The notes below the pieces were generated by a model, which was not told where the DNA came from, did no database searches, and saw nothing but the letters and a program-made list of their open reading frames with translations. Source: Chrysomallon squamiferum (lineage: Eukaryota; Animalia; Mollusca). From it: DNA of 64,000 bases. The stretch is taken from contig CM022665.1 of assembly GCA_012295275.1 (NCBI GenBank), positions 5,084,001 to 5,148,000 on the forward strand, read 5' to 3'. This document shows positions 1-64,000 of this stretch, in pieces. Both the position numbers and the translations under genes were made by a program. The first letter of the stretch is position 1. Every line of letters starts with the position of its first letter.

Positions 1-756
1 TACCATTTATACTAATTTATTTCATTTAATCATTTAATGCTCTTAATATTTGTTTAACTATAGTAGTGTATGGTCCTTTAGAGAGATATGGGAGATAAAC
101 TATTATTCTGTGACATCATTTTGGTCTGGAAAGGTTTTTGAACCTAGGGTTTTGAAAAATTGGTGATATAACTGTATAATCATTTGTTGTCTGTAGTTTT
201 CATATATGAGAACTCAGTAAATCTTTTTTTTATTATTAATATATATATATATTTTATTTCTATTTTTATTTTTGTTTTTATTTTATTTTTATTTTGTACA
301 TGGAATCTTGTACATGATACTTCAAGCATCATATTAATATGTTAAACTCATTGCAAGACTGTCTTCTAAGAAAAATAAATATCTTAAAAGAGTTTATAAT
401 ACCAAGTTGAAGAATATTATTCTTATTTTTGGTTTTTTCATTTTGTCCAAGGTTTGAGAGTACTCTGATAAAACCACATGTTGTTTGTAAATTTACTTTA
501 TATAAATATATTAAAAAAAAAAATTGTTTTTCTTTTATATTTCCCTTAATGTTCTTATTTTTGTGCCAATGAACATGTTTGTTATATTTTGTTATTTTAA
601 TTATAAAGATCCACTCTTTTTGAAAAATTCTATTCTGAAAACATTTGAAGTGACTTATGAAAATTATAAGTAAAGAGAAAGTTATATTAAACTTATTAAA
701 AAGGAACTGATTTGGATAAATTAGACAAATTCTCATTTATGTTAAATTTAATTAGA

Positions 757-788
<32 letters not shown>

Positions 789-3700
789 TTTAAGTTTATT
801 TTTATTTTATTATTATTAATTTTATTTTTAATACTCTTATTTTTTTATGTACTGCTAGTTTTAAAATACAATACAGAAAATGTGATTCCTTAATCAAAAT
901 AATACTAAATTAAATTTGTTTAATACATTGGAAAATTGATTTTGGTTTTTAGCTGAGTAAGATGTTTTGTGTTTCAGTGCGTGTTTAGGATTGGGTTTCT
1001 TTACGGGTGTATGTGTGCGTGTGTACAAGTGTAACTTTCATAAAAGTTTTTTTTTTAAATTTTATTTTTTAGGGAGGATGGGAGGGGTGCATTGAACAAG
1101 TCATGGGAGGAGTATCTTGTGAAAAACCGCTTCAAGAATTATTTTGTTATTGTTTGTTTTGTTTTGGTTTACCACACCCACTACTATAGCAGAACAGCTA
1201 TGTTACAACCGTTACCACAATACATGCATTCCACAGCTTGCACAAATATATAGACATAGATATATATATATATATATATATATAAATATTATATACTTTT
1301 TTTTTTTTTTTTTTTTTTTTTTATATGACTTTTTGTTCTTCAGAAAAGTAATTCAGTCTGATCTTTACAATTAATGTATTAATGAAACAACTATAAATGT
1401 TTAGTTTTTGTTCATAATGAAATTTTCAGATCTTTGGTGTTGTATTTATTCATTGTATTGTCACTTGTTAATTAATGATCTCATGTCATTAAGAAAATGA
1501 AGCTTTTCTATTAGAAATCAAATTTACTATACTAGATGAATTTTCTAATAAATGAAATCTCAAAATAAAAGATTGAAATAAAAATATTTTTAATTTAATT
1601 AAAGATCAGTAAAAGTTCATTATGAAAACGTTAATAAATTATTTATAAATGGAAGAAAGATTTGATGTAATTTTTTAAAATAAATAAAGTGAAGGAGGTG
1701 CTGGAGATTATTTTAGACCTTAGATGTCTTTTATTTATATTTTGTAGTATATAGACTGTCACAAATAAATCACCAACAGTTAAATAAATAAAAGACCTAC
1801 AGTTGACATCGTAGTTACTGAAGACAGAAATTCTGTTTTTGTTTTTTAATTTGTTTATATTTTGCTGGTTTTCATGTAACATCAGTGATCTGATTCAATA
1901 TATTTCTTGTCAGTTTGGTGATAGCTGACATAATGGCAGCAAATCTTAACAATATTTGTTTTCTCAAACATTTTTAGATACCTTTATCAAATTAAACTCT
2001 CTAGTCATTAAACAAAGCAGATGTATGATATCTATGTTACAGTAAAAAATAACTAATTTTTAAAATGATTTATTAAAGTAGCATAATCCTACAAGTCAAG
2101 AAAATAAAGGTCAGCAATGTAAGTTTGTTTTAAAAAATTATTTTTTATCAGTTTAAAGACGTGAATTGAGCATTATGTGACATATCTAGAGTGTTTTTAT
2201 TACTTTCATTTAGACTTAAAAAGTTTGTAATTTAGTAAGTTTAGAGATTGAGATAAACAATTGTAGAAATCTCAAAAGTAGTGTAAAAAAGAAAAAAAAA
2301 ATTAATTTTACATTTTGTTATACCATAAAATAGTTAAACATGTTTATGAGCATACCTGTATAATGTGTTCAACAATTCTTTAAATATAATTTTATATAAT
2401 TTTATGAGTGTAAGTGTATTGTTGTTGTTATTTTATTTTTATTATTATTATTATTATTATTTTCATTATTGTTGTTAGGAATTTCAGTATAAAAAAAAAA
2501 AAAAAAATATGAAAAAGAAAACAAAAGAAGCTAATTAAGGGTTAAACAAATATGCTGAAAATTAATTAAAAATCTATTGTCACCAGTAATCACTTACAAT
2601 ATAATTATTTGTAACTGAATTGTTGACATTAAAAACAAATATTAAGATATCTACAACACATTTCTTTTCAGTATATCATTTGTTCTAAAATGTATATTAA
2701 TTTTTATTTATAGGTCAGCATAGTTACAAAATATGCTTGTCGTGCCCTGAAAGGTTGTTGTGGCAATTGTTTTGTGCTGCCTGATGTGTTGTATACACAA
2801 GGCTGTCTGTTTTATACAGAAATCAACAAGAAATTATTCTTTGATTCCTGTCTATAATTATTATGAATATATTTATTGTAAATATGGTGTGTGAGGAGAA
2901 GATTTGTATGATGTACTACAAGACTGTTGCTAAATAAAGTTTTATGATACTTTTTTTTTTTTTTTTTTTGACATTGTGTAATTTGTTTTGACATATTTTG
3001 ATCAAAATATAATTGAGTAATGATGAGCTTTATTGTTAATAACAGATAAAGTCTTTAGAGTTCAAAGTTTTAGAGTATCTTTGATGCTACATAAGTATGG
3101 CCTGAATGTACACTCAAACCTTCATTTAATGAATCCTTATTTGGCACATTTCAGAAACTTGAAATATTCTCAAATCTACTGACTATCCATGAGTTAGAAA
3201 TGCATTCCAAAAATGTCTCCTCAAGCATGCCAAACTGTTTACATTATGCATTCATGCTGTGTGCTCTTTTTTATTTTAGAATACCCAACTTTGTAACATT
3301 ATTTTCATACTGAGTGCACTGACAATGCAGCCACTAGAGATCATAGCAAAACATCAGGATAAATAAAAACTGAATTTAAAGTAATATATAAATTTAATTC
3401 TCTATCTGATTCAACATTGTGAATTTAAAGTAATATCAATTCTTATGCTATTTCTAACACTATTGAGAAAATCCAGATATTTTATTTTCTCCCCTATATA
3501 GTCTGTTAAATGTAGGTCTGACTGTACTTAATAATCAGCCAAGTTACTGGTTCCTCCAGATGAGTTACATATGAACTAACATTGGTCCAGTTCCCAACTT
3601 CAGAGGAATAAACCAGTTATATTCAGTTTCTAAATTAATTTTAAAAATATATTAAAAATCCATTCCCACTGCATTTTGTTAGCATATTTCAATTTGATAA

Positions 3701-5236
3701 GATAAATATAAAATAATAAAGACCAAAAAATGTCCAAAAAATTTATTTTAGTTTTTGTTTACTTTTGTTTTAAACATATTTTAGGACTTTAGGTTCCACA
3801 GTTTTTTAACATGTTCTATATGGGTTCTGCGAGTACAGAAGGTTTGAAAAATCCTAACTTGTATTTTCTCAAATTACCCCAGTTACTGTTTTATTTATAT
3901 TTTCATGAAATGTACTCATGGTAATATGTACACGACCCTGTATATTTAATTTTTTTCCACATTATAAAGTATGACAATAAAAAAGTAATCAAACACATGT
4001 TGGGAGTGATAATGCCATTGTTACTAATATATGGTGTTTCATCATTTGAAAAAAGAAATAAACTGTATATATGTATTTCCATCCATAATATACACGTAAA
4101 TACACATGGTTTTCAAACTGTTAGAGTACAATGAGGTTAAAGTGGCAGAGGTCACAACAGCTTGCCATCAAATAAACACTATAACATGGATGTGGAGCTG
4201 ATGGCATCAAGCACTGAAGTAAATGTGTGATAGATGCAAATGACAGACGAGGGCTTGTGAGCTCTCCCAGTGAAAAATGTTTAAATAAGAAAGGCATAAT
4301 TTAGATATAATGTGAGTATTTTTTAAGGTTATTAGTAAAACGTAAAAAAAAAAAAAAAAAAAAAAAAAAATATTTTTATTTTCAATGTAATTCTCCATTT
4401 TGAAGGGTAAAAAGTAATAAATATGTTTCCTTTTGATGACTTTTCAATCAGTGCTGTTTCATTCTATGATATTCCACTTCAGTTTGTCAGACAACTTTTC
4501 TTTCAACAATGTAATTAAGTGAGATGAGACCAGTGGTATGTAGAGGTGGGACAGACAGGTCCTGGCTGTCTTTTTCAGACAGGAGGGAGCACCCAATCAA
4601 AGAGTGAACTTAAAATTAAATGTTATATAATTTGAAATCAGCATGGCAGAAGCTGCCCTTCAGTCAAACAAGCTGGCACCAAATAATTATCATGGATGAT
4701 TTATATTTAATTTGAATAGAAAGTTTACTTCATCTGTTTTTACCCATTTAAAATACTTGGGTCTTCCTTTCTCATACAACCTAAACCCTATATTCGAGTC
4801 TTGGGGGCATACTATCAAGACTTCGAATGCCACTGGATGAGACCTAATGAAACAGAAATGTTACACCATATGTCCATTACATTTTGACTTTTATTTAACT
4901 TGACATTGTGTGTACTACAGGAACTATGCAACAGAACTAAATAGCATTTTGAAAATGAAAAGTTTGTTGGTAAACAGAAACAGTTCTCACAGCACCAAAT
5001 CTTTTCAGTCTTTTGACTGACATTCCTTTACTGTTTATATTATCAGAGAAATTATTTTTGCATTTGATCTTATATGATACATTTTCTAAAGTCTTTTCCA
5101 AACAAAACTACCAGCTATTTTTTTCTCTCCATTTGATACATTATTCATTTTGTGCACCTAATTCCCATTAAATTTTATTATTGTTGTTTTTTAATACTGG
5201 GTTTCATGAATTATATTAGGCCTGTGAAAATGATTC

Positions 5237-5880
5237 TAGGAAACAAATTCACAAAAAAAAAAAAAAAACAGGAAAAAAGTTACAGTTTTTAATTAAGATT
5301 AAGAAATATATTACCAGTTTTTTGTTAATGTTCTTTGATTTTAATGTTAGTGATTTAGGTGGATGTTCCACCCAATACCACGAAGAAATTCTGCCAGTTA
5401 CAACTAGATCTTTTGATGCATTTCCACCACAACTTTGTTTTGCGAGTTACCCCCTTGGTATAAATAAACCCCTCGTAACAGATTTTGTTACCACCCTTAT
5501 TGCCATGGATAACCTCCATATTAAACATACTTCTGATACTAGAGGAAGCTGGAGAATATATAGTGAAACACATTTTAACCAGGGACATTTTATAAATCGT
5601 TTACAATAGGAAGCCCTGAGTTTAAATCTATCCTGATCAGTAAGCTGGAACTAATCCTGCCTAACTAATCCTAATTAATAAGAGTAACAAGTCACCACCT
5701 CTGCACAATATGAAGCCCCTTTCTTTAATCTAGCCTAATCAATAAGCTTAACAATTACTCCATGCATACTATGATGCCACATTCAATACTCTACAAACCC
5801 ATACATTTTGTAACTTTTTTCCTGTGATTTTTTTCCTATAATAAATTGTCGCTTTTTTCTGTGACTTTTTTCCAGCCACC
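5237..5880 (-). mobile_element. Non-autonomous/deleted Mutator-like (MULE) DNA transposon carrying a FLYWCH zinc-finger fragment
   Basis: The minus-strand ORF 5355-5588 reads GNKGGNKICYEGFIYTK..TKLWWKCIKRSSC, the FLYWCH pattern typical of MULE transposase N-termini. It is flanked by inverted ends made of GGAAAAAAGTYACAG-type subrepeats (5237-5285) and CTGTGACTTTTTTCC-type subrepeats (5810-5880). Confidence 0.65.
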
Positions 5881-5986
5881 ATGAGAATATGCAAAAGATG
5901 TAGACAAACTCAGAACACACAAATAAAGAAAGACAAGCAGGAATATGCATTCATTTTGATTTTATTTACCAGGTTCAAAATAAACC

Positions 5987-7705
5987 TCACTGTTTGTGAT
6001 ATATGGAATTATAAGTGAATGTCCAAATGGTAAAATGTTCTAGGTCAGTTGTCTGTTTGCATGGCATTGTCATGACTGTTTGTCTGTAACCAGTGGTAGC
6101 ATCTGGATCACTGACATGCATTATACAGTTCTGGGGTTCAAACCACTCAATTTGCCCCTTCTCATTAGCATTCCATATCTGTTTTAAATCATCTCCCTGG
6201 CAAACCTCCAGTACCAAGTACCTATTTTTTACTGATATACATTTATCTTTCATTTTTATCTTACCTTCTTTTGTAATAGCCATATTGACTGCTTTGTAGC
6301 CCCAACAATCTACCATTTCAAAAGGACTAGGTATTAATCTGTCTGAGATTCCCACACACAATGAACTTGCCTTGTTTTTCATTTTGCCAAATTTTATTGC
6401 AGTTTCGGGAAATATGTCTAGTTCAGGAAATATGTTATCAATATACCATGAAAAATCTTTGCAGTTAAGTTTCTGTTGGACACGTCTAATTTTAGAATAA
6501 TCTCCTGCACCATCACTGGGAGAGACACGTCCTTCGTGGACAGCATAAAAAAACTTTTTATACTGTCCAAGCCACAAATCAGCAATCCGTTTTTCGTTGT
6601 ATAGCAAATCTTCATATGGCATATGAAACGGGTGTCCATTTTTAAAAACATGACCTACCCTTGAACATTCTAAAATTTTCATTTTCCCGCCACACATCCA
6701 AACTCTAAGGGAAAGTTCTACGTCTTCTGCACCCCATGTTTTCATATCAACATCCAATCCTCCAATATCTAAAAAGTATTTTTTATCAACTGCAAAGCAA
6801 CAGCCTACAATGGCTGGTGTAGGTATGGGATCGGAAGGAGTTCGCTTCAACACCTCTTTTGGTGGAATCGGAGCGAATGTGAATCCTAAAGTCCACTGAA
6901 ATTCACCGCGCATATTCTCCATATATTTATTATACTGAAATGTCTGCGGGTCTATGATGTCGATAGCTGGCTGAACAACAGTTCTTATATCTTTGTAAAT
7001 TTCCCATACTATCGGTTCAAGCCATCCAGCATTTACCTCTGTGTGTGAATCTAAATACACCAAGACTTGACCGTTAGCTTTTTCAGCACCCAGAACACGT
7101 GACTTCATCGTCCCAAGACGTTCACTCGACCTAATGATTTTAACCTTAACAAATTTTCGTAAATACTTTTCAAGTGGTGTTTTCAGAAATTCCAAGGTGC
7201 TCATATCGTCAATAACCATAATTTCATGCAAAAGATTAGGAGGACTTCGCAACAGCACGCTATGAATAGTCCGTAGAAGAGTGGACCATGGCTCGTTATG
7301 CATTGGAATCACAACTGAAACTGTTGGTAATGCTGAAGATGTAATTTTAATTTTCCTGCATTCATACGGTCTAGTATCTGGAATAATTCGGTTCAGTGAA
7401 ATACTATGTGAGCGTGATACGTTAATAAAAAACCTTTCAAATTTAGTATCTTTTTCGATAGGAAAGTCAGCCATTGCTTGATCTGTATCCATTATATTTA
7501 TAGATATATTGGTGGTTTTCGTTAAAACTGCTTCCAAAGGCGAGTCCTGGAATCCGTTGAATACATTTCGAACAGATAATGAATAATTTAAAATCAGTGC
7601 ATAGAAACAAATAACTAGTAATATCAGAGTAACAATCCATTTCAGACGAATATTTCTGATCTGACCCATTTTTTGTCCATATATGTTATCGGATTCACTA
7701 ACCAT
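5987..7705 (-). CDS. Polypeptide N-acetylgalactosaminyltransferase (GT27/GALNT family), single coding exon, ~572 aa
   Basis: N-terminal TM segment (WIVTLILLVICFYALIL); GT-A motifs SLNRIIPDTR, SVVIPMHNEPWSTLLRTIHSVL, DxH (YLDSHTE), WGAEDVELSLRVWMCGG and CSRVGHVF; C-terminal ricin-B lectin. The ORF-track start at 7732 is TTG; the first ATG is at 7705 (alternative 7669). A splice acceptor with a poly-T tract at 7742-7780 implies a 5'UTR intron. The orthologue number cannot be assigned. Confidence 0.93.
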   Translation of the reverse strand: MVSESDNIYGQKMGQIRNIRLKWIVTLILLVICFYALILNYSLSVRNVFNGFQDSPLEAVLTKTTNISINIMDTDQAMADFPIEKDTKFERFFINVSRSHSISLNRIIPDTRPYECRKIKITSSALPTVSVVIPMHNEPWSTLLRTIHSVLLRSPPNLLHEIMVIDDMSTLEFLKTPLEKYLRKFVKVKIIRSSERLGTMKSRVLGAEKANGQVLVYLDSHTEVNAGWLEPIVWEIYKDIRTVVQPAIDIIDPQTFQYNKYMENMRGEFQWTLGFTFAPIPPKEVLKRTPSDPIPTPAIVGCCFAVDKKYFLDIGGLDVDMKTWGAEDVELSLRVWMCGGKMKILECSRVGHVFKNGHPFHMPYEDLLYNEKRIADLWLGQYKKFFYAVHEGRVSPSDGAGDYSKIRRVQQKLNCKDFSWYIDNIFPELDIFPETAIKFGKMKNKASSLCVGISDRLIPSPFEMVDCWGYKAVNMAITKEGKIKMKDKCISVKNRYLVLEVCQGDDLKQIWNANEKGQIEWFEPQNCIMHVSDPDATTGYRQTVMTMPCKQTTDLEHFTIWTFTYNSIYHKQ

Positions 7706-7914
7706 AACGAGACTGAGAAATTGCACGTGCAACCTTTGAAGCTAAAGTATTTGAAAAAAAAAAAAAAAAAAAAAAAAAAAACGGATGATAATATTATGGT
7801 TGAGAATTAAAGCATTTAATAATATTTATTTTTCATTTTATTTATCCATTTAATATGTTATTTTATTTTATTTATTTTTAAATAATACATATAAAATTAA
7901 TTCTAACGTCATCA

Positions 7915-8186
7915 CAGTGGCGTGCAGAGGTCTGGTGATGCCCGGGGCCTACTCTTTGATTGTATGTCCCAAAGGCTCAAGTATTGGTCTAGTACTGAGA
8001 AGTATTATGAGGAAGGAAGATATTTTCAATATGTAACAACAAATGAAACATAAAATAAAAACTTTATTCGATTTAAATACAAATCAGCCAAATTTATTAA
8101 GTTCTTTTCTGTTTGAATGACACCCTCCCCCCCCATTTGGATGCCCAGGGCCACCGCCCCATCTCTATCCTCTCTGCGCGCCATTG
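7915..8186. mobile_element. hAT-type MITE, copy 1
   Basis: TIRs CAGTGGCGTGCAGAG / CTCTGCGCGCCATTG. Highly similar to the copy at 55394-55643. The 8-bp TSD is degenerate (cgtcatca / atttatca). Confidence 0.8.
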
Positions 8187-8199
8187 ATTTATCATAATA

Positions 8200-8900
8200 G
8201 TTTTGGCGATGTAGTCTGTCGCGCTTTGGTTGTTAAAGAGGCCTGAGAAACCTATTTTAAATATAGCCTATCAGCGATTTAAATCAGTGAAAATTGTTTT
8301 TCGTTCATATTTTAATATCTTTATTTGATTTTAATTAAGCAACTTAATAATATCGATATGCCTTGTCCTGTATATCGAATTCATCATATTTGTTTCAAAA
8401 TTTTGTCTTTGTTTTATCTGTAAAGGGACCTTTTATCTGCGTATGGTGTTTTTTTTTGGGGGGGTGGGGGTGGTGGTTTGTTTTTTCAGTTAGTCATTAA
8501 TTGAGGAAACATACAAGACTATATAATTATGATTCTACACCAATTTATTTTCTAGATTTCTTTAATCAGTATATGGATACTGTGTTAAGTCTAAATCGCG
8601 GGAAATCGTTTACTAACGTTAACCAGAGCAGACAACTCTGATCCATGTTTCCATTAAAGATGGCGTAATTGAATTTTCAAAAAACGTTTGTTGTAGATAG
8701 TACTCAGGAAAGTGAAAGTAGATACTAGTTTTTATTTATAATTATTATAAGCACCAAATATCAAAATGCAAACATCTTTTTATCAATAGGGGTGTTATTT
8801 TTGACGTAACAACTTAAAACGAAACAGTAAAATCTAGGAGTAGGAATGTCAAAAAATTTCAAAAATAACAGTTTCGTGTAACGTTTTTTGTATCGGAAAG

Positions 8901-8953
<53 letters not shown>

Positions 8954-9073
8954 AATAAGAGAGAATAAAAACATTAAAATCACACCAATATTTTTTAGCT
9001 TTTATATGAAAAAAAGTTGTGGCTGAACTAAATTCGCTGGTATTTTTCTTAAATCTATTGCGAAACGGTGAGT
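8200..9073. promoter_or_regulatory. Putative bidirectional promoter between GALNT (-) and the senataxin-like gene (+), including a probable non-coding first exon ending at donor G|GTGAGT (9067/9068)
   Basis: Local CpG enrichment, YY1-type AAGATGGCG (~8657) and CRE-like TTGACGTAA (~8801). A strong donor at 9068 pairs with the acceptor TCTTCAG at 9734. TSS positions are inferred only. Confidence 0.5.
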
Positions 9074-9400
9074 TGTTTCAATCATTTGGCAACATAAACA
9101 CTGAATATCTCATCGATAAAAAACTAATATATATATATATATATAACAAAATGAAGCCTTGATGAGTTCAAGAGCCATACATGATACAATAATTTAAAGC
9201 ATGTTGCTGACATTCATTAATTTTAATTAATTGCACTAATTTGTACAAAACTTTATCCACTCAGGTTATTAGTATGAGATCAAAATCATGTATATTCATT
9301 TTGGATTGTCAAATCAACTAAAGTAACTATGGTTCGGCATTTTTAATTTTTTTTTTTTTAAATTTGGATGCTGGCATTTTAGCTGTTCTTTCAGACTAGG

Positions 9401-9554
9401 CAGTGGTTCTTAAACTGTTTCACTGGTATTCTCCCTCAAGTTTTTATTGTAAAATTTCATTTACTAAATTTCCTAATGTTTTCTGTAATTTTCTTATTAT
9501 TCCTCTCGTTTAATTCACCCTTGTGTGAACAATTTACCACACTAAGAAGCACTG
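9401..9554. mobile_element. Degenerate hAT-Charlie-like MITE
   Basis: Ends CAGTGGTTCTTAAAC / ACTAAGAAGCACTG, with GACTA-containing flanks on both sides. Confidence 0.4.
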
Positions 9555-9786
9555 GACTAAAGTACATCGTTCTCATCCATTTCATGAAGTTTTTAAGCAG
9601 TTCCAAAGTGACCCCAAAACTGAACCAGATGTGAATATAATCAGTTATTGAACTGTCTTTAAAGTTTAGTCATACCTTTTATTTTCACGGTTTTAAATAG
9701 TGATCATTTTGTTTTTCTTTTGACTCATCTTCAGATCATCTGAAAACAAAATCTAAACAACAGATCATGATCCTGGTGCTGGGTGC

Positions 9787-12700
9787 ATGGCGTGTTCAGT
9801 TCTGTTACACAGATGTAATAATGAATTTATTAACCAACCATTATTACCAGACTTGAACTCTAGTATTGACCTACAAGTAACAAGAAACAGAAAAAACATG
9901 AACCCGGAGCAAAGGGAAAGCATTGAGGTGTTAAGTGATGTCTCAACTGATGATGATGTTAGGATCATTGATTTAGATGATTCGTCTGAAGATAAGGGTG
10001 GTTCACATGAGAACATAGCTGAGTCTGAGGACAATGCTTGGTTGCCTAAAGAACAGCAGGTCCAAAGTACATCAGTTTTTCATTCACAAAAACCTATGAC
10101 TTGTGAAGAAAACTTTAAAAGCAGCAACTCTTCAGTGCAAAATCAAAGACAAGACTATGTCAGTTTGACAAGTGATGAAAAAAGGTCAGAAAGTCAAACT
10201 CTAAAAAAGGTTTCTTCAAAATCCAGAAGTAAATCTTCAGTTTCTGTGTTTGAGCGAATGTCTCAACGATCAGGTGATGGAAATGAAAGAAATAAGTCTG
10301 AGGTCTCAGAATTAATGTTTACAGAGGATTATAGTTTTTCATATGAAAATCTACCCACACTGAAATGGCCAAGGCCAAGGCAAAAAAATAAACAAAAAGA
10401 TTGTAAAGAGCACCCATCAATGTCTGTTGTATTGGAAACTTCTGATAGTGACATCCCTTTAGATTATATTCTGAACATTATCGATGACCATATTGAAAAT
10501 CTTACACCTACAAAATCCAGTAAAATGAGTCGAAAAAAAAAGTCTGTTGAAAAAGGAGTTGGAAATAAAGCCCAACAATCATCAAAACTAACTAAAAAAA
10601 ATCAGAATAGTAGTTTGAAAAAAAAAAAGATAACAAGAAAGAATGATACAAAGAAAAATACAGTATCTTATTTTGATGATTTTGAAATTAAAAGTACAAA
10701 TTCTAGCGATGAATCATCAGAATCATTCAGTGAAGAATCATTTAAGGGACCATATCATAAATTTGACAACGTGAAACTGTCCAAAAGCATGTCTTATGTT
10801 TCAGAAACTAAAATTGGGTCAAACCTAGGCACAGAGTCAAGCAGTTCAAGTGTAAATGAAAATTGTTCAATTACTGGGACGTCTTTAAAGACTCCAAAGG
10901 ATATGCATGCATTAAAAAACAAAAGCCAATCATTTTGCAGTGATACGTCAAAAACAAAGAATTTCTTAGATTCTGAACGTGACTACAGAGAATGTAGCAG
11001 TGATGATGACACTCAAGAGCCATGTGATTTTGTTTACAATAAAACATTGCCAGTGAATACAGCTGTAACAAACACTGATGCAGTATGTGACTTTGATGAT
11101 GATACACAAGAGCCATTATTTGATGGATCATTTACAGGTTTAAATGAAAAAAATAAAGTAAGAGATCCTGCTGAACAAAATAACCTCCATGTATATGGTG
11201 ATAAAAACAAGAAAACAGATGAATGCATAAATAGAAATGGATCATCACCTGTACACATTAAAACAGAACCTGTAGATGTAGATGTTGGTGTATATGGATT
11301 CACCCAGGAAGATGACATTATTTACTGCTGTGGCAGCTCTGATGAAGAAGAGCTGCACAGTTTATCGCAGAAAACCTATAAAGCTACCACTCAGTCAAAT
11401 TCTGATTCTGATGATGCTGTTTTATACAAGTATTTTGATAGCAGAGATGATGTGAGGCACAAAACAGTAATAGATGAAAATGTGTATAATGAAGATACAC
11501 AAGCAGATTTGGCCAACAGTGTCAGGACTGAAGGATATACAGGTGGAAATGATTCTAGTATGTACTCAGCATCAACCCAATGTAATGAACCTTGCAGTGG
11601 ATTTAATAACAGTAAGATATTTGATAAAGTATTATCACCTAGCAACCGTCTGTACAGATTATCAGATCTTAAAAAAAGAAAACAGCCCACAATGGATGAT
11701 GTTTCTAACAATAATTTTGACAATACACGGTGCATTTCACCAGCAGGACAAATAGAGGCAGCAAGTTCAGGTGGATCCAAATCGCATTTAACTACTGATC
11801 CATATGAGTTGTCTACTCGTGCTGAAAAAAAAAGTTTTCAAGTAATAAAACAACAACCCAGAAATAAACTATCTGAGAAAAAGTTGGCTGTTGAAGATCC
11901 CTATCTATGTGCTACGCAGAAGGACAGTTACATACCTTCAAAAAGAAAACATGAAGACACTTATGACAATGATAACTATAATTCTTTAACACAAGTTGGT
12001 CAACCATCTGTGCTCACCCCAGACCACACCTTTTCAAAACGGCCATGCTTGGATCCTGTTCCCACAGCCACAGATAAGCATAATGAATTTACTGAAAAAA
12101 ACATTTTTGCCAATGATTATGATGCTGAAACTCAACTGTTGATCACAAAAGATGTATCTACTGGAGAGAGAGATTTATACAATGCATGTACTCAGGTAAG
12201 TCCTGATGAAAGTTCTGATGATGAAATTTACAATGACATGACTTTGGTGTATGATGAAACTAGGCATGAATTAAAGATGTCTAATTTCCAAGACCATCTT
12301 GAAAATGACTTTTATAATGCAAGCACACAAATTGATAACAGTTGCTGTTTGTCTGAAGTTAATACTGACATCATGCGAGCTGAAGAGAATGAGGTGAAGG
12401 AGACCAAACAAAATTTTCACATCAGTAGAAATGAAGATGTTGAAATGCCATCAGAAGAAGATGAAGAGCTGTACAATGCAATGACCCAGTTTGATCAACA
12501 AGCCAAATCTGAGACCGAAAGCAAAGAAGAAAAGATGAATGACAGCATATCTGAAAACACAATAAAAGTGACCCGCATTGGACAAATACCAACTAAAATG
12601 GTGTTAAAAAAACAGAAATGGCATTATGAAAGCAGTGATGATCCATATACTGCAGAGACACAATGTGATGAAGGACAAGGATCTGAGACAAACATAAAAG

Positions 12701-13714
12701 AAAGAAAGCTGAATAAAATACTATCTGACAAAAATATAAAAAAGAATTGTAATGGAGAAAAAATTGCTAAAACAACACTGGACAAAAATAAATGTGATGA
12801 TGATGATGATCCGTACAGTGCTTCAACACAACCTGATCAAGGATTAATGTCCGAGGCATTCAGCAAAATAAAAGATTTGAAAATCAGTAGTACACAAGTT
12901 ACAACAACTGATATATTTGATGCTGAAACACAGATTGATAAGGTATCAGATGGACATAATTTTCCTAATCAGTATATTTATACAAACCATATTCCTGCTA
13001 ACAATGACAAAAACTCAAAACTACTTGATGATAAAAATATGGATGTCTATGATGAAACAACTGATATATTTGATGCTGAAACACAGGTTGATAAGGCATC
13101 AGATGGACATAAGTTTCATAATAAGTGTATTTATACAAACCATATTCCTGCTAACAATGACAAAAACTCAAAACTACTTAATAAAAATATGGATGTCTAT
13201 GATAAAGCAACTGAGGTTGACACTGTTGTTGACCAAGAGAACATAAATACAAATAGAGTTCCTTTGGACAGCACTGAGTTGTGTGTCAGTTTAGATAAAT
13301 CACAGGCACATTCCAGCAGAAAGCGGAAACCCTCTACAGATTTAGAAACAACTCTGAAAGAACTAAAGCAAAAACACATTCAGCAGAGAACACTGAAGGT
13401 AACAGAGCCACAAAAACTCAAGAGTAAAAAGGAAATCAGAGAAAGTGTTAAGAGTACTGCATCTTTTTCTCCCACCAGTTCTGTGAGTGACATTGTCATT
13501 GTTGATGATGATCAGTGGCTGTCAAAGGCAACTGGGACAAAACGTAGAGTAAAGGAATGTGTCAGAGTTAGAAAGAGGAAGAAGAGCAAAACTGATGATG
13601 AAGTTTCACTCACTCAGAAATTCAATGATGCAAAAAGGCAGCTCAAGAGCAGAGAAAAGGTACCTGCTGAAAAGATTCCAGCACCTGCCGTAAAACATTT
13701 AAGAAAATCTGTAG
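9787..13714 (+). CDS. Giant first coding exon of the senataxin-like gene (3928 nt), acidic/Ser-rich disordered region with TQ motif array
   Basis: 1335-aa ORF with an in-frame upstream TAA at 9754. Donor G|GTAAGT at 13714/13715 joins in phase 1 to exon 14287. Confidence 0.88.
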
Positions 13715-16237
13715 GTAAGTGTAATATTGATTGGTATACCATGTTCATTGAGAATATCAGGATATTTTTTGTACAGCAATGCTGTAAACTATGATTGCAC
13801 CATGCTTTATTTTTTAAATCCACCATAATTAGCACTTTATTATCTAAGCATTTTAATATTATTGTTCATATTAAAAATACATAATTTACATTTAATGTAC
13901 TAGATATGACAGTATTATGGCCTGAGTATTCTTCTTAGAAACATAGAACATTTAAGATATGTTCAGTGGCTGTTTTATCTTTAAAGCATATTGAATAATT
14001 TTGAATTGTTAATAGATTGTATATATTGTTTTTCACAAACTTGCCCTGGCATTTAGAATAAATCTCTTGATATATTTTGAGAGTAGTTAACTAAATAATG
14101 ACAGTTTTGTTTTAATTAGGTACATCAAACAGCCTGTATTCATCAATATTTAATTAAATAATTAGTAATGTTAAAGGTTTATGATTTCATATAGATATAT
14201 ATCATTATATATGTTTAATTTTAACATCAACATCAGTTAAAACATGCATTCCTCATTTTTGTAATAACATTTTAAAATGTGTGCAGATGTTCAGGCCAGC
14301 TGCTCAGATGTTAAGCTTCCAGATGCTGAAGAAATAATGTCAAAAGGTCTTCCATTACTTTCTGCCAATGTTCCAGTCGATAAGCTCTACAGACACAAGA
14401 ATACACTTGATGCAAACAATATGAACAATGTTGAAAGTCATACTTCAGTAAACAACAAACAGCCTGAGAGATTTGCTTCACGAACTGCCAGAATGGCACA
14501 CACTATGCTGGACAAGGGTCCAGTTCCAGTGATTACAGAGAAAAGTACGGACATTTCTGTACATGACACCACAGCTGATATAGATTTTCTGTTTGGTGAT
14601 GGTGACAGTACTGTGAATCAGTCAAAGGACAGCAGTGTTGTGGTTTCAGAAAGTTCAGCAAGTCATAAAAAGCATGAGCTTCTTTCAAATTGTAAATCAG
14701 CTGAAAAGGATTCAGTGAAAAAACAGAAGACAAATAGTTCTTATCCTTTAACTAAAGCAAATCATGACAGGAAGTATGACAGTAAATCTTCAAGGAAGGA
14801 GTCAGAAGTAAAACACAGGTCATCCAGTTCTGACAAACATAAACATTCTCATTCATCAGTAAGTGAAAAAAAACTAGTACATGTTAGAAGCTCATCAATT
14901 TCTCATACAGGAAAAACCTCATCATTTTCATCATCAGTAAAACATTCAAGCTCTGTGACTTCTGAAGTGAAACATTCATCTGCCAAGGATTCAGGACAGA
15001 GATGTAAGGATAGATCATCTTCAGTCAGTGAAACTGATACAGCCCATTGCTACGGACTATCTAAATCTGTGGCTTCTAATAGAAATGAGACGACAAACAG
15101 AAAATTTGAAAAAGAATCAGACAAGCAAGAATTACACACAAAAGAAAGCAGTGCTGCAAAAAGAACAGACAAGTGTGATTTATCAAAACAAGAAAAAAAG
15201 TCATCTTTAGCACCTAAAAGTAAAAGCCCAACTGCAAATAAACCAGTAAATGATAGCATTGTTGATAAATCTTCAAGAATTGCTGAACAAGTAAAGAGAT
15301 CAGCAGCACAGAAAAAACATGTTACTTTTGATTTGGTTAATAATATAACATCACAGTCAACGTTGTGTTCCAGACAGCCCGAAAGTAGTATGATTAACAA
15401 ACAAAATAAAAACAGTAATTCTGGATGTGTTAAAAGCCCCACTGAGGATTACATAAACAAAATGATGAAGGTAATTCCTTATTATTTATATCTGGTACCA
15501 ATTTAATCTCATTTCAAAAATTGGTACAGCATACATAACTATCAGCTTTGTGTATGTTGTTATGCATTGTTGTTTGAACATTATTTTTACATTTGTTTAT
15601 GATATTACATTTTCAAAATACTGTTTAACCACTTAGTCAGCCTGAGTAGTTAAAATAATTCAGTTTAAAACCGAGTAGCAATTGCAATGTCCAAATAAAT
15701 AGGTGATCTTGTCAGATACTTTAGAAAAGCATAGTGATTCAAAAGCATAAAATAAACTTATTTTAAATATGTGGTTGGTAAATAGGTCTGATATTTCAAA
15801 AAAGGTCAGCAGTTTGTATAGTGATTCAGATGCACCAAAAACTTATTTATATGTAAATATGTAGCTGGTAATGCTGACATTTTGTTAAAATTTAGTAGTT
15901 TGTATAGTCATCCAGCAGCATCAAAAATTTATTTGTGCATAAGTATGTTGCTGTTAAAATCTTGTTTTTTCCTTCAAATTTATTTCATAGCCTCGGCCTC
16001 CTCAACTTCAAATCTGTGATCCTCGTACACTGGCCAGACAAAGGACCATAAAACAAACACCAGGCGACAGAGGAAGACTGATAGATTTTCAGTATTTTCA
16101 GTTGCAGATACTTAACTGGAATCCAGTGTGGTTGATCGAACAAGGTTTAACTTGTCTTTATATATACTTATTAATTCATCAATTCATTCATTCATTCATT
16201 CATTTATTCTGTTTTGTTTTGTTTTGTTTTGTTTTGT

Positions 16238-16272
<35 letters not shown>

Positions 16273-19200
16273 TTTTAATCTTTATTATCTAAGACATTCA
16301 TTACTATATTGCAACTTTTGTTTTATTACCAGAGCATGTTTTTTGTTTTTGTTTTTTTTTGTTGTTGTTTTTTAATTAATTTTTTTCATCATTGTCATTT
16401 TTATCTGTTGTATACATGCAGGACAATACTGGTTCTTGAATTTTGTAATTTTTAAATCCAGTTCTTCAGTATTCTAGAAAAAAAAGGATTAAAGCAATGA
16501 AAGACGTTTAAAAGTTGTAGTTCCATTAATTTAATATTGTGATGGCAAAAGTAGCCATTACCATATATTCCAGATACTGTTGATGAAACTATTGATCTTT
16601 TTTGCTGGAAATGTCCACAAAATGCATTTCCAGATGTAAGAATGGTGTATTTAAAATACTGACATACTAGTCCACATCTGTCTTTCTAAAAGTACTTTAA
16701 GGTGAGCAACCACTGAAAGAACAAATTATAAAAATGTGGGGGTTTGTTTTGGTTTTTGTTTGGGGGGGGTGAATGTCAGAATTATATTTTTGAAATAATG
16801 AAAATGGTTTTATTATTGAGAAGGTAGGAATGATAATGAAAGAACATATATATATATATACCTTTACAATCATATCTTTTCTTCTTCTTCCCCTGCATTG
16901 AGTTTGATCATATTTTAGAATATAGCACTTTCACACTCTCTTGTTCATCACATTTTAACTGTTGGGGTGTAATTAAGCATTTATTCTTTAAGAAGCATTA
17001 TGCTTGTAGAAAGTGTAAATAAAAACTGAATTGATGCATTCTTAAACTGGTGTGGAGAAACTTCATCACTGACCTTAGCACAATCAAACATGACAGACAG
17101 TGATGATGGTAACGATTCTTAAAATGTTTAGAAAATAATATGAATCTAGGAAAAAAAAGTCACAACCATAAACAGAAAATTAAAGCTTCTGTCACTCAGA
17201 GTTTTTGTGAATGTTCTTTATTTTCAATGTTGGTGGTTTAAACAGATTTTCCAGTTGATTCCATAGAGAAATTCTGCCACAGTCTTGTATGCTGTCATGC
17301 CACATTCTTTTAATTCAGTAATCTGCAAACTCATACATTTTGATATATAAACATTTTTTGTTCCTATACTAAACTGTGATTTTTTTTCTGTGACTATTTT
17401 TCATGTGACCTTTTTTCCCAGTCACAAATAACATATTAAAATTAAAATTAAAATTAAAATTATTGTTGTTGTTGTTATCATTACTATCATCATCATCATT
17501 ATTATTGTCATTATAATTATTATAATTTTTGTTTTTCTTTTTTATTTATTTATATTTTCTATTTATTATTTAAATCTGTTTTCAGAAAAACCAGAACTTG
17601 TAGATCACCCAGTGCCTATCCTGAATGCCAATGACAAGGTTTACCCATTACTTGAGGAATACACAAGTATTGAGGAATACCAAAGGATTATGACCAATCT
17701 GCTGCTGATAGAAACATGGGCTATTGTGAGGGTCTTCTTAATAAATAATGTATCATTTTGCAACCATAACAGAGACAATAATGTATCTGGAAATAGGCTC
17801 AACACATACACACCACACAGACACAGACACAACACACACACAACACACACATACACATTGAGACAAAAACAGAGAGACAGAAACTGTATAAACATAAAAC
17901 CAATTAAGTCATAAAATTAATTGAAAGAATGCAAATTCATATTATTCACATTAATAACATAACTTAGTTATTTCAGTGTTTTGTCCATGTATGGTTATTA
18001 AAACAAAACCAAAATTCTAATATATTTATACAATGCAACTGGAAAGGACATTATTGTGGGTTAAAAATAAATGAACTGTCAGTTACTCCAGAAAGTTGTA
18101 TGTCATATGTTACTAAAACAAAGAAGAATGAATGAATGAAAACATTTAACATGCTAATCAGAGCAAGCTATTAACAGGTACATAATAAAGATTAAAATTG
18201 CAATATATTTATAAAACAACTGTAGCACAATTCATGTTGTTTAAGACAGACTAATTATTTTCTAATAATGTGCCAGCCAGTGTGACCATTGCAAAGTCTT
18301 TGGCCATGTTGTAACAAATTGACATGATCCACTGCACAGAAACAGTCAACCACTGTCTCATTTTTATTGTTAAAAGGGAGGTCTTCACATTAATTTCGTG
18401 TCACACTTTAGTCTGTTCACTGTCATTTGCATTAATTGTTAATTTCATGATTTACAGAGTGGTATGTGTATGTGTGCTTTTCTGAATCCAGTTACTTGAA
18501 ACTAATTTCTGTTTTAGAAATATAAAAAATGGCTTTCCTGAATAATGATTGTAAGATGTAAAATGTTTTCTTTTTTTACTTCAATATTTAATTAGCTAGC
18601 TGATAAACACACTGTCTAGAAATTAAAATGTAATTCATACATGACACACGTATGCTTTTTGTATTTTATGTTTCTGTCAGTGTGTGTGTAATTTATTTAT
18701 TTGTTTTTTAATTATTCAGTCTTGTTTATCTCAATGAGAAATGAAATTTAATAATAATGAAGTGTTATTAAACATTTGCCACTAATTTTGAAATGATGAT
18801 AATATTTTAATAAAAATCCATTATTTATTGTATTATTTGTATAGATTTCCAAAGAATGGAAAGAGAAAAATTGTACATTAAAAACAGGTCAAGCCTTCTT
18901 TTCTAGAGAGGAATGCAAGGAGAGCCCTGAACTGGCTGTATACAGTTACACTGGTATGATTGTTTTCTTTTAAATTTTGGTATATCTGTTCTGGCTGGTA
19001 TTTAGTCAGATTCACAAAAGCACTTTAGGTATAACTGTTGTTGTTATTTTTATTTTTATCATCATTTTAAGCATGATCATCGTCATCATTTTTATTATTA
19101 AGACTGTGTTTAACATAAGGCAAGGCTTTTGTCATTATCATTAACAAAGATGACTGTACTGTTATTTTTAGTTCTGCTATAACAAATCCAGACACAGGAA

Positions 19201-22200
19201 AAGTGAAATTAAAAACACTGATTTTTTTATGTCTTTGTCAGACATTGTTATTATGCCTTATAAACTGAAACAGTGGTAGTTTAGACAATCAGTGTTCGAG
19301 AATACTGAATGTATTTATTTAAATGTTACTAATATGTATTTATAATTATTTTTTTAATTAATTTAAAAAAATCAAATACCTACTGACCTGTTAAGATAGT
19401 GTTAAAACTTTATATATAAAATTGCAATTTGTTTTCATTTTTTTTAATTAATGTTTCTTTTCTTTTCGTTTTCTTTTTTTCTTCTTCTTATTATTTTTTG
19501 TTTGTTTTCTAGGTCTTTTGACAAAAGAGAAGTTCTTGCGTCGCCATTACCCAATGGACGGAGATATTATTAAAATGGAAGTTTGGGTTAAATGGCTAGT
19601 AAACTGTAAGATAAAATCAGAATCCAGCCACAAACCATATATTCAGATGGGTTACATTAAGCAGTGTTATGTTAAGCCTATAAAAGATCTGAAAGCATTT
19701 TTGAAGGCTCATCCTAAACTGAGTGAGTAGTTCATTTTGTCATTTTAATAATGTAGTCTTCGCAGGAAAACATGTTCACATTAACATTGCAGTTTTATTT
19801 GCCAAAATATTATTTCATAGCAGCCTTGAATAATAACTCTGAAGTATAAAGAATTTTGTTTGTTCACTGACATACTCTGCTGCAGGTATGATTTAAACAG
19901 CAAGTTGATCCAGATTTTCCTGCATAGGCCACATTTTCCTTTATCATTACAAAAATAATAATAATAAGAATAATAATAATAATAGACCCTAACCATGTCA
20001 GATCATCCAGTGGTTGAAACATCATTCCCTCTGAGTTTGCTGAAAATTGGTATCTGAAAATTGATGCTGAAAAAGCTGATATTTCCATTTTTAGCATGAT
20101 CAGCCCAGTGGTTTCTGATGTATGGCCTTTTCAGTTCTGGAAATTTTAACAGTAATGTATGTGTCTGTCTGCCTACATTCAAATGGCCATAGCTCAGTAA
20201 CCAGTTGATCAGTCTTGATGAAATGGGTATTTCTAGAAAGGTGATTTAACACAAGTCAGATGGGTGAGGTTTAATTTTTTCCATTAATTGGGGTGATTTT
20301 AACACAGAATGACCCAATAATCTACTACTAATCACAGTAACAGTAAAAGCAGAACTAATAATAAGAGTATACAGTTATCTACATAAATGTTCTTTTCTTC
20401 TCAGGATCTGATTCAACTGGTGAAATGTATGAACTTAACATGAAAATTGGCTTTCGGCTTAAAAAGTATGCACTACAGTCAGAAAAACCAATGACATATA
20501 CGGTAAAAGATGTTTTGATTAATTAGCAAATTAGTTAATTCAATGTTCCTCTGATCATAAGTCAACCACTACCATCTAAATGTGTTGTTTTTATTTTTTA
20601 TTTATTTATTTATTTTTTCATTCAGATAATAATAAATTATTGAAATAAAATAACAAGTTTACAGTGATTCATAAAGGTTAATACCATCTGGTCATTTCAT
20701 ATAAAGAAATCAATTTTTTTTTTTTTTTAATTTTAAAAAAAGTTCTTAAAAACCCTGATACGGTTTAGTAAATAATTGCATATTTTTTTTTTCAACTGAA
20801 ATATTCCTTTGAAAACAAAGGATTAGAATATTCCATTGTTATAATTATCTTTCTGGGGTTTTTAAAATTTTATTATCATATTTTTAAAATGCTGTGTTGA
20901 ACCTCTGTTAAAAAAATATTTATAATAATTTAAAAAAAAAAAAAAAAAAAAATCCCTTGGTTATTTTTATGCATGTAAAACTGGAATGATGAGTTACTGT
21001 TGGGATGTGAAATGTAAGAAAAGCAAATAATCAACAAAGAAAAAAAAAAATTAAAAAGTAGGAAAAACAAATGCATATAATAATGAAAATACATGTCTCT
21101 TTTACAAATTTGTGTCTTCAGGTACTCTGCTCTATTACATCAGAAAAGAGAAAATTTTTGGCCTTGGCATCACTACCAAGAAGTCCTTTGAGAAGTCATA
21201 TTCTTGCACCATCTGACAAGGATGTTTTCTTTCATAAAGTTCCTACACATGTGAATCTGTCTCAAAAAGTACTACAGACTAAAGTGCAATTTTAAAAAAT
21301 CCTATTAATTATAATTTAATTTCCACTGTAGATAAGATAACGTATTCCTGTTTTTTTCCCCATTTTAAAATGTAATCATTATTTCATTATTTTAAGCAAT
21401 AAGTTAAAAAATTGTTTATTATTATTATTTTATTTAAATCTTAAAATGTAATGATTAATTCATTATTTAAGAGGATTTGTTTTATTTTTTTTAGAATTGT
21501 AACAAGCAAATTTTATTTAAATTATATTTTTTTATGTATAATCTTACAATTTCATTTATTTTTATATTTTTTCATTTTATTTTTAAACAGATTAAACAAT
21601 GATAGACCTATCCATATCATAAATTTTATTATGATTTTTCTTTTTTCATTATTACACATAATTTAATACACCAGGCAATGGTATCACGAGAAAGTATAAC
21701 TTCTCTTTTTCTGTTACAGAGTCATTTCAACAGTTCTCAGATCAAAGCAATAGAAGCATTCACTTGTTCAATCAAACAGCCATCAGACAAACCTAAGATA
21801 TGCATACTGCAAGGTCCACCTGGAACAGGCAAGACAGACACCATCATTGGTTTGATAAGTCGCATTGTAAAGGTATGTGTGTTTTTCTTTTTCTTTCTTT
21901 TTTTTAAAACCAAAGTCTATCAAATAACATACAGGATTGCCATTAGTAAAAATTTGCATTGTGATGTAGAAGAATACAGTGAAGAATAAGTTTATACAGT
22001 TATTCTGGATATTCCTGATCTCTTTGCATTATCAAACTGTATAAAATCATTTATATTTAAGATTACTATGAATGGCAGTTTGTATATAAGATGTGACTGA
22101 TACAGGAGTGTATGGTTATTCAGAAAATTCATCAGCTTGTGTTATGAAAACTTGGCTCTTTGGATGCTTAGGTTTTCCTTAGACCATCACCAGCTCTGGA

Positions 22201-25200
22201 CACATTACTTTCAGTTTAGTGATTATATATATTGTCTGAAATTTTCAGGAATTACACATATTTCCTGTAACACACACACACACACACACACTGCATGAAT
22301 ACACAAATACACATTCACACACATACACCTTGTGTTATGAAAACTTTTGAAAATGAAATCCACCACCACCATTCCATGAGATACTCTTACTGAATGATAG
22401 CAAGTGATTGTTTTCCCAAGTATTTTCTTCCACAGATTAAAAAAGCACGTCTATGATCTTTGATGAACCGATCAAACAGAAATAGCCCATTTGGCACTTT
22501 AAGGAGTATTCATAATGCTGTGATCTTACAAATGTGAAGTATAAAGCTTAATTCATTTCTTTGTAGGAGACCGGTGGGAAAGTGTGTCTGGTGACTCCTT
22601 CTAATGCTGCAGCAGATGAGCTCATGAGACGACTGATCAACAGAAACAGAACAATGCAAAATGGAGGTACACAAATTTCACTTTGCACATTAACTCTTCT
22701 TCTGTTACATTAAGAAAATACCCAAGACAAGAAAAACTAAGAACAAGGCTGTGGAAAAGTAGTGTCCACAGGAACTTTACTGTTAGCATTTTTGCAGCTT
22801 TCATTTGTGAATATACTGAAAACGAAATCTGAATACAATTCAGGGTCAAAAAGAAAAAAAACAAGAAAAGTACTTGCCAAATTAAAAAATCTGTGTCACT
22901 CTTTAAGATCTTACTAGTTTCCTATGGCTGTTGGCTCCACTTCTTGATATTTTTAAGATCAACCCATATTATTGATTACCACTGCATCAGTAAGTAATCT
23001 ATTTGAAGAATTTGCTAAATTTGTTATAGCAGTAAGCATTTTCTAAAAACACAGAATATTTTGTAATATTTAGATACTAACTTATTTTACAGTAACATTT
23101 GTTAACATTTGTTAAGTGTATTCATATGCAGACTGGGTTATACATTTCACAAAATATTTACTTCAGTTATAGTACACCTTTCTCCACCATTCTATTAGGA
23201 TATCATCAAAACAATGGCATTGTCTCTAGCAATTGAATTTATGTGAATTTTGGCATTTTGAATTATGTAACAAGTTGCATTGTAGTTTCCTTTAAACTGT
23301 AGTATTTCAGTGAGTTCAAATTTTAGGTGAAAGATGTTAATTACAATATACAATTTTACCTCTTTTTTTTCTTTTTTTTTTTTTTTTTTTAAGGTTTGAT
23401 TTAACATTTTTAGTGATTGATTAAAAAAAAAAAAACAGTTAAATTACATTGCTTCATAGGGTAAGATAATAAGACAAATAAAATTCAGATTACATTACTG
23501 TGAAATGAAACCTAAAGCCTCAACAATGTGTAGTGCTTATATTGCAGCTTATTATAGCAAGTGTTAAATATTTACAGACAATGAGCATCATCTCAGTCTT
23601 GTTCGCATTGGAAGCAAAGATAGCATTCAATCAGATGTGAAACCATACTTCTTGGAGGAGAAGATTTCTAAATGTATAAAGCATGGTGAGATTTAAACTT
23701 GACATACACATTTCATTTCAATTGCATTTTATATATATATATATATGATATATAACATATATACCAAACATGTACTAAATATGTACTACATATCAAATAT
23801 ATATATCACACAAAGAAACAACTTCTGTTTTGATATAATGAGGTAACATTAGAATTGATATTTTTATCATTTCCAAAGTATTTTATATATAAAATGTATA
23901 TCAAATATATAAACACAAATGGATGGGATGTGTGGTGAATGGTATAGTATTAAGAAGAGACACAACTGCTTTGCTTGATTAATGTTTCTTGCAACTCCTA
24001 TTGAGTATCATGCAGTTGTTTTCCAAATTTGAGAAGCATTTCAAACTTAAATGATTAACCTCTCATGAATTACATAAAAACAAGATACTTTATTTTGCCA
24101 ATTTTGTTGTGTTTAAACCTTAACTGTTTGGAATAATGCAACTCATTCCAATAGTTCCTGCCATTTTTGTTAACACTGGTCTGGTACTTAAGGAATAATT
24201 ATTTATAAATAATAATTTATTGGCTGTGATCATGTTTCATTTATATATGATGTAAACAAGTATCCTGCATTGTTTGAATGTACGTGGCCACATAAAGTTT
24301 AACCAAATACTAACTTACGGCTGGGAAAAATGTGCTCCCATAGGCTGATAAAATCAGCTGTGAAGGAGAAAATTATTTGCTGCCATGTTGTGAAGTTTAG
24401 TTTTGAGGTCTGTCATGTCATGTATAACAGCAGACAAAAAATGTTTTAATTGAAATCTTTCTGTGTTGTATTATGTTACAGACACCATAATCTGGTTATT
24501 TTCATTGTTGTTGTTTCTCATTAAGTAATTTACTTTTGTTCAGAGCAGAGAAGGCTGTATCAATTGATGAAACCAGAGGGTGTTCGTGACCATGAAAAAC
24601 GACTCAGAGACAGGATTGAAGAATGCAGAAAAAAACGTTACAAATTACTTGAACAGCACAGGAAAACTGAGGTTTGTCAACCTTGTTACATAAATTACCT
24701 GACTGCATTCTAAGAAACTTTAGCAAGTTTTGTGTCTATGTGTAATTGATGCTGGAAGTAAGAAAAATCTCACTAGACATTGACATATTTTAAAACTCTA
24801 AAAAATTCCTTGGGGAAATTATTGAATCACTTACTTAAAAAGCTGTTCCTCATCTTTATTTATTTAATTTTTAATTTTTTTTTTTTTTTTAATATTTAGT
24901 TGCAGATGGAAATGAAACTTTTTGCAAATGTGACTTAATTCTGAAACAAGTATTTATTTTTTCAAGATCATTTTCTATATTGCAGGCAGAGAGATGTTTA
25001 CAAGAACTCTGTAAGCTGCGGAAAGAACTGGCATTATTTGAAGATCAGAGTGAAATCAACCCAAATCAGGTAATGTCACTGTAAAAAACATACTATTTTG
25101 TATTCTGTTGTATTATAGTCTTTATTTCTTCATCTTGTTTTATTTTGGGTTTTTTTTTTTACTACAAAATCCATTATGTCTACTTATTTTAACTTACGGG

Positions 25201-26287
25201 GAGGTCCATAATTAACTACAGAGTCGGTCATTAATTTAACAAACATCAGAAGAAACTATAATGTATTCCAAACACAAATGGAAGCTGAAAAGTCATTGTA
25301 CAGGCAGAAAATCCTTAATCGAAAATGATTGGGACTGGGAGGGTTTCACATTTTGGAATATAAGGAAATAGCCTGAAAATAGGATCTAAATCTAAATACA
25401 AATTCCATATATATTTCATGTACAGCTTATATAAGTAGCTGGAGGATTCTATATAAAATACTTTTAATAATTTTGTGCATAAAATAAAGCTTGTGTATGC
25501 AACACAATCTGAAAATTATAAGATATTAAAATTTCTGCTGCTCAGAAAAAGTTTTTGGATTTCAGAGCTTTTTGCATTTCAGAATTTCAGTTAAGGGATT
25601 CAACTGATTTATTCTTTATCAGTCATGACTGGGCCACTTCAGACTGTGATGTTCTAATGAATTCGTTGTATGGTTAATTATGGGCCACACAATATATCCC
25701 AAATGATCATTTTCTGACAACTTAGTCAGCACTGCCTAAAAAAAAATACCTTAAACAAAAATAAAAACAAATATGCCATGGTATTCATGCTTAGGTATGT
25801 GCATAACCCATGCTTTGAACTAGAAGTCAAATATATTTTCAGGATGTTTTGTGAAATGTCACTCTTGTCATTTTGATTCCATTTTTTTTTTTTTTTTCAG
25901 TTGCCCAGTCTGACTATGGAAAAGGAGATTGAGATTAGTAGAAATATTATATTCAAGGCCAATGTTGTGTGTGGGACACTGAACAGTTTTGGCAGTCAGA
26001 AAATTTTAAAGCTTTTCAGGGAAAGAAACAAAGCACACACGAGTTTCCAGTGCATAATAATAGATGAGGTATGCTTTAATATCAGATTAATGTTAGTTTA
26101 CTTTTGTAACTTTTGTTTTAATAACGTAGTCACAAGAATGACTAGCAGCAAAGGCAGATGGAATGAAATCCAGTATGAACTGATAATTTAAAATTATAAA
26201 ACATTTACTGTTATATTTTATAGTATTGTATAAATATGATAGATGTTTTGACATTATTATTATGTTGTTGTTGGTAGTGTTGTGGGG

Positions 26288-26318
<31 letters not shown>

Positions 26319-28972
26319 CTTAGATGCTGTTGAATGTTTAATCCCAGGGAACATTTTTATTTCTGGCAGTCAAGACAGTGAAATGTTTAATTTCAAATGT
26401 TCTGATGTTTTTGTTTTTGTTCTTTTAAACAACTAATCAGGAAGATGGTCATAACAATTATGATTTTCTTTCCAAGCTTAGAAAACAACTGCTTATTTGT
26501 TTAATTCTGATGTAGTCCCAGGGTCACAAATGTAGATGTTTTATTATTATCATTATCATCATTATTATTTATTTATTTAGTTAGTTAGTTAGTTAGTTAG
26601 TTATTTTATTTCTGATTTAATAGTCAAATCACTTTCACTCAGATAATTAAGGCGATGAGACTATACAGCCAGTAAAAGTTACTTAATACTTCCAGGCAAC
26701 CCAGGCAACTGAATTAGACTGTCTAATTCCACTGCAGTATGGAACAAGCAAACTAGTACTTGTAGGAGATCCTGAACAGTTGCCACCAACTGTCATTTCC
26801 CAGGTGAAATCACTGAAATCTTACAAACATGTACAAAAATATATACTGTTTAACTATATTGTCAGTAAACCTGTTTTTTTTACGTTTTTGTGTGTACATA
26901 AACATGGACCCCTGAAACAAAATTTGAGGAAACTTTTAAAATAAAATTAGCTGGTGTGAAAAATGCTCCTAATATCAGTAGTTTGTTTATTTTGATTTAT
27001 GACAGTATTCTCATAAATGACTCTGAATAAAAGTAAATGCTTAAATACTGCTGTCAGGTCAAAACTGTTATGTGAAATGACACTTCTATCTATGTCAGTT
27101 ACTTGTAAATAATGATCATTCCAGCACATTGTTTGAAAATGTTTGACCTTATTTCCCCAAGAAACAATCGTCTGTAATAACAGAACACAACATCTACTGA
27201 GTTAAGAAAAACTAGTTTTTATGGAAAAAGACAAATTTTAGGGATACAAAGCACTAGTTTGGTTGGCAGGGTGCTTACGCTGGTGCCTGTGAATATAAGC
27301 AATACAATAAATACAGTAAAATAATTAGTAATGTATTAAATAAACAGTTCACACACTTCCACATTGTCTCATTCATAAGCCTTTTAGCAATAGCCTTGCT
27401 GTTTACAGAAATAGTGTCTTGTTGTTGGGCAAAAAAGCCTTTACATACTGTTTCCACATCTTCAGGTCTTATATGGTCAAGACCTGGTTATTAATTAGTG
27501 TTACAGGTTTATCGGTTGTTATTTCATTTGGCACACATATTATTTGTTAATTTTTAAAGATAAAAACTTTAAATTACTAGAAGTATTAGCAGTAATTCTT
27601 TACTTAATGATGTTTCCTAACTTGTATTCACAGAAAGCTGAAAAGATGAAATTTGGCCAATCGTTGTTTGAAAGATTTCACAGCTACTTCATTCATGCAG
27701 ATGAGAATGCCGTCATGTTTCTGGATACTCAGTACAGGATGGATCCTGAAATTTTACACTTTCCAAACCAATATGTGTACCAAGGACTGCTCAGAACAGA
27801 CCAGTAAATGATAGTTTAAAATCATGCTTTTTATCTGGTTAAGATTTGTTTGGCTTGTTTAAAGTGTACCTTTGGTGATTTCAAGAAATTATCTAATTAT
27901 ATTCTCCATATTTTCAAGTTATATGATTTTTTTTTTTTTTTTTTTGTCTGTTGCTGTCCAATATTAATTAATAATGATATACAACAACAAAAGAAAAAAA
28001 TAATTAAAACTATTCGGGCACCCATTTTTATGTAATTAAGGATGATTTGCTGTAAAGAAACTTAGTATGTTCAGAGAAAATACAGCTGTTGGTCCACCAT
28101 ATAGGTTCACATTATGATTCCAGTTGTGAAGGAGTAAAAAAAGGTGGCATTCAAATTTATATTATTATTTTATTGTCACACTGTGTTACAAACAATAATG
28201 GATTATGCAAAACAGTAAAATAATCACTTGGAAATATAGAAATATTTTATAAGGCCATTACATCATACCACCACAGGTACACTTTAACACAATTAATTTT
28301 AATATTTACTTTGTGTGTGCCTATGTAAATGAGATTATATCTCATAAAATATTCAGGATGCTAGACATGTTTAATACTGAACACTTTTTACTTTGTTTTT
28401 TTCACTTTTTTTCACTTTTTTTCTAATTTTTTATCTCTGCTAAAGCTACAGGCAAGATAAATTTGTAACTGTGTATATTCTAGCTTGATAAATTGAAAAA
28501 TCAAAAATAACAGGAAATAATTCTAGATGATGAAAATACACTGAAATCAACATTTTACCTTTTTTGTGTCTACATTTTCTTAAATAAAGTTTTAAATCTT
28601 TTTCAGAAAAGGACAAGATCAAAGATATGCCTTTTCTGAACTGTGTCTATGAGTTTCATTTTTTGTTTTAATAACTAGTTTAAAATGTTTGAATTGCACA
28701 GTGAAAGGCTAAAATGTCAGCCTGTATATATCCCAACACAAATGTTTCATTCTATTACTATTCTTTATTAGTAGCAAATAATATTTTTCAATGACAGTTA
28801 AAACAGTAACTTGGAAACTGTATCAAAATTAAAATATAAAACATCTCAAACTAAAATTTCAGGTCAGTGATTGAGATGACTCAACACTTTCCTTTATGTC
28901 CATACCTTGTCTTTGACATGAAACTTGGCCAGGAAGAATGTTCTCAATATTCAGGGTAAGTATTATTGTTGC

Positions 28973-29005
<33 letters not shown>

Positions 29006-32000
29006 CATCATTGTCATAATCATCACTGTCATTGTTATCAGTATTATTATTAATGCTAATATTGTTATTATTATTCTATTGTTATTGTTATTGTTATCAT
29101 AATCATCATCAGTATTATTATTATTTATTATTATTACAAGAACTGTTCAGCTTAATCTGGACTGCATTTACAACCTTAAGATAGAAAACTAAAATGTAAA
29201 TTGATTTTATTTATAAGCTAATTTAATAACTATGGTCAAATATAACATACTTATTATATCAAGAATGTAATCTGAAATTTAATTTGTCTTCTTTGGGTTT
29301 TTTAAGTTCCCCCCACCCCTTTACATTCAGATGACAAGTTTACCTTATTTTTTATCTTAAATATATATATAATGATAATTATATTATAAAATATTAATAA
29401 TTAGAACATTCTAAAACAGATCAAAGAATAATCCATTGGAGGCAGAATTTACCACAGACCTGTGTAGGACAATAAAGAAAGCCAATTTAACAAGGTATCA
29501 GATTGGAATACTCTGCCCATACCAGAGCCAGAGAAAACTAATTGTGAATGGCTTGAAAAAGTGGTAAGTTCATATCCAGGCCTGGAGTTAAGTCTGAATT
29601 TTAGTTCTAACTTACTTCTTTATTCTGTTTTCAACAGGAGAATGATTTAATTAATTCCAAAACAAAAGTAAACCTATTAAATAATCAAAAGGTTTTGTTT
29701 GTTTGGGTTTTTGGTGGTGTTTTTTATAGTTAATAAAGATTACTTGTAGTTTATATATTAGGATTTGTTTTTTGTTTTTTTGTTTTTTGATTTGGGTGGA
29801 GAACAGTGACTGCTGGAAATTGCAGAGTAAACTGTAATATGGTATACAGTTGTGATTTAATTTTGCAGTACTGTAAGGATATTAGTTCAAATTCATGGCT
29901 TTGTTTTTGGCAGTATAGAATGCCAATTATAGAACATCTGATATAGAACTTTCATTTTTTGTCAGGAGGAGGCATTGAGAATTTGTTTAATTTTTGTAGT
30001 TATATCATTAACTTACCTTTGTTTGATACTCAATAGCTGAGGTGTCATTATACATTTATTCATTCATTTAAGAGGAAGCCAAAATTTCTTTTAGTTTGTG
30101 TCTATTTGTGTTTGATGGCATTTACTGCACTATTGGAATTTTTTAATGGTTTTTCTCTTTTTATTCATTTTTTTTCTTCTTTTTCTTAGTTTTTGTCATT
30201 AACTGTTTTTTCTTCATAATCTCTTTATTTTATAGCTGGAAAGCATTCACTACAGTTTGGAATAAATACTGAAATATTTATTCTTTTGTGAAATGTTATT
30301 GATTTGCAGTGGGCTGGACAGTATTGAAGTTGATACTGTTGATGGATTCCAGGGTAGAGAAAAAGACATCATCATCATGTCTTGTGTACGAGCCAGGAGT
30401 ACATCAGGTGGAATTGGGTAAGTACGAAATTTATTATCCACGTTGATATGTTATTCATATTAATGTATGAATATTTGTTTAAAAGCATCACCTTAAATCA
30501 TTTAACTATCAACTGTAACATGTCAGATTATTGTATTATGATACGAGATGCACTCCATAGACAGTCTCCATGCAAGAGCCTCATGGATTCTCATTATTAT
30601 AGTAACAAAGGTATATGTTACAGGCATTTTTTCGTAGCCAATAATGCATGTTACCATTAATAAATCAGGCACCAGAAGTGACAGGGTGTCACTGAGAACT
30701 GATCCTGTGATGTTTCATGTCTCAGATCAGCACTTTACTTAACTTACCATTCCATCAGTATTGTTTCAGCATCATGATATTATCATATACAGTATTCCCT
30801 CACTATTCGTGGGGGTTACGTTCTTTAAACACCCGCGAATAGCGAAAAACCGCGAATATTGGATGCAGTTTTAAAACGTCTATTATGAGATTATATACGG
30901 TACTAAATGCTTCCCAAACACTTTCTAAAGACACTCTTACTCATTACTACAGTAATAATGTAGTAATATTGCATGCAGTTATGTATTTCACTAATGTAGT
31001 AATGATAATGTAAACACATTTTAATTTTGTACTGAAACAATATTTTAATCAGAAAGAAACGTAAGTACAGGAGGACAGTAACACCGCATAGCATAGTTAC
31101 CCATACTGTATTACTGTACCGTAAAGTCATTTTCTATGCGTATTAGAATACATTCAGGTAATAATAATACAATTCAGTAATAATATACAGTCAGCCAATA
31201 GCAGCCCAGCCATTGTTCGATGAAGACGTCAATCGATAAAAGCTGCTCGAGAGAGTAAATACAGACATACCCTCGAAAAGTCTCTATGACCTACAAAAAC
31301 CCGGTTTACCAAACATTTGTTTTTATGACATTATGACGCTAGCCTGGTATACCAGCACACGATGTGATCGGGTTAAGAGCCTAACCCGCGAATATGCGGG
31401 GCCGCGAATGGGGAACCGCGAACAGGTGAGGGTATACTGTACGTTGTTTATGTACATTTTATCATTTGTTAAGAATGGTTGTATGTGTGTATGAGCAGGC
31501 TTTTGTATGGGTGTTTGTTTGAATTTTCTTTTTGTATATATTTTGTTGTTTTTTTAACAGATTTCTTGCTGATCATCGCCGAATGAATGTTGCAATGACG
31601 AGAGCTAGATATGCATTTTTTATTGTTGCTCATCTTGATTCATTGCAGGTAAAAATCAATTTAATTACTATTAAAACACATGATTTTAGACATCATTAAA
31701 CATTCCAACATCTTTGTAATTACCTGAAAATAATAACTGATATATTTACTATGATCTTCAGTAAATGGTTATATCTCTTTGATTTAAACTGGACTAAAGA
31801 AAAACAAAAATTAATGTAATTTGTTGCTTTTTCACAGAAAGAGTAAAATTAGATTTTTGGAAATACTCTTTAATCTTAACATATTATTTATTTATTTATT
31901 TATTATTTTTAATTTAGGCTGGAGACAACTGGAAATCAATGATAAATGATGCCAGAAAAAGAAACTTAATTATAGAAGTTACAGCCATTGGTGATTTCCC

Positions 32001-32049
32001 AAAAGCAACAAAACAGTGTTTTAAATCACAAAGGAAATATCGATACTAG
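9787..32049 (+). CDS. SETX: Senataxin/Sen1-like superfamily-1 (Upf1-like) RNA/DNA helicase, ~2517 aa, 21 coding exons
   Basis: Hand-built exons: 9787-13714, 14287-15470, 15991-16144, 17586-17725, 18845-18953, 19513-19722, 20405-20502, 21122-21268, 21720-21872, 22567-22666, 23578-23685, 24544-24671, 24986-25069, 25901-26068, 26696-26803, 27634-27803, 28863-28955, 29420-29563, 30310-30417, 31561-31648, 31918-32049. All are GT-AG and phase-consistent, totalling 7554 nt. Motifs: FNSSQ, LQGPPGTGKT, TPSNAAADEL, LVRIG, IIIDEATQATE, LVGDPEQLPPTV, QSLFERF, LDTQYRM, ILCPYQSQ, DTVDGFQGREKD, GFLADHRRMNVAMTRAR. The symbol is a family-level call; orthologue versus paralogue is untested. Confidence 0.85.
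12904..13210 (+). repeat. In-frame coding tandem duplication, 153 + 150 bp (51/50 aa)
   Basis: TTDIFDAETQIDKVSDGHNFPNQYIYTNHIPANNDKNSKLLDDKNMDVYDE is repeated; units start at 12904 and 13057. Confidence 0.95.
14287..15470 (+). CDS. Second large coding exon of the senataxin-like gene (Ser/Lys/His-rich low complexity)
   Basis: ORF 14277-15506; acceptor TGCAG| at 14286 and donor AAG|GTAATT at 15470. Confidence 0.85.
15725..15960. repeat. Degenerate intronic tandem repeat, ~86 bp x3
   Basis: ATAGTGATTCA..GCA..AAAA..TTATTT..AAATATGT recurs at ~15731, ~15817 and ~15903. Confidence 0.7.
17147..17425. mobile_element. Short MITE related to the MULE-like element at 5237-5880
   Basis: Same ends (CTAGGAAAAAAAAGTCAC / CTGTGACT..TGTGACCTTTTTTCC) and shared internal blocks GAAATTCTGCCA, ATGCCACATTC and CAAACYCATACATTTTG. 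Confidence 0.65.
25301..25606. mobile_element. Old Tc1/mariner-pogo (Tigger-like) MITE
   Basis: Begins TA|CAGG..ATCCTTAATCGAAAAT and ends ATTTCAGTTAAGGGATTCAACTG (inverted ends). The interior resembles the Tigger4a/Zombi consensus as recalled. Confidence 0.65.
30790..31439. mobile_element. Tc1/mariner-pogo family MITE with TA target-site duplication
   Basis: TA|CAGTATTCCCTCAC ... GTGAGGGTATACTG|TA, with subterminal CCGCGAAT repeats at both ends. Confidence 0.88.
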
Positions 32050-35000
32050 GTATTGTGTTAAAAAAAAAATCCTGATTATAATATAAATAATTTTAATAAT
32101 GATGTTGTAGGGCAAAACCAGTTGTTAATATCTAATATGAATGTTTGCATTATGTCAGTAGGTAAAAACAATCTTCAGACTGAGAAACATTAAAAATTCT
32201 GTAAATATTGCCCTTCAGATACAGTGTTCCTTATACAGGTGAGAAGAGTGTGAATGAAACTAGAATGAGAGCAAGACAAAAATTACCCAAAACTGAAGTA
32301 AATTTAGTTGCATTAGTAAATTTTGTGATAAAAGCTCTATGCATGTAAAACTGAAATAATCTAAGATGTACAGAAAGACATATGCCTGTTTTGTTTCAGT
32401 TTCATAATTCATTATACTTAAACCAAAAGTTTCAGTTATAAGAATCAATATTCTACATCACACTTTGGGTTATAATTTCAATTTTCACATACAGATATAT
32501 AGCAATGATGGTATTTTGATGGCACTTATGGCACAATAAGATTTAAATACTTCTGTTCTCATAATAAAAGACTTACACACAGTTTGATTAAACGTCTTTT
32601 CATTTTAATAAATATAAATTTCTTTTCCAGATTGTGAATATTCACTGCAAGCACAAAGCAGATGACAAGTGAAACAAACAAAATCTACTTTTGGAGAATC
32701 ATTTTATTCTGAACAAATTTTCACATAATATTTACTTTCCAGCATCACTGCAAAAGACACACTGTTTTTACTTACTCCTGTATTTGGTGAAATACATGTA
32801 CTACTTTTGACTAATTGACAGTTGTAATACAAGTCATCAACAAGTCAGTAGAAGAAAATGCTATATATGTTTTCATTTTGAAACTGATTCAGCAAGAAAA
32901 AATTAATATATTTTCACTTTCACACCTGCACCTGCAGAAACAATGAACATAAAACCAATTTTATCAGATACACAAATATATACATTTCCACAGCCATATC
33001 CACACACATATATATATATATACACGCACATATAATCCATCCATTCACAAAGAAGGACATTGAAACATACTGATTATATATTATAATCAGATACATGGTT
33101 TGATGTTATAACATTTGTTTAACTGTTTAACTTTATTATGACAATATATTTCACTGAACAATTCTAGATTAACATAGTTAAGCTTTCAGTAAATATTTAT
33201 CCAGATGAAGTAAAGTAGTTTTTAGATCAAGCATCTTATTTAAAAAAAACCAAATATATATATATATATTTTAATGATTTAACCGGTGGATACATTTCAT
33301 AATAAGGAGGCAGCATTATACAGTGGATTTAACCGTCATATAAAATTTTGATTTGTAAATTATTGTTGTTCAGCAAAAAATATGCAGACAGCACAATTCT
33401 AAACTTAGAATTTCAAAAATGATGCCAGAAACAATTTATGCTTTATCTCTGTCTTTTGTAACCATATGTTCAGTCAATCTGTATTCAGCGCAATATGTAG
33501 CTGAATGGTCATAAATGACGAAAAGATTCATCATTCAATTTTCATATATTATTATATACTTCACATTCATATGTTTCTCATCTTTTTTCATATTCCTTTT
33601 ATTTATTTATTAAATATTTGTATGACATTGTTTTTTTAATTTTATTTTTAATAAATGAAGAAAAAATAAAAGAAAAATATTTTTGGATCTTCTCATTTTG
33701 TATGTGAAATCTGTTTATAATTAATTTTCATACAGTGTAATATGCAGACGTCTTTTAGTACATATTACTTTAAAAAAAAAAATAAAATAAAAAAGATTAG
33801 ACTTGGACTTGTTTGAACAGTTGTAAATCTTTTTAATAAGTAATGACACGTATATACATTCTTCAGCATGGAAAAGAGTATTTCTAAAGTACTGGCTCTT
33901 AGCTTGTTACAACTAGTATATTTTACAAAATTTGATGACTTCTGGTGACTTCCAACTAAATATACCACCATTTTTTTCATTTTTAAATTAGTAAAGAGTT
34001 TGTAATTTTTAAAGATTTTGTTTGTAACATAAAAGAATATACAAATGGTAAAGTTTCAACCCATTTATAATTTATTTTCCATTCAGTGGGAAATCCATTT
34101 CATAATATATTAAAAACAGTTTATTAAAGTTTTTGTATTCTGGATGTACTATTTTCATTTTAACAAATAAATATTTGTTGAAATGGTTAAAAAAATAAAA
34201 TAAAATAAAATAAAATAAATTATAATAATAATAGTTTTAACTAAATTAATTTTGAATCAGATATTGATATGTTTTTTTATTATTATTATTATTATTATTT
34301 TATTATAATTTTTATTTGATATGGAGTCTGTTAGTGTTGTCATTTTTTTTTTTTTTATTATTATTTAATTGTTATTCTTACTATTTTTTACAATAAAATA
34401 CTGAGTAAACATTCATTTTAGATTTTCATTTATTTAGATTTAAATTGTAATTATTTAAAAATATCAAAAATGTTGCACAGTCATTAACAAGGAAAAGATT
34501 TTCCAAAATGAACTTCATTTAAATGTTTTATGCTGTTCAGTACTGTGAATCAGAATTTGTTGAATTAATAATTTATTAATTAATAGTTCAAAACAAGAAC
34601 AAAACTACATATATCTCATAAATAGTAATTTTTAAATTTACCTAAAAAGAAAATATTTATGTTTATGATTGGCATTTTACAATCACTTTTTTAGATATAA
34701 TTTTCTATTATGTTTACAGGACATACTGGATATTTTTCTCTTTTTTTTTTTTTTTTTTTTAGTGATTCATTTTGACTAGTACTAAAATTTTCATTTTCAA
34801 ACTGTATTGTCTGTCACATTATTAAATTATTTGCTGGATGCCTTTCTTTATTTTCTTTTTTTCATGTTTTATTTAAAATTATATTATTGTTATATTGTTA
34901 GCAATAGTATAATAAAACTGATGGAAAAAGTCATTATAATTTATTTTTATAATAAGCCTAGTATAATGATTATGTTAATGTATCCAGCAGATTTAAGTAC

Positions 35001-35057
35001 CACTGATTCAACAATCAGGTTTATCTGTTTTTCTTTTTTTTCATACTTGTTTACACA

Positions 35058-35059
<2 letters not shown>

Positions 35060-35091
<32 letters not shown>

Positions 35092-35102
35092 TATTATTAT
35101 TA

Positions 35103-35150
<48 letters not shown>
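35060..35150. repeat. Compound (AAT)n-(TAT)n microsatellite
   Basis: Directly visible. Confidence 0.9.
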
Positions 35151-35152
<2 letters not shown>

Positions 35153-35236
35153 TGTTTACAAAAAGAATATTGTTGTATTCTCTCAAACTTAAATTTAGTT
35201 AATGAATTTCACTCTGACAAAACATTGCTTTCATTG

Positions 35237-35524
35237 TTAACCCTTTGAATCCAAGGCAGCCATACAAATGTGCATCTCCATTCCATTAGTACACAGGCAA
35301 AATTACCAAAAGTATTTGCATTATCCATTTTTGGTCTCAAGAATAAAATGAATATGCTATATAAAAATGTTTTACAGCTGTTTTATACAAAAGTTGTGTT
35401 AATTTGTGAGAAGAATTTTTTTTAAGTAAAAACCAATTTTTTTAGTTATTATTTTGGTTTTTTGGGGTCTTTTTTTTTTTTGGGGGGGGGGGTTGTTAAT
35501 ATTTTAACTGCCAAAAAGGTTTAA
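35237..35524. mobile_element. Possible decayed TTAA-specific (piggyBac-like) MITE
   Basis: TTAA|CCCTTTG at the left end and CAAAAAGGT|TTAA at the right end; weak. Confidence 0.3.
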
Positions 35525-36474
35525 AAGGTTGAATGACATGTGGAGATATTTGTTTTTTGAAGTACCATTTATATTAAATGTGTTCATCAGTTGTGTTATT
35601 ATGACTGAAAATTTTGTTACAATAAATAAGTTTTATTAAAGCTGCGTTATTTTCTTTTGTTTGATGAAAACAAAGCACGACCATTTGGAATTGGTACACC
35701 ATAGATGAAAATATGTTCAGTTTGTTTTAAGGTACATTCTCACTTTTCAAGAGATTGCACTGACTTGTCAGTGCAGTTGAATTATGCTGGAAGAACATTT
35801 AGAATCGGTTTCAAATAATTCGTTGACAACATCAAGAGCTTTCTTCCACATCCATTTTCAAAAGACAAAATAATTTATTAATTATAGTAATTAACTTGGT
35901 AATAGTAAAACATAACCTTAAAGTATTAGATAACTAACAGGTACATTAAATGTTAAACCTGCCGAAAATAGATTGAAAATATTTTCAAATTAAACATAAT
36001 TATATTTCAGTTAGAAATAAAAAGACATGGAGAGGCCGTTTACAAATTTTACTATTGACTTAATCAGAACTGTATGAAAGCTTAATAAGAAAAAACAATA
36101 TTTTTTAGTATAATAATAAGGGACAGGAAGCCTGTTGTCAGTATTACAGATTAATAAATGAGGACTTTTTTCACTCATTTTCCTTAAGCAAACCAATACC
36201 AGTGCTCTTAATAAACAGTGTGGACCACCAGCTTGAATGGGAAATCACAGAGTAAGAATACTACAGAGGATTAATCCTGTCCACCCATTATGTCTTCCTT
36301 AGAGACCATTGAAAAAGGAAATGAAACAATCTACAATTTAAAATTGAATGTATTATAGGTTCAAAGCAGCTATGAAATGAGGAAAATGAAGTGGCATTAA
36401 AACATATTTAAAACACTTATATATATATATATATATATATAAAATCAATACTGGGTTTGAATGTGTAAATAATA

Positions 36475-36505
<31 letters not shown>

Positions 36506-36907
36506 TAAAAGTAATTATATAATTATTTAAAAGAAATCTTAAAAAAAAAAGTACTATCATGCCTAGGACAAAAACAGATGTTTCATGTAGGTAGGTTTTA
36601 TTTAACCAAACAGAATTAGAAGAAATGCAGTTTTGTTAAAGTTAAATATGCAAACATAAATAAAGAGACTGTATTAAATAGTGTGATGCAGTAACTATGA
36701 ACCCTTGCATAAAGGTGACAGAATAGCCCTGTTGAAAAAATAACACTATAGCATCAACGATATTCAAGGTCGAAACACGACCATATGTGTCTACTGAAAT
36801 CACTATCCTTTTGGATGAAACTTCTGGGTGAGACTTTTAGTCCGCAAAGCTACTGATTATTATTATTATTGTTATTTCTGTTGTTGTTGTTACAAATATA
36901 TACTATT

Positions 36908-36970
36908 TAATGCTGGAGCGAAAATCGCTTTGGGTAATACGTTAACTGTTAGGGTGGTGCTCCAGCATTA
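36908..36970. promoter_or_regulatory. Perfect 12-bp inverted repeat in the ZC3H14 proximal promoter/5' leader
   Basis: TAATGCTGGAGC (36908-36919) and GCTCCAGCATTA (36959-36970), ending 96 nt upstream of the ATG in a CpG-containing region. Confidence 0.55.
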
Positions 36971-37065
36971 GGAGGAAACACATCAAAAACATATTATGGT
37001 GGCCAAACGTCGTTGGTTCTGGTAAAAGTTGTTTTAACATGGTTTTGTAAAGTCAAAATTGCAAA

Positions 37066-37490
37066 ATGGAAATGGGCTCGGAAATAAGTAGTAAGATTCG
37101 GGTAAGATCTCGGTTAAATGTTAAAGTAAATTTAGCCAGTAAACAAATGAAATATTGGTACGTTTTTAAACCACTGTCATAATATAATTATCAAAATTTG
37201 ATTCAAATTGAAGTTACCGGCCTTCGTGCAAATTGTTCCATTATACGAGCATTTTCACGAGAGAAAACATTCAGTATAAAATTTAACTATTTACTTCTTA
37301 GATACTTCCATCGTTAGTTAGTTCATTGTTTCATAAATTATTATTATTAATATTATGAATTTTTATTACTATTAACATTATTATGTTATATTGGTGTCAT
37401 TCACCCTTAATTCATTAGATTCCCGTATCAATAATATGGCATATGAAATTGGTTTTTATTGTTATTTTTATTTTTATATATTTATTTATT

Positions 37491-37576
<86 letters not shown>

Positions 37577-38424
37577 GTGTGTAATTTTCATTTTACACTC
37601 CCAGTAAATATTTTCATTTAGAAGTTTAAGATGTGACTGAGTTCTTTCATCAAGATAAACACTCATTGGTTACGTGAACTGTCCTCTGCACAGATTTTTG
37701 TTTATTATTCAGAAATGCCACAAAGTAATAAACTTTTGAATATCTTTGGATTCAGAAGACACAATCAAGATAATATGTATATATATAGTAAATACACTAT
37801 CTTTATTTGCTGACAAACAGATTCAGTTTCATTGTCAATGCTGCCATGTCCCACTTCTTATTAAAAGCAATAAAATAATTGATTTTTGTTTATTCAGCAT
37901 GATAAAGTAAAAATATTGATATTTTTCAACCTTTAATATGATTTAATAATCTTTGGAAAAATTCCATATTCCTAGCGGCATTAAATGATTAATCATCTTG
38001 GTTTTTACTTTTTAGTCAGCCATCAAAGCAAAGTTGGTGGAACTTGGTGCATATGTTGGTAAGTCCATGTTATTATTACATAATCGTAAAACTATTTCTA
38101 TGTTTTTCAGTAAAATAATCTTGTTAAATATAAATAAATAGTATCAAAAAGTATTTTAACTATTTTCATCATGATTTGACTATAAAACCAAGCCACTGAA
38201 CAAAAAAAAAAAAAAAGAAAAAAGGAGGTTGACGAAAATTGAAATAATCATCATGACATTTCTTTTAGTTTCTGGAAAAAACGTATAGTTTTTAGTTTTA
38301 ATTTCTGTCATTAAGGATAAATTATCTAAGTATACTTAAATTGGATCAAGCAATCATGTTTTGGTAATAATGAAGTATGTCAGTAAAAAAGTTATTTCTG
38401 ATGAGAATGACTTATAATTAGTTT

Positions 38425-38456
<32 letters not shown>

Positions 38457-41400
38457 ATTTACTCATGCACATGTGCACACACACGTACAAAAGCACACAA
38501 ATATATCCTAAGATACACTTTAAATAGTTTTGCTGAATGTGCAATTTATTCAGCCTTCATAGAGAATATTTCTGACAAAACACTATATGTTGCACTCGGT
38601 CAGTTGGTGGTGGTGGTTGTAATTTTAAACATTTTAACTGGATTATTAGAAATGGAAGAACAAAATGGTTTATTTAAGATAATATAGAATATATAATATA
38701 CATTTAAATATATATTTTTACAAGATAATGTTTTATTACTAGTTTTCTCATCATATTTGCTCATAAATGATTTTCTTACTACATAAAATGTTTTAATTAT
38801 GATTATATGCCATTATATATGTATATGTACTTTATACATTATACTTAATGTATTTTTTAATTAGATACAAAAATTTATTTCTGTATACAGTATGCTTATT
38901 ATTAAATTTATTTCTCTACTATATGTAATGAAGCATAGAAACTTTCACTTTATATTTTGCTCAAAGATGATGAACTTTCTGACTACATTTAATGTTTTAT
39001 GATTATTAAAATTTATATTTTAAAATTAGACTTACATTTAATTAACCAGATAAATATTTCCTTTTTTATTTACTCACAGATGATGAACTACCTGACTACA
39101 TAATGGTAATGGTTGCCAACAAGAAAAGTCACACTCAGATGTCAGAAGATCTGGCACTTTTTCTTGGACAAAATACAAAGAAATTCACCAGCTGGTCAGT
39201 AAAGTAACAATAATGTTTTAACAATGGTCAGTCTGACATTATTTTATTATTTGATTTTCTGTGCAAAATCAAAACAGTCTGATTCTTTTCTGATATTTAT
39301 TTTTTGTTGCTTAAATTTATTTATGCCTTGGTATCTGTTTCATAATATAATAAATAAATAGAAGAAGAGAAAGAAAAAGTATTTTAATAATGTGAATGTG
39401 AGTGGTGAAGATTTCTTAAGTGACAGTTAATAACATTTTAATCGTACCTAGATGATTAATTATTGTGATACAACAATAGATATGTTAAAGAAAGGATAAT
39501 ATATGTTTAATTTCCCATAATAATATTTTTGATTGATGTAAAAAAAAAAAATAATAAAAATATTAATAAAATTTATATTCAAAAAAATATATTTGTTTCT
39601 TTATATTTTATATATTTTTGAATCATTGAAATACATTCTGTCCAGTGAAAATTAATTGGTAATATATATTTTTCAGGTTGAACAGTTTATTAATAAAATT
39701 ACAATCTATATCTACTGGTAAGTATTTTCTGCAATCCAATTAAACTTACTGGTAACTATTCATTTTGTTTTGTTGATTGATTCATCTTGTCATTGCTTAG
39801 TCACTTTTTAGTGGTACAAATAATGAGATATATATGTATTAATCTTTTGTAAACTTGCTCATTATTATTCTTTTGTTGTTTCAATGTTTAGATTCTCCTT
39901 AAAATAAATTAATATTTTCATTACTTTCATCAGGTTTCAGTTGGAAGTTTTCGAACCGTAATGGTTTATTATATAATGGATGTAAAGGTTGTCTCTCTTG
40001 TTTTGTTTAGCTCATTAATAATAGTATTATAATATTGGGAGTCATTTCATTCAGACAAATCACTTTCTTTTTCATTTTTCAGAAAAAGAAGCACCTGATA
40101 GCAAGAAAAGGAAGAAGTCAGCAACAAAAAAGAAAGTTAAAAGAAGAAAAAGTTCTGAGAATGTTGCACCTACAACTTCTACACCAGTGTCTGAAAAGCA
40201 AGACAGAGATGATGGAGAGCCAAAAATGTCAGAAACTTTAGTGCTTGATGATGAACCAGAGCTGACAGTCCAGGCTGATACAGGTAGTGACACATAACGG
40301 AATAGTTTTAATCCTGCATATAGTACCACGTAAATACCTCATATGTGTCTGGTCTTTGCCATCACCACTATTACCATTTTCTGCTGCTAAGTGTGCTACA
40401 TATTTATTAAAATTAAATTTAAGACAAATGCTGAAGAGTTCTTGACAGATAAAAATGTCTTTTTGCAAATGACTTCTGAAAAGATGACCTCAGATAAAAA
40501 AAATTAAAACAAATTACATTTCAGATGAATTCACTGAGGAAATGAAACAGTTTGAAGAGACATTCAAACCATCACAAGATTTTACAATGCCAGAGACTAA
40601 AGCTGTCAATAAGGCGCCCAGTGTAAAATATAAAGAAAGTCTTGATACAGTGGTCAAAGAAGAGCCAGAAGAACCAGTCCCAAAAAGTGCATCTGCTACC
40701 AAAGTGGTCTACAAGCAGCCATCAGGTGAAGTGGAGGTCAGTGCTGTCCTGTTAAATGAAAACAAAAAAACAGTTGATTCTCACTTAAAACCAGACAGAC
40801 AAGATGTGGCTGTACCTGTGAAAAGGAACATTGTCACCTCAGCTTCTAGCCAGAAACAAACTTTTATTATCAAGGTATGTTAAGAATACAATTAACACTT
40901 CATTTTCTGTTTGAGTAGGTTGTTTTTCCATAAAATATAATGAGTATTCAGTCCCTCAGTTGTATCATTTCAGTCTTTTTATTTTTCTATTATGTTAATA
41001 TCAAATGTTAAGTTTTTGGAGTAATATATTTTAATATATCTTTTGAAAATTGTATTTTGGGATAGCAATACAAATTAACAAGATATTTTCATAACTACGC
41101 TTTGAAACAGTTGTAAGAGTTTTATTTTTTTTTTTTAGCGTCATGATAAAGAAGGTGATGTCAACATGGTGTATGTTCAGCCAACTCCTGTTAGCTTGGG
41201 TAGCAGGGTAAGAGTGTTTTAATATTTGTTACTGTCTTTAACATGTTTAAGTTAAAACAGAGACAAGGAAAGAAAGGAAAAAATGTTTCATAACAATCAG
41301 AAGTTTATATTTTAACAAATGATTTTTTTTAAAATTTAGAATGGAGTGGATCTGTTCTTCTATATCTTAAACCAAAATATGTCATCCTGGAAATGAAAAT

Positions 41401-44400
41401 ATTATTTTTTGTTGGACTAACTAGTTTTATTCATTAGACATAACTTTTATTCTTCCTCATTCCTCTCTCTCTTTTTTTTTAATATTTCAGAACAGAAAGA
41501 TTTATATCAGTGTATTTATTTAAGAAACATATCAAAATATATATTTGTATTAAAGATATTATATCAGTATATTTATTTTAAAGATAAAATATCAGTGTAT
41601 TTATTTATTTTAAAGACATTAACTCAGAATGTCACCACAGCCCCAGGTCGAACAGCCATAAAGCGAAAAGCTCTTCCCTCTTTGGTCGGAACAGTTATTC
41701 AGAAGCCAGAGGAGGTTGAAGAAGAATATGATCCATACAACCCTACTGTTGGAAATGTTGCCAGTGTTGTCAGAGTGACAGCTAGAAAGTACATTTATTT
41801 AAATATATTATTTGAGTGTAATTGTGTCTTATTTTATTTTATTTTATTTTATTTTAATTTTATTTTAATTTTTTTTTTTTTTTTTTTTTTTTAATGGATG
41901 GGAGTGTTATTAAAAATGTTTAAACATTTTAAAACAGATAAACAATTAAATGTGATAGTCATTTAAAGAGAAGATCACTTTAAAGTGTTACTCTGATGGT
42001 ATATTACCAGTGGCCTGAATTTATTTTACATTCTTGCAGTTTATTATTTCAAATTTTTCTTATATTATTTATTTATTTCATTTTTTTTTTTTTTTTTTTT
42101 TGTTTCTGGTACCTGTTGTTAACAAGTTTATGACAGTAGGTCTTGCAAAATTAAACACAGATAATATGTGTGCAAGTACTGTAAGCTATAGGCTATACTT
42201 ATTTACTTACACTCACAAATGATAGGTCTTAATTTTATATCTCAACAATGCAGCAGTACACATTAGCTATGGAACTAGATTATTATAACTGTTAAGCTGT
42301 ATTTATTTACTTACACACACTAATGGTTAGCAATATATACTGACACAGTGGACTCCGATTACTGATGCTAGAAGAATTATGTTCATCCTGTATCAATTGT
42401 TAATGGACCACTTTCAAGTATTCTCATGAGTCTATAAGTACCATCAAAGATTTGTTTTAAAGACTTGTATACTGTTTTCAGATCCAGTGTGCCTCCTTCC
42501 ATGCAGGCTAACAAATCTCTGCTGTTAAAGGCAATGACGGATGCTGAGAAATCAGTTCTCACTGCCAGATCCTCATCTGTTACAGAGACTGCTGCTAGGA
42601 CAACGTCAAGTATGTGTTATGTGATTTCAGTATGGTGTTTATATATGTGTATGTATAAAACAAAATAACTAAATTTGTTAATGTTAAACTTAATGATAGA
42701 AGAGTTTGTACAACTACAAATATTTGTTTTAAATTTTAACAAGGTATATATTAAATAAACTAAATTTGTTAAATGAACCTGTTAGTTTTAGAGATACATG
42801 AGTTTGGACAACTGTAAGTATGTGTTTTAGATTTTAGCTTAATATGTGTTGAATAAAATAGATTTGTCATTGTTAAAATAAATCTGTTGGTGTTACAGAT
42901 GCTAGTGTTTTGACTGTTACTTATACAAGTTTTATATTTAAACATGGTAAATGTTGAATAAAATAAGATTCATTTGTTGGTTGTTAAATGAACTTCTTAT
43001 TGTTACAGGTCCTGACGTTAGGACTACTACAAGTATGTGTTTTAAATTACAGTATAGTAAATGATAAATAATAGTTAATTATAAACTTATCAGTGAATTA
43101 TTTGTAAAATGTAAATATTTTTTATTCTGCATTTTTTAAATGTAATAAAAATAAGGATTATATTCACGTGTTAGGTTGTTAGTTTTACATTTTTGTTTTA
43201 AGTCCCATTTTATATTTCAGAAGTCTGTGGTCATGTCTGTTCATTCAAAAGAAATGTTCATGAACTTGTGATATTTTAAAAAATATTGTTCTTAATGTAA
43301 ATATCTTTATCTGATCTATTTGAAAATCTGTGTTTCAGGTCAGGCCTATGTTATGCCAATGCGTCGGGAAGCTGTGACAGAGGTGTACAAGCCTACACAG
43401 TTGGAGCTCACATCTCGATCTCGTAAAGAAGAGATTATGAGGACCATGAAATACACTATCAGAAACCAAACTGAGGTTGGGAGTAATAAAGAGCCTGGCA
43501 AATTACCTGAGCTTAAAATAGGTGTGTTTTATAAACAAATTTCCATTTAATTTTGATCTCACATGATGTTAATATAAGAACTTAAATGTGTCAATGTATT
43601 TTTTTTAAACTGAGAATTGTTTCTTGTCATTAACCAGCACTGTAATTTGATTAAATTTTCTTCTGTTTTATGAAATTCATTTCTCATTAATGTACAGTAT
43701 GTAAAATTATTATTAAAAAAGAAGTAAATCTGAATTACTTTTGTGTCAGTCTTTAAAAATTATTAACCTTCTTCCCACTTCCAAAAAAAAAAGAAGCACA
43801 AAAACCTCCAACAAATAAGCAGAAAACTGCTATTTTTATTTGAAAACAAATAATAACAAATCCACGAATACTTTGTGTTATAAATAATACTTACCCCGTA
43901 TTAACTTTGATTGAATTGTAATTCCAAACACTGTGTCTTTTGCATCAGAGTAAATGATTTTAACATACTAACTAGCACCTGCATTATTAATTGCTCCAGA
44001 CTACCGAGTTGTTGAGTGTGAACTTGGAGAGGATGTGGACTCCAGCCCAGAGCTGTTGGGAATTGATGAAAGAAATGTTGAGACACTTGTTGACATGAGT
44101 ATTCCAGAGAGCACTGGAAATACTGTCACTAATAATGACTACAGTGAGAAGATTTCTGAAATAAACCAACGAGTTGTGGAAGATGGGCCAAGAATTATAG
44201 AAGAGAAGTTAGTGAAATACATATTGTTGCCGTTTTATTAAATAAATTAAAATGAGGAAACATTTCATTGTACCAGTCAACTAACGCTTATTCAGATATT
44301 TGGGGATAGATCAAGCACACAGTCTGCTTGCTTTATTTGTAACGTAACCAGTTAAGTTAAATGAATCAAAACTTTTCTGAATTTTAGACAACTGACTATC

Positions 44401-45315
44401 TGTATTACATGAAAATAAGTTTGTTAACATTAAATTAAATTTCTTAATTTGTTGGTATTTTTATAATTCAAAGAATTGTCAAATGAGTTAAGATTTAAAT
44501 AGTTTCTAAAATCACTAAAAATAAAAAAAATAATTCTACATTGGTGAATTTTACAACTATAACTGTACAAAATGTTGAAACCACCATTGTTGTAGTTTTA
44601 GCGTTCAGCAAAATAGCTTTTATGTTCATACAAGATAATGTTACCAGATTATTGTAATACTTTAGCCATCCTAATTTTCTTCATCTGCTGTTGACATACA
44701 AAATATATAGGATTTTTATTCTAGCTATTTCTATATGTACTTTGTCTTGAACTAACTCATGCAGTAATTCTAAAAAGTATACAGTATATTAATCTTGGTC
44801 CATATTCAGTTTAATTCTTGCTCTTAAACTGCATTTTAATCAAATGTTTGATTAAATATGTTGTTACAAACTATATTCAAATAATTTTACTACATCAGAC
44901 CAAAATTAGAAGTGGAGCCAGCATCTGTTACAAGTAACACACGGTTCATTGTCACACTGGATGGAGTTGACCCTGACCAGTATGATGAAAATGGACAAGA
45001 GGATCTGTTGTCAGATATTCGTAGAACTGAACACATCCAGGAAGTGTTGCCACAGGCAGGACAAAAAGTATCTCCACCAAAGGTTAAACCTTTCTCCATT
45101 AGCCTACAAGATTCAGACGGTGAGTTCTTATAATTACTTTATTTTTTAAATGGATACTCTGTACTTTTTTATCGTTTTGTTTACACTTGAATTATGTGAG
45201 AAATACAATTACATTTGTTTCATGATATTATGTAGACTGTTCAGAGGTTTTTCTGGAATAATTTTTATTTTTATTTTATTTTTTTATTTTTTAATCTTTT
45301 TGGTGTATAGTTATT

Positions 45316-45351
<36 letters not shown>

Positions 45352-46505
45352 TATAATTATTTTTATTGTGCAGAAGAAGATGATGAAGAGATGCCCACTA
45401 AAAGAAGTAAAATGGCAGAACGATGTAAATTCTGGCCAGCCTGTGTTAATGGCAATGCCTGTCAGTATCACCACCCCAGTATTCCGTGCAAGTAGGTGTT
45501 AATTATTAATTACTTATTTACATAACTGCCACAGCTTCAGTAGACATGGATAAAATATAACTGGATGCTGTGTGTAATTTACAAAAATACAATTAAAAAA
45601 AAAATTCTCTGTTTCAGTGAAAGGCTCCCCAGAACTGATCACTAGTTTCCTTTTAATTTATGTATATTAATAGACATAAGTCTTAATTTTGGAAAATATT
45701 TATTAAAAACTATGTCTGTTTGTAACGTATGATAATTATTTTCTGTGTAACTAGACGAGAATGAAACAACAATTTTGATCAAATCTTATACATTTGTAGT
45801 TCTGTTTATTCCGTAATTTTATGTTACATAACATAAGTAAAGACATTATTGTTATTTTTATTTTTTTATTTTTTTTATTATTATTGAATATTTTAAATTA
45901 AGAATGGATTATTAAATTTTTAGGACATTCCCTAACTGTAAGTTTGGTGACAAATGTCTGTACATTCATCCTAACTGTATGTTTGATGCTCGCTGTACAA
46001 AACGCGACTGTCCATACACACACGCTAGTCGACGTACCATACACTCTTCTCCACCACAGGGTAAGATGTTTTTTGTTATAAACCATATTTCAAAATAATA
46101 GCACAATTTAGCCTTGTTGATAAATCCACTGAAATTATGCTGTTATTTTGATAAATTGTACATAGGAATAAAAAAAAAATGAGTTTATAATTTTATCCTG
46201 AATGAGTAGGGTGGTCATAATATTTCTCTAATTGTGAACAAAAAAAAAATCCTCACAAAACCATCTTGATAATTTGTGGTAAATTGTGATTTAAATGTAT
46301 TTCTGCTGTTAAGATTTTTTTAAAGTTATTTCCTTGTTGAATTTATGTTCCTGTTTTGTTAATAAACAAGTAGTGATAATTATTTCAGTATCTTAAATGC
46401 ATAACAAATTATATTCAGTAAGTTGATTATTTATACAATCTATGTTAGTTACATTCACAGATAAATGTTTACTTTTGAGTGATAATCTGGTGTGTGTGTG
46501 CGTAT

Positions 46506-46573
<68 letters not shown>

Positions 46574-48077
46574 ATCCTCAGTTACTACATGTAGTGGCAA
46601 GATATGATGAGTAGAACTATTTTCACTTCAGTAAATTACTTGTTTACATAAATATATTATTCAGAGTTATTTCTTTAATGTTTAATTGTTGGTTTAGATC
46701 TTACAACACTATCTTAAAAACACTTTTCTGCTACTCTTGACAGTGGTGAGTTGAGATATAAAACAGTTAATTTCATTTGATTTCTGTATTATTAAGGACT
46801 GTGGGATGAAAGAAATAACCGGTTAATGTCTTAAGATATCACCTTTATCCTGGCCAGGTCAAATGTCAAATGCAGTTTGACAGTCTCACTGCTATTTGGG
46901 TTTCTAGCATTTTTATACATATATAGTGTTTTGTGATTTACTGCCAGCAGAGGTGTTTGTGTGCATGTCTCTCTATATATATGTGTTTGCTTTGTTCAAC
47001 AGCCATGCAACAGCCAATGGTTATTATAGCTGCACCCCCAACACTGGCACCCCTGGGAACGAAACCAGTACAGTGCAAGTTCTTCCCCAACTGCCATAAC
47101 CCTCAGTGTACTTTTGTTCACCCCAAGGTATCTATCTATGTTTAGGCTTTTATTGAATTTTCACTTGTTTTATTTAGTAAGACGGAAATTATATCTTTGC
47201 ATAAAAAATTATTATGCTAGAATAATAAATGAAAATGTTAATGAAATGGGTTATTTTGATTCTGAATTATTTATTTTGAAATACATTTATCAGTATTTTT
47301 TGTTCAAATGATTTTTATTATTTTTAACTGTTGTTACTGTTGTTTATTTGTTTAATTATTTATTTATAATTTTTATTGTATATTTATACTGACAGGTGTG
47401 ATACTATAGCACATTGTTTCATAAAATGTAATTTTGTGTTGAATCTTATGTTGTCATTTCAGTTATAATTTAAAAAACTGGGTAAAATATATATTGTTTC
47501 TCCGTTTCAGCCATGTAGATTTGGTTTCAACTGTATAAGAAAGTCAACATGTCCTTATCATCATCCCCCATTCCAAGACAAAGAAAGGCTGACATGGAGT
47601 GCAAACAAGTCAATGGTAACAAATTAACAATTTACTTAATGTATACATCCACATTGCAACAACATAATAAATAAATAAATAAAAACAACCATGCATCACA
47701 GTGCAGTGAAAATATGTCAGTTGTAACAGACTGATGATTAACTTAAAGAATACATCTATGTTGCAACCAGTATCAAGTGTGGCATAATGAACATTCAGAA
47801 AATAATGACTTTAAAATGTTTTCATTAATGTGTGTGTGTTATGTATATATATATATATATATATATATAGACAGATAGATAGATTTAAAATTTAATTTAT
47901 TATTTTTTGTTTGATTCTGACTTAGAAACATTTGAACTTCTTCAATATTTTTATTTCTGCATTAAATACTGGGAAGAAAACAACACGTTTGCAATAATAT
48001 ATAATTTATTTACAAATCCTTCAGTACTGAATATCAGTTTTCAACTTATATTTTTATTCTCTCAGACAAAGGCATGA
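37066..48077 (+). CDS. ZC3H14: Zinc finger CCCH domain-containing protein 14 (Nab2 homologue, nuclear poly(A)-binding protein), ~758 aa
   Basis: Exons: 37066-37101, 38016-38058, 39080-39194, 39677-39717, 40083-40283, 40525-40874, 41139-41207, 41628-41788, 42482-42609, (43009-43032), 43339-43521, 44000-44207, 44899-45119, 45374-45491, 45924-46060, 47003-47127, 47511-47615, 48066-48077; 2277 nt in frame. The N-terminus MEMGSEISSKIRSAIKAKLVELGAYVDDELPDYIMVMVANKKS matches the ZC3H14 PWI-like domain. QANKSLLLKAM and RFIVTLDGV are conserved, and there are five CCCH fingers (ERCKFWPAC..HHP, CKTFPNC..IHP, CMFDARC..TH, CKFFPNC..VHP, CRFGFNC..HHP). Confidence 0.95.
37498..37581. repeat. (TAT)n followed by (GTGTAT)n microsatellite
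   Basis: Directly visible in ZC3H14 intron 1. Confidence 0.9.
41495..41620. repeat. ~30-bp AT-rich minisatellite immediately upstream of a ZC3H14 acceptor
   Basis: AAAGAT..ATATCAGTRTATTTATTT repeated 3-4 times. Confidence 0.7.
42578..43075 (+). repeat. Five-unit ~105-bp tandem array, each unit carrying a 24-nt microexon-like cassette
   Basis: Cassette ends at 42609, 42719, 42817, 42922 and 43032; consensus TGTTACAG-[24 nt]-GTATGTGTTTTA. Confidence 0.8.
43009..43032 (+). CDS. ZC3H14: Candidate 24-nt frame-preserving microexon of ZC3H14 (SPDVRTTT)
   Basis: TGTTACAG|GTCCTGACGTTAGGACTACTACAA|GTATGT; phase 1-1, open frame. Confidence 0.55.
46489..46571. repeat. (GT)n microsatellite
   Basis: Directly visible. 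Confidence 0.95.
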
Positions 48078-48229
48078 TCTGCACAGAGCCCATTTGGAGT
48101 TCACATGATCTAAAGACTAGAAAGACACTGTAACACTTGATTCTTGCTGTTGCCTATGGATGTTCGGAGAAGTATAATCAAAAGACATTATTATAACACA
48201 GTTATGATCATTATTCCATTTTCATTGCA

Positions 48230-48630
48230 TTTACAGTTAATTTCTTCTGTTATTCAAGCCTACTTGGAGATAAAGTCGAAAAACCACGTTCATATAGTTA
48301 CAGTTGATTTTTGTTTTGATTTATTAAAGCCTGTTCAGAGTTAAATTTTCTTGTATTTATGAAAGCCTAGTTGGAGATACACAGTTGATAAACCACTTTC
48401 ATACAGTTATTTTTGAATTCCTTTGTTATTAAAGCCTACTTGGAGATAAAGAGTTGAAAACCACTTTCATACAGTTAGTTAATTTTTTTGCGGGTTTTTT
48501 TGTTCAGAGTTAAATTTTCTTGTATTATTAAAGCCTAGTTGGAGATAAACAGTTGAAAAACCACTTTCATACAGTTATAGTTGAATTTTAGTGTTATTAA
48601 AGCCTGTTTGGAGTTACAGTTGATTTCCAG
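48230..48630 (+). repeat. Higher-order tandem repeat in the presumed ZC3H14 3'UTR
   Basis: AAGCCTASTTGGAGATA..GTTGA.AAACCACTTTCATACAGTTA units at ~48256, 48363, 48432 and 48531, partial at 48600; long and short units alternate. Confidence 0.88.
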
Positions 48631-50137
48631 TGTTGTTAAAATGTATTTTTGGATGCATAAAAGAAAGTCAATGTTAACTAAGTTAATAGTTTGTTTCTGA
48701 TATTCAGAAAGTCTGTTGGAACACACAATGGAAAGAAAGTATTCATGAAGTTAAGTTTAAAACTGTTTGGAGATTGTTAATTGAAGTTGTCATCAATACA
48801 GTAACGATTGCTTACTGAGGCTGGAATGTCAGGGATATAAGGGGAAATCTTGTTTCATTAGATGCTTTAATAGTGCATCTAAATCCTCCTATTTCCCACA
48901 CATGACAAATAAAACTTCCATTTCATCGGAATGTGTCTGTAACCTGAATTGTTAGATATGTTTTTGATATGTTTTCCAAAAACACCAGAATGCCACTTAA
49001 CTGAATTATTTCTTTCTTTCTAAACAAGTGTTTCTAGATGATAATGTATTGCCCAGTGACAAATTTTGAATGGCTCATTTTATGTTTAAGTATTAAGTAT
49101 TGGTCTATCGTTTGTGAGGGGGTTTTCTTTTTCATTTATTATTGTTGGTTAATTCTTGAAATATTATGGGAAGTTGGACTTCATATTTATTCAAACAAAT
49201 TCGACAAAAATAGTAACCAAAACATTTATCAAAATTATATATTTTATTTTATTTTTTTCTCTCTTGTATTCAAAATTGTTCAAATGAAATTTTGTTATAT
49301 ATAATACAAACAAAAATAATTTGAAATATATTTTAATACTTTGAAGTTATTTTATTGCAGAATAATTTTTGGAAATGTAAAGGGTATTTACCCATTATAT
49401 TTTTATTAATGGGCTTTCTATTTTTCAGTATATTTTTATTTATTTATTTATTTATTTATTTTTTATTTTATTAGCCTTGTAGAAGGTATGACTTATTAAA
49501 ATGAAAATGTAGGTGGGGTTTTCTGGGGGGGGGTTGTTAGGGTTTTTGTTGTTTGTTTTTTTGTTTTTTAAATCTTGTTTTGTGATGATAATGTGTACCG
49601 TCTTCATTTTACATTTTACTACAGATTTTTAAAATTTTCTTAAAACAAAATTCTTCATTTTTCCTGTTCATTTCCTATAAAAGGACCAAAGATATTTCCA
49701 TTTTTTCCTGGAAATAAGTGACAGCACAGACATTTTATTAATAAATCGTATATATTATATACTTGCTAAAAATGCAGACATTTGACCATCTTTACATTTG
49801 TTTTAATGTTATAAACAATGATACTCAGTTTATATTTCAGGATTGTACATTGTTGTCATACTTTGGACACAAACTGAATGACATTTAATTGCTAAGAAGT
49901 GTGTTCAAACATTTTTGTTTAAACCATTTCAGTTGCACAGTTCATTTTTTATTTCTTTGTTAAAAACACACATGATAACACCTTCACTTTAATGCAAATA
50001 AAAAGAAACTATTTTAGTTCTGTAACATTTATTAAAACATTTTCCAAAAATAAGTCATTAAAACATTTATCTTATTAAACAAATTCACCGGCTAGAACAC
50101 AGGTTTGATTTTATCACAGTTTTGAATTACAGTTGTT

Positions 50138-50788
50138 TTAAGTTGAGTTAGAAAGACTGTTTTTCTTTGTATAAAAATATGGATGCTCCTGAAAATATAA
50201 TTGAAATGTTAAATATTTTCATGATTCATTCATACGTACCATCTATTTTAAAGCAATACGAGTCCTTAAATTATTAATCAGAATTCTTAGAGTCACACAT
50301 TCTGTAATTTATTTAATAAGTTTTACAAAATGAATTTAAATGTTTCACTTAATATTTACGTATAATATACTAAATATTAATTGAAAAGTTTTAATTCGTT
50401 TTATTTATTACATATTTTAAAAAGGAAAATTCTTTACCTCTGTTGGACATTCAATGCCTTCTTTTGGTGTCCAGTCAGTTCTTTTAGCCCGAACCTTTTC
50501 AATCTTAAATATAAAGAGTTACACATGTGAAAATAATTTCAGTTTATGCACAATATGCAAACGTTTGGGAAGAAAAATAAAAGTTATTTTGAAAATTATA
50601 TTGCTTTGTTTTGTTTTTTTCAATTATATTTGACTTGTAAAAAAAGAAAGTATAAATAATATTTTAGGACAACATTTAATATTTTAACTGCATTTACAGT
50701 TCTATATTGAAAATAACAGCATGGTGCAAGCATTTTTACATACTTCCATGTTTATAAATGTATGATTATCCAAATGGTTCCTCCCTCC

Positions 50789-50887
<99 letters not shown>

Positions 50888-51460
50888 CCTCCCTCCCTCC
50901 CTCCCGCTATAATGAATGTAATTTCATCTTGATAGTAATATCCACAAATCGGTGATACCTTTCTTCTAAGTTTTAAATTATGGAACTGATACACACGCGC
51001 ACACACACACACACTAGCATCTTACCATGTTATTCCACAGAGCAGCAGCAGCAGCAGCATGTCCTTTCCTACTCAGATGAAAACAGTCTGGTGCAAAATA
51101 CGACAAATCAGGTTTGTCTGTTCCCTCCTGCAAAAAAAAAAAAAAAAAATACAAAAAAAAAAAAATATATATGATTTTTACCTAAAATTCATTCAGAAAA
51201 AAATTATAATAATGAGATCTGCTAACATTAGTAGCTATAAAAAATTGCTGATATAGTTGTTGACTGTATGCTGGAAATTACTGAATAACAAAAAAAAAAA
51301 AAAAAACAAACAAACAAATAATAATAATAATAAATACAAATAAAAATCAAAAATCAAATCAAATTATGCTCATTTGCTAGCTGTCGCGTTCTTTTGATGA
51401 GGTACGTACCTGGACATTGCTAAAGAACACGCACACGTAATCATACACATACAAAAACAA

Positions 51461-51499
<39 letters not shown>

Positions 51500-52246
51500 A
51501 AAAAAAAAAACAACGAACCGAAATAAAGGTTAAACAATTAATATAGATTAGGTATAAACCAATGAAAAAATAATTCGTAGAAAAACGTATGCATCTACTT
51601 GTTTCAGGTGTATACCTGGATGATGTATGACAGCGATGATTATTAGTTTATCAGATTTAAAAAGAGAAATTGTAAATATAACAAGTCCACTGGTATCTTT
51701 TGCTTCAGTATATTTTCTGTTTGAAATAATGTCAGTAAAATATTAAATATTAAAAGAAATTTATTTTTGTTAAAGTTTTTAAAACTAATTTTTTTGCTTC
51801 TTTTTATCCATTTTTGTAAACAAATATTAAATGAAGTAAAATCGATTTTTATAATCATTTTGTTGTTTGTTTTAACTATTTTCTGTAAACATTTAAATAT
51901 AAATTGAATATAAAAATGAATTTAATTTTTTTTTTTTTTTTTTTTAAACCAACGTGTTGCTGTTTGTTTTTACTATTTTCTGCAAAGAAATATTAAATGA
52001 AATAAGAACGATTTTTAAAACCATTTTGTTGTTTGCTCTTACTGTTAAATTTGTGTTCCTTATTTTCACTATTTTCTACAAACAATACATTTTATTAAAC
52101 AAAACAATTTCTAAAACCACACTGAATAATTTGTTTTACTAACAATACTAACACTAGATGTTCGTACGTTTTGTTATAATTTTTGTTTTCTGTTACAAGT
52201 CGTATTCTGTTGAAAGAAACTCATAATTTTATTAATTATTCCTTAC

Positions 52247-52277
<31 letters not shown>

Positions 52278-52859
52278 TATTATTATTAAATGTACCTTTT
52301 ATTATTTTAATACTCTGTACCTTAAATGCAACGACCGTGAGTCACATGGTGAATGATGAAGCCCCACCTAAGAATGGCTAATACGGAATATTTCATACTT
52401 GAAAATGAATTATTCTGGTGGACTATTCGAAATAGGTACAGAACATATAATATTTGTATTAAATACCGTTTTAAAATATCTCACTGATATTTAAAATACA
52501 TTAATAATACGTTTGGCATGCTGTATTGTGTATGATACTCTTTTCGAGATTTGAATTATAAATAGGCAACTACAAGATCATCCGATTCTGTTGTGTTTCA
52601 CAGATTAAGGTCTACCTACGAAATAAAGAAATATTGTTAAATACATTGTCTGTATTTCGATCTAACTTTTTGCCTTCGAGTCTGTGAGCCAATATCTGCT
52701 AATGAAACAGTATAACAGTACAAAAAAAAAAAAAAAAAAAATTCGAGATAACAATGCTTTATCGTGGCACTTTTTAGGGAAAAGTGGAACTGTAAGATGA
52801 ATGTATAGACAATATATTCAAACAATTAGTCCATGGTTTCTTAAAAACTAACTAACTAA

Positions 52860-52928
<69 letters not shown>

Positions 52929-53655
52929 ATAATGAATATGAATAATAAAAAAAATACCTTCAGTGGTAACGATGTTTTCTGAAAGAATGGTTGTACAACG
53001 ACGGTAAAATCGTCCCTGCCGTCGTAACGCCCGCTGTTGACTAGATCCTGCACTGAGTGCTGATATGAGCTGATAGCAGCCGCAAGTTCTTTCTTAGCTT
53101 CGTCGTTTTTTGGAAAGGCACCACACCGACACAGAAAGCTAAAATCAAAACAAAGAACGTGTGCAGTGAATTAAATCCATCTTGATACAAAAAATAATTA
53201 TAACACATTTTAATAAGAACGAAAACCTAAAATCAAAACAAAGAAATGTTTTTATTAATTAATTAATTTATTTATTTATTTATTCATATAGGTACTGATA
53301 GTGTATTGATATTAGTATTAGTTTTAGTTTTAATGACATGCTTACAGATGCATGACTGTACAGATCAAGCCTTTGTTGAGCTTCTCTGTTATGTCCACTT
53401 GAAGTACTTCCACCAAGTTAATAAAAGCTCGTGGCACTTCAGCATAAAACACGTCCAGTGTTTTCTTAATATTTTCTATATAGTGCTGCGGGCTAAATTC
53501 TGCCTACAAATGAATGTTAAACTTAATGTTACTCTGCGTTTATTTATTTGAAAGGATAACATATCCATCTGTGTTTTGTTGGCCATCCACGACATATTTA
53601 AAAAAAAATATATTTTGCATTCTTTTGTGAGCTGTAATGGTTAGTCAGTGAAAGT

Positions 53656-53701
<46 letters not shown>

Positions 53702-55799
53702 ACACACACACACACTATGGATTTTCATCCAAAAATATTTTATCATAAAGTTACTTTCACTATTTTTCACATACTTTAGCTATCCTTCGAATCCAGTAAA
53801 ACGAAAACGATATTTCACCATAATTTAAATTTCGTTTAGACAAAATATTAAAATCTACGCTGTACATTTTGCTGTTTTCGTCATTGTAGTAACAAAATAT
53901 ATACTCACTTTATCTTCACAGAAATCACATAGGTCGTTACCACCAATGAACACCGTGATGACTTTCCAGTCTTTGTTGAAGTCAATGCTGTCATCATTCT
54001 TCATTCTCTTCACTAGCTCTATGGCTTGCTGGTATATTTCACTAAAAAACGATGACCCAGATACTTTAATTCGTAACAAACGTACTTCAGTGTGGTCCGC
54101 TAAATTTTAACGTGATCCGTTTATATATCATTAAATATGTTCAAACTGGTGGTCAGTGATATGTAAGTGTCGTGTGTGCGAGCACATGTTTGTGTATGTA
54201 TGTATGTATATGTGTGTGTATGTATGTATGTTTTTGTTGTACAGATCCGACATGACCGTCCAGCAAGCCGTTTGACATCCTCGTAATACCTACTGCTTTT
54301 TATCAATGTTTTTCTTGATGAATTAATTATCATTTGTCTTTCTTTCAGTCTATTTTAAATGCTTCCATCAAAAGAATATACTGGGAGTTACTTACATACT
54401 CTTTGCTCCTGGTTTTGCTAAATCCAGATGTGCATTTTTGTTATTGACTGCCCCACTTCCAGTAGAATAGCCTTTCAAATTTGGATTATACTTTTTTAAA
54501 ATGTCTGAAAATATATAGTGAAAATGGTTGCTAATGTACATAATTATAACTGTTTTTCTTAAAATTATTTTATTATTAGATCAGCAAAAATAATAGTAAT
54601 AACTATCGCAGTACTTGTTGCCTCGGGAATAGTAAAAGTAATAGTAGTAGTAGATACGATAGTAATAGAAAGTAATAATAGTAGCAGCAATGATAGTAGT
54701 AGACGTAATAGCGTTATTAATGTTCATAATAATAATAATGTTAGTATTGGTAATAGTATAAAAGTAGTTATTGTAATGAAAGTGATGATAGTAGATTTCC
54801 AAAGTCAGAAATGATTACATGTATTTTTAAAATTTCGTTGTCGAACTGGCTTAAGTCACTTTACTAAGAATAAAAATTATTAAAAAATCTACATTGTCAA
54901 GGTTTATGTTAATAATCATTATCATAAAAATTGATACATTTTTATTGCGTATATTTTGACCCTTTCTCTTATCAACCTAAAATCAGAAATAAATATGGGT
55001 ACACTCAGTGCTATCTCCCTAAAAAAAAAAAAAAAATGTATTCATTTAGGTGTAGGAATTAAAATTTTAAATGATATATTTTTTACACACTCAACTTTCA
55101 TCATAATTTGTCTTACATTTATTTTATCAGGTTTTAAAGCGAGAGCGATAATCGACCATATGTTTTTTTTCCCAATGACAACGACTTCATTCTCACAGAC
55201 TGCAGGATTACAGTACAGAGAAGAACGGTTAGAGATATATAATGACTAAATTAAAGTGCACATCCCCTGTGTTGTTTCTCATTAAGCAAGGTCACTCTGC
55301 TATCTAAGACGTGTTAAGTATATAATTAGACAAATATTTTTATTTTTTAATTTTTTTTAATTTTTTTTTTTTAATGTTTATATTGCAAATGAACATTGGC
55401 GTGCAGAGGTCTGGTGATGCCGGGGGCCAACTCTTTGACTGTATGCCACAAAGACTCAAGTATAAGGCTTAGTACTGAGATATTACGAGAAAGAATTATA
55501 TTTTGAATATGTAAACACAGATGAAACATAAAATAAACACATTATTCGATTTAAATATAAATCAACCAAATTCATTAAGTTCTTTTCTCTGATTGTATGT
55601 CCGGGGTCACCACCCCTACGCTACCCCCCTCTGCACGCCCCTGCAAATGAAGGTGATGTTATCAATGTTGTGTTAGTGACTTAGACACTGTGCTTGCAGT
55701 TCGTTGAAACAAACGGCATAACCTGAACTCTTCTACATACAAATGTACTCACTGGGTAGGGTTGGCTGTTTTTCAAAAGATCCCTGTCCACCAATACTG

Positions 55800-55839
<40 letters not shown>

Positions 55840-57351
55840 GGACAGTTAAAATAAATAAATAAATAAATAAATAAAAAAATAAATAAATAAAAAAAAAATA
55901 AAATAAAAATAAATAAATGAACGGAACGAACGAACGAATCATAGATAGATAAATAAATAAATTAATCAATTAATTAAAACAAAATTCTGATTATTCTCAC
56001 CTCCATGACAATCCACGATCTTGTCTTAGCAGTCCAACGATAGTCAGAGCTGTGATTCCTGTACCAGCCTACAACAACAACAACAACAAACAACCACAAT
56101 GACAACAAATCGTAACCGGGAAGGATGCAACACGTACTTAAGCTTTTTCTGTATATATATCATTATAAATATTGTTATATATATATAATTACTTACTGTG
56201 ATGGAGTCTCCAATAGCTCCGACGACATTTATATCACCTGGTCTTAGCCTATGCACTGAAAGCCAAAAAAAAAAAAAAAAAAAAAAAGTTCCCTTTAAAT
56301 ATTATATTTCTTTATTTTTTCAAAACTGCAAAAAAAAAAAAAAAAAAAAAAAAAATCCATCTCCACCAGGTATATAATTAACATAATTACTGGAATTTTA
56401 TACCGACAAAATAAAATAAAAATTGTTATGGGTCCTGTCTTTCAGCTTACCTACTTACGATATTTAAATTTCACTGTGACGGACATATGATATAATAGTA
56501 GTTTGAATTCTTTAAAGATTTTTCCAAAAATAAATTGTAAATGAAGTTTTCATAATACAGTTTAACTTTAAGCTTGTGAATTTTTAGTTGTGTAAATAAC
56601 CAACTAATGTCGATTATAAACGTATTTCACATCGTAACAAAATATGCATTTGTTCTCTTTTACTGCTTTCATATAGCGATCTACCTGATGTTGGAATGGT
56701 ATCTGAGGGAGGGATAGGCGAACACGGAAACTCGGTGTTTTCAGGCTGGAAAAACAATTGAGAGAACAAAGAAAATAAGTGACAGAAGTAGCAACAAAAG
56801 AAAGAAAGAAAGAAAGAGGAAAATTTTAAATGCTATATATATATATATATATATAAAACTAAACATCTGTTTAACACAGCCATATTTATTAGATTTAACA
56901 AGCTGATTTTGTTTCATAACATAAAATAGAATAAAAAAAAAAAAAAATTAAGACGATCTGTTATAACAAAAAATCCATATATAAATAAATAAGTAAATAA
57001 AGAGACAGATAGATAAATTAAGATGATCTGTTATAACAAATTATATATTTCCAGTTTCTTTGTTTGTTTGTATATTTATTTATTCATCTATTTATTATTT
57101 TTCTCTAGTACCTGGCTACCAGGTAGGAAGAGATCAAGATGTTTATAGAACTCTCTCTCCATTGTTTCATTGGCCGCCAGATTGTATACAAAACGGCTGT
57201 AGTCATTGTAGGTCCATGAACTAACTGAAAATAGAAGCACCACATTATTAGATACAAATCAGTCAGAACAAAAACAAACAAACAAAAATAATAAATAAAT
57301 AAATAAAAAAATCTAAAAATTTAAATGAACGTGTGCAAAAAGTGTAAAATG

Positions 57352-57383
<32 letters not shown>

Positions 57384-58245
57384 ATAATAATAAAAAACAG
57401 CTAAATAAATAAATAAAATAAATAAAAATATTAAACAGCCCTACAAATATTCCAACACCAACAACTACCACCACCACCACTACTACTACTACTACTATTA
57501 CGTACTACAAAAACGAAACGAAATAAAAGTCACTTAAAAATATTTCTTTGCATTCTTCTCCGTCATTCAAGCAAAACGGGTTAAAACGCAATAGCACATC
57601 TAGGGACAGCGATAAAATGTTAAAGTTAATAAAAAAAAAAACACACCCAAAACCCAACACTTAATGAAATGATATTAACCTGCCGTGTTGACTTTATAGG
57701 CAGCAGATTAAATACTCACGCTTTATGATAAAACTTTTTAAATATATAACAGAATTTACGTATACGCTTATATAAATTAAACGTGTATCTTAATACAGTT
57801 TTTTATAACGACAATTTTATTTCAACTTATTTTTAATTCTCTCTATCACTCTATAGTTAATTTTTCTCTAGAAAACTCGTAGGTCATTGTATTCAAAGGC
57901 TAGTAAACGTATTTATTTATTCACACACACACACAGACGTACATACAACACTCAAACACTTAATGTAAACTTCTCGAGTTGAAATTCTAATAGGGCTTGT
58001 AGAAACTGTCTGCGTCTATTTTCAGATAAGACTGTAGCTCCGTCCATGTGCCTGAAGTTACAGAATTCGAACAAATTCAGTGCCTATAACTCGCCACATG
58101 CCTTTTTAGATAACTTAAGTGATAAAATTTCGAGGAAAAAATTTACGTACAGTTTCCGGGAAAAATGAATTAGCATTTATCGATATTCTCCGGGTTTAAA
58201 GTGCGGCGGTTTTTTCCATTTGTGCCCTCACTGTATTAAATTTCA

Positions 58246-58279
<34 letters not shown>

Positions 58280-58496
58280 TAATTTTTTTTTATTATTTTA
58301 TTATTATTATTATTATTTTTATAGTCATATTATTGCATTTTAATGTGGTTAAAACATCACATGGTGCCACTTTAAAAAAAAATATGAGATGTGTCTCACA
58401 GCTTTGAATATCACAGAATAACTTTCTTTACACATGTACCTTGATTTTTCAGTCTTCAGTATTTTAAATATTTAGTGGTAAAAAGTTAAAAAGATG

Positions 58497-58556
<60 letters not shown>

Positions 58557-58578
58557 AAGTGTTAAAACTCAGTTACTG

Positions 58579-58627
<49 letters not shown>

Positions 58628-59584
58628 TAGTTAAAAATTTCTTAATTCATCGAATTCAATTCGCCGTTTATCGCGAGAATTTTGCAAACAAAATAATCGT
58701 TTGTGTCTTATGTTTACTTTCGGAGTTCAGTTTCCCGGAAACTGACCACGTGATAGGTCGTTACTAAATTTAGCAGTGACTGCAATGATATGTGACGTAC
58801 GCGTATCTACAATTCGTACAAATGCCATTACTGAACTTTTCTGTGTTATTATATTACAATTTGTTTTTCTCTCTCTTTTCCTTGTGTGGAGGTCACATAT
58901 TTAAAATATAATTTTGGATAAATATTCATCATGTCTTTTGTAATAAATTTTAATACGCTCAAACAAATTACAAAAAACATACATTTTTAAAAAAAAAAAT
59001 TTAAAAATCCCGAAAGGTAAATGTTCTTACATTTGTTCTGATCCAACTCAACACTTTATTACATTTTTAAGCATACATATGTATGTCAAAATTTATAAAG
59101 AAGTTGTCTTAAAATCATTAGAGTAACGATTTAATTAAATTACATGTGTAAATAAGTAAGTATAACAGTTTTGTAATCATCTAAAATAATAAACATAAGT
59201 CTTAAACCAGGATAGCGAACATTCTGGTTACCACGACAAACACTAACTTGTACTTGGGATGGAAAGGGATTTTATTTAACAATATTTTTATTTTTTGTTT
59301 TTTATCAAAGCACAAGGATTTTGTAAACTCTCTTGGACAAGCGATTCAGAGTTCTGAATTATCTGCCCAAACGGAATTAAACAGCCGATGTCCAAGCTTT
59401 GTTGTCCTTAGTGTCAGTTAACAGTAATGTCCGTGGCGTGAAGTGTGCGTAAAGCGTGCGTAATTGTCGTCTCTGTATTTACTCAGCTTGTCCTAATGTT
59501 ACATATGAGACCATACTGCAGTAATTTGTTTTAATACTTACCGACCACAATACACGTTAGAAGAACAACGAAAGACCCAGCCAT
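50138..59584 (-). CDS. PLB1: Phospholipase B1-like SGNH/GDSL lipase, single domain, probably secreted, 395 aa, 13 exons
   Basis: Minus-strand exons: 59584-59542, 57224-57112, 56745-56685, 56255-56197, 56068-56001, 55796-55753, 54504-54396, 54041-53909, 53503-53346, 53138-52958, 51127-51026, 50503-50438, 50188-50138; 1188 nt in frame. Signal peptide [17 protein letters not shown]. Motifs [23 protein letters not shown] (catalytic Ser), [45 protein letters not shown] and [11 protein letters not shown] (Asp/His). The symbol is family-level. Confidence 0.92.
50791..50905. repeat. (CT)n microsatellite
   Basis: Directly visible. Confidence 0.95.
51700..52145. repeat. Degenerate AT-rich tandem repeat (~70-90 bp units) in a PLB1 intron
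   Basis: ACTATTTTCTG.AAA.AAATATTAAATGAA..CGATTTTT..CATTTTGTTGTTTG recurs 4-5 times. Confidence 0.65.
52862..52926. repeat. (AG)n microsatellite
   Basis: Directly visible. Confidence 0.95.
53660..53714. repeat. (CA)n microsatellite
   Basis: Directly visible. Confidence 0.95.
55394..55643. mobile_element. hAT-type MITE, copy 2, with perfect 8-bp TSD
   Basis: CAAATGAA|CATTGGCGTGCAGAG ... CTCTGCACGCCCCTG|CAAATGAA. An 8-bp TSD is characteristic of hAT; homologous to 7915-8186. Confidence 0.9.
58502..58624. repeat. (AT)n microsatellite and long poly(A) tract
   Basis: Directly visible. Confidence 0.9.
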
Positions 59585-60020
59585 AACGAATTACTTGCCA
59601 AACACTGTTTATTCTTATCTTTCCTCTGAGTTCACTGTGAAAGTGACTTATTCATGTGCAGTCATTCCCACGAATAAGATTATCTTCGGAAACGAACGTT
59701 TTATTTGGTCACTGTCCTTTTTGTTATCGATTATTTTTGGTATATCCGTCAGCTGACAACTTCAGATTATATATTTTTTTTTTTTTTTTTATTTATTTTT
59801 TTTTTTCCTCGAAAATAACTGGACCGAGGGGTTTTGTTTAGAGGAGTAAATCACCAACTGACCTATTTTCTAACAACAGAGAAGTCTAGGAAAGAGGTAA
59901 TGTTTGCTGATAAACTGGCTAGTTTTCTCCTTCCTTGTATGAGATCATGTTTGTCGATTATATGTGAAACCAGTACCAGGTTGATATTGTAACAATAATA
60001 AACTTTAATTGTATTATTGC

Positions 60021-60023
<3 letters not shown>

Positions 60024-60107
<84 letters not shown>
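60024..60107. repeat. (CT)n microsatellite
   Basis: Directly visible. Confidence 0.95.
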
Positions 60108-60112
<5 letters not shown>

Positions 60113-61716
60113 AAAGAAAGAAAGAAAAGAGAAGAAAGATAAGGAAAACAGTTTCATTTATGAAAGTATAAATGCGACAATCTTTGCACGGTTGCCTTGT
60201 ATATAACAGAACATCTGAGCATAAGGATCAGTATTTCAGTTTGAAAAATATTTAGACATTTGTCCCGATGAATTAGAAACAGATACTGGTGGAAGAGAAG
60301 CGAAATAACTGAGATAACTGAGTAATACATTTTACTGAAAGAAAAATATTAAATTAAATAATATTTCTTTAGTAATTTTTCTGAGATTACTGAATAATTA
60401 TGTTAATAACATAAAAATAAAGTTCAGAAAAGCAGTATTTAAGTTTTACAAATCTCAGAAGGACACTGAAATCCATTTTGTCTTCTTGCGATCTGGTTTT
60501 TCTAGCTAAAACAAAACGACAAAAATCGTGTTCGGTTGTTTTATTTTTTAAATAAATATAAGAAGATGTTTGTGTGTGTGTGTAAGAGAATGTGCGTATG
60601 TGTGCGTGTGGATATCAGTTTATAAATAAAAAGCATTCACTTATTTAGTATAAATTTTTTTTTTTTTTAGAAAAGTTTAAAGACGGAAAGAAGGAAACAG
60701 GAAAGAAAGAAACAATTTTGGCTAGGAAAAAAAAGAAACGGAAAGAAAAAAACAGTTTCATTCACAACAAATTTATTCTCATATATGAATTTCTTTGTAT
60801 CATTTAGGTCATAAGCACTTAGTAATACGAATGTTGTGTCTGACTCAGGAATGGACTTGGAACTATTGACATGGTCCTGGCACAAGGATTTGAGTCTCCT
60901 TTGGATGTGAATATGACCTTTGTTCTTGCGCTTCCTCGGGTGGGGGTGTGGGGTTTACCAACTGCATCCTCTTGAAGAATGGTGAGTAAAGTGGATTGTT
61001 CATGCTGGAACCACTGGATAACTTTCTGGGTTGACACAGTTTTTATGGTGAATTATATCAATTGGGGAATGATAATTAATGGGTGAAAGACGTGCATATT
61101 TATAATGAAATATTTAAGAAGCATTAAGAATATTAGTCTAGCACAAAAAATTATTTTTGATACCATTAACATATTTAAAATAGGAATTTTAGTAAAAATG
61201 TAATGTTTCTTTCTTTCCGTTTCTTTTTTCCTTTTTCCTTTTTTTTTTTTTTTTTTTTTAATGTTTCTTTCTTTCCTACAACCAAAGTCTTCATGCATTT
61301 ATTTGACCAGATACAGGCTTTTGTCAAATATATTCAATACAGCGCGTTTAACATTGTACATTTCAAGAATTATATATTGTCAGTAATGGATCGAATAACA
61401 TATTCTGCTGATTCCTAGTCATTTGATCTAATTTTAAAATATTCCCAGTTGATATGCAGGAGAGGATTACTTTTTTTTTGCCAGCTTTATCAAGACGGTG
61501 TTGATGATCGTAAACACAGATCTACACCTACTGTGATATCCTGTTTTATTTAAATCTATAACTACTTGTAAATTTATTAAAATTTCAAAGGTCTTTCGAA
61601 CTCAGATTTAATTATTTCCAACCAGGTGACTTAAATGTTTTGTTACAAGTTAATTAACAAGTCACTAGCGTGCAACCTTGAAGGAATACAATAATGTTTC
61701 AGCTAGAAGTAATCTG

Positions 61717-62068
61717 CAGTCGCACCTTGGTTCTCGAACTTAATCCGTTCCAGAAAGCTGTCCGAAAACCGGATTGGTTATTTCCAGAAGAAATAATAAC
61801 ATAAACTGTGTTAATCCGTTCCCAAAACCCCAATATTACGCATTACAAAGCATTTTAAGTAACACATGTTGCTTATTTAAACTATGCAAAATAATACTTT
61901 TTAGGAGCTCACTGGTCATCCGATATCGGCCCAGGCTTATCCGATACACAGTGTATTGTTTTGATGGCAACATACTGCAGCGAGACAGAATATTTCGTCC
62001 GATACACTCAGTTATCCGATATGTAAAATCCGTTATTGACGATCGTATTTTTCACTAGAACAACGTTA
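61717..62068. mobile_element. Truncated Tc1/pogo-like DNA transposon MITE
   Basis: Left end CAGTCGCACCTTGGTTCTCGAACTTAATCCGTTCC with an internal repeat of TTAATCCGTTCC. CpG-rich block with repeated TCCGATA(C/T). The right TIR was not found. Confidence 0.55.
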
Positions 62069-62452
62069 CAAAAAAAAAAAAAAAAAAAACCTGAAAGTTT
62101 TCATTTCATTCCTTGTTTTTCTCTCTTTGTTTTAACACTGTTAATTAAAATGGGATATGCTAAGTATCTTTAGAGTATTTCTCCACAGAAAAAAGTTACA
62201 CATTAATTTATTTCATTCTGTTAAAATGTTTAAAAAAAAAAAAATATAACAACATCGAAAAAACCTTTTTATAAATATACTTTATTGTCATATAGATCCA
62301 CTTTTCAAAAGTCGCAACAAATTTCTACATAACCAGTCTGTATAAATAGAGAAACAAACAGTGTTTGAATAGCACGAGTTATATTTTACATTATATTATT
62401 ATAGTAAATAAAAACTAAAATAAAATAAAACGCAGTATCTTGCTCGAGACTG

Positions 62453-62487
<35 letters not shown>

Positions 62488-64000
62488 TTTTAATTTTCAT
62501 TAGCGAACTGGATTTTAGAGTTATAGTTTACAATACTGAAAGGAAATAAATTAAGATACCAATAAATAAATAAATTTAACACAATATAATATAATATTTT
62601 AAATATGTTTGTACGATTATATTTAACAACATTTTAACGTATTTTCGGATAGAAACGTACACATACTTACATACAAAATGATCTAAAACATTTACATGTA
62701 ACACAAAATTAACAAAACCTGCACAAATACTTAAAGCCATTAAAATCAGTATTTTTCCTTTATAATTATAATGAATGCACCAGTATAACAAAATAGATTA
62801 AAATATTTCTTTCTCTCTTGCCCTGTACTAATACATTAATTACTCCATAGCGAAATAACAAAACAAAACTAAATAAATTTTTATACAACTGCTTTCAGGT
62901 TAATTCCCTGATTTGTTATTATCAAATCGATCACTAACGAAAAGTAAAGTAAATAAAACAAAATATTATTTATCTGTACTTGTTCTTACTCATAATTAAT
63001 TTACAGGGCTAGATTATCCAGCAGAATACAAAGTTACATGTATAGAAAGTTTAGCGGTTAATAAATATGTTGTATTTGTTTTGACTTGTGAACAACACTT
63101 ACATTAACAAAACGGCAAGGTAGTGCAGTAAACTTTCATTAGTTTCTGATATATTACTAATTGGAGCTGGGATTAACCTGGGCATTGATGCCTGAGAAAT
63201 TCAGAAGGTTTTAATCGACTATTGTATTTTTAAATAATAATTGAAAACAAAACAGTCTCTGATTTATAAAGAATCAAATCCAGATTTAATTAAAACAAAA
63301 AAGTTTTTTCTTCACGTCCTATATTCTCAATAATCCGTGAAGAAATAATAAAAGCACAATAAAAAAAAAAAAAAAAACAAAAAAAACCCCAACGATAAAA
63401 AGACAAAAATATATATATATTTTTTCTAATCCTGATTCATTATGAATCAGATCTGTAATTAACTAAACTTATAATAATAATAATTTTATAAGATTCCAAA
63501 AATTATATTTTATGCCCTATATGCTTGATGGAGATCAACAAATTCAGAAAAGTGAATTAAGGTTGTTCAAAAGAAATTTTTAAAGATGAAATGAGTTTTG
63601 TGTAAAGAAGAAAAATATTAATCGGGCATAAAACAGGCCAGCCATAATTCACCCAATCAAGAGATACTAAAACGAAAACTAAAAATTTAAGAATCAAAAA
63701 TATAAAAACGAAAAGAAACCGGTATCTATATTATCCCTGATTCCTGCGTATCACATCCTTGCAAACCATAAAATTAATGAACTGAAATACAGTTTATAAA
63801 ATGTGCTTTCGTGTAGTAATTCCTAAAACGTTTCAAAATGACAACCATTAAAACTTTTAATCCCTGCAAGAATGCTTGTGTAAGAACAAAAAACTTGTCT
63901 CGGAATTTCTGTAAACATTATTTTGCATTTGTATACAAAAAAGGTCTAAAATTGTAATCAAAGTATGAAGTACACAGATTAAGGAAGTTTCTATGATTTA

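What the first reader, a model, noticed from the sequence alone, without database searches (positions are those of the whole stretch)
10995..13220. Senataxin-like helicase carries an array of 14 [YF]-x-x-x-T-Q motifs: candidate phospho-dependent FHA-docking scaffold fused to an R-loop helicase
Seen: 14 of the 18 TQ dipeptides I count in the giant exon have Y/F exactly at -4. They are FDDDTQ, YKATTQ, YNEDTQ, YSASTQ x2, YLCATQ, YNSLTQ, YDAETQ, YNACTQ, YNASTQ, YNAMTQ, YTAETQ and FDAETQ x2. There are also degenerate copies YELSTR, YNDMTL, YDETTD and YDKATE. Most have acidic residues upstream and eight have Asp at +3, giving a consensus near D-x-[YF]-x-A-x-T-Q-x-D. The spacers are unrelated and of irregular length, which points to motif-level selection and not simple DNA repetition. 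Known: S/T-Q clusters are ATM/ATR targets; pT-x-x-D is an FHA ligand class (Rad53 FHA1); XRCC1 (DPYAGSTDE) and XRCC4 (YDESTDE) use Tyr at -4 with pThr to bind PNKP/aprataxin/APLF FHA domains; MDC1 uses TQ repeats as an FHA platform. Inference: DDPYSASTQ and DDPYTAETQ look like XRCC1-type ligands switched from CK2 (TD) to ATM/ATR (TQ) control. The protein could be an MDC1-like multivalent scaffold joined to a senataxin motor, recruiting end-processing enzymes. I know of no such array described for SETX/Sen1.
Basis: partly seen in the sequence, partly recalled or inferred. Interest (0 to 1): 0.85.

Follow-up and report, generated by a model that had tools for sequence, protein, structure and literature searches.

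The report
Mollusc senataxin carries MDC1-like threonine array
The mollusc version of the RNA-DNA helicase senataxin has no detectable copy of the usual N-terminal domain and carries a string of up to 20 threonine-only motifs, like those of the insect DNA-damage scaffold MDC1, that likely act as phosphorylation-switched docking sites, while arthropod senataxins instead carry a domain predicted to read such sites.

Summary
In detail: 14 of 18 TQ dipeptides in the giant exon have Y/F at -4 (shuffle mean 0.27, maximum 5 in 20,000). RNA contigs splice the exon onward, and their lengths fit a ~2,517-aa senataxin with intact helicase motifs. All 23 mollusc senataxins counted carry the array (2-20 copies; consensus D-D-x-[YF]-x-A-x-T-Q-[VI]-D); 91 non-mollusc homologues have 0-2 matches. 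Threonine is strict (105 of 105), whereas a neighbouring conserved S/T-Q site swaps freely (12 T, 11 S). A blind motif-profile search of 1.84 billion proteins returned mollusc senataxin pieces, eight insect MDC1-type proteins and ten unassigned proteins. Protostome senataxins lack the SEN1_N domain; arthropod ones carry an RNF8-like FHA instead. Best reading: an ATM/ATR phospho-threonine array read by an FHA domain, resembling MDC1's TQ cluster (0.5; about 0.65 for any FHA reader). The proposed PNKP/aprataxin/APLF reader fits poorly (acidic +2 in 6 of 246 sites). LC8 binding is a weaker rival. New variant of a known kind; interest 0.62.

The parts
9038..9067 (+). 3' part of an upstream non-coding exon (its 5' end not determined), donor GT at 9068
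   Evidence: 29-letter loose end of RNA contigs in runs X1 and X2 matches this stretch
9735..13714 (+). Giant exon; in-frame TAA 9754-9756, first in-frame ATG 9787; encodes ~1,309 aa of predicted disordered sequence; no SEN1_N or FHA match
11092..13086 (+). Array of 14 [YF]-x-x-x-T-Q motifs, first bases at 11092, 11377, 11485, 11563, 11902, 11977, 12118, 12178, 12313, 12472, 12646, 12814, 12916, 13069 (18 nt each)
11257..11346 (+). Conserved block IKTEP (SUMO-consensus-like, label recalled) followed by [YF]-[ST]-Q-E-D-D-hydrophobic-acidic (S/T-Q site beside a SIM-like stretch, label recalled); internal control because S and T alternate here
   Evidence: 23 hits in the 121 sequences scanned, 12 T and 11 S
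12901..13203 (+). 153-bp tandem duplication (85% identical) that yields the two FDAETQ copies; RNA and DNA contigs break here
14287..15470 (+). Second coding exon, Ser/Lys/His-rich, predicted disordered, no TQ
   Evidence: joints shown
15991..21268 (+). Exons 15991-16144, 17586-17725, 18845-18953, 19513-19722, 20405-20502, 21122-21268: linker and pre-helicase region
   Evidence: first acceptor shown; the rest modelled by GT-AG spliced alignment to Gigantopelta P0001
21720..32049 (+). Senataxin SF1 helicase exons 21720-21872 (Walker A GPPGTGKT), 22567-22666, 23578-23685, 24544-24671, 24986-25069, 25901-26068 (Walker B IIDE), 26696-26803, 27634-27803, 28863-28955, 29420-29563, 30310-30417, 31561-31648, 31918-32049 (stop TAG 32047-32049)
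   Evidence: Pfam AAA_11/AAA_12 on single exons; stop-free model; last exon read to its stop

Best explanation
The giant exon encodes a predicted disordered arm of the mollusc senataxin that carries a conserved, threonine-only array of D-D-x-[YF]-x-A-x-T-Q-[VI]-D motifs, which ATM/ATR would likely phosphorylate after DNA damage so that an FHA-domain partner would dock on many sites at once, as on the TQ cluster of MDC1. Shown here: the motif, its excess over chance, its conservation across molluscs, its strict Thr and aromatic positions, the same upstream signature in insect MDC1 orthologues, no SEN1_N match in protostome senataxins, and an RNF8-like FHA in arthropod senataxins. It would need a pocket for the aromatic at -4 and accept Asp at +3, so it is probably neither a canonical RNF8/Pellino FHA (F/Y at +3) nor a canonical PNK-class FHA (acidic +1/+2).
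For: (1) Thr in 105 of 105 [YF]xxx?Q[VI]D sites although Ser is twice as common in the same regions (6,798 vs 3,177); aromatic at -4 in 105 of 109; Gln at +1 in 105 of 115. FHA domains are described as pThr-specific (PMC3351161 passages; PMC11884936 text). (2) Internal control: a separate conserved [YF]-[ST]-Q site in the same arm uses T 12 times and S 11 times, so strict Thr is not just a kinase preference. (3) Array in 23 of 23 mollusc sequences counted, 2-20 copies; 21 of the 22 non-window ones exceed all 500 shuffles, Patella (2 copies) is reached by 4 of 500. (4) Profile search of 1.84e9 proteins: 41 hits, of which 23 are mollusc senataxins or probable pieces, 8 are FHA/tandem-BRCT MDC1-type proteins (one named MDC1-like in Onthophagus, others from Chrysoperla, Anoplophora, Euwallacea, Arctopsyche) and 10 are unassigned. 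Insect MDC1 consensus D-D-[IL]-[YF]-x-A-[PAE]-T-Q-x-[LVI], 73 sites in 6 proteins. (5) The four human MDC1 TQXF sites have A, P, A, E at -1 (PMC11884936 Table 1); A/P/E occur at -1 in 133 of 246 mollusc sites. (6) An FHA -4 subsite exists in PNK and Dun1 (PMC2655680). (7) Eight senataxin homologues, forming the arthropod clade wherever placed on the tree, have an N-terminal FHA; the six aligned keep the GR, SRxH and NG residues; best solved match RNF8 FHA, E 2e-18 against 3e-14 for the next. (8) Senataxin localisation to breaks is reported to depend on ATM/DNA-PKcs, with direct modification stated as open (PMC12180482 passages).
Against: No phosphorylation or binding data. The +3 residue, a main FHA specificity position (PMC3351161), differs between mollusc senataxin (Asp 148 of 246, F/Y only 10) and insect MDC1 (Leu/Val/Ile about 79%), so the two arrays may have different readers, or the shared upstream half may reflect something other than an FHA. 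T-Q-[VI]-D also fits the LC8 anchor and +2 rule (209 and 168 of 246 sites). The annelid Owenia senataxin has neither array nor FHA nor SEN1_N, so neither module is required in all protostomes. Copy number falls to 2-3 in Patella. With motifs masked, the window arm shows no similarity to the insect MDC1 proteins, so common origin is not shown. Ten of the 41 profile hits could not be assigned. The profile was built from the motif itself, so it could only find like motifs.
Confidence: 0.5

Rival explanations
1. One reading: the motifs are XRCC1/XRCC4-type ligands for the PNKP/aprataxin/APLF class of FHA, switched from CK2 to ATM/ATR control, recruiting end-processing enzymes to the helicase. This is a sub-case of FHA docking; with the best explanation it brings any-FHA to about 0.65.
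For: Tyr at -4 packs on the PNK FHA in XRCC1 and XRCC4 complexes, and PNK contacts Asn at +3, which Asp resembles (PMC2655680 passages). Y 76%, F 24% at -4; D-P-Y occurs in several copies.
Against: The same paper places specificity in phosphorylated or acidic residues at 0, -1, +1, +2. Here +1 is Gln, +2 is V/I/L in 179 of 246 and acidic in 6 of 246, -1 is Ser in 15 and D/E in 52 of 246. Mollusc PNK-class FHA sequences were not examined.
Confidence: 0.15
2. The array binds an unidentified folded partner without phosphorylation, or phosphorylation of the Thr switches binding off; Thr is kept because it is buried in the interface.
For: Strict Thr, Gln, aromatic -4, V/I +2 and D +3 describe a long motif that could bind unmodified. 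Nothing here shows a phosphate.
Against: The same upstream signature sits in insect MDC1, whose vertebrate TQ cluster is ATM-phosphorylated and FHA-read (PMC11884936); arthropod senataxins carry an FHA.
Confidence: 0.18
3. The motifs are multivalent LC8 (DYNLL) sites, as in ASCIZ or 53BP1, that would dimerise and stiffen the senataxin arm.
For: LC8 buries the Thr before Gln, accepts mid-sized hydrophobics at +1 and favours P/D/E at +2 (PMC6607443 section 9); met by 209 and 168 of 246 mollusc sites. Weak sites can work through multivalency, and ASCIZ has 11 sites (PMC5963919 passages).
Against: TQT occurs in 2 of 246 sites. LC8 position -3 favours large, often basic residues; here it is mostly Ala (K/R 8 of 246; 1 of 14 window sites passes). 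All six rules, as I coded them from the paper's text, are met by 1 of 14 window sites, 34 of 246 mollusc sites and 2 of 73 insect MDC1 sites; 31 of 246 mollusc and 44 of 73 insect sites have an internal proline. LC8 position -5 has no reported aromatic requirement, yet it is nearly invariant here.
Confidence: 0.12
4. The array is a phosphotyrosine platform, or a neutral by-product of repeat expansion in a low-complexity exon.
For: Acidic residues precede the Tyr; some copies arose by tandem duplication (window FDAETQ pair; near-periodic repeats in Argopecten, Physella, Saccostrea).
Against: Phe replaces Tyr in 24% of sites and at homologous positions (YLCATQ/FHCATQ, YNASTQ/FNAATQ, YNAMTQ/FNALTQ), which argues against required tyrosine phosphorylation. 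The motif persists in gastropods, bivalves, cephalopods and a chiton while spacers diverge.
Confidence: 0.05

Closest known systems
MDC1 TQXF cluster (human T699/T719/T752/T765, read by RNF8 and Pellino FHA; PMC11884936) and its invertebrate and plant counterparts (TQxF in invertebrate MDC1, TQx-hydrophobic in plant BCP4; PMC11014961)
   Same: Many Thr-Gln sites in a disordered arm, variable copy number, A/P/E common at -1; insect MDC1 orthologues share the full D-D-x-[YF]-x-A-x-T-Q upstream signature.
   Different: Here the array sits on an SF1 helicase with no FHA or tandem BRCT; +2 is V/I and +3 is Asp rather than F/Y or L/V/I; no homology to MDC1 outside the motif was found. The aromatic at -4 is not mentioned in the parts of those papers I read.
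Senataxin / Sen1 (SETX) helicases
   Same: AAA_11 + AAA_12 helicase with intact Walker A and B; falls inside the senataxin tree following species relationships, sister to Gigantopelta at 64% identity; keeps a central S/T-Q plus SIM-like block shared with other protostomes.
   Different: No SEN1_N match, protein ends shortly after the helicase, and carries a 14-copy motif array absent from 91 non-mollusc homologues.
XRCC1/XRCC4 CK2 motifs read by PNKP, aprataxin and APLF FHA domains (PMC2655680)
   Same: Aromatic at -4 relative to Thr, acidic residues upstream.
   Different: No Ser at -1 and no acidic +1/+2 in most sites; TQ rather than TD; many copies instead of one or two.
ASCIZ/ATMIN multivalent LC8-binding TQT array (PMC5963919, PMC6607443)
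   Same: Many TQ motifs in a disordered region with Asp two residues after Gln.
   Different: TQT almost absent (2 of 246), small residue at LC8 position -3, prolines inside many motifs, invariant aromatic.

Membership tests
Senataxin/Sen1 orthologues | Upf1-like SF1 helicase core (AAA_11 + AAA_12) with intact Walker A and B | tested here: met
Senataxin/Sen1 orthologues | Groups with named senataxins in a helicase tree | tested here: met
   protostome clade 100/99. No UPF1, IGHMBP2 or ZGRF1 outgroup was in the tree, and a second paralogue elsewhere in the genome was not excluded (no genome held)
Senataxin/Sen1 orthologues | N-terminal SEN1_N domain | tested here: not met
Senataxin/Sen1 orthologues | RNA:DNA unwinding activity | not testable with these tools
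   inferred from family only
MDC1 family (protein) | N-terminal FHA and C-terminal tandem BRCT | tested here: not met
   none in the window gene or in the mollusc homologues scanned; not a member, only motif-level likeness
MDC1-type TQXF FHA ligand | Repeated Thr-Gln, Thr-strict | tested here: met
   105 of 105 Thr
MDC1-type TQXF FHA ligand | Phe/Tyr (or hydrophobic) at +3 | tested here: not met
   F/Y 10, I/L/V/M 33, Asp 148 of 246
MDC1-type TQXF FHA ligand | ATM-dependent phosphorylation and phospho-dependent FHA binding | not testable with these tools
   needs experiments
PNKP/APTX/APLF FHA ligand (XRCC1/XRCC4 type) | Tyr at -4 | tested here: met
   Y or F in 105 of 109 xxxxTQ[VI]D sites
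PNKP/APTX/APLF FHA ligand (XRCC1/XRCC4 type) | Phosphorylated or acidic residues at -1, +1, +2 | tested here: not met
   +1 Gln; +2 acidic 6 of 246; -1 Ser 15, D/E 52 of 246 (rule from PMC2655680)
LC8-binding motif | T-Q-[T or mid-sized hydrophobic] anchor with P/D/E at +2 | tested here: met
   209 and 168 of 246 sites; canonical TQT only 2
LC8-binding motif | Large residue at -3, polar at -4, no internal proline | tested here: not met
   all rules together: 1 of 14 window sites, 34 of 246 mollusc sites (my coding of PMC6607443 section 9)
LC8-binding motif | Beta-strand docking in the LC8 groove | not tested

The most novel reading that the evidence does not exclude
Protostome senataxins replaced the SEN1_N domain with opposite halves of one phospho-threonine switch: arthropods fused an RNF8-like FHA reader that docks on the [YF]xxx-pT-Q array of their MDC1, while molluscs built the ligand array into the helicase itself, making it a second MDC1-like mediator that nucleates FHA proteins at R-loops without tandem BRCT or gamma-H2AX.
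Probability: 0.25. Interest if true: 0.85.

Novelty: new variant of a known kind. Interest (0 to 1): 0.62.

Why it matters
How senataxin is brought to DNA breaks under ATM/DNA-PK control is stated as unresolved in a 2025 paper (PMC12180482). If the reading holds, two animal lineages wrote that link directly into the protein, one as an FHA reader and one as a ligand array, which gives peptide-level tests. The motif also defines an extended TQ class (aromatic at -4, with Asp or a hydrophobic at +3) backed by about 320 natural examples in molluscs and insects, for which no reader is known to me. It suggests that the N-terminal domain of senataxin can be replaced by DNA-damage signalling modules.

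Tried and rejected
No whole genome is held, so paralogues and mollusc FHA proteins could not be listed. Pfam found nothing in the two disordered exons. The first homologue search with the motif region found only Gigantopelta. The FHA-profile search was crowded by bacterial FHA proteins; among the 120 listed of 213 hits there was no RNF8 and no lophotrochozoan senataxin, which is weak evidence. ESM Atlas gave no usable hit for the array or for unassigned P0133. Whole-protein alignment of the arm was uninformative. An AU test neither rejected nor showed mollusc monophyly (p 0.175); Liolophura grouped with Owenia at 90/86. Phosphotyrosine and simple DNA-repeat readings were rejected. Earlier scan findings held nothing on this. 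Paper searches for a prior description: senataxin + FHA domain + phosphothreonine (1 paper, listing only); senataxin/FHA/Drosophila/CG7504 (7 listed); MDC1/invertebrate/TQ motifs (2 listed of 3); senataxin/ATM/recruitment (20 listed of 24); senataxin/mollusc/arthropod (25 listed of 278, none of the listed mention senataxin). None of the listings described the array or the FHA fusion, but most subscription papers are not in the library.
Full report
OBSERVATION. In 20,000 shuffles the mean was 0.27 and the maximum 5. Asp at +3 occurs in 8 of 14 and Ala at -2 in 10 of 14. One qualification: the two FDAETQ copies lie in a 153-bp tandem duplication (85% identical). The other copies share at most 62% of 60 nt (median 43%) and use mixed codons, so the array is kept at the protein level.

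GENE. RNA contigs of three runs (one study) show joints 13714>14287 and 15470>15991; a fourth run of unrecorded kind runs through the introns. Two RNA runs start the giant exon at 9735, spliced from an exon ending at 9067. An in-frame TAA at 9754-9756 makes ATG 9787 the start for this splice form. A GT-AG model guided by the Gigantopelta protein gives a stop-free product with Walker A, Walker B and the C-terminal helicase motifs, about 2,517 aa when the last exon is read to its stop. The X1 contig that begins in the giant exon has 1,767 letters left beyond 16100, exactly the summed model exons up to 27803, past both Walker motifs. The X2 leftover (533) is an exon end plus 30, and the X3 leftover (295) is an exon end plus 2. 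Mollusc database proteins carry array and helicase in one chain. The contigs break at the 153-bp duplication and are bridged there only by short overlapping pieces. Residues 1-1,730 fall on the disordered side of a charge-hydropathy boundary (a coarse test).

DISTRIBUTION. The helicase search listed the best 120 of 2,304 hits. I counted one sequence per named mollusc genus plus the window (23 sequences, 246 motifs). Left out were second species or models of the same genus (P0017, P0019, P0020, P0028), the short Lymnaea model P0025 (2 motifs) and unnamed P0006 and P0021 (6 and 10 motifs). All 23 have the array, from 2 (Patella; 4 of 500 shuffles reach it) to 20 (Mytilus, Argopecten), in gastropods, bivalves, cephalopods and a chiton. 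Of 91 non-mollusc homologues, 47 have none, 40 one and 4 two. That set is mostly vertebrate and has only one annelid, so 'mollusc-specific' is provisional. Helicase trees follow species relationships: window sister to Gigantopelta (64% identity), lophotrochozoans 97/95, FHA-bearing clade 100/99, protostomes 100/99. No non-senataxin outgroup was included.

MOTIF. Consensus D-D-[LPIV]-[YF]-x-A-[AQEP]-T-Q-[VI]-D. Freeing one position at a time: Thr 105 of 105, aromatic at -4 105 of 109, Gln 105 of 115. Of 420 TQ in these arms 246 have an aromatic at -4, against 15 of 302 SQ; other offsets are near background. A separate conserved [YF]-[ST]-Q site beside a SIM-like stretch (label recalled) uses T 12 times and S 11 times, so threonine strictness is particular to the array. 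Tyr and Phe swap at homologous sites, which argues against phosphotyrosine.

WHO ELSE HAS IT. A 30-column profile of 31 motif copies was run over 1.84 billion proteins and gave 41 hits. Eight were senataxins already in hand, 12 are clear and 3 probable mollusc senataxin pieces. Seven have FHA and/or tandem BRCT by Pfam (30 of the 33 new hits were scanned), and one more is homologous to one of these. Five of them are named insect proteins, one annotated MDC1-like. Ten remain unassigned. In six MDC1-type proteins (P0130 dropped as a near-copy of P0127) 73 of 139 TQ have an aromatic at -4, consensus D-D-[IL]-[YF]-x-A-[PAE]-T-Q-x-[LVI]. The upstream half matches the mollusc motif; +3 does not. PMC11014961 (passages and section 10, part 1 of 2) says invertebrate MDC1 has only TQxF repeats and plant BCP4 has TQx-hydrophobic motifs. 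I did not see the -4 aromatic mentioned; its source data were not opened and may show it. PMC11884936 (parts 1-2 of 7) describes ATM phosphorylation of human TQXF and binding by RNF8 and Pellino FHA domains with F/Y at +3. With motifs masked, the window arm matches only mollusc senataxins, so convergence and ancient transfer cannot be told apart.

DOMAIN SWAP. A SEN1_N profile hits 79 rows (cnidarians, amphioxus, vertebrates) but no mollusc, annelid or arthropod row and nothing in the window; it also misses the Ptychodera, Corticium and Amphiura models, which may be partial. Eight of the 120 homologues have an N-terminal FHA: Argiope, Larinioides, Araneus, Tachypleus, Gryllus and three unnamed; one search adds a scorpion and a second cricket. 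The six aligned keep GR, SRxH and NG (their role in pThr binding is recalled and partly stated in PMC3351161 passages). Their best solved match is the RNF8 FHA (E 2e-18, next 3e-14). They have 0-1 array motifs. Owenia has none of the three modules.

MECHANISM. Most likely ATM/ATR would phosphorylate the array after damage and an FHA partner would bind it multivalently, coupling the helicase to damage signalling (0.5; about 0.65 including PNK-class readers). The PNK-class reading keeps the -4 Tyr but fails the acidic -1/+1/+2 requirement of PMC2655680 (passages): acidic +2 in 6 of 246 sites. LC8 fits the anchor and +2 but fails at -3 and on prolines; all rules as I coded them from PMC6607443 (passages and section 9) are met by 1 of 14 window sites and 34 of 246 overall. 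Weak multivalent LC8 binding is not excluded, and no structure prediction of a complex was available. A phospho-independent partner remains possible (0.18). Against my reading: no phosphorylation or binding data, a +3 Asp that neither RNF8 nor Pellino prefers, and an annelid senataxin that lacks both modules.

NOVELTY. Senataxin and TQ-cluster FHA docking are both known. Their fusion, the extended motif and the arthropod FHA counterpart did not appear in the listings, which cover open-licence papers only and were not all listed in full. The arthropod FHA is already present in automatic database annotations. Other papers seen as passages only: PMC3351161, PMC5963919, PMC12057147, PMC12180482; PMC2836575 as a listing only. 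No supplements were read. Verdict: new variant of a known kind, interest 0.62.

Noticed in passing
P0029, P0038, P0039, P0042, P0043, P0046, P0048, P0103, P0169, P0193 (N-terminal ~130 aa): Arthropod senataxins (spiders, scorpion, horseshoe crab, crickets) carry an RNF8-like FHA domain where SEN1_N would be; a direct candidate reader of the pTQ arrays of insect MDC1.
   Followed up: partly
P0127, P0134, P0138, P0139, P0144, P0150: Insect MDC1-type proteins carry [YF]xxxTQ arrays (8-17 copies each) with mostly L/V/I at +3, and an N-terminal sub-class with His at -4 (I-H-E-A-P-T-Q type).
   Followed up: partly
P0132, P0133, P0136, P0145 (one family); P0131, P0137, P0141, P0149, P0152, P0153: Unnamed metagenome or transcriptome proteins with 3-9 copies of the same motif and no Pfam domain in those scanned; possibly middle exons of MDC1 from other animals, unassigned.
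   Followed up: partly
window 5987-7705, - strand: Single open frame encoding a polypeptide GalNAc-transferase-like protein (Glycos_transf_2, Glyco_transf_7C, Ricin_B_lectin), head to head with the senataxin gene about 1.3 kb from its first seen exon; looks intronless.
   Followed up: no
window about 39046-47700, + strand: Exons of a ZC3H14/Nab2-like gene (weak PWI and Nab2-type CCCH zinc-finger matches), another RNA-processing factor, directly downstream of senataxin.
   Followed up: no
window 9200-9630: An RNA contig of run X1 (depth about 10) covers part of the first intron, suggesting unspliced RNA or an alternative 5' end.
   Followed up: no
window about 20018-20146, + strand: A short coding-looking frame in an intron of the model could not be fitted in frame; the X2 contig ends 30 letters past the preceding exon, so a branch or alternative exon is possible.
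   Followed up: no
P0130: A 2,504-aa database protein joins an MDC1-type FHA/BRCT protein to MCM10 domains; probably a merged gene call.
   Followed up: no
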